NCBI GenBank assembly: GCA_015067025.1
Contig: SVNC01000003.1
Location: forward strand, 90,383 to 154,382
Direction: 5' to 3'
Source of the DNA: Oscillospiraceae bacterium
Lineage (GTDB): Bacteria > Bacillota > Clostridia > Oscillospirales > Ruminococcaceae
DNA: 64,000 nt
A program made the translations under genes and the position numbers. The first letter of the stretch is position 1; every line of letters begins with the position of its first letter. Positions 1-64,000 of this stretch are shown here, piece by piece. The notes under the pieces were generated by a model that was not told the origin of the DNA, made no database searches, and saw nothing but the letters and a program-made list of their open reading frames with translations.

Positions 1-854
1 GTCATAATTTCAGTCAGCGTCATTGCTCCTGCTCTTGTTATGATAAGGTCAGCGGCACACATACAGGTATACATATTGTCAATATACTCTTTAAGGATAA
101 AGTGGGGATTTTTACTGTCAATACCCTTTTCCTTTACCATATCCATAAAGGTATCCTTACCGTGCTTGCCGTAACCGTGAATATGGTTGATGTTACCCTT
201 TTTCTGTTCCCAGCTGAGAAGCTCGGTCACAGCCTCGTTTATACGCATAGCACCCTGACTGCCGCCTGCTGACAGTATCGTCAGGCAATCGGGAAGTCCT
301 AATCTTTCTCTTGCCGCCTTTTTGCTTTCTATCGGGATATTGTTACGCATAGGGTTTCCCGTAACGACGCACTTTTTCATATTGCCAAGATGCTTTTTTG
401 CGTCCTCACTGCCAAGCATAACAAGATCGACCTTTTCGCTGAGCATCTTTATTGATACGCCGGGAAGAGAATTGCTTTCGTGTACCGCAGTCTTTATTTT
501 GCATTTAAGTGCAGTCTTAAGTACCGTACCCGTTACGTATCCGCCTGTGCCTATAACAAGGTCGGGTTTAAACTTACTGAATATCTTCTTTACCTGACCG
601 CCTGCACTCATATAATAATATACCGCCTTAAAATTAAGGGCGATATTTTTAGGTGTAAGCTTTCTTTGTATACCTGCCATCTTAACGGGAGAGAAATCAT
701 ATCCTGCCTTTGTGACAAGCTTTGCTTCAAGTCCGTCAGGCGAGCCTACAAACAGCACCTTTGTATCAGGGAAAACCTCTTTTATCTTATCTGCCATAGC
801 AAGTGCAGGATTTATATGACCACCTGTACCGCCTGCCGCAAAAATCACATTCAT
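1..854 (-). CDS. murG: MurG glycosyltransferase (lipid II synthesis); 3' end runs off the window start
   Basis: Reverse-strand reading frame starts at ATG 852-854 and stays open to position 1. My translation begins MNVIFAAGGTGGHINPALAMADKIKE, which contains the MurG GGTGGH loop. It is the last gene of the dcw cluster. It is absent from the ORF track because it is truncated by the window edge. Confidence 0.9.
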   Translation of the reverse strand, partial: MNVIFAAGGTGGHINPALAMADKIKEVFPDTKVLFVGSPDGLEAKLVTKAGYDFSPVKMAGIQRKLTPKNIALNFKAVYYYMSAGGQVKKIFSKFKPDLVIGTGGYVTGTVLKTALKCKIKTAVHESNSLPGVSIKMLSEKVDLVMLGSEDAKKHLGNMKKCVVTGNPMRNNIPIESKKAARERLGLPDCLTILSAGGSQGAMRINEAVTELLSWEQKKGNINHIHGYGKHGKDTFMDMVKEKGIDSKNPHFILKEYIDNMYTCMCAADLIITRAGAMTLTEIM

Positions 855-878
855 ATATATATTATTCCTTTACTTTAT

Positions 879-2480
879 TTAGGTTTCTGAGCTTCGTGAA
901 ACGCTGAGCAATACACCCATTTCAATAAGCTGGATAATGAGTGCCGTTCTGCCGTAACTGAAAAAGGGGAGCGAAATACCCGTGTTCGGTATAGCGTTAC
1001 AAGCAACACCGATATTGAGGAACGCCTGCAGAACGATGTGAACGGTTATTCCCAGTGCTAAAAACGCACCGAACTGGTCTCTTGCACCCTTTGCAACCTT
1101 ATAACCTCTTACTGCAAAAAGCACAAACAGAAGTATTACTGTTACGCCACCTATAAACCCAAGTTCCTCGCAAAGAATTGAGAAAACGAAGTCATTCTGT
1201 GCTTCGGGGAGATAATAATATTTCTGAATAGAGTTGCCGAGTCCTCTTCCGAACAGTCCGCCTGAACCGATCGTTATAAGTGACTGACCTATCTGGTAGG
1301 TGTCATTCTGCATATCTCCGAAAGGATCGAACCAACCCTGAAAACGAACCGTAAGATAAGAGGGATAGAACAGAAGTACAGCTGCAAAAGCAACTGCCGC
1401 CAGCCCTCCGAGTATAAATAAGCCCTTTTTACTTGCCCCACCGACGATCATCATTACTACAAATATAACGAATACGATAACGACCGCAGAGATATGTCTT
1501 TGGAAAGCACATAATGCACCGCACATACCAAGAACCAGCAGATATCTGCCAAAGCTACCCTTGACGCTTTTTCCGTCAACACAAAAACGATGTATCAAAA
1601 AAGCCAGCATGATAATAAGTGCAAGCTTCATTATTTCTGAAGGCTGGAAACGAACGCCTAAAATGGTTATCCAGCGTCTTGCATCTGCAACTTCTTCACC
1701 TGCAACGCAGGTAACTGCCATCAGAACGATCGAAACAAGGAAAAACAGATGAGCGATATTTATACCCTTGCCGTTTTTAGGTGCGTTTCTTTTCTTTTTC
1801 TTCTTGCCGAAAAATTCTCTTATAACATCACCTAAGTGTCTCAGCATATGCTTTATCGGCATTATAAGCATCGTATAATCGCCGAAGGAAACTATAACCA
1901 TAAGTATAAGTCCTATGATCATACCTTCAAGCTGTTGTTTCATAAAGTCATAGCTATCTCTGTTTTCAAATAAGGAGTAAGCATAGCTTGCAGAGGACAT
2001 CATTACGAGTCCGAAAACTGCGAGTACGAGTATAACTATAAAAAGAGGTATATCAAAGCGTCCTCGTCCCTTAAAATACTGACATTCAGGATAAGGAGCA
2101 GGTTCAACTCTGAGTCCCTGTATAAACCTTATCAGAAGGCTGTCATTGTCTTCGGTATGTTTTTGTGAACCGCCGCTGCGTTTTGCCGTTTTCTCTTTAC
2201 CTGATGGGATTTTATTCTTTTCCGTCTGTCTGTCAGCATCTGTTTGCTGAGGTACAGTACGAGTACCGGGATCATAATGAATTACTCTGTCGTATTTTTC
2301 TTTCTTCGGGGGATCGCTTTTTACTTCCCTTTGCTTTGCATCTGAAGCTGACGGCTGTGACGCTGTAATCTGCTTTTTCTTAGGCACTAAAACGTCATTC
2401 AGTCCGCTATTTGAAGAACCCGTTCTACCTCTTGACAAGGCGTCACGCTGTTCCTTACTCAGCCTGCTTTTATCAGCCAT
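879..2480 (-). CDS. ftsW: SEDS-family cell-division/peptidoglycan polymerase protein (FtsW/SpoVE-like) with a long N-terminal extension
   Basis: 533-aa polytopic protein. The C-terminal ~390 aa carry SEDS-like motifs (GSGGLFGRGLG, PEAQNDFVFS, LPFFSYGRT). The gene sits between mraY and murG. The first ~130 aa are Lys/Ser/Pro/Gln-rich and look disordered. Confidence 0.85.
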   Translation of the reverse strand: MADKSRLSKEQRDALSRGRTGSSNSGLNDVLVPKKKQITASQPSASDAKQREVKSDPPKKEKYDRVIHYDPGTRTVPQQTDADRQTEKNKIPSGKEKTAKRSGGSQKHTEDNDSLLIRFIQGLRVEPAPYPECQYFKGRGRFDIPLFIVILVLAVFGLVMMSSASYAYSLFENRDSYDFMKQQLEGMIIGLILMVIVSFGDYTMLIMPIKHMLRHLGDVIREFFGKKKKKRNAPKNGKGINIAHLFFLVSIVLMAVTCVAGEEVADARRWITILGVRFQPSEIMKLALIIMLAFLIHRFCVDGKSVKGSFGRYLLVLGMCGALCAFQRHISAVVIVFVIFVVMMIVGGASKKGLFILGGLAAVAFAAVLLFYPSYLTVRFQGWFDPFGDMQNDTYQIGQSLITIGSGGLFGRGLGNSIQKYYYLPEAQNDFVFSILCEELGFIGGVTVILLFVLFAVRGYKVAKGARDQFGAFLALGITVHIVLQAFLNIGVACNAIPNTGISLPFFSYGRTALIIQLIEMGVLLSVSRSSET

Positions 2481-2517
2481 TGCTATTCCCCTTTCTTAGT
2501 TTTTTATTAAAATCAGA

Positions 2518-3537
2518 TTACAGTATTCCGAAATAAAGCAAAGCTATGCCTGTAGCACAAGCTAAAAGCTCTAACAATGAGAATACCGTTACTATCTTAC
2601 CTTCCTTCCAGCCTCTTATTTCAAAGCTGTGATGGATAGGAGTCATTTTGAAAAGTCTTTTTCCGTGGGTAAGCTTGAAATACGTCATCTGGATAAGAAC
2701 GGATAACGCTTCCCAAATGTATATAGCACTGCATACGACCATTATGAATTCAGTACCTGTTCCGATACCGAGTGCAGTTACGATACCGCCTAAGAACATT
2801 GAGCCTGTATCGCCCATCATAACCTTTGCAGGATGTAAATTCCACACTAAAAAGCCCATACAGCCTGCTCCTGCTACTGCCGCTACCAGTGACATTTCAC
2901 CAAAATCCACAAGCGAGCAAATAACAAGATATGCAGCACAGTATACTACTGTAACTGATGAGCATAAGCCGTCAACACCGTCTGTAAGATTTACCGCATT
3001 TACAAGATAGAGTATGCCAAGTCCCATTATAATGTAGTAAAAGTACCATAAATCAAGCTGACCTAAGAAAGGAAAGCTGATTACTGTAGACGTATCTCCT
3101 GAAATAATGCGGGAGGTAAAATATGCGGCTATTACAAGCACCTGCATAATTATTTTCTGAATAGGAGTAAGTCCCTCGTTACGCTTTTTCTTTACCTTTA
3201 TAAAATCGTCAACAAAGCCGATAAAGCCAAAGCATACCGCCATAACGATCGCAGAAACCGCTTTTATGAATTTTACCGTGCCTGTACTTTCAAAGCTTAT
3301 TGCTCCGTTTAACCACATAATAACGATACCTGTAATAAAGGCGATTATCGAACCTGCGATAAACATAACACCGCCCATTGTAGGTGTGCCTTCCTTGGAT
3401 TTATGCCACGCAGGACCTATATCAAGGATAGTCTGACCGAATTTCAGTCTTTTAAGAGCAGGGATGGTTACAAATCCCAGTAACGCCGTTACTCCGAAGC
3501 TTATAAGTGCCGCAATTACAGTTGCAGGTATATTCAT
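2518..3537 (-). CDS. mraY: Phospho-N-acetylmuramoyl-pentapeptide transferase MraY
   Basis: 339-aa polytopic protein with MraY motifs (GTPTMGG, VDDFIKV, NLTDGVDGL, MGDTGSMFLGG) in dcw context. Confidence 0.95.
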   Translation of the reverse strand: MNIPATVIAALISFGVTALLGFVTIPALKRLKFGQTILDIGPAWHKSKEGTPTMGGVMFIAGSIIAFITGIVIMWLNGAISFESTGTVKFIKAVSAIVMAVCFGFIGFVDDFIKVKKKRNEGLTPIQKIIMQVLVIAAYFTSRIISGDTSTVISFPFLGQLDLWYFYYIIMGLGILYLVNAVNLTDGVDGLCSSVTVVYCAAYLVICSLVDFGEMSLVAAVAGAGCMGFLVWNLHPAKVMMGDTGSMFLGGIVTALGIGTGTEFIMVVCSAIYIWEALSVLIQMTYFKLTHGKRLFKMTPIHHSFEIRGWKEGKIVTVFSLLELLACATGIALLYFGIL

Positions 3538-3543
3538 TGTGAT

Positions 3544-5016
3544 TTATTCCTTTCGACTTAATATTTCCTCTACTATTTCCCTTTCGCAAAAGGGCTGATA
3601 TTCTTTTCCGATTATCTGATATCTTTCGTGTCCCTTGCCCGCAAGCACGATAACATCGCCTTTTTTTGCAATGGCAAGTGCCTTTTCTATAGCAAGTCTT
3701 CTATCCGCTTCTTTTATACAAGGGAGCGATTTATCAGCGCCTGCATAGACTTCTTCGATTATCGCATCGGGGTCTTCACTTGCAGGGTTGTCAGAGCTTA
3801 TAACAAGCACGTCGGCATATTCTGATACCGCCGCCGCCATCATAAGACGTTTTTCTCTGTCCCTTTCTCCTGCTCCACCGAAGAGACAGATAAGTCTGCC
3901 TTCTACCATCGGCTTTACCGCCGAGAGCATTTTACGAAGAGCGTCATCGGTATGGGCGTAATCGGTGATTACCGTAAAATCACCTTCGTAAACGGTATTC
4001 AGTCTGCCGTCAACGCCCTTGCAACTTTCAAGTGCCTTTGCACATTCTGTTATTTCAAAGCCGTCCGCCGCTACTAAAGCGATAGCACACAGAGCGTTCT
4101 GCACGTTGTAAAGTCCCGTCATATTTAGCTTTACTCTGCAGGCTTTTTCACTTCTGCTGTCTATCAACATAAATTCACTGCCTGTAGCAGTCATTTTTAT
4201 ATAATCAGCGTAAATATCCGCTTTTTCTTTCACACTGTAGGTAATTGCAGTATCCTTATGACGCTCTGCAAGTATTTTTCCGTAATCGTCATCAATGCAT
4301 ACAACTGCATTATCCGTAAGAGTAAAAAGTCTTGCCTTTGCATCAAAATAGTTTTCCATCGTCAGATGGTAATCGAGATGATCTCTTGTGAGGTTTGTAA
4401 AGCCTGCCGACAAGAATTTTTCATCTGCGACCCTGTACTGGCAAAGTGCCATGGAGCTTGCCTCCATAACACAGTATTCTGCACCGTTCTTTGCCATTTC
4501 AGAAAACCATTTGTAAAGTGTCGTTGGACTCGGAGTAGTAGGAGTACCGTGAGGAGAGTCTGTCAGTTTCCCGTCGCACAGATCGTTTCCTGCCGTACCG
4601 ATACATCCGCACTTTTTATTAAGTTCAGTCAATATGTGTTTTACAAGATGTGCGACCGTTGTTTTACCGTTTGTACCCGTCACAGCGATAAGCTTTAACC
4701 TATCGGTAGGATTTCCGCTTACTTTAGAGCAAAGCTCTGCCAGTGCAAGTCTTGTATTATCAACTATTATCTGATTTTCAACACCTGTGTCGTGGTCTGT
4801 AACCACCGCCACAGCACCCTTTTCAAGCATTTCACCTGCAACCAAGTGTCCGTCAAAGCGTGCTCCCTTAATACATACAAACAGACTGCCCTTTACAACG
4901 TTTGCCGTATTGTCAGTAACGTTTGTTATTTCACAGTTTTCAACACCCTGCTCTTTTGCTTTTTTACATATATCGTAAAGCTTTATCTTTCTCACCTCAT
5001 CAGCCTGTTTCATCAT
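3544..5016 (-). CDS. murE: UDP-MurNAc-L-Ala-D-Glu--2,6-diaminopimelate (or L-Lys) ligase MurE
   Basis: 490 aa with the Mur ligase P-loop GTNGKTT, TNLTRDHLDYH, and DNPASEDP in the position of the MurE DNPR motif. It lies directly downstream of the class B PBP, as is typical for dcw clusters. Confidence 0.88.
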   Translation of the reverse strand: MMKQADEVRKIKLYDICKKAKEQGVENCEITNVTDNTANVVKGSLFVCIKGARFDGHLVAGEMLEKGAVAVVTDHDTGVENQIIVDNTRLALAELCSKVSGNPTDRLKLIAVTGTNGKTTVAHLVKHILTELNKKCGCIGTAGNDLCDGKLTDSPHGTPTTPSPTTLYKWFSEMAKNGAEYCVMEASSMALCQYRVADEKFLSAGFTNLTRDHLDYHLTMENYFDAKARLFTLTDNAVVCIDDDYGKILAERHKDTAITYSVKEKADIYADYIKMTATGSEFMLIDSRSEKACRVKLNMTGLYNVQNALCAIALVAADGFEITECAKALESCKGVDGRLNTVYEGDFTVITDYAHTDDALRKMLSAVKPMVEGRLICLFGGAGERDREKRLMMAAAVSEYADVLVISSDNPASEDPDAIIEEVYAGADKSLPCIKEADRRLAIEKALAIAKKGDVIVLAGKGHERYQIIGKEYQPFCEREIVEEILSRKE

Positions 5017-7300
5017 TTACAAGGAAGTTTACTTCTACTACCGATCCTCTGTATTGCATAGTTCCTGCTGAAATGCTCTGGGCGATTGCTCTTGATTCGT
5101 TACTGCCGTAAGCACCGGTCAGTCTTATGTTAAAGCCAGCTTCAGTAATAGCCTTATTCGCCTCTGTTACAGTCATACCGATTACGTTAGGTACTTCTCT
5201 GAGCTGATAATCACCTATCGTCATATCGCCCATATACACAACTACGGTACCGCCAGCCGGCATTATAGCACCTGATTGTGGGAACTGTCCGCCGACCATC
5301 GCTCCGTCCTCGGTGCTTCCTACTATTTCAGCCTTAAGTCCTGCCGCTGTCAGCAGTGCTTCTGCTCTGATACTGTTATAGCCACATATATATGGCACCG
5401 TTACGTCCTGAGTAAGCAGATCCTCTTCGGTATACTGGGGATAGATATTGAGATATTCAAGACCTTCCTTGAATACTGCAGATACTACGGGAGCCGCGAT
5501 GGCACTGCCGTAAATATATCCGCTCGTGGGTTCGTCTGCCACGACAAGCATCACGTATTCAGGATCATCTGCAGGTACTGTAGCGCAGAAGGTCGCAACG
5601 TATCTTAGCTCGTCGTGCTTACCGCTGTTATAGTCGTCGATCTTTTCTGACGTACCGCTCTTGCCGCCGATACGATAGCCGCTTATATAAGCATTACTAC
5701 CGCCGTTGAAGTTTACTACATCCTCAAGTATCTGACGCATAACGGCAGAAGTTTCTTCGCTTATTACCTGTCTTTTTACAACTGTTTCCGTAGCTTCAAC
5801 CACGTTGCCGTTACTGTCAACCACCTTATCAACGATATAGGGAGTAAGAAGTTTGCCGCCGTTTACTGCCGCACATACTGCTGTTGCCATCTGTATGGGG
5901 GTAACCTTGTTCGTCTGACCAAAGGCTGAACTGGAAAGCTCAACTATTCCCATATCAGAAAGGGGGACGTAAAGCGACTGTGCTTCTCCGGGAAGATCTA
6001 TACCTGTTTTTTCAGTAAAGCCAAAGGCTTCGAAATACTTTGTAAATTTATCCTGTCCTAAAAGCTGACCTATCTGAATAAACGCAGGGTTGCAGGAACG
6101 GATCATTGCTTCTGTAAGATTTGAAGTGCCGTGTCCGCCTGCACTCCAGCACTTGATATGTGTGCCTGCAACATCGGCAACGCCGCTGCACGTAAAGGTA
6201 CTGTCAAGACTTACCACTTCTTCTTCAAGAGCCGCCGCACAGGTGAATATTTTAAATACAGAGCCGGGGATATAAAGCTCACCAACGGCTTTATTCTGCC
6301 ACTGGCGACCCCATATTTCAGTTCTCGCTTCGTCAATCGCTTCTTCAGTTGCTCCGTCATCAGCCATCTGTGCCAACGTGTATCTATCCTTTTCAAAATA
6401 AACGAAGGAGGGATCGTTCGGATTAAAACCGGGGTAAGTCGCCATCGCAACTATTGCTCCGGTTTTGGCATTCATTATAATACCCGTGCTTCTGTTTTCA
6501 AGCTTATGCTGTGAAACCGTTGTTTCAAGATTTTTTTCAAGATAATACTGCAAGGTCTGGTCTATTGTAAGGATAAGACTGTTTCCGTCCTTGGCGGGAT
6601 AAAGTGCCTCATAACCGTAAGGCATATCGTCGCCCTGGTTATCCTTTGTTGTAACAATCTTTCCGTTTACGCCCTTTAAATACTCGTCGTAGTAGGATTC
6701 GATACCGTATGCACCACCGTTGGCGTTTACAAAGCCAAGTACACCTGCCGCAAGCGTTCCTTCGGGATAATGACGGATGCCGTTTTCTCTTGCGTAGCAC
6801 ATAACGTTGTAAAGCCCGTTGTCGCTCATAAACTTCTCGACTTTAGCTACCGTTTCTCTGTCCACCTGTTTTTTCGCAACGTATTCCCAGTATTCGTAAT
6901 CGTTACAGGCATCAACAAGAGTCTGCATATCTATATCAAGGATCTCAGCGAGATTTCTGCATATGAAATCTCTTTCCTCCTCGAAATTTGCCATATCCTT
7001 TTCTTCATCACCCTCGACGTAATTTATTCTGTATATCTCACGGGGCGATATAATTATATCCCAGGCAGGTGTGTTCTGTGCAAGAACCTTTCCGTTTCTG
7101 TCGTAGATGTTGCCTCTGTCGGCAAGCACGGTAAGTTCTTTTTGCTGCTGGCCCTCTGCTTTAGCTACCATATTATCGTGCTGTCCTACCGACCAGTAGA
7201 AAAGAAAGCCGGCTACGTAAACAGACATAAAACCAACAAGCAACAAAAGCACTACCAATATCCTGATTTTTATACCGTGTGTCAGTTTCCCTTCCATCAT
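5000..7300 (-). CDS. Class B penicillin-binding protein (FtsI/SpoVD-type transpeptidase) with two C-terminal PASTA domains
   Basis: 766 aa with an N-terminal TM anchor. Transpeptidase motifs are SVFK (SxxK), SCN (SxN) and KSGT (KTG). Two PASTA-like repeats lie at the C-terminus (VPYICGYNSIRAEALL..., VPNVIGMTVTEANKAI...). The gene overlaps the murE start by 17 nt. Confidence 0.9.
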   Translation of the reverse strand: MMEGKLTHGIKIRILVVLLLLVGFMSVYVAGFLFYWSVGQHDNMVAKAEGQQQKELTVLADRGNIYDRNGKVLAQNTPAWDIIISPREIYRINYVEGDEEKDMANFEEERDFICRNLAEILDIDMQTLVDACNDYEYWEYVAKKQVDRETVAKVEKFMSDNGLYNVMCYARENGIRHYPEGTLAAGVLGFVNANGGAYGIESYYDEYLKGVNGKIVTTKDNQGDDMPYGYEALYPAKDGNSLILTIDQTLQYYLEKNLETTVSQHKLENRSTGIIMNAKTGAIVAMATYPGFNPNDPSFVYFEKDRYTLAQMADDGATEEAIDEARTEIWGRQWQNKAVGELYIPGSVFKIFTCAAALEEEVVSLDSTFTCSGVADVAGTHIKCWSAGGHGTSNLTEAMIRSCNPAFIQIGQLLGQDKFTKYFEAFGFTEKTGIDLPGEAQSLYVPLSDMGIVELSSSAFGQTNKVTPIQMATAVCAAVNGGKLLTPYIVDKVVDSNGNVVEATETVVKRQVISEETSAVMRQILEDVVNFNGGSNAYISGYRIGGKSGTSEKIDDYNSGKHDELRYVATFCATVPADDPEYVMLVVADEPTSGYIYGSAIAAPVVSAVFKEGLEYLNIYPQYTEEDLLTQDVTVPYICGYNSIRAEALLTAAGLKAEIVGSTEDGAMVGGQFPQSGAIMPAGGTVVVYMGDMTIGDYQLREVPNVIGMTVTEANKAITEAGFNIRLTGAYGSNESRAIAQSISAGTMQYRGSVVEVNFLVNDETG

Positions 7301-7426
7301 TACTCCTTAAACGCCGTAAATAAAATACTTCAATAAAAAGCTTTATCCTTTTCCGAAAACAGCCGTGCTGAATTCAAAAAAGGAGCTTTTAGCCGCCACA
7401 CTTAGTGGCTTGTTCATTTATATTCA

Positions 7427-7921
7427 TCAAAATCCTAAATATTCCGCTACACCACGAAACCACTTGCTGATACCGACAAAGATATTATCATCAGTATCCT
7501 TTTTGGTTTCTATCAGTGCACCCGTATCCATCTCAACATACTTTTCCTGAGCGTTGACAACCTTCTGCATACCAAGCTCGTCCTTGGCGTACTGCTCCAC
7601 CTGTTCAAGTGATACAGACCCATTGAGCTCTGCTGAAAGTGCCGCATTCATCGCCTTGGTCTCCTCTAAGACGTTCTGTCTTAAGCTTACGTTAAGATTT
7701 GCTTCACTTACAGCCGCCTTACAGAATATAAACGCCATAAGCAGTATTCCGAATAAAGCCGCTACTACTGCAATTGCTACCGGTCTGCCCTTTTTAGCAG
7801 CCGATACCGTCACCACCTGAAGCTCAGGCTTTTCCTCAGCCTTTACCTGAGGTTTACGGAGCGATGTATCAAACAGCGAAAAATCATACGCTGTACTTGT
7901 TCTGTTGTATGAGTTCTCCAT
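7427..7921 (-). CDS. FtsL-like / septum-formation-initiator-type bitopic division protein
   Basis: 164 aa with a single central TM segment (VAIAVVAALFGILLMAFIF) followed by a coiled-coil-like segment. It occupies the ftsL slot between rsmH and the PBP. The call rests on position and architecture only. Confidence 0.5.
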   Translation of the reverse strand: MENSYNRTSTAYDFSLFDTSLRKPQVKAEEKPELQVVTVSAAKKGRPVAIAVVAALFGILLMAFIFCKAAVSEANLNVSLRQNVLEETKAMNAALSAELNGSVSLEQVEQYAKDELGMQKVVNAQEKYVEMDTGALIETKKDTDDNIFVGISKWFRGVAEYLGF

Positions 7922-7966
7922 CGTTCATTCCTCCATGAATTTACAATTTCTCTATAACCCTTGATT

Positions 7967-8902
7967 TTATAATTTCTCTATAATTCTTAATTTTGCACTA
8001 CGGCTTCTCACGTTTAAAGAAAGCTCTTCATCACCTGCTATTACAGGCTTTTTGTTTACAAGCACACCTCTTGGTGTCTTTCCGCATACGCATACGGGAA
8101 AGGAAGGCGGGCAGGTACACCCTGTGCAATATTCCTTGAATTTATTTTTCACTATCCTGTCTTCTATCGAATGGAAGGTTATAACGGCAAGTCTGCCACC
8201 TTCATTCAGTGCTTCAAAAGCACTGTCAAGCCCTGTCATAAGCTCGTCAAGTTCACCGTTTACTTCTATGCGGATCGCCTGAAAGGTCTTTTTGCAGGGG
8301 TTTTTTTCTTTTCTGACTTTAAGAGGTACGTTTCTCTTTATAATTTCAGCAAGCTGGAGCGTTGTTTCGATCGGAGCTGTTTCTCTTTGCTTTATTATGC
8401 CCGATACTATTCCTCTTGCAAATTTTTCTTCACCATACTCGAATAATATTTTTTCAAGCTGTGCGGCAGGATATTCATTGACAACATCGTAAGCACTGAG
8501 GCCGCTTTTGCTCATTCTCATATCAAGAGGTGCATCCTCGTGATAGGAAAAGCCACGCTCTGCTGTATCAAGCTGATAGGATGAAACACCAAGATCCATA
8601 AGCACTCCGTCAACCTTGGTAACGCCGATTTCCGAAAGTGCTTCAGTAAAACAGGAAAACTGTTTATTAATAAGTGTATGATTATAGGGTTTAAGCTTCT
8701 CTTCAGCCGCCTTTATTGCATCAGGATCTCTGTCAAAGCCGATAAGTCTGCCCTTTTCAAGTCTTTTTGCAATCTCACTCGAATGACCTGCAAAGCCTGT
8801 TGTACAGTCGACGTAAATACCATCCGGTTTTATATCAAGCCCTTCTATAGTCTCATTAAGCAGCACAGGTATATGAATTTGTTTTTCGCTCAATTTTACC
8901 AT
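7967..8902 (-). CDS. rsmH: 16S rRNA (cytosine1402-N4)-methyltransferase RsmH (MraW)
   Basis: 311 aa. HIPVLLNETIEGL, VDCTTGFAGHS and DLGVSSYQLD are classic RsmH motifs. It follows mraZ. Confidence 0.95.
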   Translation of the reverse strand: MVKLSEKQIHIPVLLNETIEGLDIKPDGIYVDCTTGFAGHSSEIAKRLEKGRLIGFDRDPDAIKAAEEKLKPYNHTLINKQFSCFTEALSEIGVTKVDGVLMDLGVSSYQLDTAERGFSYHEDAPLDMRMSKSGLSAYDVVNEYPAAQLEKILFEYGEEKFARGIVSGIIKQRETAPIETTLQLAEIIKRNVPLKVRKEKNPCKKTFQAIRIEVNGELDELMTGLDSAFEALNEGGRLAVITFHSIEDRIVKNKFKEYCTGCTCPPSFPVCVCGKTPRGVLVNKKPVIAGDEELSLNVRSRSAKLRIIEKL

Positions 8903-8927
8903 TCCTTCCTATGCAGCGTAATAAAAA

Positions 8928-9353
8928 TCACATTCCGAGTTCTTCAGCTATTCTGCTTACCTCATCCTCGGTTTCAGGGCTTTCATTAAAGCTTGTCCAT
9001 GCAGCCTTATCCCATATTTCTGCTACACCGTCTTCCATACCGACAACCATAACATCGGTTGTAAGACCGGCATATTCAATAAGAGATGAATTTATAGATA
9101 CTCTGCCCTGCTTGTCCACAGTCAGTTCATCGGCAGAGCCGACAAGATATCTTCTGATGGTCTGAGTCTTAACGGGAGGTAACGCCTTAAGACTTTCCAT
9201 AAGTGCTTTCCACTCAGCCACAGAATAAACTCTTATACATCTTGTACCGATGTTTTTAGCAAGATAAAAGGAGTTCCCAAGCTCTTCACGAAGCTTTACA
9301 GGTATGTTCATTCTGCCCTTGGCATCAAGCGTTGATTTATGAGCACCAACCAT
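8928..9353 (-). CDS. mraZ: Transcriptional regulator MraZ
   Basis: 141 aa. MVGAHKSTLDAKGRMNIPVKLREEL plus a second DKQGRVSI repeat are the two SpoVT/AbrB-like MraZ repeats. It is the first gene of the dcw cluster. Confidence 0.95.
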   Translation of the reverse strand: MVGAHKSTLDAKGRMNIPVKLREELGNSFYLAKNIGTRCIRVYSVAEWKALMESLKALPPVKTQTIRRYLVGSADELTVDKQGRVSINSSLIEYAGLTTDVMVVGMEDGVAEIWDKAAWTSFNESPETEDEVSRIAEELGM

Positions 9354-9560
9354 ACCTTATCCCTCCCTTTCCTTGAATTTTTTAAGATTTATGTGGTAAG
9401 GTTAAAAAATTTCACCAAAAACGTGGATTTTTCACCTCAAAGATGAAAAAAAGTGTCTAAAAATATTATACATCGCCCTAACAAAAAATTCAAGTGGAAA
9501 TTTTATCATTTATAAAAAAATTATGCAGAATGTCGAGGGGAATTTTTGTAAAAAATGCAC

Positions 9561-9590
9561 AAAAAAATCGCCTCCCTAACGGGAGACGAT
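9561..9590 (-). terminator. Rho-independent terminator closing the 9674-14846 operon
   Basis: Minus strand reads TCGTCTCCC-GTTA-GGGAGGCGA followed by TTTTTTT, about 85 nt downstream of the stop at 9674. This insulates the operon from the mraZ promoter region. Confidence 0.7.
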
Positions 9591-9673
9591 TTGAGAATTA
9601 TTATCATTTTTCAATATGTTGTGGGTGGTTTTTTCGCCCTGACTACATTTTGAATTTGTGTAATATTTACTTT

Positions 9674-12600
9674 TTATTCAGCTTTTGCTTCTTCGTACTC
9701 ATCAGACAGATTATCTTCCAGCCACTTTGCAAGCATAAGAGGTGTAAGAATGAGATCCATTGTCTGCTGCTCACCGTCGCTTACACTTTCAAGCGCTATC
9801 ATATCACCGTGTTCACGGGTCTCGCTACCGATGATATCATAAGTAAGCTGGCTGCGGTACTTAATAGTACAAAGTAAAAACTCAGGAGGAATAGCTTCGC
9901 ATCTCTGGATTTCTTCAAGCCATATGAAAGGACTCATACCGCCGATGCTGATATCCTCAATAACCCAACCGCTTGCCGCGAAAGAGTCGTTAGCACACAT
10001 ATAAAGAGAGAACTTGAACTTTTCTTCCTTATCGTCCTTGAACAGACCAACTTCAAAGCCCTTTATAACGTAGTTATTGATGATACTTGTTTCGTTGCCG
10101 CAGCAAGAACAGATACCGCCGTAGCCAAAGAGCTTGCCGTTGATATCCTTAGCAAAGTAGTTGCGGTAAATTCTGAGATTAGAAAGACTTCTCAGCGTCT
10201 TGTAATGTTCACGGAGGAACTGAAGCTCGCCCTTTGTAATTGTGGGCAGAGGCTTATAATAATAAGGTATCTGATCAAGAAGTACCTGGTTAGGTTCTTC
10301 TGTGCTGGAGTAGAACTGACTTAGGATATTGTTGTTCTCGCCAACGAGCAGATATTCAAGATACTTAGAGAATTCAGGCTTTGTGCAGTCATCCTTGAGT
10401 ATTACGTACTTTGTGACGTTCTTACGTTCTTCTTCGCTTATCTCATCGTTGATATCAACAATACGGATGATCTTGTTACCCTCGCTGAGAAGTGCTATTC
10501 TCGGAATTTTGAGGTCGCAGATGTAAAGGCTGGGTATTACGGATGAAACCTTTTCATCTGTAAGATCATAACTACGCAAAAGGCTCATAAGAGAAGCCTT
10601 TTCGAAAGAGTAACCTGATTTTGAGAAGGGGAAGTCGAATACACGGCCGTTGAACATACCGCAGTTGATAAGTGCGTATACGTCACCGATGATTTCGAGA
10701 AGGTCAGCGTTTGTGATACTTCCCGGAATCATAAACTGCTTGCCGTAAGCAGCGAAACGGAACTTCTTGTTGATATCAAGCTGTAGCGTGATATCGCAAC
10801 CCTGTTCCTTCATTTCACGCAGGAAGGTCATTGTATCCTTACCCTGTGTGAAGCTGTTTATAAGCATATTGATAACTTCGTTGTAAATCTGGTGATTTTC
10901 AAAGTTATTCTTATGTGCCACGATACAATCGTAAATCTTCTTGAGATTGCCGACTGTCATTCTTGCAACGTCAAAATTATGCTGGATATCACGGTAGCGT
11001 ACGTTAAACTGATAGTAACGCATACCGATCTTATAATCCTGACCGTACATAGCGTCAAACAGTCCAAAGGCACCGATAAGTGCTTCTTCATCCGCTACAG
11101 CGTCATTGATAACATACTTGCCGAGCTTTAAGCTTACGATACTTCTGAAGCCAAAACTGATGCCAAAGTCCTTGATAGCAGGATTTTTTTCACTGTCAAG
11201 AACATATGTGTTATCACCGAAATTGAAGTGGTAGCAGAATTCACTGCCCTCTTCTTCCGTTTCCTCATCAGCCCAGTTGTAAGATGCCATAATAATGTTA
11301 TCAGGAAGATCTGCAACATCCGCCTTCATCTTTGTAAGTTCCTGTTCGATGTACTCTGTAAACGCAGAGCCATCCTCATGCTCTTTCTTTGTAACACCGT
11401 CAGCAGTGGAGAAGAAGCCTATCTCCTTAACCTCCGAATAGGGCATTATAGCCTCTCTGCCCGGTACGAGCAGGGACAGGCTGTTGTGGAACTTGCTCTG
11501 GAGATTACTTGCCATAACACTTGTATTTAAATAGTTGCTGAAGAACTCAAATACATAGTGCTTGGGTCTCATATAATATTTTTCTGAGTTCGTTCTGGGT
11601 AAAAGCTCTAAAACGAAGTATCTTGAATACTTGTCGATCATATATTCAAGGTCACGGCTGATAGAAGCGGAAACCTCTTCTTCACATTCGTGGCGGATAC
11701 CTGTTCTGTGAGTTGTGATATAGGAGTTAGGAACACTGATAAAGAAAGCTGAAAGCTTTTCCTTTATAAAGTCCTCACCCGTTGACTTGATAAGACCCGT
11801 CAGCTCGTAGGTCGAGAAGTAGTTGTACTTATCAAGCAGTACCTTTACAATAGTATCTCGGCGTGCCGCTGATACTGCAAAAGGAATAAGATATACAAAT
11901 CCATCGTTTTCGTGCCAGATGAACTCGATTACGCTCTTACCGTTCTGTAAGAAACGAACTGTAGGATCGTCCTCGGGATTTTTCTGATAACGGATAACCT
12001 TATATACAGCAAGAGGCTTGCCCATCTCCATTACTGCAATGTTGAAGGAACGCTCTCTGTTTTCAGCTTCACCAAATCTGCCGAGCTGTTTCTTTCTGAT
12101 AAAGGCAAAGCAGAATTCTACAAGGTTTATGTATTCGCCCTTGTGGATAGTTAAGTTGATAAGGTTTTCCTTGATCTTATTCTGTTCTTCTTCAGACACC
12201 TTGAATACGATCTCTGTACCCTTAAATACGGGAGCTGTAAGATTAAGCTCACGGATCTTCAGTATACCTGCATCGTTTACGATACGGAAGGTAAAGTTGT
12301 TGGAGCGGAGCTTCATCCACTCAACGTTCATAAATACGCTCTTTGAACCTACACCGAAACGACCTTCTCTTGACTTGTCTCCGTCACTTCTGCCGATACT
12401 TAAATAGTAGAGTATCTGCTCTAACGTAAAGCCGTCTTCGTTGTATGTAATTCTTGTTTCGCCATTCTGTTCAAAGTTGAACAGAACCTTGATATCGGGT
12501 TCAGAATAGTAACAACCAAAGGTATTCTGCATAAGCTCACGCAAAATGGATTCCTTAGGATAGTCACTTACTGAAAGTGAAGCGTTATAGGGGGTACGAC

Positions 12601-12775
12601 CCGAAAAGACCGAGTTGAAGTAATCCTTGAAAGGAGTACTGTCAGCTTCGCCGGTGTAAAGCAGATTCTGCATTTTCATCAGCGTCTGATCCATTGTAGC
12701 ACGGTCTTCATTTGCATGCGCCTGATAAAAGTCGCCTAACAGTCCTGATATTTCTTCGTTGCGAAATGCTTCCAC
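9674..12775 (-). CDS. 1033-aa protein with N-terminal sacsin/Hsp90-like GHKL (Bergerat-fold) ATPase motifs; remaining ~850 aa unassigned, with a Cys-rich C-terminal module
   Basis: Motif I-like ILRELMQN (aa 77-84) resembles the sacsin-type RELIQNADDA box. YNEDGFTLEQILYYLSIGRSDGDK and GRFGVGSKSVF (aa 138-148) resemble the sacsin/HATPase_c_3 GRFGLGF box. The start lies 1 nt after the stop of the upstream SNF2-like gene. No TM segment or signal peptide was seen. Confidence 0.6.
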   Translation of the reverse strand: MEAFRNEEISGLLGDFYQAHANEDRATMDQTLMKMQNLLYTGEADSTPFKDYFNSVFSGRTPYNASLSVSDYPKESILRELMQNTFGCYYSEPDIKVLFNFEQNGETRITYNEDGFTLEQILYYLSIGRSDGDKSREGRFGVGSKSVFMNVEWMKLRSNNFTFRIVNDAGILKIRELNLTAPVFKGTEIVFKVSEEEQNKIKENLINLTIHKGEYINLVEFCFAFIRKKQLGRFGEAENRERSFNIAVMEMGKPLAVYKVIRYQKNPEDDPTVRFLQNGKSVIEFIWHENDGFVYLIPFAVSAARRDTIVKVLLDKYNYFSTYELTGLIKSTGEDFIKEKLSAFFISVPNSYITTHRTGIRHECEEEVSASISRDLEYMIDKYSRYFVLELLPRTNSEKYYMRPKHYVFEFFSNYLNTSVMASNLQSKFHNSLSLLVPGREAIMPYSEVKEIGFFSTADGVTKKEHEDGSAFTEYIEQELTKMKADVADLPDNIIMASYNWADEETEEEGSEFCYHFNFGDNTYVLDSEKNPAIKDFGISFGFRSIVSLKLGKYVINDAVADEEALIGAFGLFDAMYGQDYKIGMRYYQFNVRYRDIQHNFDVARMTVGNLKKIYDCIVAHKNNFENHQIYNEVINMLINSFTQGKDTMTFLREMKEQGCDITLQLDINKKFRFAAYGKQFMIPGSITNADLLEIIGDVYALINCGMFNGRVFDFPFSKSGYSFEKASLMSLLRSYDLTDEKVSSVIPSLYICDLKIPRIALLSEGNKIIRIVDINDEISEEERKNVTKYVILKDDCTKPEFSKYLEYLLVGENNNILSQFYSSTEEPNQVLLDQIPYYYKPLPTITKGELQFLREHYKTLRSLSNLRIYRNYFAKDINGKLFGYGGICSCCGNETSIINNYVIKGFEVGLFKDDKEEKFKFSLYMCANDSFAASGWVIEDISIGGMSPFIWLEEIQRCEAIPPEFLLCTIKYRSQLTYDIIGSETREHGDMIALESVSDGEQQTMDLILTPLMLAKWLEDNLSDEYEEAKAE

Positions 12776-12776
12776 C

Positions 12777-14846
12777 TTACATCACTCCCTCATTATAATT
12801 TTTCATAAACTGCCTGAACGTATCCTGTATGATATATTCATCTGTAAGATAACGCCACGCACCGAGCAGTACGGGCATTCTCATAACGTCATCAAGCTGA
12901 TTTACACATATACGAAGCTCTGCATACTTGTTTTCCGTAAGGAAGTTTGCAAGAGCGTTCTGTGCCATTTTTATGCCGGAGCTGAGTTCTCCCGTTGCTA
13001 CCATAGCCTTATACTGACTGTACTTTGCGTGATTTAAGCAATCCTTAAGCTCATCGCCGCTTACCGTTTCGATCTTGTTATTTTCATCAAGATAAAGAAG
13101 TGCACCTTTGTAGCTGTCTATAACAGGCTTGATAAGAGCCTTTAAGGTCTTTTCATCTGTTGAGTTATCCTTTATCTTATCTTCAATGCCAAAAGCCTTG
13201 TAAATTCTCTGAAGCTTCTTTGAAGTATATTCATGAGCCTTTGCAGCTGTTGAAATGTCAATCTTGGGAATTACATTGAAGTCGCTCTTGAACTGAACTA
13301 TTACGTCGTGGCTGCTTGCGACCTCGCCTGTATATCCGCATACGTACTGAAGATCTCTTATACCGTTTACGATAAGCTGTACTGCGTTAGGTATATCAAA
13401 GAGAACGTTTCTGCCGGGCAGACCCTGAACAAGGCTCTTATAGATCTTGCCGAAGAGGACCTTTGATAACATACGGCTGTCAAACAGTCCGTTTTCATCG
13501 CAGAAAAGAATAAATTCCTTGCTGTTGTCTCCGGGTACACTGTGACGTGCTATTCTCTGTTCAAGCACTACAGGGCTGTTGGGAAGCTCGTAGTTGAAGA
13601 TATGTGTATATGTTTTTGTAGACGGCTTTATCGAACCTACCTTATCAACTGTAAGCACGATCTTTGTATTGTCTACTGCCGCAGTTTCTGTAAACTGGTC
13701 ATACTTTGTGTTGAAGATATCGCCGCGGTCGATCCTGATCGTATTACCGCTGTTGGGGTAAATAGCCGCAAGAATTTTTCTGAGGTATGTAATAGTAGAA
13801 CCTGTTACACAGTATACGACCGCCTTTGAGGAGGAAGAATTCATAACCTCTTCAAGCTTTGTAAGGAAGCAATCAAGCTTCTTATCCACCTCACGAAGCT
13901 CGCCCACATCCGCTAAGTTATATGTGGGCTTTGTATATATCTTCTTCGCTTCAAGACCGTATTCTTCAAAGATATTACCACCGCTCTGGTATAAAGGGAG
14001 TCCCGTCTTGATATCAACAAGCTTTCTTGAATTTGCAATAAAATCTGCAGGGAAAGCATAATCAAGCACTACGACGTTTCTTGCTACGTCACCATTATAC
14101 ACTTCTGCGTCGTAATAGCGCATTACGGGTTCATAAGGATTGAAACGTATCGTCTGCTTGGAGAAAGTAAGGTCATCAACCGCCTTTGACTTTTCCTCAT
14201 CCTTCATAAGTCCCTTTACAAGATTCTTTATATCATCGTAACCGCCCTCATATTCGCAGGGAACAGGGCTGAAAACAACAAGCTTTTCCGTCTTAGATTT
14301 TATGTGATCAAGATAAAGACTGCTGTTTATACCGGCAATGTTAAGACCTGCATCAATAACGATAAGACCCCATACGAGTCCGGACTGTTCAAACTGTGCG
14401 AGTATCGGGTTATCTGCCTTTACAGCATCCTCGGCGATAATGAACATATTCGACATATTCGCATCAAAATTGTTGATGGAACGGGATGCACCTGATATCA
14501 TCTTGAAGTCTACGCCGTCATTTGTAACGATGGATCTGTACCAGTTGTGCATAAGGTGTTTGGGACACACCAAAAGGATGTTCGGTGTACTCTTGCCCTG
14601 AATAGCATCAAGTATCGAAAGCTGAGCCTTCGCCGCCTTTGCCGAGCCGTACTCGTCGAGTACGAGACAGAAACCGAACTGTCTTACCTTTTCATAAAAT
14701 GACTGGTTAATCGTACCTGTATCCTTACCATAGTAGGATATCCATTTGATTTCTTCGGTATTCAAAAAATCACCCTCCAGTTTATATTGAAGCCGATTCG
14801 TAAAAAATGCGGCAAACAACTCATTAACATAACTATTATAATACAT
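12777..14846 (-). CDS. SNF2/SF2 helicase-like protein (689 aa) with degenerate Walker A and DEAH boxes
   Basis: LVLDEYGSAKAAKA stands in place of SNF2 motif I (DEMGLGKT). LLVCPKHLMHNW is motif Ia. LIVIDAGLN stands in place of motif II (DEAH). VVFSPVP stands in place of motif III (TGTP). The C-terminal lobe has KAVVYCVTGSTITYLRKIL and FNYELPNSPVVLEQRIARHSV (motif V/VI-like). No obvious Shine-Dalgarno sequence precedes the ATG at 14846. Confidence 0.6.
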   Translation of the reverse strand: MYYNSYVNELFAAFFTNRLQYKLEGDFLNTEEIKWISYYGKDTGTINQSFYEKVRQFGFCLVLDEYGSAKAAKAQLSILDAIQGKSTPNILLVCPKHLMHNWYRSIVTNDGVDFKMISGASRSINNFDANMSNMFIIAEDAVKADNPILAQFEQSGLVWGLIVIDAGLNIAGINSSLYLDHIKSKTEKLVVFSPVPCEYEGGYDDIKNLVKGLMKDEEKSKAVDDLTFSKQTIRFNPYEPVMRYYDAEVYNGDVARNVVVLDYAFPADFIANSRKLVDIKTGLPLYQSGGNIFEEYGLEAKKIYTKPTYNLADVGELREVDKKLDCFLTKLEEVMNSSSSKAVVYCVTGSTITYLRKILAAIYPNSGNTIRIDRGDIFNTKYDQFTETAAVDNTKIVLTVDKVGSIKPSTKTYTHIFNYELPNSPVVLEQRIARHSVPGDNSKEFILFCDENGLFDSRMLSKVLFGKIYKSLVQGLPGRNVLFDIPNAVQLIVNGIRDLQYVCGYTGEVASSHDVIVQFKSDFNVIPKIDISTAAKAHEYTSKKLQRIYKAFGIEDKIKDNSTDEKTLKALIKPVIDSYKGALLYLDENNKIETVSGDELKDCLNHAKYSQYKAMVATGELSSGIKMAQNALANFLTENKYAELRICVNQLDDVMRMPVLLGAWRYLTDEYIIQDTFRQFMKNYNEGVM

Positions 14847-15027
14847 TTGCGAATTTTTTACAACTGTATTTTTGCATTTTATAAAAATTTGATAAAATTT
14901 CTATATAAAATTCGTAAAATTTGCACTATAATTTTGTTTAACTGTTCAAAACAACTGCTCACTTTCGTCAAAAAATTGATTAATCCGAAAAATTATTTTA
15001 AATTTTTCAAGTTTCTTTCGACCTTAC

Positions 15028-15056
15028 TTGACAAAATCCGCAGAATATAGTATCAT
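15028..15056 (+). promoter_or_regulatory. SigA-type promoter for the deacetylase gene
   Basis: TTGACA (15028-15033), a 17-nt spacer, then TATCAT (15051-15056). Confidence 0.5.
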
Positions 15057-15081
15057 AATAACATATATATCAATGTGAGGA

Positions 15082-16203
15082 GTGGTTTGCTTGTATTTTG
15101 GCAGCGTCAGATTTTTCAAGCATCTGATCCTGACCGTCGTCGCATTGCTGATTATAGTACCCACTATCCTGTGCATTATCCTTTTATGCGATAACAGCAG
15201 CAAGTCTGCAGAAATAGACAGACTTAATTCTATAATAGCAAGCGGAGAATATAAGGACGATGTGTCGGACGATTCTTCAGTGACTGAAAGCTCCGATGAT
15301 AAAAGCTCATCGGAATCTTCAGTGACCGAAGGAGAAACATCCGTATCCTCCGAAAAAGAGCCTGAGACTTCCGCTCCCGAAACCACTACCGAAGAGCCTG
15401 AGACCTCCGCTCCCGAAACGACTACCGAAGAGCCTGAGACCTCCGCTCCCGAAACGACTACCGAAGAGCCTGAGACTTCTACTCCCGAAACAACCACGGA
15501 AGAACCTGAAAGCTCATTACCTGATGAAAACATTGATCTTTCCACCTTGTACGAGGATATGTATGTCGATCGCTATGAAGGTGAATATATAAACGATGAC
15601 AACACGGTCTATCTCACCTTTGACGACGGACCTTCGATACTGACAGAAAACATACTTATGTACTTAAGGCAAGAGGAAGTAAAAGCCACCTTCTTTGTAG
15701 TGCCTGAGGATACCGAATACTGTCGTATTCTTTTAAGAAAGATCGTTGCTGACGGACACACCATCGGCATCCACACTTCTTCTCACGATTATGAGAAGAT
15801 ATACAGCTCTCCGAAGGCGTTTTTAGATGATTTCTACGCCGCTTACAGCCTTGTATATGAGGCTACGGGAGTAAAAGCAGACATCTACCGCTTTGCCGGC
15901 GGAAGTATAAACGACTATAACGAAAACACAAGAGATGAAATTATTGCTGAAATGAGCCGCAGAGGTTTTCAGTACTTTGACTGGAACGTGGACAGCAATG
16001 ACTGGCAGGGATATAACTGGACACAGCTTTACAACAACGTTCTGAAAGATGCCTGCAAATTTTCAACACCTGTTATACTTTTCCACGACACGGGAATGAG
16101 AGAAAATACCGTTCTTGTGCTGGAAGACATAATAAAGGCATTAAAAAACAAAGGATATAAATTCGGCAGTCTTTCACAGAAGACCGAGCCGATACAGTTT
16201 TAA
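15082..16203 (+). CDS. Membrane-anchored polysaccharide deacetylase (NodB homology domain, CE4) with a Thr/Glu/Pro-rich repeat linker
   Basis: 373 aa with an N-terminal TM segment. NodB motifs are present: YLTFDDGPS, HTIGIHTSSHDY, YRFAGGS and ILFHD. The true start may be TTG at 15091, 9 nt after the GAGGAG at 15076-15081, rather than GTG at 15082. Confidence 0.85.
   Translation: MVCLYFGSVRFFKHLILTVVALLIIVPTILCIILLCDNSSKSAEIDRLNSIIASGEYKDDVSDDSSVTESSDDKSSSESSVTEGETSVSSEKEPETSAPETTTEEPETSAPETTTEEPETSAPETTTEEPETSTPETTTEEPESSLPDENIDLSTLYEDMYVDRYEGEYINDDNTVYLTFDDGPSILTENILMYLRQEEVKATFFVVPEDTEYCRILLRKIVADGHTIGIHTSSHDYEKIYSSPKAFLDDFYAAYSLVYEATGVKADIYRFAGGSINDYNENTRDEIIAEMSRRGFQYFDWNVDSNDWQGYNWTQLYNNVLKDACKFSTPVILFHDTGMRENTVLVLEDIIKALKNKGYKFGSLSQKTEPIQF
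15358..15501 (+). repeat. In-frame 36-bp tandem repeat x4 (EPETSAPETTTE) inside the deacetylase gene
   Basis: Units at 15358-15393, 15394-15429, 15430-15465 and 15466-15501 are near-identical, differing only at a few bases. A degenerate fifth unit follows. Confidence 0.95.
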
Positions 16204-16236
16204 AAAGTTTAATCAATAACTGAAAGAGGGATAAAA

Positions 16237-17070
16237 ATGGGACTGAAGGATAATTTTTCACAGGCTTTCAAGGAGCTGACAAATCCTAAGGAGGCTAAGG
16301 ATCAGGGAAAGACTGAAATCAAGGATGTCGCTTCATATATGAACGACACTGAAGAAGAAGCAGTACAGACACAGCCTGTAGAAGAGGCTCAGACTGTTAC
16401 AGAAAAGGAGGAAACACCCGTGGCAGATCAGCAGTTTGCTCAGAATGCACCCCAGCAGGATGCTCCTCAGAGTTATCAGCAAGCTCAGAGTTATCAACAG
16501 ACTCAGAATAACGATAACGCATACAGCAGACAGGGTTATCAGCAGAATGTGGCTCCCGTTGCAGCCAACCCCTTCGGTTATTCCGATAATATGCGTCAGG
16601 ACGTTTCTGAAACTACTATAATTTCCAAAAATACAATTATTGACGGTAACATCCGTTCCTTTGCCGATATGAAGATCGACGGCAGCATCAAGGGCAGCGT
16701 TGAAACCACCAAGAACGTAAGTATAAATGGTAAGGTTGTAGGAAACATCACCTGCGACAATGCAGTTATGAAGTCTTCCTCTGTTCAGGGTAATGTTACT
16801 CTTAAGGGTCAGGCTACAATGACAAGCGAATCAATGCTCATCGGCGATCTGACTTCTCAGGTAGCTACATTAAACGGCAAGATGAAGGGTAACCTCACAG
16901 TAGCAGGTAAAGCTCAACTTGACAGAGACGCTGTTATCTTCGGCGATATCAAGGCAGGTGCAATTTCCATTTCTGATGGTGCTATCGTTCAGGGTTATGT
17001 CAGCACCACTTATCTTTCACAGGATGAAAGCAGTAACATCTTCCCCGAAAGCATTGCAATCGGCGAATAA
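16237..17070 (+). CDS. Bactofilin-family cytoskeletal protein with a Gln/Asn-rich N-terminal region
   Basis: 277 aa. The C-terminal ~150 aa are beta-helical bactofilin-like repeats (IDGNIRSFADMKIDGSIKGSV...INGKVVGNITC...VQGNVTLKG...). The N-terminal half is Q-rich (QQFAQNAPQQDAPQSYQQAQSYQQTQNN). Confidence 0.8.
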   Translation: MGLKDNFSQAFKELTNPKEAKDQGKTEIKDVASYMNDTEEEAVQTQPVEEAQTVTEKEETPVADQQFAQNAPQQDAPQSYQQAQSYQQTQNNDNAYSRQGYQQNVAPVAANPFGYSDNMRQDVSETTIISKNTIIDGNIRSFADMKIDGSIKGSVETTKNVSINGKVVGNITCDNAVMKSSSVQGNVTLKGQATMTSESMLIGDLTSQVATLNGKMKGNLTVAGKAQLDRDAVIFGDIKAGAISISDGAIVQGYVSTTYLSQDESSNIFPESIAIGE

Positions 17071-17145
17071 TCCCATAAATATACCCATATACATTCTCTG
17101 CCCCGCTTAATATCGGGGCAGATTTTAGAATAAGAGAGGTTTTAT

Positions 17146-17748
17146 ATGTCACTCACTCAGCAACAGATAAATGAAAATAAACAGAGATTCATTGAGCTTT
17201 TCAACACCTGCGTAAAAAGAGAAGGTGCTGATAAGATCATCGATTATCTTGTAAATAAAAGCGATTTTTTCACAGCCCCTGCAAGCACGAGATTTCACGG
17301 TGCTTTTGATGGCGGGCTTGCTTTACATTCGCTGAACGTATATGATTGCCTCAAGGACTATCTTGAAAGACAAAGAGTAAAGGAGCAGTACAAGCTCGCT
17401 TACAGTGATGAAAGCATTGTTATATGCTCCCTGCTCCACGATATCTGCAAGGCTAACGTCTACGTCAGAGGCACGAGAAACGTAAAGAATGATCAGGGCG
17501 TATGGGAAACCGTCCCTACATACTTTTTTGAAGATAAGCTCCCCTACGGTCACGGAGAAAAATCCGTATATATGATAACAGGCTTTATGCGACTTACAAG
17601 AGAAGAAGCCTTTGCTATAAGATACCATATGGGCTTTTCAGGAAACGAGGACAGCAACAACGTAGGAAAGGCATTCGAGATGTTCCCTCTTGCTTTTGCT
17701 TTAAGCACAGCGGATATGGAAGCTACGTATTTCGTTGAAAAGGATTAA
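17146..17748 (+). CDS. HD-domain metal-dependent phosphohydrolase
   Basis: 200 aa with the spacing of an HD superfamily protein: FHGAFDGGLALHS, LLHDICK, HGEKS and RYHMG. Confidence 0.7.
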   Translation: MSLTQQQINENKQRFIELFNTCVKREGADKIIDYLVNKSDFFTAPASTRFHGAFDGGLALHSLNVYDCLKDYLERQRVKEQYKLAYSDESIVICSLLHDICKANVYVRGTRNVKNDQGVWETVPTYFFEDKLPYGHGEKSVYMITGFMRLTREEAFAIRYHMGFSGNEDSNNVGKAFEMFPLAFALSTADMEATYFVEKD

Positions 17749-17796
17749 AAAATAAGATAACGGTCAAAAATAGCAGTACGGATTTTAAAAAAGCAG

Positions 17797-17825
17797 TTGA
17801 CAAATCCGTACTGCTGTGTTATAAT
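17797..17825 (+). promoter_or_regulatory. Consensus SigA promoter for ssrA
   Basis: TTGACA (17797-17802), a 17-nt spacer, then TATAAT (17820-17825), about 24 nt upstream of the tmRNA 5' end. The -35 box sits in the loop of a 12-bp inverted repeat (CAGTACGGATTT...AAATCCGTACTG). Confidence 0.6.
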
Positions 17826-17848
17826 TACTATCTTAAAGATATATAAAC

Positions 17849-18200
17849 GGGCCCGTAAAGGTTTCGACGGGGGTAGTGAACCCGACTAAGCACGCAGAGA
17901 TCGCCTTATCTCTTAAAACGGGGCAAACTTTAAAATTAAACGCAGACAATAGATCTGAATTAGCAGCTGCCTAAGCGCACTGCCGTCCTCCTGAGAACCG
18001 CTGCGATCTCAGCTAGGGCGTCGACCAGCAGCCAACGTTTTAAGCAAGAGCCTTGTAGCTTTTAACGCATCAAAAGGCTACCGTATCAGCAATCCTGTTT
18101 GTCGGAGTGCTGTGAGGGAATTTCAAAAGATAAACTAAGCGTGTAGAAAGGTTGGCGGATTTGCTTTCGGACAGGAGTTCGATTCTCCTCGGGTCCACCA
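17849..18200 (+). ncRNA. ssrA: tmRNA (SsrA)
   Basis: 5' GGGCCCGTAAAGGTTTCGACGGGGG and 3' GGACAGGAGTTCGATTCTCCTCGGGTCCACCA form a tRNA-Ala-like acceptor and T-arm with a G-U third pair. The predicted tag ORF is GCA GAC AAT AGA TCT GAA TTA GCA GCT GCC TAA (17942-17974), giving ADNRSELAAA. Confidence 0.9.
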
Positions 18201-18204
18201 AAAA

Positions 18205-18241
18205 AGAAGGGACTTTTGGTAGACAAAAGTTCCTTCTTTTT
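18205..18241 (+). terminator. Rho-independent terminator of ssrA
   Basis: AGAAGGGACTTTTG-GTAGA-CAAAAGTTCCTTCT followed by TTTT. Confidence 0.8.
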
Positions 18242-18356
18242 ATCCAAGCCGCAGGCTTGACATATTTAGACTGAAAAAGCAATACGAAATTTACGACTGG
18301 AACACTTATCAGTGCATAGTAAAGTAATCCCCAAACCCCAAACCTGAACCGACATC

Positions 18357-18387
18357 TAAAAACCCGGTATCGTTTTGATACCGGGTT
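18357..18387 (-). terminator. Terminator downstream of the alpha-galactosidase gene
   Basis: AACCCGGTATC-loop-GATACCGGGTT, followed by a U-run when read on the minus strand. Confidence 0.75.
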
Positions 18388-18391
18388 TAAA

Positions 18392-19654
18392 TTATGCTCT
18401 TGTAAGCTTAAACAGTCTTGCTCCGTGAGTTTTAACCTTGGCTGTTATTTTGTCTGTTGCTGTACCGCAGTTTTCTTTTGTCCAGACATCAGTAACGGTA
18501 AAGTCTGCCGCAAAGGGAAGCTCTGCGGATATTTCACAGTCTGTTTCACCTGCGTTGAATAAAGCTATATAATAGCTTTTTCCGTCGTTGTGAGAGGTAA
18601 ACCAGGCAATCTGTTCGTTGCCGTCAACCGTCTTTCTGAATAAGGGGTGTGCGGAATGAGTGTTGTTCAGCACCTCAAAAAGCTCTCCGTTTGTAAGGAT
18701 AGACATTGTAAAGTCGTCAAACTTTGTCATTTCTCCGCCTATCATAAGAGGTGAACGCATAACGCTCCAGAGAGTCATCATAGTTATCTGCTCGTCCTCT
18801 GTAAACTTCGTGTAGTTATCAGGGCCGTAATCCTGCAAGATAGCGCCAATAGGGAGCATATCGCAATCGGGCCAGTGACCCGCACCTGAATGTATACACC
18901 ATTTTTCAGCACGTTCAAACATATTGTAAAGCAGTTCCCACTTATCCCAGAAGTCATCGGTTATACGCCACATATTTGAAACCTGCTTATAAAGCTCCGC
19001 TCTTTCAAGCTGTGCAGGACCGGGTGAAAGGCTGAGCACCATATCCCTGCCGCAGCTGCGGATAGACTCGCTCACCATACAAAGCTCGCTTTCCTCGTGA
19101 GGAAGCTCACGGCAGATATCATCTATCTTGATAAAATCCACTCCCCAGCTTGCATAAAGCTCGAAAAGGCTGTCGTAATATGCTCTTGCACCTTCCTTTT
19201 CAGGGTCTACGCCGTACATATCGGTATTCCACTGGCATATGGATGAGGTTTTTGCTATCTCACGGGCAGTCTTGTCTGTTCCCATTATAGCAGTATTTCT
19301 ATGTACCGCTTGACGTGGAATACCTCTCATAATATGAATACCGAATTTAAGTCCTAAGGAATGAATATATTCAGCAAGCGGAGCAAAGCCCTTGCCGTCC
19401 TTTGAAGACGGGAATCGGTTTTCTGCAGGAATAAGGCGGGAATATTCATCCATACAAAGCTCGGTAAAGGGGTGATATTCGTGAGTGTCTGCTGTGGGTT
19501 GTGACCACTGGATATCGACTACGATATATTCCCAGCCGTACTGTTTAAGATGCTTCGCCATAAAATCCGCATTGGCACGGACTGTTTCTTCGTTTACTGC
19601 AGGGCCGTAGCAGTCCCAGCTGTTCCATCCCATAGGTGGTGTTTTTGCAATCAT
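18392..19654 (-). CDS. Alpha-galactosidase, GH27-like
   Basis: 420 aa. The N-terminal PPMGWNSWDCYG is the hallmark GH27 motif. YIVVDIQW and DFIKIDD also fit the TIM-barrel catalytic region. Confidence 0.8.
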   Translation of the reverse strand: MIAKTPPMGWNSWDCYGPAVNEETVRANADFMAKHLKQYGWEYIVVDIQWSQPTADTHEYHPFTELCMDEYSRLIPAENRFPSSKDGKGFAPLAEYIHSLGLKFGIHIMRGIPRQAVHRNTAIMGTDKTAREIAKTSSICQWNTDMYGVDPEKEGARAYYDSLFELYASWGVDFIKIDDICRELPHEESELCMVSESIRSCGRDMVLSLSPGPAQLERAELYKQVSNMWRITDDFWDKWELLYNMFERAEKWCIHSGAGHWPDCDMLPIGAILQDYGPDNYTKFTEDEQITMMTLWSVMRSPLMIGGEMTKFDDFTMSILTNGELFEVLNNTHSAHPLFRKTVDGNEQIAWFTSHNDGKSYYIALFNAGETDCEISAELPFAADFTVTDVWTKENCGTATDKITAKVKTHGARLFKLTRA

Positions 19655-19862
19655 ATTTATCTCCTTTGTAATAAATATTACGTACCGATGTTCTTAGGAA
19701 CAAAGGTAATTTCTTTGATTTTAACGGTATGATTATATCATAATTTTACATTAATGTAAAGTGCACAAAAACGATACAATCGTTGTAATATTGATTTTCA
19801 TTGAATTTTATGGTAAAATTAATTCAGAAAACGATCTATTAAATCAAATGAGGTGACTTAAC

Positions 19863-21596
19863 TTGTTAAAAAAAATAACCGCAGTTATTCTTGTTTTATC
19901 AGTTCTGATGACAACAGCTTGCAGCAGCAAGCCCTTTTCGCTCTATGACACGCCGATAAAGTTCAATGACCCTTTTTCCACCGAGGGTGAGGATATGAGC
20001 TTTTCGGATCTTAAGATAACCGAAATCGACGTAGAAGGTCTAATTAGTTCCATCGATCGGATGAAGGAGCTTTCCGAAAAAGAAGGCTCACTAGAAGAGC
20101 TTAAAAAACTATATAAAGAAACCTATATCGGCATGGATAAGATCAGTGCAAATTACGCCGTGTCAAATCTCTTATACGATATAGATGTACAAAACGACGA
20201 CCTGAGCAAATCGTGCTTAGAACACGAAAGCACGTATAATCGCGTATATACCTTATACGATGACGCTATGAAAACGCTTCTTAACAGCAGCTATGCCGAT
20301 GAGATGAAAAAGTTCTTAGGCGAAGATATAGCCGCCCTTTTTGATGAAGAAAAAGTAGATATAGAACTTATAACTGAGCTTTCGAACGAGGAATCCAGAC
20401 TCACCAATGAATATACACAGCTACTTGCAACTCCCGTAAAAGTAACGATAGACGGAGAGGAATGGGACGTCAACAAACTGTACGAGGAAATGAATTCTCT
20501 TACTAACGACGAATATCTCAGTATATATCTTGAGCTTGACAAAGCTTTTAACAAGAAGGCGTTAGAAATATATATCCCTCTTGTAGAGCTACGAAAGCAA
20601 ATTGCAAAGGAATTCGGCTTTGACAACCCCTCGGAGTATTACTACGAAAGATATTTTAATCGTGATTATACCCCCGAGGAAGCTAAATTTTTCCATAAAA
20701 ACGTAAAAGAGCATATGGTTCCTGTTTTTAACTCTCTGCCCCGGATATCTCACGACGCTGAAATTCGTTCAGAGGATGTATTACCCAAAATCGCTGAAAT
20801 ACTTCCTCTTATCTCAAAAGAAATGTCAGATATATTCAATGAAATGACCGAAAATGGCTTATGCATCCTTGAGGACGATATGACAAAAAGCTATGACGGA
20901 GGATATACCACAAGTGTAAATACGTATAAGCGTCCTTTGATATACAATGCCATTTACGGGAATTACAGAAGTATCACTGATACTGTTCACGAATTCGGTC
21001 ATTATTGTGATTATTATCTTAACGGCATTTATTCTCCCTGTTATAACAGTGTGTGTTTTGATATTGCAGAAGTACCCTCAATGGGACTTGAAGCGATATT
21101 CTATGATTATTATGACAAAATAATTGAAGACTGCAACGACGAAAAAGCACATCTTATAAAATATTTTCTGAGTTCAGTAATAGATGGTTGTTATATGGAT
21201 GAAGCCCAGCAGAAAATATACAGCTATGAGGGTGAGCTTACAGCAGATATCGTAAATGACATATTTGAAGAAACCGCTAAAGAATACGGAAAGACAGATG
21301 ATTTTGAAAGATACACCTGGGCTTATATTTCTCACAATTTTTACTCTCCCTTCTATTACGTAAGCTATGCCGCTTCATCAATTGCCTCACTTGAAATATG
21401 GAATATATCTCAGACAGAGGGAAAAGAAAAGGCTAAGGAGATATATCTGAAGATCCTGTCTGACGGCAGCTTTGAATACGGCTATACCGAATCTCTTAAA
21501 AAGAACGGACTTAAAGGCTTTACCGATGCTGATAATCTGAAAAATATTGCACAGAGTGCTAAAAATGAAATTGATAAGCTGATGACAGAAAAATAA
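19863..21596 (+). CDS. M3-family (oligoendopeptidase F-like) zinc metallopeptidase, predicted lipoprotein
   Basis: 577 aa with lipobox LMTTAC and the HEFGH zinc motif (TVHEFGHYCDYY). The start codon is TTG. Confidence 0.7.
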   Translation: MLKKITAVILVLSVLMTTACSSKPFSLYDTPIKFNDPFSTEGEDMSFSDLKITEIDVEGLISSIDRMKELSEKEGSLEELKKLYKETYIGMDKISANYAVSNLLYDIDVQNDDLSKSCLEHESTYNRVYTLYDDAMKTLLNSSYADEMKKFLGEDIAALFDEEKVDIELITELSNEESRLTNEYTQLLATPVKVTIDGEEWDVNKLYEEMNSLTNDEYLSIYLELDKAFNKKALEIYIPLVELRKQIAKEFGFDNPSEYYYERYFNRDYTPEEAKFFHKNVKEHMVPVFNSLPRISHDAEIRSEDVLPKIAEILPLISKEMSDIFNEMTENGLCILEDDMTKSYDGGYTTSVNTYKRPLIYNAIYGNYRSITDTVHEFGHYCDYYLNGIYSPCYNSVCFDIAEVPSMGLEAIFYDYYDKIIEDCNDEKAHLIKYFLSSVIDGCYMDEAQQKIYSYEGELTADIVNDIFEETAKEYGKTDDFERYTWAYISHNFYSPFYYVSYAASSIASLEIWNISQTEGKEKAKEIYLKILSDGSFEYGYTESLKKNGLKGFTDADNLKNIAQSAKNEIDKLMTEK

Positions 21597-21605
21597 CCCA
21601 CAAAA

Positions 21606-21640
21606 AACGTACCTGCCAATAACGTTCGGGTACGTTTTTT
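21606..21640 (+). terminator. Terminator after the M3 peptidase gene
   Basis: AACGTACC-15-nt loop-GGTACGTT followed by TTTT. Confidence 0.55.
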
Positions 21641-21657
21641 ACTAACGTATCACATCA

Positions 21658-21686
21658 TTGACTTTCTTATGTTGTTATGTTATAAT
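21658..21686 (+). promoter_or_regulatory. SigA-type promoter of the marR-like gene
   Basis: TTGACT (21658-21663), a 17-nt spacer, then TATAAT (21681-21686). Confidence 0.55.
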
Positions 21687-21690
21687 ACGC

Positions 21691-21708
21691 TTGTTGATAT
21701 TTCAACAA
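21691..21708. promoter_or_regulatory. Palindromic candidate operator (MarR autoregulation)
   Basis: TTGTTGA-TATT-TCAACAA lies between the -10 box and the RBS of the marR-like gene. Confidence 0.35.
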
Positions 21709-21723
21709 AAAGGAGAATGCAGA

Positions 21724-22173
21724 ATGACGGACAGATTTGAAACCTTTACGATACTTATAAACAGAATAAGCCGCAACGTAAGAAAGATCAAAAATCTTGA
21801 AATGGCAGAACAGGGACTGAGAAGCTCCCATATCTCCTGCCTTTACTATTTATATAAAACAGAAAACATGACTGCTACAGAGCTTTGCGAAAAATGTGAA
21901 GAGGACAAGGCGACCGTTTCACGATCTATTGATTTTCTTGAAGAAAATGGCTACATAGTAAGTCAGAGCAAAAGCACAAAGAAATATAAAAATCCCATTA
22001 CCCTGTCCGAAAAAGGCAAAAGTGCAGGTCAGGAAATAGCAGGTAAAATCGACAGAGTACTCGATGAGATAAGCAGTGAACTTTCAGAGGGTGAAAGAAT
22101 TGAATTTTATCGCTCGCTCACAGTTATCAGCAACAGACTTGATAAAATGGTAAAAAATCTCGGAAAAAAGTAA
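21724..22173 (+). CDS. MarR-family transcriptional regulator
   Basis: The start was moved to ATG 21724, which follows AAAGGAGAA; the longer ORF from 21658 overlaps the promoter. It has a winged-helix region (MTATELCEKCEEDKATVSRSIDFLEENGYI). Confidence 0.85.
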   Translation: MTDRFETFTILINRISRNVRKIKNLEMAEQGLRSSHISCLYYLYKTENMTATELCEKCEEDKATVSRSIDFLEENGYIVSQSKSTKKYKNPITLSEKGKSAGQEIAGKIDRVLDEISSELSEGERIEFYRSLTVISNRLDKMVKNLGKK

Positions 22174-22185
22174 ACATTTATTCTT

Positions 22186-22875
22186 TTGGTGACAGATATG
22201 AAAAACAAGGCTCTCTTTATAACAAACATCATAGTAATTGCAGCAGTGCTGGTAGGGAACTATTTCTATCAGAGCAACAATTTTGACTTTACACTTAAAT
22301 GTATTTGTAGCGGCGGTTTTGCCGCTCTTGGTGTGCTGAATTTCTTCTATATGCTGAAAACAAAGCAGAAAAACCTCTCCTTTTATCTGACCCTTTGTCT
22401 TGGCATATTCTTTGCAATGCTCGGGGATATAATGATAAAATTCAGCTTTGTTGCAGGAGCTGCGGTATTTGCCGTAGGGCATATATTCTTCTTTGTTGCC
22501 TATTGCTTTTTACAGAAAATCAAGACAGCGGATATAGTAATCGGCGGCTCGGTATTCATAGCAGGTACTCTTTTTTTGATACTTTGCCCGCTTCTTAAAT
22601 TTGACCCACCCTTTTTCAGAATAGTCTGCATATTCTATGCTCTTATAATCAGTATGATGCTTGGAAAGGCTGTCGGAAACTTTATTCGTGAAAAAAATAC
22701 GTTCACCTTTCTTCTTGCCATAGCAAGCTTTTTATTCTTCTTCTCAGACTTAATGCTGGTATTTGACTGGTTTATAGGACTGTGGAGCTGGACTGACCAC
22801 GCTTGTATGGGTACATATTACCCCTCTCTTTGTATAAGTGCATTTGCAATGCTTTTATATAAAAATAAACAGTAG
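22186..22875 (+). CDS. YhhN-family (lysoplasmalogenase-like) integral membrane protein
   Basis: 229 aa with about 8 TM segments. GDIMI...FAVGHIFFF is YhhN-like. The start could instead be ATG at 22198. Confidence 0.6.
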   Translation: MVTDMKNKALFITNIIVIAAVLVGNYFYQSNNFDFTLKCICSGGFAALGVLNFFYMLKTKQKNLSFYLTLCLGIFFAMLGDIMIKFSFVAGAAVFAVGHIFFFVAYCFLQKIKTADIVIGGSVFIAGTLFLILCPLLKFDPPFFRIVCIFYALIISMMLGKAVGNFIREKNTFTFLLAIASFLFFFSDLMLVFDWFIGLWSWTDHACMGTYYPSLCISAFAMLLYKNKQ

Positions 22876-22900
22876 CAATATTTTTTTCATTTCATAATAA

Positions 22901-22940
22901 AAATTCTCCGACACTTTTTACAGTGCCGGAGAATTTTTAT
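22901..22940. terminator. Bidirectional terminator between the yhhN-like gene and the convergent ABC permease gene
   Basis: AAATTCTCCGACAC-loop-GTGCCGGAGAATTT, flanked by an A-run and a T-run. Confidence 0.7.
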
Positions 22941-25186
22941 TCTACGTTTTTAAGTGCCTCTGCAAGAGGTACTTTTTTTACTTTTCTGTACTGCATAAAG
23001 GCAATTACGGCGTAAGCAGCAATGCCAAGACCTATTATCATGGGATAAATATAAAAGGGTACTACATAAGGCATCCAGCCTGCAAATTCAGAAAACATAA
23101 TAACGCATACATATCTCATAAGTATATCTACTATCGGCATAGTTATAAAGAATGACGCTACTACAACAATGCTTGTTGATACGATATAGAGTCCGCTTAT
23201 CTCTTTATTGCTGTAGCCTAAAATCTTGGTCATAGAAATTGAACGGGAGTTCTTTTCGATTATGATTTTTGATAGCAGATAAACTATAAGCATAAACATT
23301 ATTATCCCGAATACTGCAAAGATATCCATTACACCGCCCATTGAACGTGTGAGCTGACGGGACATCTTGTTCATATCGTCTTCGGTTATAGTTGCCGCTA
23401 TCAGCATTTTGTCAATATCAGTTATCTTGTTATCGGATAAATAGCCGTTATAATATCCATCGTCATAGTCAAAGCTTTCGCAGAAGGTATCACAGCTCAT
23501 ATACATTGCAATGGTAACGGGAGCATCTATAATTCCTGTTACAGTAAAGGTGTATCTCTTTTCACCGAATTCTTCCTTAAGTGTTACTGTATCTCCTGCA
23601 CCGACTCCGTATTTTTCTGAAAAGGCAGAAGATACGCATATCTCGTCTTCCCCACCGATATCTATATATCTGCTACCGGGCTGAAGTCCATAAATTGTGA
23701 CAGCTTCTTTTTTTCTTCCCTCATAATCTGTAACAAGTGAGCCTGCACAGTATTTTTCTGCACCCTCGCATTCTGTTTCGGCAGGTGCTTTAAGTATATA
23801 CTGATAATTGCAGATAAGACTTTCGGAAATAAGTCTGCTGCTGTTATCAAGAAGCTTCGGGAAGCCAAGTCCTAAAAGGATAATGATATTAGCAAGAAAA
23901 ACCCCTATAGCTATTGTTATATAATTCGGCATATTCTGCAGTATTATTCTCAGTCTGAAGCGGTGTATAAAGCCTATTTTCTTATTAAGTCTTATTGCTT
24001 TTTTCTTTCCGTTTTTCTTTAAATCCCTTCTGATAAATTTAAGAGGAGAAAGGCTGAGCTTTCTTTTAAGAATAAAGAAATTGATGATGAACATTAAGAT
24101 CACAGGGATTATAGTTGTGCTTATAAAAGCGTCCATATTCCACTGTATATCAAATAAGGGCAGGCTATAGTTGGTATAATAAATACCAAGAGCGTAATCC
24201 TTGAATACCGTATATCCGAGTATGTTACCAATGACCGCGGAAACAAAGGTTACAAGGGTCGGTATAGCAAGATAGTGCTGTATTATCTCACTTTTCTTAT
24301 AGCCTGATGCACGGAGAGTACCAATAACAGTTGCCTCTTTTGCTACTGTATTGCTTGTGGTGATAGCCATAATAAAAGCAACTATTGCGATAACGATATA
24401 GAGGAACACGATAAACATTACCCTGTCCTTTCCGGTATCATCACCCACAAACTGCATCGCCTGATTTGAAAAAGCTGGGATAAAGCTTGTAACGGGAGCT
24501 TTTTTCGCTATACTTGTAAGAAGCTCTTCGCTCATTTTCTTTGCCTTTATATCATCTTCAGGTGATGTGTTATAAAACCAGGAATAATTGTAGTGAAATC
24601 CCGCTTCACCCAATGCTTCAAAGCCTTCGTCAGTTGTTACTGCCACACCAAATTTTATAGCGTCAAACATCATATCCGATGGACTGCGATATAAAGCACT
24701 GTAATCGGAAAAAGCAACCAAGCCTGAAACAATGAACTCCTTTTCTCCTACTGTAAGTGTATCACCGACCTTTATACTATTGTTATCAGCGTACATTCTG
24801 TCTATTGCTATCTCGTTATCCTTTGAGGGAATTTCGCCCTTCATTATGCTGACAAGATTAATTTCCTCACGGTTTTTATAGATACGGAGTATGCTGTCAA
24901 CTTCCTTTGTATCTCGTTCTATATAGAAATTTTCATAAAGCTTTATATCATCTTCTTCAAGAGTACTTATAAGCGACTCGTCTGCCCTTATGGCAAGTTC
25001 TAAATTACCATCTTCCACATTGCATTTATCAAAGCTTTCAGTATAGCATTTCATAAGACTGCCTGACGCTACACTCATACCTGATACAAAACCTATGACC
25101 ATAATCATAAATAAAAAGATTACTGCATATTTAGGGAATTCACTTTTAAGCTCTCTCGGGAGTCTTTTGATAAGAGGATTTCTCAT
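22937..25186 (-). CDS. FtsX-domain ABC transporter permease (MacB/YxdM-like, duplicated FtsX module)
   Basis: 749 aa with TM clusters at ~250-390 and ~620-740, separated by large extracytoplasmic domains. It lies immediately downstream of a MacB-type ATPase. Confidence 0.8.
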   Translation of the reverse strand: MRNPLIKRLPRELKSEFPKYAVIFLFMIMVIGFVSGMSVASGSLMKCYTESFDKCNVEDGNLELAIRADESLISTLEEDDIKLYENFYIERDTKEVDSILRIYKNREEINLVSIMKGEIPSKDNEIAIDRMYADNNSIKVGDTLTVGEKEFIVSGLVAFSDYSALYRSPSDMMFDAIKFGVAVTTDEGFEALGEAGFHYNYSWFYNTSPEDDIKAKKMSEELLTSIAKKAPVTSFIPAFSNQAMQFVGDDTGKDRVMFIVFLYIVIAIVAFIMAITTSNTVAKEATVIGTLRASGYKKSEIIQHYLAIPTLVTFVSAVIGNILGYTVFKDYALGIYYTNYSLPLFDIQWNMDAFISTTIIPVILMFIINFFILKRKLSLSPLKFIRRDLKKNGKKKAIRLNKKIGFIHRFRLRIILQNMPNYITIAIGVFLANIIILLGLGFPKLLDNSSRLISESLICNYQYILKAPAETECEGAEKYCAGSLVTDYEGRKKEAVTIYGLQPGSRYIDIGGEDEICVSSAFSEKYGVGAGDTVTLKEEFGEKRYTFTVTGIIDAPVTIAMYMSCDTFCESFDYDDGYYNGYLSDNKITDIDKMLIAATITEDDMNKMSRQLTRSMGGVMDIFAVFGIIMFMLIVYLLSKIIIEKNSRSISMTKILGYSNKEISGLYIVSTSIVVVASFFITMPIVDILMRYVCVIMFSEFAGWMPYVVPFYIYPMIIGLGIAAYAVIAFMQYRKVKKVPLAEALKNVE

Positions 25187-25198
25187 TTCATTCCCTCC

Positions 25199-25897
25199 TT
25201 ACCAGTCGAGTTCTGAGGCAGGTATGATAGTATCGTTCAGATAGTTTTTGCGTATCATACCGTCACGAAGCTTTATGACTCTGTGAGCCAAATTCTTTAT
25301 AGCATCATTATGAGTTACCATTACCACTGTATTTCCATACTTGCGGTTTACTTCCTCGATAAGCTTCAATATTTCCTTTGAGGTGTTATAGTCAAGAGCA
25401 CCTGTCGGCTCATCACAAAGCAATATATCAGGATTTTTAATGATTGCTCTGCCTATTGCTGTACGCTGTTGCTGACCACCTGAAAGCTGATTCGGGAGCT
25501 TATAACGATGCTCGTATAAGCCCAGCGTATTTAAAAGCTCGTCAATATCAAGAGGGTTGTCGCTTAAGTACGCACCGACTTCAATATTTTCTCTGATGTT
25601 TAAATTTGGGATGAGGTTATACATCTGAAAGATGTAGCCAAGATGCTTTCTACGATACATTGTAAGGGCTGATTCGCTCATATCTGCAGTCTTTTCTCCG
25701 TTTATTGAGATGTATCCGCTGTCTGCGTTGTCAATACCTCCGATGATATTAAGTAATGTGGATTTGCCTGAGCCTGAGGGACCTAAAAGTACGCATATCT
25801 CGCCTTTTTCAATACCGATATCAATTCCTTTCAGTACTTCTGTTCTGCTTTCTCCTTCGCCAAAGCTCTTTTTGATTTTGCTGATTTCCAGAAACAT
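25199..25897 (-). CDS. ABC transporter ATP-binding protein (MacB/LolD-type)
   Basis: Walker A GPSGSGKST, signature LSGGQQQR and Walker B ILLCDEPTGALD are present. The start was reassigned to ATG 25895-25897 (MFLEISKIKK), preceded by GGAAGG. The upstream 17 codons of the listed ORF overlap a terminator hairpin. Confidence 0.9.
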   Translation of the reverse strand: MFLEISKIKKSFGEGESRTEVLKGIDIGIEKGEICVLLGPSGSGKSTLLNIIGGIDNADSGYISINGEKTADMSESALTMYRRKHLGYIFQMYNLIPNLNIRENIEVGAYLSDNPLDIDELLNTLGLYEHRYKLPNQLSGGQQQRTAIGRAIIKNPDILLCDEPTGALDYNTSKEILKLIEEVNRKYGNTVVMVTHNDAIKNLAHRVIKLRDGMIRKNYLNDTIIPASELDW

Positions 25898-25928
25898 ATC
25901 TGTTACCTTCCTTTTTCTTTTAATCAAC

Positions 25929-25962
25929 AAAAAAACCGGGCACTGCATAAAGCAATCCCGGT
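25929..25962 (-). terminator. Intrinsic terminator in the 5' leader of the ABC operon (riboswitch expression platform)
   Basis: Minus strand reads ACCGGGATTGC-TTTAT-GCAGTGCCCGGT followed by TTTTTTT, about 30 nt upstream of the ABC ATPase start. The upstream segment UUGCAUAAAGC is complementary to GCUUUAUGCA inside this hairpin, which offers an alternative pairing. Confidence 0.7.
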
Positions 25963-26027
25963 ACTGTACTTTTTACTAATGAGAAAGTAAAAAAGACGCC
26001 ATGTACAGCAATAGCTTTATGCAATAC

Positions 26028-26113
26028 ATGAGTCTCGTTATTTAAGACAAGCCAGGCATTACGCCAGGATGTTGACTTGCCACACGATTTTCCGTGCCAC
26101 TACTCCCCCATCG
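26028..26113 (-). ncRNA. Probable yybP-ykoY (Mn2+) riboswitch aptamer
   Basis: Minus-strand RNA: AUGGGGGAGUAGUGGCACGGAAAAUCGUGUGGCAAGUCAACAUCCUGGCGUAAUGCCUGGCUUGUCUUAAAUAACGAGACUCAU. It contains the hallmark GGGGAGUAG. A P1-like pairing AUGGG/CUCAU is possible, and a 3' CGAGAC element sits like the family's AAGAC element. The L3-like UCAACAU deviates from the consensus UUGACAU. Confidence 0.55.
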
Positions 26114-26134
26114 GAATGTTCTGTTGTTGAGGCT

Positions 26135-26163
26135 ATTATAACCCCTAAAAATACTTTTGTCAA
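26135..26163 (-). promoter_or_regulatory. Consensus SigA promoter driving the riboswitch-ABC operon
   Basis: On the minus strand: TTGACA (26163-26158), a 17-nt spacer, then TATAAT (26140-26135). Confidence 0.65.
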
Positions 26164-26261
26164 CCTCATTTTCCGACTTTCTGCCATTCTCACAAAAGTT
26201 AGTTTTGACTAACTCAATTGTTTGTAAATTCTGTACAAAAGACGGAAAAGTCAAAAAAAAC

Positions 26262-26290
26262 TTGATTTTAAAAGGGGAATGTGATATAAT
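26262..26290 (+). promoter_or_regulatory. Extended -10 promoter for the PHP-domain gene
   Basis: TTGATT (26262-26267), a 17-nt spacer containing TG, then TATAAT (26285-26290). Confidence 0.55.
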
Positions 26291-26342
26291 TCTAGAAAAA
26301 GACCACCAAAAATTCAATCTACGTTTACGAAAGGTTTCAGCA

Positions 26343-27026
26343 ATGTACAAATACGAACTTCACATGCATACAAGAGAAGGCAGTGCCTGTGCCATAAGCA
26401 CGGTACATGATATGATAAAAAAATATAAAAGCCTCGGATATTCAGGTATGGTCGTAACAAATCACTTCTATTGCGGTAATACCTCCGTGTCAAGAAATCT
26501 CCCCTGGAAGGATTTTGTTATGGAGTATGCAAGAGCCTATTACGAAGGACAGAAAACCGCTAAGGATCTGGATTTCGACCTTATTTTCGGTATTGAACAG
26601 GGATACGGTGACGGCAGAGAAATTCTCGTTTACGGCGTAGAGCCTGAATTTATTGCAGAAAGGCCCTTTCTGATAGACGAAAATCTTGAACTATGGTCAA
26701 AGGAGATAAGGCAGGCAGGCGGTTTTGTAGCCTATGCTCACCCTTTCCGCAACAGAGAATATATTAAAAATCCCGATGAAATACCGGATTTAAAATTTGC
26801 TGACGGTGTTGAAGTGCATAACTACTGCAATCAGCCTGAAGATAATGAAAAGGCACAGCGTATTTTTGGTAATTCAGGTGCTATTCTCGTTGCCGGCAGC
26901 GATATGCACAGCACGGATTTTGAAAGTGCAAACGGCGTTATGTTTAAGAACAGAATTAAAAACTCAGCTGAGCTTGCAAAAGCACTTTTTGAAAATGATT
27001 TTGAGCTTAGTATAGGGGAAAAATAA
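26343..27026 (+). CDS. PHP-domain metal-dependent phosphoesterase
   Basis: The start was reassigned to ATG 26343 (MYKYELHMHTREGSACA), the typical PHP N-terminal HxH motif. AYAHPFR and VEVHN lie further on. The longer ORF from 26157 overlaps the divergent promoters. Confidence 0.75.
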   Translation: MYKYELHMHTREGSACAISTVHDMIKKYKSLGYSGMVVTNHFYCGNTSVSRNLPWKDFVMEYARAYYEGQKTAKDLDFDLIFGIEQGYGDGREILVYGVEPEFIAERPFLIDENLELWSKEIRQAGGFVAYAHPFRNREYIKNPDEIPDLKFADGVEVHNYCNQPEDNEKAQRIFGNSGAILVAGSDMHSTDFESANGVMFKNRIKNSAELAKALFENDFELSIGEK

Positions 27027-27040
27027 TCATAAGAAGAAAA

Positions 27041-27070
27041 AATCCTGTCAGGATAATTCCTGACAGGATT
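27041..27070. terminator. Bidirectional terminator
   Basis: AATCCTGTCAGGA-TAATT-CCTGACAGGATT, flanked by an A-run and a T-run, between convergent genes. Confidence 0.75.
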
Positions 27071-27075
27071 TCTTT

Positions 27076-28518
27076 TTACTGTGTTATTCCAAGACCGTTC
27101 ATTATGTCGTCAAGGCTTATATCTGAAAAGTTGCCGTTCTTGATGTCATCAATAAGCTCATCATCCACGTCAATACCTAAATCGCCCTGCTCTATCTTAT
27201 CTATTATTTCATTATCCTTTATGAAATCTTCTATCTCTTCTATTCTTATTTCTTCTTCAAGCTCACCACTCTGAAGCTTGTCGATAAATTCAGTCACTTC
27301 TTCAAGGGGAATATCATTGTCAGCTATCTTATCAAGTATCTTGTTTTCTTCTATGTATTCCGTTACCTTATCGGCAATGTCTTCGCCTACAACATTGCTG
27401 ATATTATTCTCGATAACATCGGATACAACGTCACGAGGAACAAGAGGGGATGTTAAAAGAGTCTTTGCCGCTTCAACCTTTGAGATTTCGCCGTTATCAA
27501 CCTTTTGTACGGTTTCGATAAGCATTACCATATCATCTTCAGTATCAGTGAAATCTATATCGGCAGGGTATACGTAGCTGTCATCTGACGAAAAGCTTCT
27601 GATTGCAGAGGTCAGAACGTAGCGTAGTATCGTGTCTCTGAAATTAAGAGAATATATCTTATCCACCGCTGACTTTTTATCTTCGATATCAAAAATCTTT
27701 TTTAACAATTCTCCTTCTTCAAAGAGCTTATTATCCTTTGCCACAGTATAAAGACTATCTACCGTAGAAAGGTCGGTACTGAGTTCTGCTTCTGAGGTGT
27801 AGCCCTTAAAACTGTAAACCTCTTTTAAAATATTATCATCAATCTTGCCTATCGCACCGTTTATAGCACTGTTTATAAGAGAAAGTCTTGTACTGTCATC
27901 AGCCTCAATAATCTTTGTATCAAAATAGATATCGGTGCAAGTCTTGTTATTATGGAGTATTTCTTCTATAAGCTGATCTTCAGGCTTGCTTACAAGCTCT
28001 ATAACGGTATCAGCTCTTTTTGTTTCATCGAAAATATTTATCTTGCCTACAAGAACCGTAAATAAAAGCACAAGAGGAATAGAAACCGATGCAAGTGACA
28101 ATCCTATAAGCTTTGATTTTAAATCTCCCTGCTCTTTACTGCACTTCATTATTTTTCTTACAATAAAAGCTACAATAGCTAAAATAATAAAGAAAAGTAT
28201 AAAAAGAATTATAGCCGCAGGTATCTCCAGCACCTTATCAATACTTTTTTCAACAACAACGGATAACTGCTCTTTTCCAAGTCCGATATTCTCCGCACCG
28301 CTGTAGGCATTATCCGTAAGAGCTGTTATAAAGGGCATATCACCTATAACTCCTGCAATAACGGGTGATAAAAAGAAAGACAATAGTGCGGAAACCGCTG
28401 ATACACAAAACAGGGATAATCCGCCTTTCCAGCCTTTTTTATATCCGTAAACAGCGAAAATACCGCCACATATAACTGCAACGCCTACGTAAACGGCAAT
28501 AACAATAGAATTAATCAT
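27076..28518 (-). CDS. Membrane protein (CvpA-like N-terminal TM region) with a long acidic C-terminal tail
   Basis: 480 aa with 4-5 TM segments in the first ~165 aa. The C-terminal part is Asp/Glu/Ile-rich (EEEIRIEEIEDFIKDNEIIDKIEQGDLGIDVDDELIDD). Function unknown. Confidence 0.4.
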   Translation of the reverse strand: MINSIVIAVYVGVAVICGGIFAVYGYKKGWKGGLSLFCVSAVSALLSFFLSPVIAGVIGDMPFITALTDNAYSGAENIGLGKEQLSVVVEKSIDKVLEIPAAIILFILFFIILAIVAFIVRKIMKCSKEQGDLKSKLIGLSLASVSIPLVLLFTVLVGKINIFDETKRADTVIELVSKPEDQLIEEILHNNKTCTDIYFDTKIIEADDSTRLSLINSAINGAIGKIDDNILKEVYSFKGYTSEAELSTDLSTVDSLYTVAKDNKLFEEGELLKKIFDIEDKKSAVDKIYSLNFRDTILRYVLTSAIRSFSSDDSYVYPADIDFTDTEDDMVMLIETVQKVDNGEISKVEAAKTLLTSPLVPRDVVSDVIENNISNVVGEDIADKVTEYIEENKILDKIADNDIPLEEVTEFIDKLQSGELEEEIRIEEIEDFIKDNEIIDKIEQGDLGIDVDDELIDDIKNGNFSDISLDDIMNGLGITQ

Positions 28519-28685
28519 AAAATCAGCTCCCTTGTAATTTTTTCCTTTATTTTAGTATATACCTTTTTTGATAATTTTTCAAGAGCAATTTCTGAAAATT
28601 CCAACAAATAGTAAAAGCAGAAAATAATAAATCTGATATTTCAGCAAATACTTTTTTTATCTATAAAAAGGAGCTTATTTCAGTT

Positions 28686-30854
28686 ATGCAAGATAAATTC
28701 AATATATATTCTCCGCTATGCGGAAAGGTCGTATCTCTTGATGACGTACCTGACAGTGTATTTTCTGACAGGATACTTGGTGACGGGTGTGCTGTAATCC
28801 CGTCAGAAGGCAGGATATACAGTCCCATTGACGGAATAATTTCCTCTGTTGCGGAATCAAAACACGCCATCGGCTTTGACGCTGATAACGGAATATCCAT
28901 ACTCGTCCATTTCGGGCTTGATACTGTTTCTCTCAAAGGAGAGGGATTTGATATAAAGGTAAACGTTGGCGACAGAGTAACAAAGGGTCAGCTTGTTGCT
29001 GTTGCCGATATTGACTTTATAAAATCAAAAGGCTTTGATACAGTCACTCCCGTTCTTATCTGTGATGGTGCAGAGGACTCTGAGCTTGTAACCGCTACGG
29101 GAGAAGTAACGCAAAAGGACGTTCTCATCACTTTGGAGAAAGTCAGCGATACAGGTGAAATAAAAGCAGATAGTTCTATAAAAGAAGAGCCTCATAAAAA
29201 AGAAAAGAAAAAATCAAGGATAAACTTTGAATTTTTACAGAAGCTTGGCAAGGTGCTGATGGTAGTCATTGCGGTGATGCCTGCTGCAGGTCTTATGATA
29301 AGTATAGGCAAACTTATCATGATGGCAGGCGGAGATATCGCACTTATAAACACCATAGGCAGTGTTATGGAAAGTATCGGCTGGACTATAATCAGCAATC
29401 TGCATATTCTTTTTGCGGTCGCCATAGGCGGCTCCTGGGCAAAGGATAAAGCAGGCGGTGCTTTTGCGGCTTTGCTTTGTTTTATTCTTGTAAACAGTAT
29501 TACGGGGGCCGTTTTCGGTGTTACGAATGATATGCTCAGAAATCCTGAGGCTATAGTGTACTCACTTTTCGGTCAGGAGATGCCGGTAGAAAACTACTTT
29601 ACTTCCGTCCTCGGTGCTCCTGCTCTTAATATGGGTGTATTCGTGGGTATCATCTCAGGCTTTGTAGGTGGTGCAATATATAATAAATTCTACAATTTCA
29701 GGAAGCTGCCAAACGCCCTTTCCTTCTTTAACGGGAAGCGTTTTGTACCGCTGGTGGTTATTTTATGGTCGGTTATCGTATCTCTTATTTTATCGGTGGT
29801 ATGGCCGATAGTACAGTCAGGTATAAACGCCTTTGGTATCTGGATAGCCTCCTCTGCCGATACTTCTCCCGTGCTTGCTCCCTTTATCTATGGCACGCTC
29901 GAAAGACTTCTGCTCCCCTTTGGTCTTCATCATATGCTGACTATCCCAATGAACTACACCAGCTTCGGTGGAAGCTATATCATACAGACGGGTGTAAACG
30001 CAGGTCAGACTGTATTCGGTCAGGACCCCTTATGGCTTGCCTGGGTAACAGACCTTGTAAACTTCAAGGCACTCGGTGATACCGCCGCTTATGAGACCCT
30101 GCTTGCAACCGTTACTCCTGCACGCTTTAAAGTAGGACAGATGATAGGCTCTATGGGCCTTTTACTTGGTGTTGGTTACGCAATGTACAGAAGAGTTGAT
30201 AAAGATAAAAGAAAAAAATACCGCTCTATTTATATTTCAACCGCCGCCGCAGTTTTCTTAACAGGTGTTACAGAGCCTATAGAATTTATGTTTATGTTCT
30301 GTGCATTGCCACTTTATATCGTTTACGCTATACTTCAGGGTATTGCCTTTGCCATATCGGGAATATTTGATTTGCGGCTCCATTCCTTCGGAAGTATCGA
30401 ACTGCTGACAAGACTGCCAATGTCCATTGAAGCAGGCCTTACGGGAGATATAATAAACTTCGTTATAAGCGTTGTCGTATTCTTCGGTCTTGGATATCTC
30501 GTTTCATATTTTATGATTGGGAAATTCAGTTACGCAACCCCGGGCAGACTTGGGAATTATACACTTGACGTAAATTCGGAGGGTAACTCGGATAGCTCGC
30601 ATAAAGAAACTTCAGATAGTGACAGCAAAGCAGAAAAGATAATAGCACTCCTTGGCGGAAGAGAAAATATTATTGACGTGGACGCTTGTATGACAAGACT
30701 TCGTGTGTCGGTAAAAAATCCCGATACAGTATCAGATGAAAACCATTGGAAGGCTCTCGGTGCTTTAGGGCTTATAAAAAAGGATACGGGTATTCAGGCG
30801 ATATTCGGACCTGAAGCAGACGTACTGAAATCTGATATCAACGATATTCTTTAA
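28686..30854 (+). CDS. PTS glucose-family permease, fused EIIA-EIIC-EIIB (candidate maltose/alpha-glucoside transporter)
   Basis: 722 aa. The N-terminal EIIA-Glc domain carries KHAIG and LVHFGLDTV (the two His residues). A central ~10-TM EIIC follows. The C-terminal EIIB carries DACMTRLRV (active Cys). Confidence 0.9.
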   Translation: MQDKFNIYSPLCGKVVSLDDVPDSVFSDRILGDGCAVIPSEGRIYSPIDGIISSVAESKHAIGFDADNGISILVHFGLDTVSLKGEGFDIKVNVGDRVTKGQLVAVADIDFIKSKGFDTVTPVLICDGAEDSELVTATGEVTQKDVLITLEKVSDTGEIKADSSIKEEPHKKEKKKSRINFEFLQKLGKVLMVVIAVMPAAGLMISIGKLIMMAGGDIALINTIGSVMESIGWTIISNLHILFAVAIGGSWAKDKAGGAFAALLCFILVNSITGAVFGVTNDMLRNPEAIVYSLFGQEMPVENYFTSVLGAPALNMGVFVGIISGFVGGAIYNKFYNFRKLPNALSFFNGKRFVPLVVILWSVIVSLILSVVWPIVQSGINAFGIWIASSADTSPVLAPFIYGTLERLLLPFGLHHMLTIPMNYTSFGGSYIIQTGVNAGQTVFGQDPLWLAWVTDLVNFKALGDTAAYETLLATVTPARFKVGQMIGSMGLLLGVGYAMYRRVDKDKRKKYRSIYISTAAAVFLTGVTEPIEFMFMFCALPLYIVYAILQGIAFAISGIFDLRLHSFGSIELLTRLPMSIEAGLTGDIINFVISVVVFFGLGYLVSYFMIGKFSYATPGRLGNYTLDVNSEGNSDSSHKETSDSDSKAEKIIALLGGRENIIDVDACMTRLRVSVKNPDTVSDENHWKALGALGLIKKDTGIQAIFGPEADVLKSDINDIL

Positions 30855-30864
30855 GAGGGCTGAT

Positions 30865-31686
30865 ATGAAATTAATGACGCTTAACACCCATAGCCTTATA
30901 GAAGAAAACTACAGTGAAAAACTTAATATTTTTGTAAAGGCTGTAGCTCGGATAAAGCCTGATATAATAGCACTGCAGGAAGTAAATCAGAACAAAGTGA
31001 AGGAGCAGGTAACGGATCTAAAAAACTTCTACGCTCCAGATAAAAAAACTATTGTCCGTGAGGACAACCACGCCTTAAACGTTGCAAAAATGCTTTCCAA
31101 CGTTGGAATAAACTATCACTGGAGCTATAAGAACATCAAAAACGGATATGATGTTTACGATGAAGGGGTTGCTATTATGAGTCTCAGCCCGATTATTTTT
31201 ACCGACTGCTTTACCGTCAGCAAAAAGGATGATTATAACGACTGGAAAACAAGAAAGGTTCTTGGGATAAAAGTTAAAGATTTCCCCAATGACGTTTTCT
31301 TCTCCGTTCACTACGGTTGGTGGGATGACGAAGACAGCTTTTCGGGACAATGGCTTACAACTCTTGAAAAACTCAGGAAGTACCGCTCTGTCTGGCTTAT
31401 GGGAGATTTCAACAACCCTGCTGAAATAGAAAAAGAGGGATATGATCTGATAGAAAGATCAGGCTTTTATGACAGCTACAAAAAGGCCCATATAAAGGAT
31501 AACGGAGTTACAGTTGACAGAATAATTGACGGCTGGCGTGACAGAATAAAAAACAGTGCAGATGGAATGAGGATCGACCAGATATGGAGCAGTAAGCCCC
31601 ATAAAATAAAAAGTCACAGAGTAATTTTTAACGGAGAAAACTTTCCCATAATATCAGATCACTATGGAATAATTATTGAGTTATAA
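30865..31686 (+). CDS. Endonuclease/exonuclease/phosphatase (EEP) family protein, MapP-like sugar-phosphate phosphatase candidate
   Basis: 273 aa with EEP motifs MTLNTHS, ALQEVNQ, GDFN and SDHYG. It sits immediately downstream of a glucose-family PTS permease, as mapP does with malT in Enterococcus. Confidence 0.6.
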   Translation: MKLMTLNTHSLIEENYSEKLNIFVKAVARIKPDIIALQEVNQNKVKEQVTDLKNFYAPDKKTIVREDNHALNVAKMLSNVGINYHWSYKNIKNGYDVYDEGVAIMSLSPIIFTDCFTVSKKDDYNDWKTRKVLGIKVKDFPNDVFFSVHYGWWDDEDSFSGQWLTTLEKLRKYRSVWLMGDFNNPAEIEKEGYDLIERSGFYDSYKKAHIKDNGVTVDRIIDGWRDRIKNSADGMRIDQIWSSKPHKIKSHRVIFNGENFPIISDHYGIIIEL

Positions 31687-31702
31687 ATTCCTCAAATTAC
31701 AC

Positions 31703-31731
31703 TTGCACAAAGCGAAAAATAATAGTATAAT
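31703..31731 (+). promoter_or_regulatory. SigA-type promoter of ptsH-ptsI
   Basis: TTGCAC (31703-31708), a 17-nt spacer, then TATAAT (31726-31731). Confidence 0.55.
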
Positions 31732-31770
31732 AAAATTAAAGAAATAAAAACAGAAAGGACGGTATTATTT

Positions 31771-32028
31771 ATGAAGAGCTTTCAGTATGTAATTAAGGAT
31801 GAATTAGGTCTGCACGCAAGACCTGCAGGAATGCTTGCAAAGCAGGCAAAAAATTACGAAAGTGAAATTACCATTACAAAGAACGATAAAACTGTCGTTT
31901 GCACAAAGCTTATGGCAATGATGGGGATGTGTGTCAAAAAAGGTGATACCGTCACAGTTGCTGTAAACGGTGCGGATGAAGATACCGCATTTGACGATAT
32001 CAAAAAATTCTTTGAAGAAAATCTGTAA
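31771..32028 (+). CDS. ptsH: Phosphocarrier protein HPr
   Basis: 85 aa. GLHARPAG contains the His15 site. The position aligning with regulatory Ser46 is Lys (codon AAG, 31906-31908). Confidence 0.9.
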   Translation: MKSFQYVIKDELGLHARPAGMLAKQAKNYESEITITKNDKTVVCTKLMAMMGMCVKKGDTVTVAVNGADEDTAFDDIKKFFEENL

Positions 32029-32038
32029 AGGAAAAGCT

Positions 32039-33682
32039 ATGGTAAAACTTATCGGAAAGGGCGTATACTCTGCGATAGCAATCGGCAATATCTCAGTAAT
32101 AAAAAAAAGCTATGCAGAGACCTCTGAAATAAAAGCCGATGACAAGAATAAAGAGCGTATCCGTCTTGAAAATGCAAAGAATGAAGCCGTATCACAAATT
32201 AAAAAGATATACGAAAAGGCTCTTACCGATGCGGGAGAAGAAACAGCACAGATCTTCGATATACATCTTATGATGATTGAGGATGAAGATTATAACGACG
32301 CTATTTCAGCTCTCATAGATGAAGGGTACACAGCGGAATACTCTGTGGCTGAAACGGGCAAGAACTTTGCACAAAGCTTTGCTGATATGGATGACGAATA
32401 TATGAAGGCAAGATCTGCCGATATAAAGGATATCTCAGACAGAATTTTATCCTGCCTTTCGGGCAAGAAGGACGACAACCGGTCGCAAAGAGAAAACCTT
32501 ATTATCTGTGCCGACGATCTTTCCCCCAGCGAAACTATGTCCATTGACAGAGACAAGGTAATAGCTTTCGTTACTGCCTTCGGCTCACCTAACTCTCATA
32601 CCGCCATCCTTGCAAGAAGTATTGGTATTCCTGCTATAATCGGTATGGGCAAGGACTTTCTGCAAAAGCTGACTGACGGAGAAAAGGCTATCGTCGACGG
32701 TGAAACAGGAGAACTTATCCTTTCCCCCGATAAAGAAACACTTGAAGTAAAAAGCAAAAAACAAGCAGAAGAAAAGCAGGAAAAGGCTCTTATAGAAGAA
32801 AACAGAGGTAAAGAAAATATAACCCTTGACGGTACAAGAATAGACGTATTTGCCAATATCGGAAATCCTCAGAACGTTATATCCGCTATAGAAAACGACG
32901 CAGGCGGTATCGGTCTTTTCAGGAGTGAATTCATATACCTTGATAAGGAACGTTACCCTACAGAAGAAGAACAGTTTGAAATATATAAAACCGTTCTCAG
33001 CGAAATGAAGGGTAAAAAGGTAATTATCCGTACCCTTGATATCGGTGCTGATAAAAACGTAGAATACTTTGGCATTCCGAGGGAAGAAAATCCTGCTTTA
33101 GGACTCAGGGCGATAAGACTTTGTCTTGACAGACCTGAAATTTTTGAAACTCAGTTAAGAGCGTTATTCAGAGCGTCTGTTCACGGAAATCTCGGTATAA
33201 TGTTCCCTATGATATCAAGTGTAAACGAGCTTATTGAAGCAAAAAGAATTTGCGATAAAATAAAGAATGAGCTTAAATCGGATAATATTCCTTATGATGA
33301 AAATACCGAAATCGGCATTATGGTAGAAACTCCTGCCGCCGCAGTAATAAGCGACAAGCTTGCAAAGCACTGCGACTTTTTCAGCATAGGCACAAACGAT
33401 CTTACTCAGTATACTACTGCTTGCGACAGACAAAATCCCTATCTTGATAAATTCTGCGATACGGAAAACACTGCAGTATTAAGGCTGATAGAATACACCG
33501 CAAGATCCGCCCACGAAAACGGAATATGGGTGGGTATATGCGGAGAGATGGCGGCTGATACCTCGCTCACGGAAAAATTCCTGAGAATGGGTATAGATGA
33601 GCTGTCAGTAACACCCTCCTTTGTACTAAGAGTGCGTGACAAGATAAGAAAAACAAATTTAAAAGGACACCCCGGCAAATGA
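32039..33682 (+). CDS. ptsI: PTS Enzyme I (phosphoenolpyruvate-protein phosphotransferase)
   Basis: The start was reassigned to ATG 32039 (MVKLIGKG), which follows AAAGGAAAAG. SPNSHTAILARS is the active His region. GGIGLFRSEF and IGTNDLTQY are PEP-utilising motifs. Confidence 0.95.
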   Translation: MVKLIGKGVYSAIAIGNISVIKKSYAETSEIKADDKNKERIRLENAKNEAVSQIKKIYEKALTDAGEETAQIFDIHLMMIEDEDYNDAISALIDEGYTAEYSVAETGKNFAQSFADMDDEYMKARSADIKDISDRILSCLSGKKDDNRSQRENLIICADDLSPSETMSIDRDKVIAFVTAFGSPNSHTAILARSIGIPAIIGMGKDFLQKLTDGEKAIVDGETGELILSPDKETLEVKSKKQAEEKQEKALIEENRGKENITLDGTRIDVFANIGNPQNVISAIENDAGGIGLFRSEFIYLDKERYPTEEEQFEIYKTVLSEMKGKKVIIRTLDIGADKNVEYFGIPREENPALGLRAIRLCLDRPEIFETQLRALFRASVHGNLGIMFPMISSVNELIEAKRICDKIKNELKSDNIPYDENTEIGIMVETPAAAVISDKLAKHCDFFSIGTNDLTQYTTACDRQNPYLDKFCDTENTAVLRLIEYTARSAHENGIWVGICGEMAADTSLTEKFLRMGIDELSVTPSFVLRVRDKIRKTNLKGHPGK

Positions 33683-34845
33683 TACACCTACTTCTCGCAA
33701 TAATCTATATCTCGTTCATAAGTCTTGGATTACCCGACGGACTGCTTGGCAGTGCCTGGCCGGAAATGTATAAAGGATTTGACGTACCGATCTCATACGC
33801 AGGAATAATCAGTATGATAATTTCTGCTTCAACGGTAGTTTCTGCCTTGCTATGCGAAAGACTTGTAAAAAAACTTGGCACGGGACTGCTTACAGCATTA
33901 AGCGTTGCTACTACTGCTATAGCACTCTTTTTATTCTCACAGAGCACACAGTTCTGGCATTTATGCCTTGTGGGTATCCCCTACGGGCTCGGTGCAGGAA
34001 GCGTTGACGCCGCACTGAATAATTTCGTGGCGATTCACTATAAAAGCCGTCAGATGAGCTGGCTACACTGCTTCTGGGGTGTGGGATGCTCGGCAGGACC
34101 TTATATTCTGTCTTTCTTCCTCGTAAATGGACATAGCTGGTCTATGGGATATCTCGCCGTATTTATAATACAGGCGATACTTTCCGTTATGCTGTTTATT
34201 TCTCTTCCTCTATGGAAGATGAAAACACAGCAAACGCCAAGCGTATCAGAAAAAAGCGATACAAAGCCGATAGGATTAAAACGCACCGTTTCAACAAAAG
34301 GCGTAAAAGAAGTCATGGCAACCTTCTTCTGCTATTGTGCTCTTGAATCTACCGCCGGACTGTGGGCGGTAAGCTACATAGTTCTGACAAAAGGCATACC
34401 GTCAGAAACGGCGGCAGGCTTTGGAGCAGTATTCTATCTTGGTATTACCGTAGGCAGATTTTTAAACGGCTTTATTGCTGATAAATTTGGTGATAACAAA
34501 ATGGTCTATATCGGTTGTTCCATAATAGCGGCAGGTATAACGGCACTTATTCTCCCCTTTGGAATAGTCAGTGCAGTCATCGGTCTTTCGCTTATCGGAC
34601 TTGGTTGTGCTCCTATCTACCCTTGCGTTATACATTCAACCCCCGCAAGATTCGGTGCTGATATCTCTCAGGCAATTATCGGCGTACAGATGGCAAGTGC
34701 ATATATAGGTATTACAACTATGCCTATACTTTTCGGACTGATAGCCGATAATATAAGCATACAACTTTTTCCGCTGTTTCTTGTAATAATACTTGTTCTT
34801 ATGACGATATTCTTTTTAAGGCTCAATAAGAAAGCAAAAGGATAA
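33679..34845 (+). CDS. MFS transporter
   Basis: 388 aa with about 12 TM segments. Its ATG overlaps the ptsI TGA stop as ATGA at 33679-33682. Confidence 0.75.
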   Translation: MIHLLLAIIYISFISLGLPDGLLGSAWPEMYKGFDVPISYAGIISMIISASTVVSALLCERLVKKLGTGLLTALSVATTAIALFLFSQSTQFWHLCLVGIPYGLGAGSVDAALNNFVAIHYKSRQMSWLHCFWGVGCSAGPYILSFFLVNGHSWSMGYLAVFIIQAILSVMLFISLPLWKMKTQQTPSVSEKSDTKPIGLKRTVSTKGVKEVMATFFCYCALESTAGLWAVSYIVLTKGIPSETAAGFGAVFYLGITVGRFLNGFIADKFGDNKMVYIGCSIIAAGITALILPFGIVSAVIGLSLIGLGCAPIYPCVIHSTPARFGADISQAIIGVQMASAYIGITTMPILFGLIADNISIQLFPLFLVIILVLMTIFFLRLNKKAKG

Positions 34846-34854
34846 AAACTAAGT

Positions 34855-34896
34855 GCTGACCTATCTTTAAACGATAGATCAGCACTTTTGTTATTT
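34855..34896. terminator. Bidirectional terminator between the MFS gene and the convergent LRR gene
   Basis: AAGTGCTGACCTATC-TTTAAAC-GATAGATCAGCACTT followed by TTTGTTATTTT. Confidence 0.7.
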
Positions 34897-36765
34897 TGAT
34901 TTTAATTTTCTTTTTCGTTTCTTTATAATTATAATTGCAACAATTATCAACAATATCGTAATAACTGATATCACTATTATGATCGGCACAAATAAACCTT
35001 CAGAGTCATCTTCAAAAAGCTCATAATTTTTTCTGTGCATCGCAGCGTATCTGTAAGCCGCCGAATTCTCTACACATCTTATAATTATATCCGGACTTTG
35101 ATTGAAAGCACTTTGACTTATCCGTATATTATCTATCATACCTGAAGGAAATTCTATGCATTTCTCTCCCTGAAGTGATGCAAAAGCACGATCGCCTATT
35201 GCAGTCACACTCTTTGGCAGTATTATCTTTTCAAGGTGCTCATTGTATTCAAATACGCTATAACCGAAGTTACTAAACTCACCTATAGTTTTCGTCCCAT
35301 CGGGTATCTTATATACAGCATCCTTTTTACCCTCGGGATAAAGCAGGATAGCGTTTTCCTCTGTAGCAAAAACAACTCCGTCTATGCTGTAAAGCTCTTT
35401 GTTTTCAGGGTCTACTTCAATAGTTTCAAGGCTTGTGCATTTTTCAAAGGGAGATATTATATAATCGTAATCAAATACCCTGCCGAGATTCTTTACCGTC
35501 AGATTTTTCGGCAGACGGATAGTTTCAAGAGAGGTACAGCCATTAAAAGCCCAGCTTTGTAATTCGGTAAGGCTATCGGGCAAGGTTATCTCTTTGAGCA
35601 AAACACAACCACTAAAAGCATTCTCTTTGATAGAGGTAACATTATCTGATAAGATTACCTTTTCCAAAGCAGTACAACCCGAAAATGCAAAAGGGCTTAT
35701 TACATCAGAGCCGATCGTTATCTCTTTTAAGGATTCGCAACAAAAAAACATATGACCTGGTATAGTAAGACTGGCAGGCATATTTACTTTTTCAAGGCTA
35801 TAGCAATGACTAAAAACAGCGTCTCCCATTTCGGTAACTGTTTTAGGAATAGTGACACTTTTAAGTTGTTCGCAAAAAGCAAAAGTACCTGAACCTATAT
35901 ACCGCACGCTATCAGGTATGACCGCACTTGTAATATCACTTCCGTAAAAAGCATTTTCTGATATTTCTACAACTGTTCTTCCATCTATTTCTCTTGGTAT
36001 GACCATATCCTTATTTTCGCCGTTATATCCGAGAATGGAGATAGTTTCTTCGTCAATAATCAGATAGTCAAAATCTCCTTCGCCAACTGAACCTCTGCCA
36101 TCCAAAGTATAATCAAGCCCATAAGCCTTCGCATATCTTTCTCCGACTGACCCGGTGTAACATCCAACATGGAAAAGGTATATATAATTTCCATTTTTAT
36201 AGCGACCCATGCCTGTATCCTCTATACGAAGAACTGATGCAGGGATACTTAAGAATTTGAGCGATTCACAATTGTAGAAGGAAGCATATTTGATAATCTC
36301 AACCCCTTCAGGAATAGTCACAGAAGAAAGGGAGATACAATCCGAAAAAATTCCGCTTTCTATAACCTTGACTCCTTCAGGTATATCTACAGAAGTAAGT
36401 TCAGAACAGTTACTGAAAGCACCTGTACCTATAGAGGTTACACTTTTAGGAATTTCAATCCACTCAAGAGCAGAACAGTCTCTAAAGGCATGTGCTCCGA
36501 TTTCAGTCACGCCTTCACGTATAACTACATACGTGAGCGTTTTACATTCGTTAAAACAACCGCCGCCTATTTCGGTTACTGTTTTGCCGTCAATTTCATA
36601 AGGAATATAAACAGAATCTTCGCTACCGGTGTAACGTGTAATCTTAACCGTCCCGTCATCATTTACGGTATATTCATAATCTTCATAAGTCTCTGCTCCT
36701 GCAACAGCGGCACATAACATCATCGCTGACATAAGCGTAAATATAACAAGTAATAACTTTTTCAT
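34891..36765 (-). CDS. BspA-type leucine-rich-repeat surface protein with signal peptide and C-terminal TM anchor
   Basis: 624 aa with many repeats of the form IP.SVT.IG..AF..C..L..V.IP. An N-terminal signal peptide is present, and the C-terminus has IIIVISVITILLIIVAIIII followed by KKRKRKLKSK. Confidence 0.8.
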   Translation of the reverse strand: MKKLLLVIFTLMSAMMLCAAVAGAETYEDYEYTVNDDGTVKITRYTGSEDSVYIPYEIDGKTVTEIGGGCFNECKTLTYVVIREGVTEIGAHAFRDCSALEWIEIPKSVTSIGTGAFSNCSELTSVDIPEGVKVIESGIFSDCISLSSVTIPEGVEIIKYASFYNCESLKFLSIPASVLRIEDTGMGRYKNGNYIYLFHVGCYTGSVGERYAKAYGLDYTLDGRGSVGEGDFDYLIIDEETISILGYNGENKDMVIPREIDGRTVVEISENAFYGSDITSAVIPDSVRYIGSGTFAFCEQLKSVTIPKTVTEMGDAVFSHCYSLEKVNMPASLTIPGHMFFCCESLKEITIGSDVISPFAFSGCTALEKVILSDNVTSIKENAFSGCVLLKEITLPDSLTELQSWAFNGCTSLETIRLPKNLTVKNLGRVFDYDYIISPFEKCTSLETIEVDPENKELYSIDGVVFATEENAILLYPEGKKDAVYKIPDGTKTIGEFSNFGYSVFEYNEHLEKIILPKSVTAIGDRAFASLQGEKCIEFPSGMIDNIRISQSAFNQSPDIIIRCVENSAAYRYAAMHRKNYELFEDDSEGLFVPIIIVISVITILLIIVAIIIIKKRKRKLKSK

Positions 36766-36816
36766 TTTTTCTCCGTTTTATATAAATCAATTTGTTATCA
36801 GTTTTTGTCTGCAAAT

Positions 36817-38073
36817 TTAATTGTGCAGATCATAATAGGTTTTTGAAATACAGCTCATACTGATCTCACGGAAACTGGTTATCGCTTTTTCCGTTTTGTC
36901 ATAAATATACGAGCAATCAAGTATCGGTGAAGTGCCGACGTTATTATAAAAACAGATATAACCGGTTCTTTCATCATCAAGAGTATAAATATATCTTGTT
37001 ATATCCTCATTAGGATGATTGAACTCATCAGAGTCACCCACATTAAGCTCCTCGATCTCGTCAGGGTCGCCCACATAATCAAGGACATCCTGTTTTGTAT
37101 TAGTTTCAGAAAGCTCGAGGAATTGAAGTTTGTCTTCAAAATGCATCTGTGCTAATTCAGTTCTTGTATAATCGGATTTGGAATTCTGAACACAATACCC
37201 CTCGTCATGCCTGCAATTTGTAGGATGAAGCAAACATTCTCCATCTCCCGACAATTTATCTGTGAGGTATATTCTATACAAAACAAACCCGTTTGAACTA
37301 TATGTAAAATCCACATATAAAGCATAGTAGTCATCGGGGTAATAAGTCTGCGATGAGGAAGTGCCGCCACCACCTTCATATCTTGGATTTCCAAGTATAT
37401 CTTTAACCTCTTCCGGATTCATTCCATGCTTTAATTCGCTGCATATTTCTATATACTCGCTGACCTTGTCATAGCGGTAAAAATCGTGCGTGCAATAATC
37501 ATCCTCGTGATTACATACTCTTCTGTGAAGAATGAATTCCGCCTCATCATCCATTTTGTTTGCTAAGGTACTGCTTATATACGTGTAGTCAATACGAGGA
37601 TTATCGCCGTATAAGAACTGCACTACGGCAAGTCTTTCGTTATCCAATTTGTAGGAAAGATATTTTACATACTCCCCTCCCATTTTGTAAGGTATGCCAA
37701 GCGTTTTTAAAACTTCATTATAACGCATATCCTGATCTAATGCTCTGAATTTATCTTCTATAGTCGGAACAATTTCAGAATCTGAGGATATGTCGGACTC
37801 ATAATCGCTTTCCGCTCCACTAATACCCGACGTTGTGAACAGTTCGTTATTTGACACGATGACTCCTACAAATACGGACATTCCTATAACTGCAACTACT
37901 GCTGCCGCAAATAGGGGAAGTTTTGATTTTTTTCTGTTCTCAACCATAATAAGCTCACTATCATTTATTTCTTTATCTAACTGTTCCTCTATTTTTTCGG
38001 ATGCTTCATCGGTATACTCTTCGCTTATACCGTCCATAGCCTCATCCCACATCTTTTTATTGTTTTCGGTCAC
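36817..38073 (-). CDS. Bitopic membrane protein, candidate anti-sigma factor (cassette 2)
   Basis: The start was reassigned to GTG 38073 (VTENNKKMWDEAMDGISEEYTDEA), 7 nt after AGGAGG. The N-terminal ~60 aa are paralogous to the N-terminus of the 38785-40236 product. One TM segment follows, then three BamE/SmpA-like LG.P modules, with C.H...YC pairs preceding the second and third. Confidence 0.5.
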   Translation of the reverse strand: MTENNKKMWDEAMDGISEEYTDEASEKIEEQLDKEINDSELIMVENRKKSKLPLFAAAVVAVIGMSVFVGVIVSNNELFTTSGISGAESDYESDISSDSEIVPTIEDKFRALDQDMRYNEVLKTLGIPYKMGGEYVKYLSYKLDNERLAVVQFLYGDNPRIDYTYISSTLANKMDDEAEFILHRRVCNHEDDYCTHDFYRYDKVSEYIEICSELKHGMNPEEVKDILGNPRYEGGGGTSSSQTYYPDDYYALYVDFTYSSNGFVLYRIYLTDKLSGDGECLLHPTNCRHDEGYCVQNSKSDYTRTELAQMHFEDKLQFLELSETNTKQDVLDYVGDPDEIEELNVGDSDEFNHPNEDITRYIYTLDDERTGYICFYNNVGTSPILDCSYIYDKTEKAITSFREISMSCISKTYYDLHN

Positions 38074-38084
38074 TATAATCCCTC

Positions 38085-38630
38085 CTAAAGAGTTATTCCC
38101 TTTTCCCGTAAAAAGCTTTTCAGATTTTCTCTCATTCTGAAAAGCGAGGAGCATACTCCCTGCTCACTCATACCAAAACAGTCACTAAGACTTTTTATCG
38201 ACATATTATAATAATACCTAAGCACAAAAAGCTGGCGATTACGCTTTTTCTGCGTGCTTAAAAAGCTATTTATAAATGCTGCAAGCTCCTTGCCTTCAAC
38301 CGCCGACTGAGGTGTTTCAGTATCAGTCATCATTGTTTCAAGCTCTTCATATATATCCTCAGCTCTGTGGCGATTAAGCTTTGTAAGAAGAGTAAGTGCG
38401 GTATTTCTCGCTATGCGACAGATAAAAGAGCGTAAAGATTTAGGGACTGTGGGAGGTATTGCGTTCCAGGTTTTTAAATATGTAGTGTTTACACATTCCT
38501 CACTGTCGGGAAAGCTGTTAAGTATTTCAAAAGCAATCTTATTAAGAAGTAGTCCGTATTTTGTTTCGGTTTCCTTTATGGCGTTTTCGTTTCTTTCATT
38601 ATATAACGCTATTATTTTGTTGTCATCCAT
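38085..38630 (-). CDS. Sigma-70 family (ECF-like) RNA polymerase sigma factor, cassette 2
   Basis: The start is probably ATG 38630 (MDDNKIIALYNERN), by homology with the paralog at 40793. It has a region 2-like segment (ECVNTTYLKTWNAIPP) and a region 4 HTH (LFVLRYYYNMSIKSLSDCFGMSEQGVCSSLFRMRENL). Confidence 0.8.
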   Translation of the reverse strand: MDDNKIIALYNERNENAIKETETKYGLLLNKIAFEILNSFPDSEECVNTTYLKTWNAIPPTVPKSLRSFICRIARNTALTLLTKLNRHRAEDIYEELETMMTDTETPQSAVEGKELAAFINSFLSTQKKRNRQLFVLRYYYNMSIKSLSDCFGMSEQGVCSSLFRMRENLKSFLREKGITL

Positions 38631-38709
38631 AAATATCTTTTTCACTCCCTTCATTATATATGACTATTTTTTTCGGCTTACATTTCGTTTTTTATAATAA
38701 TATAAAAAA

Positions 38710-38738
38710 ATTATACTATATTTTTGTAATTCGTGCAA
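38710..38738 (-). promoter_or_regulatory. SigA-type promoter of sigma cassette 2 (conserved with cassette 1)
   Basis: On the minus strand: TTGCAC (38738-38733), a 17-nt spacer, then TATAAT (38715-38710). It lies within a 36-nt block that matches 40865-40900 except for 1 nt. Confidence 0.6.
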
Positions 38739-38751
38739 CTGAAAAGCTAAT

Positions 38752-38777
38752 GGGCTGACCTTATAAAAGGTCAGCCC
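38752..38777 (-). terminator. Terminator separating cassette 1 from cassette 2
   Basis: GGGCTGACC-TTATAAAA-GGTCAGCCC, just downstream of the stop at 38785. Confidence 0.6.
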
Positions 38778-38784
38778 ACAATTT

Positions 38785-40236
38785 TTATTCTATTATTTCA
38801 AATCTCAGATCGTGTTCTTTAGCATACTGGTGAGCAACAGAGTTTTCTCTGCATAGGAAAATTATACCGTTGCAATATTCAAAAGCTTTATCGGATATGG
38901 TGATATCCGACATTCCTTCCGGAAATTCTATATACAGATCCCACTCTACCTTTCTGAAGGCGTACATATCTATATTTATAAGCGATTCAGGTAATATAAT
39001 CTTTTTAAGATATCCGTTACCCTCGAAAACTACATAGCCTCCCACCTTAAGACTTCCCTTTGTAGCCAGTTTTCCTATGGCTTTAACGCCATCCGGTATT
39101 TTGAATTCTTCATCCTTCTTTCCCTCAGGATATGCTATAAGTCTGTTATCTCCCTTGGTGTATAAAACGCCATCCTCACTGTAAAGCTCACGGTTGTCAG
39201 GATCGACCTCTATCGCTTCAAGATATAAGCAACCTAAAAACGGGCTGTAACCATCATTATAGGAATAATTTACACCAAAGCTCTCTGCCTTTACCTTTTT
39301 AGGCAGATAAATTCTTTCTAACTCTTCGTTATGAGCAAATGCCCATCTGTCTATAGCTGTGACAGATTCGGGGAGGGTTATTTCTTTAAAGCCGCAGCTG
39401 TTAAACGCACTTAAGCCTATTATCTCGAGTCCATCAGGCAACACCACCTTTTCGAGGTCCTTACAGCCGTAGAAGGTATAATCTTCTATCTTCTCAATAT
39501 CCTCAGGTATTTTCACTTCAACAAGCGACTCGCAATTATAAAAAACTGACGATCCTATCTCACGGAGAGTATCAGGCATATCTATTTTTTCAAGTCTTTT
39601 GCAATTATAGAAAGCTTTGCTTCTTATCGCTGTTACCCCTGACGGAATAACAACTTCTTCTATTTCCTTTTCGTTGAAGGCTTTTTCAGCAATTTCAGTT
39701 ACAGGCTTACCATCGATCTCGCCCGGAATAACAATAATCTTTTCCTTGCCGCTATACCCTGTTATCGCTACGGTATCATTATCAAGATAACGGTAAGTGA
39801 AACTGTCTATACCCACCTGTGATGAATTGTTACTGCTTGTAGTTTCCGATGGAGTACTGCTATTCGTGATTTCCGATGAATTACCGCTGCTTGTAGCTTC
39901 TGATGAATTAACGTCATTTGTAACATGTGAAGAGGTATCATCCTTATCACTGCTATCGTCAATACTGCTTACTTCCGAACTTCCATAAGGGTTTAAAAAG
40001 ACGGAGTTAGTTATCACAATAGTCGTAAGCGTCGCTACTCCAATAACCGCAGCTACTGCCGCCGCTATTGCAAACACCGGAGTTTTGCGTTTTTCTTTTC
40101 TTTCATATATGATAAGCTCACTGTCATTTATATCATCGCTTATCATATCTTCGACTTTATCGGCAGCCTCATCCGTATATTCTTCTTTTATGCCGCCAAG
40201 GGCTCTGTCCCATAATTTTTTATTATTTTCAGTCAT
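38785..40236 (-). CDS. Bitopic membrane protein: anti-sigma-like N-terminus fused to an extracellular Ser/Thr-rich linker and BspA-type LRR domain (cassette 1)
   Basis: 483 aa. The N-terminus is MTENNKKLWDRALGGIKEEYTDEA, followed by a TM segment (VFAIAAAVAAVIGVATLTTIV), an S/T-rich linker and LRR repeats. The C-terminal ~130 aa are paralogous to the C-terminus of the 34891-36765 product. Confidence 0.6.
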   Translation of the reverse strand: MTENNKKLWDRALGGIKEEYTDEAADKVEDMISDDINDSELIIYERKEKRKTPVFAIAAAVAAVIGVATLTTIVITNSVFLNPYGSSEVSSIDDSSDKDDTSSHVTNDVNSSEATSSGNSSEITNSSTPSETTSSNNSSQVGIDSFTYRYLDNDTVAITGYSGKEKIIVIPGEIDGKPVTEIAEKAFNEKEIEEVVIPSGVTAIRSKAFYNCKRLEKIDMPDTLREIGSSVFYNCESLVEVKIPEDIEKIEDYTFYGCKDLEKVVLPDGLEIIGLSAFNSCGFKEITLPESVTAIDRWAFAHNEELERIYLPKKVKAESFGVNYSYNDGYSPFLGCLYLEAIEVDPDNRELYSEDGVLYTKGDNRLIAYPEGKKDEEFKIPDGVKAIGKLATKGSLKVGGYVVFEGNGYLKKIILPESLINIDMYAFRKVEWDLYIEFPEGMSDITISDKAFEYCNGIIFLCRENSVAHQYAKEHDLRFEIIE

Positions 40237-40238
40237 AA

Positions 40239-40793
40239 TTATCTCTCCTGTAACGAAATACCATTATCAATCAAATATGTGCGGAGATTTTCTCTCATCC
40301 TCATAAGTTGCGAGCATACCGCCTGCTCATTCATCTGAAAGCCTTCTGCTAAAGTCTTTATAGACATATTGTAATAATACCTGAGCACAAAAAGCTGACG
40401 GTTCCGCTTTTTCTGAGTGGCAAGGAAGTCGTTTATAAGTATTGTGAGTTGATTTGCTTCAACCACAACTTCAGGTGTGTTGTTATCCCCAAGCACATCG
40501 TCAAGCTCGTAGTATATATCTTCTTTTCTGTGCCGATTAAGCTGTACAACAAGCGTCAAAGCGGTATTTCTCACTATACGACAGATAAATGATCGCAAAG
40601 ACGCAGGAGCTGTTGGAGGTATTGCATTCCAGGTCTTTAAGTATGTAGTGTTGACGCATTCCTCACTATCAGGAAAGCTGTTAAGAATTTCAAAAGCAAT
40701 TTTGTTAAGAAGTCGCCCATATTTTGTTTCAGTTTCCCTTATCGCTTTTTGATTTCTTTCGTTGTAAAGTGCTATGATTTCGATATCATCCAT
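40239..40793 (-). CDS. Sigma-70 family (ECF-like) RNA polymerase sigma factor, cassette 1
   Basis: 184 aa and clearly paralogous to the 38085-38630 product along its full length by eye. The RBS AAAGGAG lies 8 nt upstream of the start. Confidence 0.8.
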   Translation of the reverse strand: MDDIEIIALYNERNQKAIRETETKYGRLLNKIAFEILNSFPDSEECVNTTYLKTWNAIPPTAPASLRSFICRIVRNTALTLVVQLNRHRKEDIYYELDDVLGDNNTPEVVVEANQLTILINDFLATQKKRNRQLFVLRYYYNMSIKTLAEGFQMNEQAVCSQLMRMRENLRTYLIDNGISLQER

Positions 40794-40870
40794 AACATTT
40801 TCACTCCTTTCGATATATAAGACTGATAATTTTACATTACATTCCGAAAAATTTTAAATATTTTAAAAAA

Positions 40871-40899
40871 ATTATACTATATTTTTGTAATTTGTGCAA
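40871..40899 (-). promoter_or_regulatory. SigA-type promoter of sigma cassette 1
   Basis: On the minus strand: TTGCAC (40899-40894), a 17-nt spacer, then TATAAT (40876-40871). Confidence 0.6.
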
Positions 40900-40954
40900 C
40901 CAAGGGGTGAATTGTTGTTTGGCGGGTTGCACCCGCGGGCAATTCACCAAATTA

Positions 40955-40985
40955 CAAAAACTCCCCGTGATAAATCACGGGGAGT
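40955..40985 (-). terminator. Rho-independent terminator of the pot operon
   Basis: Minus strand reads ACTCCCCGTGA-TTTA-TCACGGGGAGT followed by TTTTTGTAATTT. Confidence 0.8.
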
Positions 40986-40989
40986 AAAA

Positions 40990-42267
40990 TTAAAATATAT
41001 CCTTTTTCGCTTTTATGTGTCTTCTTATAAGCACGAACACTATAAGTCCGAGACAGCCTATAAGGAACACGGGGACAAGCCATTTGTTCGTAGTCTCATC
41101 CTCTGCGGATTTCATTTCCGTCCATAAATCCTGCATAAGACGGTTCGTTTCGTCAGAAAGATTTACGAAAACTGTGGTGTTTTCTGCAATGAAGTCCTCA
41201 TCAGGATAGGTTATGGGGCTTTCCTTTACTTCATCGTCAAGCATCTCAAAAGCCGCACTGTGAGGAGTTGAGTAGCAGATATACTCGATATTTGAGTATG
41301 CTATATCCGGCTCGCACATAAAGTTTATATACATCTCAGCGGCTTCCTTCTGCTTTGAGCTTGTGGGAATGCACATAGCGTCAACGAAAAGGTTTGTACC
41401 GCTTTTAGGAACGACGAAATTGAGAGCGTCGTTCTCATCCATAATAGTCAGAGCATCACCTGCGTAATATGGAGCGATAAGCGCATCGCCTGCACCCATC
41501 TTATCGAAAATTTCGTCCATTACGTAACCCTGAACCACACGCTTTTGCTGTTTCAACTTTTCTGCGGCAGCAATAAGCTCATCGGGGTTTTCTGAGTTTA
41601 TTGAATAACCCAACATAATTTCCGATATAGCAAATGCGTCACGAGGGTTATCAAACATCAGTATCTGACCCATATAGGTTTCATCCCAAAGGATATCCCA
41701 GTCGATTTCTTCAGGGTCTAAATCTATAACTGTTTCGTCGTAGATGATACCAACAGTACCCCAGGTAAAGGGTACGGAATATTCATTTTCAGGGTCATAG
41801 GACATATTGCGGAAATTATCCATAATATATTTGTAGTTCGGGATATTATCAAGGTTTATCTTCTGAATAAGATCTTCCTTTATCATCTTGCTTATCATAT
41901 AATCAGAGGGGATGATAACGTCGTAGGAAGCTCCGCCACCCTTAAGCTTTGCATAAAGCTCTTCATTTGTGGCAAAGTTTGTATAATTTACCTTTATACC
42001 TGTCAGCTTTTCAAATTCTGCATTTACGTCAAGAGTTCCCTCCTCTGCACCTGCAGAAATATATTCGCCCCAGTTGTAGACGTTTATGGAAATGCCTTTA
42101 TCTTTAAATCTGGTATAATAAGCCTCGTCCTCAATGGTAAGCGTCTGCTGATATACCTCTTCTTCCTCTTCTTCGCCTTCGTCAGATGCCTTTTCAGCAC
42201 ATCCGCTGAATAAGCCTACTGTCATTATCGCTACAGCTATAAGGGAAAGAAATCTTCTTTTCTTCAT
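40990..42267 (-). CDS. potD: Spermidine/putrescine ABC transporter substrate-binding lipoprotein PotD, with an extra C-terminal TM segment
   Basis: 425 aa with lipobox LFSGC and a PotD-like body. The C-terminal WLVPVFLIGCLGLIVFVLI followed by RRHIKAKK looks like a membrane anchor. Confidence 0.8.
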   Translation of the reverse strand: MKKRRFLSLIAVAIMTVGLFSGCAEKASDEGEEEEEEVYQQTLTIEDEAYYTRFKDKGISINVYNWGEYISAGAEEGTLDVNAEFEKLTGIKVNYTNFATNEELYAKLKGGGASYDVIIPSDYMISKMIKEDLIQKINLDNIPNYKYIMDNFRNMSYDPENEYSVPFTWGTVGIIYDETVIDLDPEEIDWDILWDETYMGQILMFDNPRDAFAISEIMLGYSINSENPDELIAAAEKLKQQKRVVQGYVMDEIFDKMGAGDALIAPYYAGDALTIMDENDALNFVVPKSGTNLFVDAMCIPTSSKQKEAAEMYINFMCEPDIAYSNIEYICYSTPHSAAFEMLDDEVKESPITYPDEDFIAENTTVFVNLSDETNRLMQDLWTEMKSAEDETTNKWLVPVFLIGCLGLIVFVLIRRHIKAKKDIF

Positions 42268-43073
42268 GCTCTTCCCCCTTTATATACTGCATTTTTCTTT
42301 GCCTGACGATTTTCAACGATATTCTTTACAATAAGAATTACAACGACCACCACGAATATAAGTGTTGACAGAGCATTGATTTCGGGAGATATCTTTCTTC
42401 TTGTCATTGAGTATATCGTGATAGGCAACGTCTGTGAAGTTGCTCCGCAAGTAAAATAGCTTATTACGAAATCATCAAGAGAATAGGTAAACGCCATTAA
42501 AAAGCCGCTTATGACACCCGGCATAATTTCAGGGAGTATTACCTTTCTGAAAGCGGTAAAGGGGCTACAACCCAGATCCTGTGCGGCTTCAAAAAGATGG
42601 GGGTCCATCTGCTTGAATTTCGGCATTATGTTAAGGATAACGTAAGGCACGTCAAAGGTTATATGTGCTATAACAAGGGTTACAAAGCCGAATTCCATAT
42701 TCATTCTTGCGGCGAAGAATACGAATAAAAGCATTAAGGAAACACCCGTTACGATTTCGGGGTTTATTACGGGGATATTCGTTACGTTCATAACGATGCT
42801 TTTCGGCACTTTTCTCATACTGTTGATACCGATTGCCGCTAAAGTACCTAAAATGGTAGATACTATACTTGCTATCACCGCTATAATAAGTGTATTTACA
42901 AGCGATGACATTATTATACTGTTATTGAATAATCTTTCATACCATTCAAAAGTAAATCCGCTGAAAACTGAACGGCTCTTTGACTCGTTGAAAGAGAATA
43001 CGATAAGCACGAAGATGGGCACATATAAGAAGAAGATTATCAGTGCCATATAGATTTTACCAAGTCTTTTCAT
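42264..43073 (-). CDS. potC: Spermidine/putrescine ABC transporter permease PotC
   Basis: 269 aa with 6 TM segments and an EAA-like loop (EAAQDLGCSPFTAFRKVILP). Confidence 0.85.
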   Translation of the reverse strand: MKRLGKIYMALIIFFLYVPIFVLIVFSFNESKSRSVFSGFTFEWYERLFNNSIIMSSLVNTLIIAVIASIVSTILGTLAAIGINSMRKVPKSIVMNVTNIPVINPEIVTGVSLMLLFVFFAARMNMEFGFVTLVIAHITFDVPYVILNIMPKFKQMDPHLFEAAQDLGCSPFTAFRKVILPEIMPGVISGFLMAFTYSLDDFVISYFTCGATSQTLPITIYSMTRRKISPEINALSTLIFVVVVVILIVKNIVENRQAKKNAVYKGGRA

Positions 43074-43085
43074 ATATGCACCTCC

Positions 43086-43895
43086 TTATATAAGCACCTG
43101 ATCGTCAGGGCTGAACTGATTCATAACCGTCATAATGGCAAGTATTATCACCATCAGTACGAGAGCTATCGCCGCACCTAAATGCGGGTCATAGGCATTA
43201 CCTAAGAACTGCATTTCGATAAGGTCACCGATAAGCAGGTTAGAGCCGCCGCCTAACATTCGGGATATGATAAAGGTTGAAATTGCAGGCACGAATACCA
43301 TTGTTATACCTGACACGATACCGGGAAGACTTAAGGGGACTATTACCCTGAACATTACCTTTACAGGATTACAGCCTAAATCTCTTGCTGCTTCAATTAC
43401 ACTCTTATCTATCTTCTGCATTACAGAATAAAGAGGTAATATCATAAAGGGCAGATAGTTATACACCATGCCGAGTACAACTGCACCTGAGGTATTTATA
43501 AGCTTGAAAGGTCCAAGTCCGATAAGACCGAGCAGATAATTTATAATGCCGTTGTTGCCAAGTAATGTCATCCACGCATAAGTACGCAGAAGGAAGTTCA
43601 TCCACATAGGGAGCATTACTATCATAAGCATTGTACCCTGCTTATGCTTTTCCATACGTGAAAGAAAAAAAGCAACCGGGTATGACAGTACTAAGCATAT
43701 TGCAGTAGCAATGAGCGCAAGCCAGATAGAATGTACGAAGATGTTTGCATACTGACCTACGTTTGATATATTATCGATAGTGAAATTACCGTCACTGGTG
43801 GTAAAAGCGAATACTGCTACCATTATGATAGGAACGACAATGAATATCACCATCCATACAAGATACGGAAGGGATAAAACTCTTAACTGCTTCAT
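43086..43895 (-). CDS. potB: Spermidine/putrescine ABC transporter permease PotB
   Basis: 269 aa with 6 TM segments and an EAA loop (EAARDLGCNPVKVMFRVIVP). Confidence 0.85.
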   Translation of the reverse strand: MKQLRVLSLPYLVWMVIFIVVPIIMVAVFAFTTSDGNFTIDNISNVGQYANIFVHSIWLALIATAICLVLSYPVAFFLSRMEKHKQGTMLMIVMLPMWMNFLLRTYAWMTLLGNNGIINYLLGLIGLGPFKLINTSGAVVLGMVYNYLPFMILPLYSVMQKIDKSVIEAARDLGCNPVKVMFRVIVPLSLPGIVSGITMVFVPAISTFIISRMLGGGSNLLIGDLIEMQFLGNAYDPHLGAAIALVLMVIILAIMTVMNQFSPDDQVLI

Positions 43896-44941
43896 TATTC
43901 TTCCTCCGTCTTCTTCATAATGTGAATATCAAAGGGATCGAAATCCATACCTATCATTGCACCTACAGGCTCAGCCTTGGTGGAATGGATTATCCACTTA
44001 TGATCAACACCGTCAACGGTCATTTCATAATGTACGCCCTTGAATACTACAGATTCAACGATACCTGTAAGCTTTGCCTTATCTGCAGGGATGACCTTGA
44101 CGTCTTCAGGTCTTATAACCACGTCAACTGTTTCGTTGGGGTCAAAGCCCTTGTCCACACACTTGAACTTTCTGCCCATAAACTCAACAACGCAGTCCTC
44201 GGGCATACAGCCGTTTACTATATTACTTTCTCCGATGAAGTCGGCAACGAAGGCATTTACAGGTTCATTGTAGATATCCGTAGGTGAACCTATCTGCTGG
44301 ATAAGTCCGTTATTCATAACAACGACGGTATCAGACATAGTAAGAGCCTCTTCCTGATCGTGTGTTACATATACGAAGGTAAGCTCTAATGCCTGCTGGA
44401 TCTTTCTCAGCTCTGTCTGCATTTCCTTTCTGAGCTTTAAGTCAAGTGCGCCTAAAGGCTCGTCAAGGAGCAGTACCTTGGGGTGATTTACAAGAGCACG
44501 GGCGATGGCGACTCTCTGCTGCTGACCGCCTGAAAGTCTGTTTACGCTACGCTTTTCAAAGCCCTTTAGGTTTACAAGCTCCAGCATTTCGCCGACTCTT
44601 TTTACAATTTCCTTTTCTGATGTCTTCTTTACACGAAGACCAAAGGCGATATTTTCATATACGTTAAGATGGGGGAAAAGTGCATAACGCTGAAATACGG
44701 TATTAACGTTTCTCTTATGGGGAGGAAGTCCGTTGATACGCTTGCCCTCAAAGAAAACATCACCGCTTGTCGGCTCTAAAAAGCCGCCTATGATTCTTAA
44801 AGTTGTGGTCTTACCACATCCTGACGGACCTAAAAAGGTTACGAATTCCTTATCCTTTATATCAAGGCTGATACTTTTTAAAATTCGTTCTCCGTCTTCA
44901 AACTCTACAACAAGGTCTTTAAGGCTGACAATGTTCTCCAT
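43895..44941 (-). CDS. potA: Spermidine/putrescine ABC transporter ATPase PotA
   Basis: 348 aa with [35 protein letters not shown] and a C-terminal TOBE-like domain. Confidence 0.9.
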
Positions 44942-45003
44942 CTTTTTTATTTCCTTTCGTCAAAAAAATTTACATTTCTGCAATGTAAATAAATACAGTT
45001 TTT

Positions 45004-45032
45004 ATTATAGAATAATGTGAGAAAAAAGTCAA
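45004..45032 (-). promoter_or_regulatory. SigA-type promoter of potABCD
   Basis: On the minus strand: TTGACT (45032-45027), a 17-nt spacer, then TATAAT (45009-45004). A palindrome TTTACATT-TCTGC-AATGTAAA (44968-44988) lies between the -10 box and the RBS. Confidence 0.6.
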
Positions 45033-45065
45033 TAAAAATCCGTATTTTGTCGAAAAAAACAGGGT

Positions 45066-45101
45066 AAAAAATTTCGGCGTAAAGCTTATATGCCTTACGC
45101 C
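45066..45101 (-). terminator. Terminator after yicC
   Basis: Minus strand reads GGCGTAAGGC-ATATAA-GCTTTACGCC followed by GAAATTTTTT. Confidence 0.6.
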
Positions 45102-45108
45102 GTTATTT

Positions 45109-45987
45109 TTATTCGATATTCTGTACCTGCTCACGCATTTTTTCAATCTCGCTCTTCATATCCACTACAAGTCTTGTAATGCGGATATCGTTAGCCTTTG
45201 AGCCTATGGTGTTGGTTTCACGATTTATCTCCTGAATAAGAAAATCAAGCTTTCTGCCCGTTTCCTTATCCCCCTCCAGCATCTGACGAAGCTGTGTCAT
45301 ATGGGAGTGAAGTCTTACGGTTTCTTCATCTACTGCAATTTTTTCCGAGAAGATTGCTGCTTCCATAAGTATTCTCTGCTCGTCTATGTTTGTAGCACCT
45401 AAAAGTTCTGACATCTTGTCATAGAGCTTCTTTCTATATATTTCAGTGCTTTCCGGAGAATATTTTTCAACTTCACATACCATATTTTCGATATTCTGAG
45501 CCTTTTCAAGAACGTCAGCCTTAAGAGCCGCACCTTCTTTTTCACGCATTTCTATAAACTTTTCTACAGCCTTGTTTACAACTGATGAAATATCAGCCCA
45601 TAAAGCTTCTTCATCGTCTTCTTCCTTGATAACTGTAAAAGCATCGGGAATACGGAAGATATCAGGCATGGAAAAATCCTCGTAAATACCTACGGTAGGT
45701 GCAAATTCTCTTACTGCATTTATGTAGCCTTCTACCACATTTCCGTTTACTCTTACTGTAGTGTCCTTTACGTCAATATTATAAACAGATAAGGAAAGCT
45801 CTATCTTACCTCTTGTCACTTTTTCCTTGACTAAGGTCTTGAGTCTTGGTTCAAGATAGCTGAAGCTTCTGTGAAGCTTTGAGCTGAATTCAAAAAACTT
45901 GTGGTTTACACTCTTGATTTCGGCAATTATCTCTCTGCCATTTATAACGGCCTGCTCTCTGCCGAAGCCTGTCATACTTCTTATCAT
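45109..45987 (-). CDS. yicC: YicC-family protein
   Basis: 292 aa. The N-terminal MIRSMTGFGR and the C-terminal EINRETNTIGSKAN are canonical YicC motifs. Confidence 0.9.
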   Translation of the reverse strand: MIRSMTGFGREQAVINGREIIAEIKSVNHKFFEFSSKLHRSFSYLEPRLKTLVKEKVTRGKIELSLSVYNIDVKDTTVRVNGNVVEGYINAVREFAPTVGIYEDFSMPDIFRIPDAFTVIKEEDDEEALWADISSVVNKAVEKFIEMREKEGAALKADVLEKAQNIENMVCEVEKYSPESTEIYRKKLYDKMSELLGATNIDEQRILMEAAIFSEKIAVDEETVRLHSHMTQLRQMLEGDKETGRKLDFLIQEINRETNTIGSKANDIRITRLVVDMKSEIEKMREQVQNIE

Positions 45988-46002
45988 TATTCTGTCCTCC
46001 GA

Positions 46003-47259
46003 TTATATTTTAAGCTGTCCGCTTTTTAACATTGACTCAGCCGCAAGCATTATACCCATCTTGCCGCTGGGATAGGTGATACCGCCCTGAAGCCATACCG
46101 CATAGGGTTCTCTGAGGGGTGCGTCAGCTGAAAGCTCAATACTTGCACCCATTGTAAAAGCACCTGCCGCCATAATTACCTTACTGTCATAGCCCGGCAT
46201 TTCCCAGGGCTCAGGAGTCGCCATACTGTCAACGGGAGAACCGTTCTGTATGCCGCGACAGAAGGCACAGAGCGATTCTTCATTGCCAAGCTTTAAAGCC
46301 GCAATAATATCAGTTCTGTGAGCGTCATAAGAGGGGAAGACCTCATAACCAAGTAAAGAGAAGAATGCACAGGCAAAAACCGATGTCTTTACAGCACTTT
46401 CAACCACCTGAGGCGCTAAGAAAAAGCCTAAATACATTTCTCTGTTTTCGTCTAAGGAACAACCTACCTCTTTACCGATACCGACCGTTGTCAGTCTGTA
46501 GCTGCATAGCTCCACAAGATCTCTTCTGCCTGCGATGTATCCACCTGTCTTTGCAATCGCACCACCGGGATTTTTTATAAGACTGCCTATAATAAGATCC
46601 GCACCGACCGCTGTAGGCTCTCTTTCTTCTACAAATTCACCATAGCAGTTATCTACCATTATGATAGCCTTGTCATTTACCTCTTTTACTGCCTTTATTA
46701 TTTCGCCTATTTTTTCAACAGAAAAGGATTCACGAAGAGAATAACCGCGTGAACGCTGTATGTATGCTACCTTGCAGTCCCCTGCTCTTTTCTTTATCTC
46801 TTCAATATCTGCACTGCCGTCAGGAAGAAGATCGACCTTTTCGTATTTTACGCCGAACTCCTTTAAAGAGCCGCCGTATTCACCCGTTATCACTTCTGTA
46901 AGTGTATCGTAAGGCTCGCCTGTAACACATAAAAGAGTGTCACCGGGGCGAAGCACACCGAAAAGTGCAGTCGAAAGAGCGTGGGTGCCGTTTACAAAGC
47001 TGTGACGGACTAAAGCATCCTCGCAGCCGAAAGCGTCTGCGTACACTTTATCAAGCTTATCTCTGCCGTCATCGTTGTAGCCGTAGCCTGTCGTTCCCTT
47101 TAAATGCATTTCGCTGACGTTGTTGCTGATAAAGGAATAAAGCACCTTCTGTCCGTTATATTCAGCAACCTTTTCAATTTCCTTGAATCTCTTTTCGCAC
47201 ATCTTTTCCGCCTTTTCGGCTATTTCAAGTATGCGACTGTCAATTTCAAAAAAGCTCAT
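46003..47259 (-). CDS. PLP-dependent methionine gamma-lyase-family protein (YnbB / aluminium-resistance-protein family)
   Basis: 418 aa. The N-terminal region (AEYNGQKVLYSF...HLKGTTGYGYNDDGRDKLDKVYADAFGCEDALVR) is typical of this family, and a likely PLP lysine lies in GSLIKNPGG. Confidence 0.7.
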   Translation of the reverse strand: MSFFEIDSRILEIAEKAEKMCEKRFKEIEKVAEYNGQKVLYSFISNNVSEMHLKGTTGYGYNDDGRDKLDKVYADAFGCEDALVRHSFVNGTHALSTALFGVLRPGDTLLCVTGEPYDTLTEVITGEYGGSLKEFGVKYEKVDLLPDGSADIEEIKKRAGDCKVAYIQRSRGYSLRESFSVEKIGEIIKAVKEVNDKAIIMVDNCYGEFVEEREPTAVGADLIIGSLIKNPGGAIAKTGGYIAGRRDLVELCSYRLTTVGIGKEVGCSLDENREMYLGFFLAPQVVESAVKTSVFACAFFSLLGYEVFPSYDAHRTDIIAALKLGNEESLCAFCRGIQNGSPVDSMATPEPWEMPGYDSKVIMAAGAFTMGASIELSADAPLREPYAVWLQGGITYPSGKMGIMLAAESMLKSGQLKI

Positions 47260-47261
47260 TT

Positions 47262-47984
47262 TTATCGTTCCTTTACTATCTGATATGCCGTTGGCTCATC
47301 TTTACAGATAAACCCACAGCTTTTATAAAATTCCCTTTTATCCCATTTACATAAAAGAGATAATTTTTTATTTTTTAAAAGGCGGTTTGCATTCCTCAGA
47401 AGTTTCTTTCCGAGTCCTTTGCCCTGATATTCTTTTTTTACTCCGATATGGGATAAAAAGCATTCACTTTCGTTTTCATAAAGCACCGTGCAGGATGCTG
47501 TAAAGCCTTCGAGTACGATAAGCCTTGACACGTTATGGCGTACTCTGTGGCAGATGTCAGTATACCAGCCGCTAAAGCCTTCGTCACTTATACCAAAGGC
47601 GTCCTTTATGACTGAAAAGACTTCGCTATAACTTTCGGTAAAGTCTCCACCGTCAGCTTCCGCCACATTTTCACTTTGCATAAGGTAAAGCGGCTCTGAA
47701 GAAAAGTCTGCAAGCATTTCACCTAACGCTTTATAACAAAAACTATCCATAGTCGCCGATGTCATTCCACCACTTTTAAGGAAGAAGTAAAGCTCCTCCT
47801 TATCAAAGCCGTCCTTTACCGATATAAAGAACTCTCCGCAGTAATTCATCATAAGGATATTGTCACCGCTGTAAAAACGGCAGAAGTCATAGGCTCCGCC
47901 ATAGGCTTTAAAATAGGCTTCTATTCTGCCCTCTATAACGTTGCTTTTATCAATTATCGGTAATTCAAAAATCTGTTTTATCAT
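47262..47984 (-). CDS. GNAT-family N-acetyltransferase (C-terminal domain)
   Basis: 240 aa. IGVKKEYQGKGLGKKLL is a GNAT acetyl-CoA-binding motif A. Its start overlaps the stop of the upstream M42 gene. Confidence 0.55.
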   Translation of the reverse strand: MIKQIFELPIIDKSNVIEGRIEAYFKAYGGAYDFCRFYSGDNILMMNYCGEFFISVKDGFDKEELYFFLKSGGMTSATMDSFCYKALGEMLADFSSEPLYLMQSENVAEADGGDFTESYSEVFSVIKDAFGISDEGFSGWYTDICHRVRHNVSRLIVLEGFTASCTVLYENESECFLSHIGVKKEYQGKGLGKKLLRNANRLLKNKKLSLLCKWDKREFYKSCGFICKDEPTAYQIVKER

Positions 47985-49006
47985 TATTTTACTGCAAGAG
48001 CAAGATACATTTCGTAAGCTAAATCTGCTACTGCCTTCATATCCTTTTTAGAAAGCACGCAAGCAGGTGAATGGAGGTATCTGCAGGGAGCGGAAATTGC
48101 AACTGTTTCAATACCGCCTGCCGAAACGTGAATAGCTGAGCTATCATTACCACCTGCAACAACAGTCTTTGTCTGACAGGGAATATTCTTTTCCTTTGCC
48201 TTGTCAAATGCCATTCTGTAAAGCTCACGGCTGTATATAGTGCCGTTATCCATATAGCTTACTACTGCACCCTTACCAACTTCACAAACCTTCTTTTCGC
48301 CCTCGTTGCCTGAAAAATCGCAGGCGGTCGTAGTTTCAAGAACTATTGCATAATCAGGTGCAACGCTATAAGCCGCCGCCTTCGCACCTCTTGTGCCTAT
48401 TTCTTCCTGAACCGTGAAAACAAAGGTAGCATCATAAGGCAGATCGCTGTTTATCATTTCTATCATTACGGCACAGCCTGCTCTGTCATCAAGTGCTTTG
48501 CTTTTCAGCATATCTTTGTTGCTACCGAATTCTAAAAATTCGCCTGTAAAATATGCACAGTCACCGGGGAGCACCTTTTCAAGTGCCTCAGCCTCAGATC
48601 TTGCACCGATGTCAAGGAGCATTGCACTGAATTTCACCGGCTTTTCTCTCTCATCTTCGGTCTGCTGATGTACTGCCTTGGTGCCTATTACACCCTTTGT
48701 ACCGTTTTTAAACTGTAATTGTCTTCCGATAACGGTTTCGGGATTTATTCCGCCAACGGGAGAAATACGAAGATAACCGTCTGAAGTTATATAAATTACG
48801 ATAAAGCCCACTTCATCCATATGAGCCGCCAGCATAACCTTGTTTTTTGGAGTAACCTTACCCTTTTTTTCTACAATAAGATTGCCGAGTGGGTCAACCT
48901 TATATTCAACGTCTGAGGGAAGCTTTGATATGATAAGATCTCTTACCGCTTCTTCATCGCCGCTTGTACCGTTAAGATTGCAAAGCTCCTTTATAAGCTC
49001 GGTCAT
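47984..49006 (-). CDS. M42-family aminopeptidase (FrvX/CelM-like)
   Basis: 340 aa with AHMDEVGF, ALDDRAG, VQEEIGTRGA and RYLHSP motifs. Confidence 0.85.
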   Translation of the reverse strand: MTELIKELCNLNGTSGDEEAVRDLIISKLPSDVEYKVDPLGNLIVEKKGKVTPKNKVMLAAHMDEVGFIVIYITSDGYLRISPVGGINPETVIGRQLQFKNGTKGVIGTKAVHQQTEDEREKPVKFSAMLLDIGARSEAEALEKVLPGDCAYFTGEFLEFGSNKDMLKSKALDDRAGCAVMIEMINSDLPYDATFVFTVQEEIGTRGAKAAAYSVAPDYAIVLETTTACDFSGNEGEKKVCEVGKGAVVSYMDNGTIYSRELYRMAFDKAKEKNIPCQTKTVVAGGNDSSAIHVSAGGIETVAISAPCRYLHSPACVLSKKDMKAVADLAYEMYLALAVK

Positions 49007-50040
49007 AAAGCTGACACCTCCCCTTTCTTTGCAAATTCATAAATCAGTCTGCCGATAGCTTCTATATCCGTAATGTCTGCCACTTCAACAGGGGTATGCA
49101 TATAGCGAAGAGGGATAGATAACGTGCAACACTCTGCTCCACCCTTGGCTACTCCTATAGCATCTGCATTTGTTCCTGTTTCGCCGCTCATTATTTCAAG
49201 GCTGTAGGGTATATTCTTTTCCTTTGATATAGAGATAAGCTCATCGGAAAGTCTTTTCGAAAGGGATGGTGCAACACCTATCATAACACCCTTACCAAGC
49301 TCTCCGCATTTATGCTTTTCACTATCGGGAGTGTAGGCAAAGCTTACGTCCATTTCAAGACAGATATCGGGATCAAGGTTAAAAGCCGCTATCTTAGCAC
49401 CTCTTTCGCCTGTTTCCTCCTGACCTGTAAAGCTTACGTCAAGATTGTATTTAAGCTTCTTTCCCTTTAAAAGCTCAAGTGCGTAAAGTATGCAGACAAC
49501 ACCTGCTCTGTCATCGCAGGCAGGAGCACACACTCTGCCGTTTAGAAGTGTAGCAGGCTCGTTATCAACGGTTATTCTGTCGCCGAGAGAAACTATTTCA
49601 GATAATTCTTCCTTACTATAGCCTGTATCAATAACCAGCTCGTCTATCTGTGCTACCTTATCTCCGTCCTTTTTTACGTGGGGAGGGAGTACGGAAATAA
49701 CGCCCTTTATCTTCTTACTACCGTGAATGGTGACAGTTTGTGCCGCAAGCACTCTTCTGTCAACACCGCCGCATTTTGACACGCGGATAAAGCCGTCATC
49801 GTCAATAAAGGTTACAATAAGTCCTATCTGATCTATATGTGCGTCAAGGAGCAATGTAGGTTTATTGTCATCCTTTTCTCCTATATGCCCGATAACGTTA
49901 CCGAATTTATCAATATAGCAATTATCCGTGTAATTTTTAAGCATACTGAGTGCAAGCTCGCCTGCAGTCTGTTCCTCACCCGATACGCCCTCTGCACTGC
50001 AAAGCTTTATAAGCGTATCTTTTATATCAAACGTAGTCAA
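49003..50040 (-). CDS. M42-family aminopeptidase paralog
   Basis: 345 aa with AHIDQIGL, ACDDRAG, GQEETGERGA and RYMHTP. It overlaps the next gene by 4 nt. Confidence 0.85.
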   Translation of the reverse strand: MTTFDIKDTLIKLCSAEGVSGEEQTAGELALSMLKNYTDNCYIDKFGNVIGHIGEKDDNKPTLLLDAHIDQIGLIVTFIDDDGFIRVSKCGGVDRRVLAAQTVTIHGSKKIKGVISVLPPHVKKDGDKVAQIDELVIDTGYSKEELSEIVSLGDRITVDNEPATLLNGRVCAPACDDRAGVVCILYALELLKGKKLKYNLDVSFTGQEETGERGAKIAAFNLDPDICLEMDVSFAYTPDSEKHKCGELGKGVMIGVAPSLSKRLSDELISISKEKNIPYSLEIMSGETGTNADAIGVAKGGAECCTLSIPLRYMHTPVEVADITDIEAIGRLIYEFAKKGEVSAL

Positions 50041-50056
50041 TTTACTTTTCCTTTCT

Positions 50057-50950
50057 TTAGCTTAGTTTATCTATCCTTATTTTTTCCTTTACTCTTTCAA
50101 GCTCGGATAAAAATTGTTCGTCCAGTCGGCTAATATTATAGTCACTGCGGAATATAAGAACATCCTTGTATTTCTTCTTTTCCGTGTCCGCATTAAGCTG
50201 AATTAATTTATATTGCTCCAAAACACTTTTCGGTGTCGGGGATACCCACATATAAGTATCTGTTAAAGCGGTGAGCAGATCATATTTACTGCCTCTGTCA
50301 TTTATTCTGATAGTCTTTTTGCCGCTTTCGACAGTCCCGAAGACAAGCTCGGTCATATCTTCAAGATCACTTTTACTTATAACCTTGCCTGACTTTGCAA
50401 GAATACTTTCTCTGCCACAAAGGAGCTTTTCGTCAAACTCCCACAGTATGCGGTATTTTATATCGTTATCAACAAGCAGCTTCAGGTACTTCTTTTCGTT
50501 GTCGGCACTGAGTCTTATTATACCCATACCGATATCAAAATCCATAATATGATTTATTATCTGCTCGTTGTCCGTTTCCTCATACTGCAAAGCTATCTGC
50601 TCATTGCTGTCAAGCATACTTGCAAAGGAGATAAAGGCGTTAGCTATATAATCAGCTCTTGGTACTGCTACAAAAAAGCTCGTGCTTCTTGCGTTATCCT
50701 TGTTGTAGCTTTCTGTTAAATTCTTAAAGCTGCTTATAAGCTCTCTTGCCCTTTTCAAAAATTCCTTCCCCTGCTCTGTGGGAGTTACTCCCTTAGAGGT
50801 ACGGATAAAAACAGTGATACCGATCTCGTTTTCAAGTTCTTTTATTGCCTTACTTAAATTAGGCTGTCCCATAAAGAGATTTTCTGCCGCCTTTGAAATA
50901 GAACCTGTTCTTTCTATTTCAACCGCATATTTAAGATGCAAAAAATTCAA
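50057..50950 (-). CDS. LysR-family transcriptional regulator
   Basis: 297 aa with the N-terminal HTH LKYAVEIERTGSISKAAENLFMGQPNLSKAIKELENEIG. Confidence 0.85.
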   Translation of the reverse strand: MNFLHLKYAVEIERTGSISKAAENLFMGQPNLSKAIKELENEIGITVFIRTSKGVTPTEQGKEFLKRARELISSFKNLTESYNKDNARSTSFFVAVPRADYIANAFISFASMLDSNEQIALQYEETDNEQIINHIMDFDIGMGIIRLSADNEKKYLKLLVDNDIKYRILWEFDEKLLCGRESILAKSGKVISKSDLEDMTELVFGTVESGKKTIRINDRGSKYDLLTALTDTYMWVSPTPKSVLEQYKLIQLNADTEKKKYKDVLIFRSDYNISRLDEQFLSELERVKEKIRIDKLS

Positions 50951-50988
50951 AACCGATACCCCCTTTTTATTAAGCTCTTATAATTTTA

Positions 50989-51375
50989 TCAGTCAAGCTT
51001 TGCATTGACCTTTGACATAAACTTTTCGCTGTTTACAATAAAACGTTCGTGCACGCCTTCACTTATCTTGTCCTTTTCATCCGTTACAGATACGCTGAAT
51101 ACAAGTCTTCTACCGTCTATTTCCGTAAGGGTTACCGTTGCTTCTGCCTGCATTCCAACAGGGGTTGCCGCAATATGCTTTATATTAAGTACTGTACCTA
51201 CACTGGTCATACCGTCATCAAGCTGACCTGCAAGGCAGTTACAAGCCGCCTTTTCTATAAGCGCCGCTAAGGCAGGAGTTGCAAAAACTCTCAGCGAGCC
51301 GCTTCCTACCGTTGCTGCTGTATTTTCATCCGTTACCGTTACCGTTTCTTTTCCCGTCATATTAAGCTCTAACAT
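50989..51375 (-). CDS. Hotdog-fold thioesterase-family protein
   Basis: 128 aa. The pattern TAATVGSGSLRVFATPALAALIEKA...GTVLNIKHIAATPVG resembles small FlK/YbgC-like thioesterases. Confidence 0.5.
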   Translation of the reverse strand: MLELNMTGKETVTVTDENTAATVGSGSLRVFATPALAALIEKAACNCLAGQLDDGMTSVGTVLNIKHIAATPVGMQAEATVTLTEIDGRRLVFSVSVTDEKDKISEGVHERFIVNSEKFMSKVNAKLD

Positions 51376-51463
51376 AAGTTATCTCCTTTTTGGATTATAG
51401 CCCATAATCCCTCATTATAATCACTATACTATATTATATAATTTTTCTCACTTTCTGTCAATG

Positions 51464-51496
51464 GAAAAAAGAAAACTCCCGCAGAAACTGCGGGAG
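51464..51496 (-). terminator. Terminator of SBP gene 1
   Basis: Minus strand reads CTCCCGCAG-TTT-CTGCGGGAG followed by TTTTCTTTTTT. Confidence 0.8.
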
Positions 51497-51513
51497 CTCT
51501 AAACAAGTTATAA

Positions 51514-53001
51514 TTACTGAACGGATGCGTTCATTTCTTCGATACGGGTATTTATCTGACCCTGGTTGGATTCACGAATCTGTGTGTAGCTTGCACCGGT
51601 CATATAAGGATATTTTGTGAGCTGTTCTACAATTGTATCCTGAGATGAACCGTCTGCAATATCAGGACCGAGACCGTTCTTAAAGTCAAATACGGGTGTA
51701 AATGTGCCGGGATCCTTAACAAGGTCCACTCTGTCAAGGAGTTCTTCTGTCCACTGATAGTTATCAATAGACTGCTGACGAGCTGCCGCCTTTACTGTGG
51801 GATCCTTGGTTGCAACAAGATTAGCATATATCCATGCCTTATAACCGTCAACGTTCTTCGCACCTGCACAGAGCATAATAGCGTCTTGCTTCATGCTGTG
51901 GTAGTATGTATCAGAATCATCCATTGTAGGGAAAGGAACAAAGTTTACTTCATCTTCTTCCCACTTCATAAGCTTTATATACTTGCACCAGTTGCTTTCG
52001 TAAGCCCAGATACCATCTTCAAAGAAGAGTGTCTGACCGTTTACCCATTTTCTGTAGTTTACAGTCCAGTTGTTTTCAACGTCACGAGGGTAACGGAGAT
52101 TTTCCTGAGACGTATCAAACTTCATAAGCATATCCATACATTTTTCAATATTAGCATTGTTTAAGTTACTTACGAGCTTGCCATCCTCAAGTGCTACTAA
52201 AGGAGTACCTGTTGAACATACGAAAAGGTTTTCGGGGTTGTAGCCGTCGAGAGCGTACATACCATTTTCGGGATCGGCAAACTTTCTGCACATTTCCATA
52301 AAAGCAGACCAGTTCCAGTCACCGTTTTCAAAAAGTGTCCAAGGATCCTCAAAGCCTGCTTCTTCAATTACAGATTTTCTGTACCAGAGGAAAGAAGTAG
52401 GCGTAAGCTCCATGATAGGACAATAGTTTTTACCGCCCCACTGGAACATATCAATTACATCCTTATAATCTGCCCAGTCATCTGTAGTAAGGTCGATTAT
52501 TCCATCAACACTCTGGAAAAGGTTCTTATAAATTCCGTAAGGATAATAACCGATCTCAAAGGGGAAGCAGTCGGGAGAATCATCTGATGATACTCTCTTC
52601 GCAAGGTCAACATATCTATCTGCGTATACAGGTACGTTGATGTTGCAGAATACGTTTTCATCAGGAACGTGATCGTAACCCTCAGGCTTTGTTGCAGGTG
52701 TACCGTATAATGTCTTGAACATTTCTACTGCAGGAGACGCTTCCTGAATCTCCCACCATGCCATCCATACAAGCTTGGTATCAACCTTGATATCCTTATA
52801 TTCTTCGTTTACGGAAACATTACTTACTGCTTCCTGTACACCTGAGTCTGTACCCATTGTAGTATTGGTTGTGGTTGTTTCAGGTGCTGATGTCTGTTCG
52901 TTATCGCTTGACGCTGTCTGGTCGCCGCTGCAGGCTGTCAATGCCGTAACAACAGTTGCAAGTGCCATTACTCCCGCAATGGTCTTCTTTAGATTGATCA
53001 T
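51514..53001 (-). CDS. Extracellular solute-binding lipoprotein (ABC SBP family 1-like), copy 1
   Basis: 495 aa with lipobox LTACSG, a Thr/Ser-rich linker and an SBP-like body (WYRKSVIEEAGFEDPWTL...W.W..F). Confidence 0.7.
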   Translation of the reverse strand: MINLKKTIAGVMALATVVTALTACSGDQTASSDNEQTSAPETTTTNTTMGTDSGVQEAVSNVSVNEEYKDIKVDTKLVWMAWWEIQEASPAVEMFKTLYGTPATKPEGYDHVPDENVFCNINVPVYADRYVDLAKRVSSDDSPDCFPFEIGYYPYGIYKNLFQSVDGIIDLTTDDWADYKDVIDMFQWGGKNYCPIMELTPTSFLWYRKSVIEEAGFEDPWTLFENGDWNWSAFMEMCRKFADPENGMYALDGYNPENLFVCSTGTPLVALEDGKLVSNLNNANIEKCMDMLMKFDTSQENLRYPRDVENNWTVNYRKWVNGQTLFFEDGIWAYESNWCKYIKLMKWEEDEVNFVPFPTMDDSDTYYHSMKQDAIMLCAGAKNVDGYKAWIYANLVATKDPTVKAAARQQSIDNYQWTEELLDRVDLVKDPGTFTPVFDFKNGLGPDIADGSSQDTIVEQLTKYPYMTGASYTQIRESNQGQINTRIEEMNASVQ

Positions 53002-53117
53002 ATTAACCTCCTGTTTAATTAGTCCATAGACTAATTTAATAACATTTTAATTATATCATTAATCGGTTATAAAGTCAATCTGTGAATTTTTTACTTAAAA
53101 CTTAACAAAAATAACTT

Positions 53118-53152
53118 ATAAACAAAACAACTCCCGCAGTTTCCTGCGGGAG
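53118..53152 (-). terminator. Terminator of SBP gene 2
   Basis: Minus strand reads CTCCCGCAG-GAAA-CTGCGGGAG followed by TTGTTTTGTTT. The stem is the same as in the copy-1 terminator. Confidence 0.75.
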
Positions 53153-53169
53153 CTTTAAGTAACTATTTC

Positions 53170-54669
53170 TTACTGAACTGTTGCGTTCATTTCTTCAATA
53201 CGAGTATTGATCTGACCCTGGTTAGATTCACGGAGTGTTGTGTAGCTTACGCCGTTAACGAGGGGTTCCTTAGTGAGCTGCTCAACGATGCAGTCACCCT
53301 TTGTTGTATCAGCGATATCAGGTCCGATACCGTTCTTGAAATCAAATACTGCAGTGAATGTGTCGGGATCCTTGAGGTGATCAAGTCTGTCAAGAAGTGT
53401 TTCTGTCCAGTTGTAGTTATCGATAGACTGCTGTCTGCCTGCTGCCTTGATGTCGGGGTCCTTTGTAGCAACGAGGTTAGCGTATACCCAAGCCTGGTAG
53501 CCTTCCTTGTTCTTGGAGCTTGCACAAAGCATCATAGCATCCTGCTTCATACCCTGATAGTATTCATCAGCACCATCCATCTGAGGCCAGGGAACGAAGT
53601 TGATTTCGTCTTCTTCCCACTTCATGATCTTGATGTACTTCTGCCAGTCTTCTTCATATCTCCATGTACCGTCATCGAAGAATAATGTCTTACCGTTTAC
53701 CCATTCTCTTCTGTTGGGGTTCCAGTTGTTTTCAACTTCCTTGGGGTACTTGAGACCTTCCTTGCTGTCGTCAAAAGCTGTGATAAGATCAAGAGCCTTT
53801 TCAACATTAGCATCGTAAAGATTGCTTACGAGCTTGCCATCTTCAAGGGATACGAGAGGAGTACCTGTTGTAAGAACGAGGTTATCACCCATCTGGTAAC
53901 CGTCGATAGCGTACATACCGTTTTCAGCGTCTGTAAACTTTCTGCACATTTCCATGAACTTATCCCATGTCCAGTCGCCCTGTTCATAGAGTGTCCAAGG
54001 ATCATCAAAACCGGCTTCTTCTACTACAGACTTTCTGTACCAGAGTAATGTGCTGATGTTGAGGTCCATAATAGGACAGTAGTTCTTGCCACCCCACTGG
54101 AACATATCGATTACTTCCTTGTAATCTGCCCAGTCGTCTGTTGTGAAATCAAAGAGATCATCTACACTCTGGAAGAGGTTCTTGTATACACCATAGGGAT
54201 AGTAGCAGATTTCGAAGGGGAATACGTCGGGAGCGTCATCAGAAGAGATACGCTTTGCGAGGTCTGTATATCTGTCAGCGTAAAGTGTGTAAACGTTGCA
54301 GAATACGTTTTCGTCGGGAACGTGATCAAAACCTTCGGGCTTGTTAGCGGGTGTGCCGTATAAAGCCTTGAACATTTCTACTGCAGGAGATGCCTCCTGG
54401 ATTTCCCACCAAGCCATCCAGATGGGCTTTGTGGTTACTTCAATATTCTTGTAGCTTTCATCTACGTCGCCAATAGCTTCACTTACCTTGTTCTGAACTT
54501 CTGCGTCAGTACCCATTGTCTGCTGTGAAGACTGAGATGTTGTTGTTTCAGGTGTGGATGATGTGTTGTTGTCGCCTGATGTTGTTGTTTCGTTGTTGCA
54601 GGCTGTAGCTGTAGCAACGACTGTTGCAAGTGCCATTGCAGCTGCAACATACTTTGTGAATTTTTTCAT
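53170..54669 (-). CDS. Extracellular solute-binding lipoprotein, copy 2 (tandem paralog)
   Basis: 499 aa with lipobox ATACNN. It is collinear with copy 1 and highly similar over the whole mature protein by eye. Confidence 0.7.
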   Translation of the reverse strand: MKKFTKYVAAAMALATVVATATACNNETTTSGDNNTSSTPETTTSQSSQQTMGTDAEVQNKVSEAIGDVDESYKNIEVTTKPIWMAWWEIQEASPAVEMFKALYGTPANKPEGFDHVPDENVFCNVYTLYADRYTDLAKRISSDDAPDVFPFEICYYPYGVYKNLFQSVDDLFDFTTDDWADYKEVIDMFQWGGKNYCPIMDLNISTLLWYRKSVVEEAGFDDPWTLYEQGDWTWDKFMEMCRKFTDAENGMYAIDGYQMGDNLVLTTGTPLVSLEDGKLVSNLYDANVEKALDLITAFDDSKEGLKYPKEVENNWNPNRREWVNGKTLFFDDGTWRYEEDWQKYIKIMKWEEDEINFVPWPQMDGADEYYQGMKQDAMMLCASSKNKEGYQAWVYANLVATKDPDIKAAGRQQSIDNYNWTETLLDRLDHLKDPDTFTAVFDFKNGIGPDIADTTKGDCIVEQLTKEPLVNGVSYTTLRESNQGQINTRIEEMNATVQ

Positions 54670-54933
54670 TATTGTCCTCCTGTGTTTAGATTTCCCTTTT
54701 ATTCTAAAAAGGGTATACGATAAATTATCATATTAATTATAACAAATTCCGCCTATCTCGTCAATCAACATTATGTAAAAATTAAGATTAAGATTTTTGT
54801 ACAAATGGTACAAATTACATTTATTTATCAGCTTAATTTACTTAATTTAAGCTTTTTAACTCTCTCCTACACTCTCTGCGATAACTACGTCTATACAGTT
54901 TTGAAGCATATTTCTGTGACTTAAATTAAAAAA

Positions 54934-54994
54934 GAGACAGACTGCAAAGGCAGTCTGTCTCAGTGTGTAGACAAAGCAATTTGTCTACACACTG
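54934..54994. repeat. Two abutting perfect hairpins (12-bp and 15-bp stems); the first is duplicated at 55202-55229
   Basis: GAGACAGACTGC-AAAG-GCAGTCTGTCTC (54934-54961) is immediately followed by CAGTGTGTAGACAAA-GCAA-TTTGTCTACACACTG (54961-54994). The A-run at 54928-54933 gives a U-run on the minus strand. Confidence 0.85.
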
Positions 54995-55087
54995 TCAGAC
55001 GATGAAAAACGCACGCAGACAAGGAAAAAGCCCCGACAGGCATATATAAATATGTTGAGGGGGTTTTGACGAAGTAAGCAAAAATGC

Positions 55088-55117
55088 TTTGGGAGAGCCT
55101 TTTACGGCTCTCCCAAA
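55088..55117. other. Perfect 12-bp hairpin in a noncoding region
   Basis: TTTGGGAGAGCC-TTTTAC-GGCTCTCCCAAA. On the minus strand it is followed by GCATTTTTGC. Confidence 0.8.
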
Positions 55118-55201
55118 CTTCTGTATCAATTTTTTTATATACTCTCAAGATAAACACAAAACTTTACGCATTTTTGCGGTGCGTGAGTTTGTCTTCAGTC
55201 T

Positions 55202-55229
55202 GAGACAGACTGCAAAGGCAGTCTGTCTG
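55202..55229. repeat. Second copy of the 27-nt palindromic element, just downstream of the glgA stop
   Basis: GAGACAGACTGCAAAGGCAGTCTGTCT is identical to 54934-54960. Confidence 0.85.
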
Positions 55230-55235
55230 AATTTC

Positions 55236-56660
55236 TTATTCGCCGCAAAGCTCAGAATAGATACCTATATAAAGCTTAGCAGACTGCTTCCAGCTGAAGT
55301 CAGCCTTCATAGCACGGGTAACGAGCTTATTCCATTCTGTCTTGTTGTAATAGCAGTCTCTTGCTCTTTCAATAGCTCCCAGCATATCATGAGCGTTATA
55401 GGACTGGAAAGTATAGCCTGTACCGTTTTCATCTCCGCAGTCGATGATGCTGTCTGCAAGACCGCCTGTTTTACGAACTATAGGAATAGTACCGTAACGT
55501 AAGGAGATCATCTGTGCAAGACCGCAGGGCTCACTCTTACTGGGCATAAGGAACATATTGGCACCCGCATATATCTTCTTTGCAAGGTCGGGGATATATC
55601 CGCAGGTAAAGGCTACCTTATCAGGATACTTCCAGCGCATTTCATGGAAGAACTGCTCATACTGTGCCTCACCTGAGCCTAAGATAACCACCTTATAACC
55701 GAGGTTTACGATATCGTCAAATACGTACTTTACAAGGTCAAAGCCCTTATGTTCAACAAGTCTTGAGATCATACCGATTACAGGCTCGTCGCCCTGAGGA
55801 AGACCTACTTCTTCGAGGAGCTTTTCTGTACATACCTTCTTGCCTGCTTTCTTTGTAGTTGTGAAGTTTGCAGGAATTACAGGGTCTGTAGCGGGATTGT
55901 ACATATCTGTGTCAATACCGTTAAGGAAACCGCAAGTCTTATACTGCTTATCCTGAAGAGCTCTGTCAAGGCCGTGTGAGAACCAGGGATCGAATATTTC
56001 TCTTGCATATGTGGGAGAAACTGTTGTAACCTTATCTGCAACCTCGATAGCAGCTTTCATAAGGTTTACGTCTCTATCGTATTCCATAAGAGATGCAAAA
56101 TGACGGGGAATACCAAGCACATCCTCAAGAATTTCCATACCGTATCTGCCCTGATACTGAATGTTGTGGATAGTAAACATATTCTTGATGCCCCACAGCT
56201 TGTGGTGATGCTTATAGAAAATGTTATAATACACAGGGATAAGAGCACACTGCCAGTCATTAGAGTTGATAACCTGAGGCTTAAAATCAATAACTGTCAG
56301 CATTTCAAGTACTGCACGGGAGAAGAACGCATAGCGCTCTGCATCATCGTAATAGCCGTACAGACCGAAATCTCTCTTGAAGTAATATTCGTTATCAAGG
56401 AAATAGTACGTCACACCGTTGATATTAGCTGTAAAAAGACCGCAGTACTGACTACGCCAGCCAACAGGTACGGAAAAGTTTGTAACGTAAGTCATCTGGT
56501 CACGCCACTGCTGCTTTATGGTATTGACGTAAAGGGGCATAACAACGCAAGCCTCGTGCCCTTCCTCTACAAGTGCCTTGGGTAAAGAACCTGCTACGTC
56601 TGCAAGTCCACCGGAAGCTGCAACGGGCTGAGCTTCACTTGACGCATAAAGAATCTTCAT
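55236..56660 (-). CDS. glgA: Glycogen (starch) synthase GlgA
   Basis: 474 aa. MKILYASSEAQPVAASGGLADVAGSLPKAL is the GlgA KxGGL-type N-terminus, and SRLVEHKGFDL and PSKSEPCGL are also present. Confidence 0.95.
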   Translation of the reverse strand: MKILYASSEAQPVAASGGLADVAGSLPKALVEEGHEACVVMPLYVNTIKQQWRDQMTYVTNFSVPVGWRSQYCGLFTANINGVTYYFLDNEYYFKRDFGLYGYYDDAERYAFFSRAVLEMLTVIDFKPQVINSNDWQCALIPVYYNIFYKHHHKLWGIKNMFTIHNIQYQGRYGMEILEDVLGIPRHFASLMEYDRDVNLMKAAIEVADKVTTVSPTYAREIFDPWFSHGLDRALQDKQYKTCGFLNGIDTDMYNPATDPVIPANFTTTKKAGKKVCTEKLLEEVGLPQGDEPVIGMISRLVEHKGFDLVKYVFDDIVNLGYKVVILGSGEAQYEQFFHEMRWKYPDKVAFTCGYIPDLAKKIYAGANMFLMPSKSEPCGLAQMISLRYGTIPIVRKTGGLADSIIDCGDENGTGYTFQSYNAHDMLGAIERARDCYYNKTEWNKLVTRAMKADFSWKQSAKLYIGIYSELCGE

Positions 56661-57018
56661 TGGTATTTCTCCTGCCTTTCAGCCGGAATTTCCGACTATA
56701 AATTATATATTCTGACTGTCCTTAAAATATCCCGATAAAATTATGTAACAAACCATCGGAAAAGCCTTTAAGAACATTCAATTTTATGATTTTAATATAG
56801 CACATTTTCACCTTAAAAGCAAGCGGATTTTAATTTTTCCATTCTTTCAGCGGAAAAAATCGGAAATAATAAACAAAAATCTCACTTCTTATTGTACAAA
56901 CTAACAAAATCTGCACCTTTGACTATTGATTTTTTATTTATTTTATATTATAATAAAAACATCGGAATTTTACCTAAGGTAAAACCTCTTTTATTAAAGG
57001 AAGGAATGGATATAAACT

Positions 57019-57534
57019 ATGGCTAACGAATTTACATCATTTGATGCAACTGCAGCAGAAAGAAATGCTACTCTTGACAAAATTCAGGATAATTATCAGG
57101 TAATTGACGAAAAAATAGATGCGGTAAACACCAGCATCCGTGAGCTTACAGGCGAATTTGACAAGCTCCGTGAAAAGACAGCCGAATCTGCAAGGATAGT
57201 TGCTCAGACAGACTCCATCATCAAGTACATACAGAACGTTGCTACTCAGATGACTCTGCTCGGCTTTAACGCTTCTATCGAAGCAAAGCACGTTGGCGAA
57301 GCGGGTGCAGGCTTCAACGTAATCGCTCAGGAAGTAAGACAGCTTGCCGAACAGACTCAGAACCAGACTCAGAACGTTGAAGACGTACTCGGAAATGTTC
57401 GCACATCCATTGCAAACATAGAAAAGGAGATTGCTGCCGCTGTAGAAACTCTGCAGACAAATATTGCTACGGTAAAGGAACTCAGCGAAATAATCGCTCT
57501 CACATCTGACGAGATCAAGAAGATCACAGACTAA
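57019..57534 (+). CDS. Small soluble protein consisting of a methyl-accepting chemotaxis protein signalling-domain core
   Basis: 171 aa. QMTLLGFNASIEAKHVGEAGAGFNVIAQEVRQLAEQT matches the conserved MCP hairpin tip (NA.IEAAR.GE.G.GF.VVA.EVR.LA). No TM segment or sensor domain was seen. Confidence 0.7.
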   Translation: MANEFTSFDATAAERNATLDKIQDNYQVIDEKIDAVNTSIRELTGEFDKLREKTAESARIVAQTDSIIKYIQNVATQMTLLGFNASIEAKHVGEAGAGFNVIAQEVRQLAEQTQNQTQNVEDVLGNVRTSIANIEKEIAAAVETLQTNIATVKELSEIIALTSDEIKKITD

Positions 57535-57542
57535 CAAAATTT

Positions 57543-57571
57543 ATCCCCCACTGCAAAGTGGGGGATTTTTA
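57543..57571 (+). terminator. Rho-independent terminator
   Basis: ATCCCCCACT-GCAA-AGTGGGGGAT followed by TTTT. Confidence 0.8.
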
Positions 57572-57629
57572 CTTGAAATTACTCCCCTGTTATTATATAA
57601 TAGACTTATCAAACTAAAAGGAATAAGAC

Positions 57630-58784
57630 ATGTCGAATATTGAATTAAAATGTCCATATATAAAAAAATGCAGCGGATGCCAGTTAAGCAACCTTGATTA
57701 TCCTGCTCAGCTAAGCTTTAAGCAGACAAGAGTTATAAAGCTGATGGGTAAGTTCTGCCATATTGACGAAATAAAAGGTATGGAACGTCCCTATCACTAC
57801 CGCAATAAGATGCAGTCAGCTTTCTTTAAAAAGAACGGTAAAACTGTGTCAGGTATTTATCAGTCCACCACAGGCAGAATAACCGAAACAGAAAGCTGTC
57901 TTATTGAAGACGAGCTATCAAACGAAATAACCTTAGCCTGCCGCAAGCTCTTTGAAAGCTTTAAAATGAAGCCCTATAACGAAGAAACAAAATCGGGCTT
58001 TATCCGTCACCTGCTTATAAGACGAGGCTTTGCCACAAATGAGATAATGATGGTCATAGTAACAGCTGAGGGTAAATTTCCGTCATCCCGTTCCTTTGTA
58101 AATGCACTTGTAAAGAAATTCCCTGAAATAAAAACTATCGTATGGAATATAAACGATACAGAGCTTTTCCTTTCCCTCGGAGAAAAAAGCGAAATCCTCT
58201 TTGGTGACGGATATATCGAGGATATACTCTGCGGACTTAAATTCCGTATTAGTCCTCATTCCTTTTATCAGATCAATCCCGTTCAAACAGAATATCTTTA
58301 CAATAAAGCAAAAGAATTTGCTGAGCTTAAACCTACCGATACGGTCATTGACGCCTATTGCGGTACGGGTACTATCGGTCTTATTATGGCAAAAGAAGCA
58401 GGAAAAGTCATCGGCGTGGAGGTAAACGGTTCGGCTGTAAATGATGCTATCAAAAACGCTGAGCTTAACGGAATAACAAACGAAAGCTTTTACTGTGACG
58501 ATGCAGGAGAATTTATGGCTTCTCTTGCTGAAAAGGGCGAAAAGGCAGACGTTGTCATAACCGACCCGCCAAGAGCAGGCTGCAGCAGAGAGTTTTTACA
58601 AAGCCTTGTAAAGCTGTCGCCAAGAAGAATAGTTTATATTTCCTGCAATCCCGAAACGCTGGCAAGAGATATGCAATATCTCCTGCATAAAGGTTACAGA
58701 GCAGAAAAAATTCAGCCCGTGGATATGTTTCCTCATACGAGGCACGTCGAGTGCGTAGTATTGATGACTAAAGTACAGAAGTAA
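57630..58784 (+). CDS. 23S rRNA (uracil-5-)-methyltransferase, RlmD/RumA family
   Basis: 384 aa with an N-terminal Cys cluster (CPYIKKCSGCQ), the SAM motif DAYCGTGTIG, DPPRAG, and the catalytic-region SCNPETLARD. Confidence 0.85.
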   Translation: MSNIELKCPYIKKCSGCQLSNLDYPAQLSFKQTRVIKLMGKFCHIDEIKGMERPYHYRNKMQSAFFKKNGKTVSGIYQSTTGRITETESCLIEDELSNEITLACRKLFESFKMKPYNEETKSGFIRHLLIRRGFATNEIMMVIVTAEGKFPSSRSFVNALVKKFPEIKTIVWNINDTELFLSLGEKSEILFGDGYIEDILCGLKFRISPHSFYQINPVQTEYLYNKAKEFAELKPTDTVIDAYCGTGTIGLIMAKEAGKVIGVEVNGSAVNDAIKNAELNGITNESFYCDDAGEFMASLAEKGEKADVVITDPPRAGCSREFLQSLVKLSPRRIVYISCNPETLARDMQYLLHKGYRAEKIQPVDMFPHTRHVECVVLMTKVQK

Positions 58785-58888
58785 ATACCGAAAAAGGCTT
58801 GAAAATAAGGCATTTCCGAGAGTTGGGCATCTTGATTTGATAGCTACCGAACGGAAGATTTATCAACTGAATTATGTCGGAATTGATA

Positions 58889-58994
58889 GGTTGAGTTGAC
58901 AGGTTGAAAATGGGCAAGGTTGAGTTGACAGGTTGAAAATGGGCAAGGTTGAGTTGATAAGATGATTTTGTAATAGGTCGAGTGGATAAGACGA
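58889..58994. repeat. Iteron-like direct repeats upstream of the 59023 gene
   Basis: The 29-bp unit GGTTGAGTTGACAGGTTGAAAATGGGCAA is perfect at 58889-58917 and 58918-58946. A diverged unit GGTTGAGTTGATAAGATGA lies at 58947-58965, and GGTCGAGTGGATAAGACGA lies at 58976-58994. Confidence 0.9.
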
Positions 58995-59022
58995 TTATCT
59001 TGCGACAAGGAGGAACAGTACC

Positions 59023-59949
59023 ATGATAAATTTAGGAAAACTTAAAGAAATAAAAGATTTGCGAAAGGTATGGCCGCATGAGGCATTAGACTTCACTCCT
59101 TGGCTTGCGGAAGAGGATAATCTTACCCTGTTGGCAGATGCTGTTGGATTGGAGATAACGGTTGATGAAACCGAGTCAAGTGTCGGCGATTTCAATGTTG
59201 ACATTTATGCAACTGAAACCGGAACGGACAGAAAAATCATCATCGAGAATCAGCTTGAAGATACAAACCATGACCACCTTGGTAAATTGATTACATATGC
59301 ATCCGGGAAATCTGCCGATATTGTGATTTGGGTTGTAAAGAGAGCAAGAGAAGAACATCGCTCTGCCATTGAGTGGCTGAATAACCACACCGATGAGAAT
59401 ATTGCTTTCTTCCTGGTAGAAATTAAACTGTATCAAATCGGAAGTTCTGATATTGCCGTTAAGTTCGAAGTGGTAGAAAAGCCAAATGACTGGACAAAGG
59501 AAATCAAGCGAAACACCAGTAATTCTCCTACGCTGCAAGCGAGATATGACTATTGGGTTGCCTTCAACGATTATGCATTTCAAAATCATGCATTTGCAAA
59601 GCAGTTCAATAAGAGAAAGGCAAGTACAGACCATTGGATGACTATGAGCGTGGGTTCCTCCGCTTGTCACATCAGCATCAATCAGATTCGCAAGGATAAC
59701 CAGATTGTTGTAGAGTGGTACATTTCCGATGATAAAGAACTGTTCCATAAGTTTCATTCCCATAAGACGGAAATTGAAACGGATATGGATATGAAACTTG
59801 ACTGGAGAGAATTGCCGGACAAGAAAGCCAGCAGAATCCTTATATCCCATCCGGCAGATTTTGATAATAAGGATAAGTGGTCTGAACAGTTCGATTGGGC
59901 GATGGACGTTGCTTTGAAGATGAAAAATGCCTTCAAGAAATACTTATAA
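59023..59949 (+). CDS. PD-(D/E)xK nuclease-like N-terminal domain plus DUF4268-like C-terminal domain protein
   Basis: 308 aa. GDFNVDIYATE...KIIIENQLEDTNHDHLGKLITYASG is a nuclease-fold-like D...E.Q core that I associate with DUF4268-family proteins. The RBS AAGGAGG is present. Confidence 0.5.
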   Translation: MINLGKLKEIKDLRKVWPHEALDFTPWLAEEDNLTLLADAVGLEITVDETESSVGDFNVDIYATETGTDRKIIIENQLEDTNHDHLGKLITYASGKSADIVIWVVKRAREEHRSAIEWLNNHTDENIAFFLVEIKLYQIGSSDIAVKFEVVEKPNDWTKEIKRNTSNSPTLQARYDYWVAFNDYAFQNHAFAKQFNKRKASTDHWMTMSVGSSACHISINQIRKDNQIVVEWYISDDKELFHKFHSHKTEIETDMDMKLDWRELPDKKASRILISHPADFDNKDKWSEQFDWAMDVALKMKNAFKKYL

Positions 59950-59993
59950 AATAAAGGATTCATTAACTTTGAGGGTTAGTGAATCCTTTTCTT

Positions 59994-60293
59994 TTATAAT
60001 CTTTGCTGTGTTCCTAAAAGAGGTACGTGTACTTCTTCCAGGAATTCATTGCACTCATCGATGCTTACAGTACCTTTGCGATACTTTCTGCGGAGCATAT
60101 CGTAATATTTGCGGTAAAGTACAGTCGTAAGCCAGTTTTTAGGGTTTTCCATAGGCTTATTCTGACTGATGGCAACAAGTGCCGCAAGCATTGTTTCCTG
60201 TGCCAAATCCTCTGCGTCTTCGATATTATTCACCTTATACATTGCCGTTTTCAGCAGGTAATCAGCATATTCTGTAAGTTCGTTTTTGTTCAT
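59994..60293 (-). pseudogene. Truncated sigma-70/ECF-type sigma factor (region 2 only)
   Basis: The likely start is ATG 60293 (MNKNELTEY). DAEDLAQETMLAAL and NWLTTVLYRKYYDMLRRKY are region 2 motifs. The reading frame stops after ~99 aa with no region 4 HTH, and only 44 nt remain before the convergent upstream gene. Confidence 0.5.
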
Positions 60294-60384
60294 AAGAACA
60301 CCTCTTTTGAAAGCTTTCATCTATATAGTCGCAGAAATTTACAACAGGTTTGCTAAAATCAGGATTTATAAAAGAAATTAAATA

Positions 60385-60462
60385 ACGGGCGACTGATAGT
60401 AGCCCCTACGAATTCCCTCAATATAACATGAATAAACGTAGGGGCGAACAGTGTTCGCCCGT
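60385..60462. other. Nested long hairpin / alternative-structure element between pduL and the truncated sigma gene
   Basis: The outer stem is ACGGGCGA/TCGCCCGT and the inner stem is GCCCCTACG/CGTAGGGGC. A competing hairpin GGGCGAAC-AGT-GTTCGCCC lies at 60442-60460. Confidence 0.6.
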
Positions 60463-60529
60463 TTTCATAATTGATGTTTTCACCTAATCAAAATAAGGTG
60501 AAGTTTTTACAGTCACTTATGTTTACTAT

Positions 60530-61102
60530 TTACTTGATAACTTCTACCATCATACCGGGAGTTGCAAGAACTGCATTGGACTCGTCAGTATCGATGTGCA
60601 TAGCGTCTGCGAAGTTTTCGTGTACTCTTACTACAACGTCGCCGAGGATAGCTTCTCTGCCTTCGCTCTTAACCTTAACGCTTACGATCTGCTTGTTTTC
60701 AACGCCCCACTTTTCTGCTGTCGCAGGAACTAAGTGGATGTGTCTCTTTGCAACGATAACGCCCTCGCTGATTTCGATTTCGCCGCAGGGACCTGTGATC
60801 TTACAGCCGGGTGTACCCTTGATGTCGCCTGATTCTCTTACAGCGATAGGACATCCGATTGAACGAGCGTCTGTAGCTGAAAGCTCAACCTGTGTATCAG
60901 GTCTTACAGGACCTAAAATAGATACGTTTGCAAGTGACTTCTTGGGGCCAACTACTGTAACTCTTTCTTCACAAGCAAACTGACCGGGCTGAGAAAGATC
61001 CTTTTTCTTTGTAAGCTCATAGCCCTTGCCGAATAATGTTTCAAGTGCTTCCTGTGACACGTGGATGTGTCTTGCAGAGGTTTCGAGTAAAACTTCCATC
61101 AT
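60530..61102 (-). CDS. pduL: Phosphate propanoyltransferase / phosphotransacylase PduL
   Basis: 190 aa with duplicated PduL motifs (SARHIHVS...GPVR; AKRHIHL...GDVVVRV). Confidence 0.85.
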   Translation of the reverse strand: MMEVLLETSARHIHVSQEALETLFGKGYELTKKKDLSQPGQFACEERVTVVGPKKSLANVSILGPVRPDTQVELSATDARSIGCPIAVRESGDIKGTPGCKITGPCGEIEISEGVIVAKRHIHLVPATAEKWGVENKQIVSVKVKSEGREAILGDVVVRVHENFADAMHIDTDESNAVLATPGMMVEVIK

Positions 61103-61223
61103 AATTTGATATTTCCTTTCTTATGTAGCGGATATCCGCATAATTTTCCTATATAATTATACACCTTTATAAAGGAAAATGCAAGTGATATTGTTAAATT
61201 ATAGGCAATTAATTGGCGTTTTA

Positions 61224-63200
61224 TTATCCGATGAATTTCATAGCCGCCATTGCTTTATCCCAGACGGGAACAAAGGCTTCGTTCAGAGTAGGGGTTTCAC
61301 ATTCATAATCCTTACAGGATAAATAAAAATCATATAATGCAATATTCTCTCTATCATCCTTTATTGCTTCAATGTCTGCAATAGCGTTTCTTGTAAGCTC
61401 TATCTTACGCATGTTTTCTTCAATCACCTTATTTTCAGGCTTTGAAAGTTCTGCAAGCTGATGCTGGTATTTTTCTATAGTCGCATTATAATTGTTTACA
61501 CGACTGCCTAAATCCTTCATATTAGCCTTGCACACACTTGCCGAATATGCAGATACGCCCGAATTCTTTCGTCTGAAGGAATTTACAAGGCTTGATGATA
61601 TAGCGTGAACAAGCGCCATAATCAATGTTTCGATAAGGGCAACCGACGCAACAATTGAAACTATGTCGTTTATTTCCTGTGATTTTGACTTTGGGGTAGA
61701 AATCGCTATAAAAAAGCAAACAATAAGCGTAATAATGCCAAGCGCAAAAAAGAATTTAGTTACCTTTGCTCTTGTTATTCTCTTTTTGAGGGTACCGTAT
61801 TTTTTTATAAGAGTGCGGGATTCCTTTATATCGTCAGTAAGATCGTCTATATTCCTGTTACAGGATTTTATAGCGTCAGCTACACGTTTTTCTTCCTTTT
61901 GTATTGCCGATTCAGACGCCTTTATCATACCATTTGCACAAGCCAGCTTTTCACTGTACATATCCCTTGAGCCTTCTGCATAGGCTGAGGACTTGATACG
62001 AAGATATTCTTTCATTTTTGATTTGATCTCCACCTTCTGACCATCGTCAGCAAGGCTTAAAGCATAGCCGTACCATTCCTTTATCTTAGCTTCATCTTCA
62101 TCCGAAACTACTGTCAGATTTCTTGAAGACGCTGTAATAAGTCCCCACCAACCAAGATAGTGTCCGGGATATTCACGGGTCATCGTCTGATACGTTTCAT
62201 AAGCCGCAGGGTAATTCTTTAAATTCATATACACCCGGGCATTTTCAATACATTTATCAAGAGTAGGAGCTGCCGCCGCATATGTAACGGGTACAGGTGT
62301 ACTGCCACCCATAAGCTTACCTATACCTCTGACAAGATCCTGTTTAAAGCCGATCTTAGTCATATCCTGACCCTGAAAATTCTTGAACTCAGCAGGCATA
62401 TCATAAGCGTCAATATCAGCGTAACAAGGAATAAGAGTCTTGCTCTTATCATCCTTCATCATTTCAAGGAATCTTCCCCACTCATTCTTTACCCACACTG
62501 CATTGAAGTATTCATACTTTGTGCCTACCGCAAGCATTACCTTTGCAGAGCTTAAAGCCGCAAAGATATAGGGCTCGTAAGCCTTACCCAGCTTATCCTC
62601 TAAAGTAATTCTTGAGAAGAATACTTTATACCCTTTTTCTGTAAGAGCCTCATATATTTCCTGAGCTAAAACGCTGTCCTTTGTACGTTCGCCCTCCTCG
62701 TCGGTTTCCTTATAGCATATAAAGATATCGAAAGGCTCTTCGTTAGCCGCAACGCTAAGTATCTCCTTTTGCAGTCTATCGATCTCCTTCGCTTCACGGC
62801 GGTATACAGCCGTAGCATCCGCGTCAGAATACTGAAGAGCAGTAGTAAAGTTTTCATCCTCAAAAATGCTCTGATATGAGGTGCGGTGACAGGTAGGTAT
62901 CTTTCTTGCAGTAGCAGGATCGTCAACGTACTCTATACCGTATTTGCAAAGGCACAGTCCCCAATAAGCTTCTGCCTCTTCAATAAATTCGGACGCTATC
63001 GTTTCATAGATACCTGCCGCCTTATCAAACTCGTTATTCATACGAAGTCTGTTCGCACGGGAAAAGAGATTTACCTTCTTTTCACTGTCAAGGGTAGGTA
63101 CTGTCTGCTGTGTATTGCAGTATTTACAGGTATATATATTGGTGGACGTATCAGTAACGTCAAGATCGCCACCACACATTTTACATCTGAAAACAGCCAT
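61224..63200 (-). CDS. Zinc-ribbon / TIR-domain / coiled-coil / 2-TM membrane protein
   Basis: 658 aa. The N-terminus has C.MCG...C.YC (a zinc ribbon). The TIR domain spans roughly aa 157-290 (FDIFICYKETD..., KVFFSR, AKVMLAVGT, AVWVKNEW). A coiled-coil-like region and two TM helices (FFFALGIITLIVCFFIAI, IVSIVASVALIETLIMALV) follow. Confidence 0.8.
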   Translation of the reverse strand: MAVFRCKMCGGDLDVTDTSTNIYTCKYCNTQQTVPTLDSEKKVNLFSRANRLRMNNEFDKAAGIYETIASEFIEEAEAYWGLCLCKYGIEYVDDPATARKIPTCHRTSYQSIFEDENFTTALQYSDADATAVYRREAKEIDRLQKEILSVAANEEPFDIFICYKETDEEGERTKDSVLAQEIYEALTEKGYKVFFSRITLEDKLGKAYEPYIFAALSSAKVMLAVGTKYEYFNAVWVKNEWGRFLEMMKDDKSKTLIPCYADIDAYDMPAEFKNFQGQDMTKIGFKQDLVRGIGKLMGGSTPVPVTYAAAAPTLDKCIENARVYMNLKNYPAAYETYQTMTREYPGHYLGWWGLITASSRNLTVVSDEDEAKIKEWYGYALSLADDGQKVEIKSKMKEYLRIKSSAYAEGSRDMYSEKLACANGMIKASESAIQKEEKRVADAIKSCNRNIDDLTDDIKESRTLIKKYGTLKKRITRAKVTKFFFALGIITLIVCFFIAISTPKSKSQEINDIVSIVASVALIETLIMALVHAISSSLVNSFRRKNSGVSAYSASVCKANMKDLGSRVNNYNATIEKYQHQLAELSKPENKVIEENMRKIELTRNAIADIEAIKDDRENIALYDFYLSCKDYECETPTLNEAFVPVWDKAMAAMKFIG

Positions 63201-63350
63201 ATATTTCCTCCATATTTTTATGCCATCTGTTAAAATGGAATTTAATTAACAATTTATATAATTATAGCATAAATCGTCGCATTGTGTCAATTGCAATGAG
63301 TGAACCGAGAAAATAAAAAACAAACGTAAAAGCAGTGCCTTTAAACAGCT

Positions 63351-63398
63351 CCGCCGCACAATAAACAAGTGATGTTCAACACTTTGTTTGTGCGGCGG
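63351..63398. terminator. Long imperfect hairpin between the four-helix-bundle gene and the TIR gene
   Basis: CCGCCGCACAATAAACAAGTG-loop-CACTTTGTTTGTGCGGCGG. Confidence 0.5.
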
Positions 63399-63527
63399 TT
63401 TCAAATCTGCTTTATGATGGTCTTGCTAAGGTCGGGGGTGAAGAAAAAAATGCCTTTAAATGCGGTATATAATTTTCTCATTTATTATCAATATTCGCCT
63501 TTGCCGTTCTGCAGGAAGAAACCGGCA

Positions 63528-63836
63528 TTACGCGAAGTGTGCACATTTATCGGATAAAAGTTTATACTGATGACCGTCAATATAGTTGGTTCTATGCAAT
63601 AGTTCAAGCCAATAGCCTGTTTCACTCGCCTCCTTGAGAGCAATTTCAAGCTTAGCGATAAAATCCTTTTTGCCTTGAGCGTATTGTGCCTCGTGGATAT
63701 TTGCACCGATACTTGTACCGCTTCTGCCGATCTGGTTAGCAATAACGGATTCGTGATTGAATTTCAGATATTTAACAAGGTTAATGATTTCTACGGAAAA
63801 CTCCATTGAAAGTTCGCGTAATTTAGATTCAGCCAT
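63528..63836 (-). CDS. Four-helix-bundle protein (23S rRNA intervening-sequence-protein family)
   Basis: 102 aa. QIGRSGTSIGANIHEAQYAQGKKDFIAKLEIALKEASETGYWLELL matches the family signature as I remember it. Confidence 0.7.
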   Translation of the reverse strand: MAESKLRELSMEFSVEIINLVKYLKFNHESVIANQIGRSGTSIGANIHEAQYAQGKKDFIAKLEIALKEASETGYWLELLHRTNYIDGHQYKLLSDKCAHFA

Positions 63837-64000
63837 AGTAGTACCTCACTTCCTATTATACTGTAGCATAAATTATATAGTTTGTAACGAGTGATGTGTC
63901 GGCGTCGCCGAAGTGATGTAGTGCTGACGCATAGTGTTGTATTGTGCCTATGGCACAAAGTGATGTGATGTGTTCCGCATCCTCACGCGCGAAGCGCACA

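Follow-up and report, generated by a model that had tools for sequence, protein, structure and literature searches.

A two-gene operon of a degenerate SNF2 relative and a sacsin/Hsp90-type GHKL ATPase in uncultured gut Oscillospiraceae

Organization of the A–B operon

The window, the whole 64,000-nucleotide stretch of Oscillospiraceae DNA that was analysed, carries a two-gene operon (A–B) on its minus strand (Table 1). The earlier note had described two coupled genes at this locus, and checking the ORF coordinates bore it out, with maximal ORFs of 689 and 1033 aa. The stop codon of A (12779–12777) and the start codon of B (12775–12773) are separated by a single base (...ATG TAA G GTG...), the spacing that had been claimed; B, however, starts with GTG rather than the reported ATG and has its own Shine–Dalgarno sequence. 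The 689-residue length given for A exists as an ORF (12777–14846, minus strand), but its ATG at 14846 falls inside the promoter-like site. On sequence grounds, the true start is most likely the TTG at 14765–14763, which gives 662 aa; most homologs of A begin at MNTEEIKW, and conservation does not reach into the 27-codon extension.

The operon ends in an intrinsic terminator of its own, as the note had stated, and mraZ has a separate promoter-like site at 9493–9465. One flank of A–B consists of mraZ–rsmH–ftsL–PBP and the other of genes for a polysaccharide deacetylase, a bactofilin and an HD-motif-containing protein, the last of which has no Pfam hit. None of the ten non-dcw neighbours scanned (15082–33682) matched a PADLOC model.

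Table 1. Features of the A–B locus (positions in the window)
Feature	Position	Strand	Description	Basis
Promoter candidate of A–B operon, sigma-70-like	14835..14863	(-)	TTGTAA, 17 nt, TATAAT; 10/12 matches	Consensus match alone
Shine–Dalgarno GGAGG	14774..14778	(-)	8 nt before likely true A start	Sequence
Gene A	12777..14765	(-)	SNF2-fold protein with degenerate ATPase motifs (putative pseudo-helicase), likely 662 aa	ORF, homology, motifs
A motif I position	14628..14660	(-)	LDEYGSAKAAK in place of DEVGCGKT	Alignments
A motif II position	14340..14366	(-)	LIVIDAGLN; D165 kept, catalytic Glu lost; DEGH in distant partners	Alignments
A motif VI remnant	13536..13565	(-)	LEQRIARHSV; E429, R431, R434, H435	Invariant within clade
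Coupling junction	12773..12789	(-)	Shine–Dalgarno GGGAG (12789–12785), last A codon, TAA, one base, GTG of B	Sequence
Gene B	9674..12775	(-)	GHKL ATPase giant, 1033 aa	ORF, profile and structure comparisons
B ~75–230	12086..12553	(-)	Bergerat-fold (GHKL) ATP-binding domain, sacsin/Hsp90 type	Profiles, Foldseek, invariance
B ~240–520	11216..12058	(-)	Middle or transducer-like domain (Hsp90/MutL type)	~500-column Foldseek alignments to Hsp90 N+M, MutL NTD
B 540–1033	9677..11158	(-)	Family-specific C-terminal half	No detectable relative or fold match
B 884–969	9869..10126	(-)	Conserved Cys cluster, candidate zinc ribbon	GYGG, C889-x2-C892, C927, C969
Intrinsic terminator of A–B operon	9565..9592	(-)	12-bp stem, 4-nt loop, T-run	

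Sequence and predicted structure of A and B

A had been taken for an SNF2 helicase. The homology and fold hold, but the catalytic motifs are gone and the Pfam SNF2-rel_dom match (E=0.021, 14.4 bits) lies below the cut-off of 24.9. The best PADLOC matches, DrmD (6.8e-7) and HmaA (5.9e-6), cover the generic helicase lobes alone. When A was aligned by hhalign with a genuine SNF2 partner of a distant B relative (the L088 SNF2 helicase), the probability was 99.9% (E 3e-31, 619 columns). Judged from these alignments, the homology of A to genuine SNF2 helicases runs from end to end, and the term SNF2-like applies to it only as a statement of homology or fold. The window A reads DEYGSAKA, DAGL, SPV and QRIARH, whereas the distant partners read DEVGCGKT, DEGH, SAT and QRFGRIDR. 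Within the clade, 37 of the 78 members retain D[ED] only, seven retain GxGK[TS] only and 34 retain neither. Since Walker A (GxGKT) and motif II (DE) occur together in none of them, A is best read as a pseudo-helicase and, with its ATPase motifs lost, would presumably not be a working translocating helicase.

B is confirmed as a GHKL ATPase of the sacsin/Hsp90 type with a transducer or middle domain (about residues 75–520), in agreement with the earlier assignment; profile matches, Foldseek and motif invariance all bear on this. The Bergerat-domain motifs are ELMQN (E80, N84), YNEDGF (111–116), REGRFGVGSKSVF (136–148) and GTEI (186–189). The NCBIfam sacsin domain (NF047352) matches B at E 2e-4 with 21.7 bits, below its cut-off of 50, and Pfam SACS (PF25794) gives no match to the window B; the B family profile retrieves SACS-domain proteins at E 1e-22 to 1e-9, and its matches to proteins bearing SACS or HATPase_c_3 reach E 1e-22. 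In Foldseek searches, the predicted model of B resembles Hsp90 N+M, the MutL NTD and the TopoII/GyrB ATPase (E about 1e-9). E80, N84, YNExGF, GxFGxGxK and R357 are invariant across both the Oscillospiraceae and the distant clade, and R357 is a candidate gamma-phosphate sensor. Motif II is non-canonical (NExGF instead of DxGxG), and the Asp three residues past N84 is Gly in the window clade; thus, the activity of B itself could also be altered.

The earlier note had left about 850 residues of B unrecognised, which no longer holds for the middle or transducer-like domain but stands for the C-terminal half. The model of this half is confident (pLDDT 82.5), and its fold matches are not significant (best PDB E 0.085, prob 0.06; best BFVD E 0.034); an exhaustive profile search found it only inside its own family. 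Both clades keep C889, C892 and C927 without exception, and most members also have C969. The cluster may bind metal, and its structural match to a zinc ribbon is weak (prob 0.54).

Distribution, selection and distant relatives

In the Oscillospiraceae clade, 79/79 species-level loci have A directly upstream of B and on the same strand; these are the informative ones with enough upstream sequence, all from uncultured gut or rumen Oscillospiraceae MAGs. The genes on either side are of housekeeping type and specific to each clade (dcw genes, PNPase/S15, rnf, ThrRS and agmatine deiminase), and defence neighbours were found in none of ~80 species loci. In one human-gut species, the pair is present on all 43 population contigs that include 8 kb or more of flank, so the presence/absence polymorphism that the earlier note had proposed looking for was not seen. 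Core status is stated here for this one species population and 196 gene-bearing species. The note had named core, dcw-syntenic homologs away from defence islands as evidence against its defence reading; this is largely what is observed within the clade, except that the pair lies upstream of mraZ in several deep sub-lineages and not in all.

Purifying selection on the pair is at least as strong as that on rsmH and PBP: dN/dS is 0.014–0.025 for B, 0.030–0.066 for A, 0.035–0.057 for RsmH and 0.023–0.112 for PBP, with similar dS values. In the human-gut population, piN/piS is 0.035 for B and 0.061 for A, and piS equals that of the flanks. Neither measure shows diversifying selection, and B is more conserved than the division PBP. 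The identity rank order of A and B is that of RsmH and PBP. B evolution is uneven, with 78% versus 56% identity at similar RsmH/PBP distance. Among uncultured gut Oscillospiraceae, the two genes are inherited vertically and behave as a fixed part of the core.

Rare relatives with 19–25% identity to B are paired with motif-intact SNF2 helicases. The A-type gene lies directly upstream of the B-type gene on the same strand in all seven distant systems looked up, and PADLOC DrmD matches these SNF2 partners at 4e-35, far more strongly than it matches A. In two of the seven (L086 and L088/L089), a PDC-S68 RecD-like helicase directly follows the B homolog; both proteins are full-length matches (E=0; 1525 and 1747 bits). 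Three distant systems whose sequence extends downstream (L087, L170/L171 and L172) lack PDC-S68, and neither the window nor any locus of the Oscillospiraceae clade contains a homolog. Four of the seven adjoin integrases, DndFG or other variable genes; the genes lying nearby include DndF and DndG, along with those for MazE, a phage integrase, phage replication and a serine recombinase.

Interpretation and comparison with known systems

No description of the A–B pair was found in the literature searched. The pair is real and undescribed there, and the GHKL plus SF2-helicase theme is already known: prokaryotic MORC/paraMORC GHKL+S5 ATPases are encoded with SFII helicases, including SWI2/SNF2, in laterally mobile operons predicted to be restriction-modification-like (Iyer, Abhiman & Aravind 2008, PMC2292703). 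As in these operons, the GHKL ATPase has a second domain of the transducer type, a C-terminal extension peculiar to its family and an SNF2-family gene as neighbour, and the distant relatives share a mobile, conflict-system context. The ATPase domain of B, by contrast, groups with sacsin/Hsp90-type rather than MORC sequences, the pair has no nuclease or methylase, and its members in the window clade are vertically inherited, with a catalytically degenerate helicase. B shares motif I (ELxQN) and motif III (GRFGxGxxS) with the Hsp90-like ATPase module of the sacsin repeat region (PF25794, NF047352), but it is a single module rather than repeats, lacks a DnaJ or HEPN domain and has an unrelated C-terminal half. 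No named defence system is matched, and the earlier note had recognised none: B has no PADLOC match, and A weakly matches generic SNF2 models. These, DISARM DrmD, Hma HmaA, Dpd DpdE and BREX BrxH, are its best library matches, whereas A lacks Walker A and the DExH Glu and the other genes of those systems are absent here. PDC-S68 is listed by PADLOC as a single-gene phage-defence candidate, an SF1 helicase of about 1200 aa; where it follows the SNF2 and GHKL-giant pair, it does so in the same orientation, and its model leaves out these two upstream genes.

We somewhat favour the view that the locus derives, by domestication or fixation, from a rare and as yet unnamed defence-island module and is now a core pair encoding a two-subunit complex. 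The ancestral module would have comprised an active SNF2 helicase and a GHKL giant, sometimes followed by the PDC-S68 helicase. The direction of evolution is unrooted; in principle the derived state could be that of the distant clade, but its intact catalytic motifs make this less likely. B would be the sole working motor: its Bergerat domain would bind and hydrolyse ATP with the help of E80, N84 and the GRFGxGxKS lid, and probably also of R357 in the transducer domain. As an analogy to Hsp90, MutL and MORC suggests, this cycle may drive dimerisation and clamp closing. A substrate-binding or output function would reside in the ~500-residue C-terminal half with its Cys3–4 zinc-ribbon-like site. 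A, which keeps the SNF2 fold and the family-specific C-terminal region and would have lost ATP hydrolysis, is most likely a non-catalytic adaptor that binds nucleic acid or B; translational coupling would ensure that it is produced in stoichiometric amounts. DNA is the most likely substrate of the complex, which could have a constitutive chromosome- or nucleoid-associated role or a fixed surveillance function. The pair is most likely not a mobile, dispensable immunity cassette.

The defence reading of the earlier note is supported by the contexts of the distant relatives but not by the window clade, with its housekeeping neighbours. It is rather unlikely that the pair still provides anti-phage or anti-plasmid defence fixed in the lineage, with B sensing or clamping foreign DNA, an effector hidden in its novel C-terminal half and A a regulatory subunit no longer needing ATP. 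The company of PDC-S68, DndFG, integrases and recombinases in the distant homologous pairs, the restriction-like operon theme and the defence SNF2 models matched by A point this way, as do GHKL-regulated nucleases such as VcSduA that protect against phage (PMC12137116). Certain lineages carry defence systems that are close to fixation, and fixation under purifying selection is therefore compatible with an immune role. However, neither fold searches nor motif conservation reveal a nuclease, a toxin or any other effector in B 540–1033, and the helicase motor and the third gene have both been lost; the lack of defence neighbours, polymorphism and diversifying selection argues in the same direction.

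The structural relatives of B would also suit a chaperone or quality-control ATPase of the Hsp90/sacsin type, with A as a co-chaperone-like adaptor and no nucleic-acid role. Full Hsp90/TRAP1/GRP94/HtpG N+M domains are its best structural matches, Hsp90 N-domains its best profile-to-PDB sequence matches, the closest sequence relatives of its ATPase domain carry the Pfam Sacsin domain, and a chaperone role has been reported for sacsin (PMC3710099). We consider this improbable: the ATPase domains of MutL and type II topoisomerases score nearly as well, no DnaJ, TPR or Hsp90 client-binding C-terminal domain was found, and the invariant partner belongs to the SNF2 family, motif-intact and joined by a RecD-like SF1 helicase in distant relatives, which speaks for a nucleic-acid role. 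A cell-division or envelope role tied to the dcw cluster is very improbable. It would explain why A–B directly precedes mraZ and shares its orientation, both in the window and in sub-lineages down to 52–56% B identity (L001, L016 and L022), but the strong terminator and the separate mraZ promoter-like site divide the two units, the pair lies elsewhere in most other clades, adjoining PNPase, rnf, ThrRS or agmatine deiminase, and neither protein resembles a division or envelope factor.

For the adaptor role proposed for A, a eukaryotic parallel may be offered by Arabidopsis MOM1, which we take to have a degenerate SNF2 domain. The likeness would lie in a GHKL ATPase working with a protein of SNF2 origin for which helicase activity has become dispensable; as MOM1–MORC6 is a eukaryotic chromatin system and the A–B interaction is putative, this is a functional analogy alone, with common descent unsupported. 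MOM1 is linked with MORC6 in silencing (PMC10338684). RapA, a bacterial RNA-polymerase-associated SNF2 protein, is the best solved-structure sequence match of A, at a non-significant E of 0.4; A is collinear with it over motifs I–Ia and V–VI, whereas the ATPase motifs of RapA are intact and it lacks a GHKL partner.

Operon structure and surroundings

Both open reading frames described in the earlier note were recovered with the same coordinates and lengths: A, which encodes the SNF2-fold protein, and B, which encodes the GHKL ATPase (see table). Their junction reads ATG-TAA-G-GTG, with GGGAG ahead of the GTG; the one-base spacing noted before is correct, but the start codon of B is GTG and not ATG. 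The length of A also needs revision. It is most likely 662 rather than 689 residues, because the annotated ATG falls inside a promoter-like site (TTGTAA-17-TATAAT), an in-frame TTG further on has a GGAGG box 8 nt ahead of it, homologs of A begin at the matching MNTEEIKW, and the 27 codons upstream are unconserved in the homolog alignment. B is followed by an intrinsic terminator, as had been proposed, with a 12-bp stem and a T-run. Since mraZ has a promoter-like site of its own, A-B is a separate transcription unit.

On one flank of the pair lie mraZ-rsmH-ftsL-PBP, and on the other a polysaccharide deacetylase gene (PDA), a bactofilin gene and a gene for a small HD-motif protein that has no Pfam match, followed by tmRNA. 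None of the ten non-dcw neighbours gave a PADLOC match. The statement that no methyltransferase or nuclease gene accompanies the pair holds for the ~20 kb on the non-dcw side; the opposite side is the dcw cluster.

In the N-terminal low-complexity linker of the PDA protein, an 11-residue unit (approximately EPETSAPETTT) is repeated four times in tandem, and this repeat gives rise to a long spurious antisense ORF. The tmRNA gene, ssrA (tag ADNRSELAAA), lies after the HD-motif gene, and the ~9 kb just downstream of it have a GC content of 0.35-0.39 against 0.42-0.45 around. This stretch, possibly an island that integrated close to ssrA, encodes a 577-residue protein without a match in Pfam or PADLOC, MarR, YhhN and an FtsX/ABC pair. 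We rejected A-B as part of such an island: 3 kb and three conserved genes separate the pair from the tmRNA gene, on whose 5' side it lies.

Coordinates of features in the window and in the compared loci
Feature	Record	Position	Strand	Remark
A, maximal ORF	window	12777-14846	-	689 aa, ORF finding
A, from in-frame TTG	window	12777-14765	-	most likely extent
B	window	9674-12775	-	1033 aa, ORF finding
Promoter-like site	window	14863-14835	-	contains the annotated ATG of A (14846)
Terminator	window	9592-9565	-	downstream of B
Ten non-dcw neighbours	window	15082-33682		PADLOC search
PDA	window	15082-16203	+	repeat-containing linker
Spurious antisense ORF	window	15024-15545		from PDA linker repeat
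ssrA	window	17849-18200	+	tmRNA
Low-GC stretch	window	~19500-29000		candidate island
Patatin-like phospholipase ORF	locus L029	11027-11965	+	right after B
HD-bactofilin contig	contig L160	1-2539		589-aa ORF
HD-bactofilin-PDA-A-B	MT835670.1 (locus L175)	1-8203		22-kb record
SNF2, GHKL giant and PDC-S68	locus L086	8993-14041		followed by DndF-DndG
SNF2, GHKL giant and PDC-S68	locus L088	7367-17345		phage-related surroundings

Proteins A and B

Single-sequence searches place A below the usual thresholds for an SNF2 protein. Its match to Pfam SNF2-rel_dom has an E-value of 0.021 and 14.4 bits (cut-off 24.9), Helicase_C is unmatched, and the best hit in the PDB, RapA, is not significant (E 0.4). 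The best PADLOC matches are DrmD (6.8e-7), which is weak and confined to the C-lobe (25 bits), and then HmaA. Profile comparison gives a different picture: in hhalign the A profile aligns over its full length to the SNF2 helicase encoded in the distant system L088 (99.9%, E 3e-31, 619 columns), a protein with precomputed SNF2-rel_dom, ResIII and Helicase_C domains and a PADLOC DrmD match at 4e-35. On these profiles, the homology of A to genuine SNF2 proteins is secure across both RecA-like lobes.

The ATPase site itself has changed. The SNF2 partners of distant B relatives read DEVGCGKT, DEGH, SAT and QRFGRIDR in motifs I, II, III and VI, whereas A of the window reads DEYGSAKA, DAGL, SPV and QRIARH, keeping the first two arginines of motif VI (QRxGRxxR) and losing the third. 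Pfam SNF2 ATPases have a Walker A of GxGK[TS] and a DExH box, in place of which A carries GSAKA and DAGL. None of the 78 A members of the clade combines GxGK[TS] with D[ED]; 37 have D[ED] only, seven GxGK[TS] only and 34 neither. Seven proteins (loci L056, L061, L070, L073, L078, L081 and L084) keep a GEGKT Walker A with DAAG, DASG or DGSG replacing DExH, and another sub-clade keeps DEEQ with GSEKLTK as its Walker A. The two halves of the site decayed independently, and such a mosaic would be expected if ATPase activity was lost at the base of the clade. Despite this loss, A is still under purifying selection (dN/dS 0.03-0.07), and it has a conserved C-terminal region (NYELP...PVLLGAW...YNEG). 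The earlier assignment of A as an SNF2 helicase therefore stands as homology, but the protein falls below the Pfam threshold and lacks motifs I and II.

As a single sequence, B matches nothing in Pfam or PADLOC, including PF25794 (SACS), and the NCBIfam sacsin N-terminal model NF047352 reaches only 21.7 bits (E 2e-4) under a cut-off of 50. A single-sequence search of the PDB gave one spurious repeat match and nothing significant, and a profile search gave just weak matches to the Hsp90 N-domain (E 0.002). In an alignment of 33 family sequences (47-99% identity), conservation extends over the full length, with invariant ELxQN, YNExGF, REGRFGxGxKSVF and GTE. In motif I (ExxxN), E80 and N84 are invariant in every aligned member of both clades; position N+3 is Asp in the distant clade (QNIIDC) and Gly in the window clade (QNTFGC). 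Motif II is a family-wide invariant YNExGF in place of DxGxG, and E113 may substitute for the adenine-contacting Asp. The pattern of the motif III lid, GRFGVGSKS (138-146), is invariant, T187 of motif IV (GTEI) nearly so, and the invariant R357 is a candidate phosphate sensor.

An exhaustive search with the family profile over 1.84 billion representative proteins gave 157 matches in all: ~10 close full-length relatives, ~13 distant ones, and others covering only residues ~75-200 within large proteins, of which those sampled bear Pfam SACS and/or HATPase_c_3. HATPase_c_3 itself, the GHKL type of MORC/paraMORC systems, matches four of 13 family members, all of the distant clade (best 8.6e-8), and leaves window B unmatched. 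The sacsin-type link of B is only transitive, via the family profile. The AlphaFold model (pLDDT 78.9) is matched by Foldseek at E ~1e-9 to the N and middle domains of Hsp90, TRAP1, GRP94 and HtpG (~500 columns), and to the MutL NTD, TopoII and GyrB, so that residues ~75-520 comprise a GHKL domain followed by a middle or transducer domain. The proposed GHKL assignment is borne out by motifs I, III and IV together with this fold. Of the ~850 residues that had been left unrecognized, those up to ~520 now belong to these domains. Residues 540-1033, modelled alone with a pLDDT of 82.5, have no significant fold match in the PDB (best E 0.085) or BFVD. This C-terminal half has a conserved cysteine cluster (C889, C892, C927 and mostly C969) and a few other conserved motifs; a PD-(D/E)xK or HNH nuclease was considered there and rejected, as the invariant residues include no conserved ExK and no His.

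A fixed gene pair in the Oscillospiraceae clade

When 185,579 species-representative genomes were scanned, B had 196 relatives, of which 80 loci were returned. All 80 come from MAGs of uncultured gut or rumen bacteria under the labels Oscillospiraceae, Ruminococcaceae, Ruminiclostridium or Clostridia, apart from a few evident mislabels; the window is ~99% identical to a MAG of 'Ruminiclostridium sp.', a genus of the family Oscillospiraceae. A lies directly upstream of B in 79 loci, and the remaining one has just 315 nt upstream. The flanks are clade-specific and housekeeping. The arrangement of the window, HD-bactofilin-PDA before A-B and mraZ-rsmH-ftsL-PBP after it, recurs in its mraZ adjacency at 52-56% B identity. 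Elsewhere, the pair lies between FGGY kinase-aldolase and PNPase-S15, or agmatine deiminase and CN hydrolase genes, next to rnfC-D-G, or beside ThrRS, ABC exporter, MBOAT, permease, GH32 and MCP genes. The enrichment near defence or mobile genes that the earlier note had proposed to look for is thus not found in this clade. We also discarded the variable region downstream of B as a defence hotspot, its genes being permease, GH32, MCP, PfkB, LRR and DUF4867. A patatin-like phospholipase ORF right after B on the same strand, with a nominal overlap, is the only effector-like neighbour seen (one of the 80 species loci).

The pairwise identity ranks of A and B track those of RsmH and PBP, and their dS among close relatives is similar to that of the neighbours. 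In these comparisons dN/dS is 0.014-0.025 for B, 0.030-0.066 for A, 0.035-0.057 for RsmH, 0.023-0.112 for PBP and 0.039-0.132 for MraZ. Within one human-gut species, piN/piS is 0.035 for B, 0.061 for A and 0.056-0.090 for the flanking genes, with piS of 0.089-0.090 for A and B, 0.082 for PDA and 0.12 for bactofilin. A metagenome scan anchored on the neighbouring HD-motif gene returned 80 contigs, mostly of one human-gut species. Where the flank measures 8 kb or more, both genes are present (43 of 43 contigs), and where it measures 3.5-8 kb, A is present on 16 of 17; the presence/absence polymorphism for which the earlier note had suggested a survey was not seen. From the flanks, identity ranks, selection measures and metagenome contigs, A-B has the properties of a vertically inherited, fixed core gene pair, not of a mobile defence cassette. 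A plasmid search for A-B gave no match.

Several loci deserve separate mention. Although B is 56% identical to that of the window in L001 and 78% in L016, the corresponding values are 79 and 81% for RsmH and 65% in both for PBP, and the HD-motif protein of L001 is the closer one (79 versus 65%). The L001/L021 lineage, which contrasts with L016 in this way, reflects either faster evolution of A-B or in-situ replacement of the pair. Contig L160 is the sole metagenome contig without PDA and A after HD-bactofilin, with a 589-residue ORF there instead, which a rearrangement or a chimeric assembly might explain. MT835670.1, a record from human faeces labelled 'UNVERIFIED: Bacteriophage sp.', encodes a B 86% identical to that of the window; we rejected it as a phage carrier, as it looks like a mislabelled bacterial chromosome fragment with the HD-bactofilin-PDA-A-B synteny of the window.

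Distant relatives and a possible origin of the pair

Seven distant relatives of B, 19-25% identical to that of the window, were examined. An SNF2 gene immediately precedes B in all seven, overlapping it or at most 3 nt away; six of these proteins have ~705-729 residues with precomputed Pfam SNF2-rel_dom and Helicase_C domains, and the seventh (L086) is truncated by the contig end. In two systems, L086 and L088/L089, B is followed by a ~1200-residue RecD-like SF1 helicase, a full-length match to the PADLOC candidate PDC-S68 (E=0; 1525 and 1747 bits). Four of the seven adjoin mobile, defence-like or variable genes: a serine recombinase (L085); DndF-DndG directly after the trio (L086); phage integrase, HTH regulators, phage replication genes, an IstB-like ATPase, MazE and an AAA_15/21 protein (L088); and dynamin-like GTPases, Fic, a Pol-beta NTase and metallophosphatases (L170). 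The GC content of distant-clade contigs is 25-33%, or 42% in the case of L170, compared with 42-50% for the Oscillospiraceae clade. A homology search with the distant-clade profile returned only six proteins. Rather than a single-gene candidate, PDC-S68 may be the last member of a three-gene system. No homolog of it was found in the 64-kb window or in any locus of the Oscillospiraceae clade, and a literature search found no paper mentioning it.

The association of GHKL+S5 ATPases with SFII/SNF2 helicases in restriction-like systems is a theme known from comparative genomics (PMC2292703), and VcSduA is an experimentally shown GHKL-regulated defence nuclease (PMC12137116). Judged on the components that define them, none of MORC/paraMORC, DISARM, Hma, Dpd and BREX includes A-B. 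MORC/paraMORC systems carry a nuclease and/or methylase and spread laterally in a patchy manner, whereas neither gene was found in the ~20 kb on the non-dcw side of the pair, and inheritance in the window clade is vertical and fixed. DISARM comprises DrmA, DrmB, DrmC/E and a methyltransferase with DrmD, of which the window offers only the weak DrmD-model match of A. Nor does the window share the intact SNF2 motifs and downstream PDC-S68 of L086 and L088. The earlier view that the pair is not a named defence system was therefore right; the other genes of DISARM, Hma, Dpd and BREX are absent and PADLOC has no model for B. A literature search found no paper describing a bacterial pair of SNF2 and sacsin-like GHKL proteins. 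Unusual in A-B are its pseudo-SNF2 subunit, its fixation by vertical descent and the C-terminal half of B, which has no structural match in the PDB or BFVD.

The simplest account of these sequences would be capture followed by fixation. The starting point would be a rare, mobile module of defence islands in which an active SNF2 helicase was joined to a GHKL giant and sometimes to PDC-S68. An ancestor of these Oscillospiraceae would have captured it, and the SF1 helicase (if ever present) and the SNF2 ATPase site would then have been lost while the pair was kept under strong constraint; we infer this direction from motif integrity. By analogy with Hsp90, MutL and MORC, B is probably a dimerising clamp driven by ATP and the only motor of the pair, whose other member, A, probably serves as an adaptor without catalytic activity. 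DNA is the probable substrate, because the ancestral form would have had helicase partners.

As to the present role, the selection and population data, together with the lack of an effector signature, lead us to weight a housekeeping chromosome function more heavily than a fixed immune function. A defence system that has become fixed, with the surroundings of the distant systems in its favour and those same data against it, is a serious but somewhat unlikely alternative. A chaperone, to which the Hsp90-like fold might point, is quite improbable beside the SNF2 ancestry of A, and a role linked to the dcw cluster is highly improbable: the mraZ adjacency recurs, and the pair has its own transcription unit and other flanks elsewhere. 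A more far-reaching proposal, itself unlikely to be right as a whole, is an immune module domesticated into a lineage-specific, essential-like chromosome factor, in which a GHKL clamp is guided by an ATPase-dead SNF2 subunit as a prokaryotic counterpart of eukaryotic MORC-type ATPases with a MOM1-like degenerate SNF2, and a ~500-residue output domain has a fold absent from the PDB.

If the reading given here holds, the A-B sequences would clearly document how an immune-type module, an SNF2 helicase with a GHKL ATPase, froze into a pair of core genes, one enzyme turning pseudoenzyme under strong selection. This would bear on the recruitment of conflict systems for cellular functions, as proposed for eukaryotic MORCs. 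It would also put forward a candidate system so far without a name, in which an active SNF2 helicase accompanies a GHKL giant and in some cases PDC-S68; PADLOC currently has the third gene only, as a single-gene candidate. The C-terminal half of B would add ~500 confidently modelled residues that have no match in the PDB or BFVD. Of the locus proteins compared, B is one of the most conserved, and the Oscillospiraceae that carry it are abundant, uncultured bacteria of the human and animal gut.
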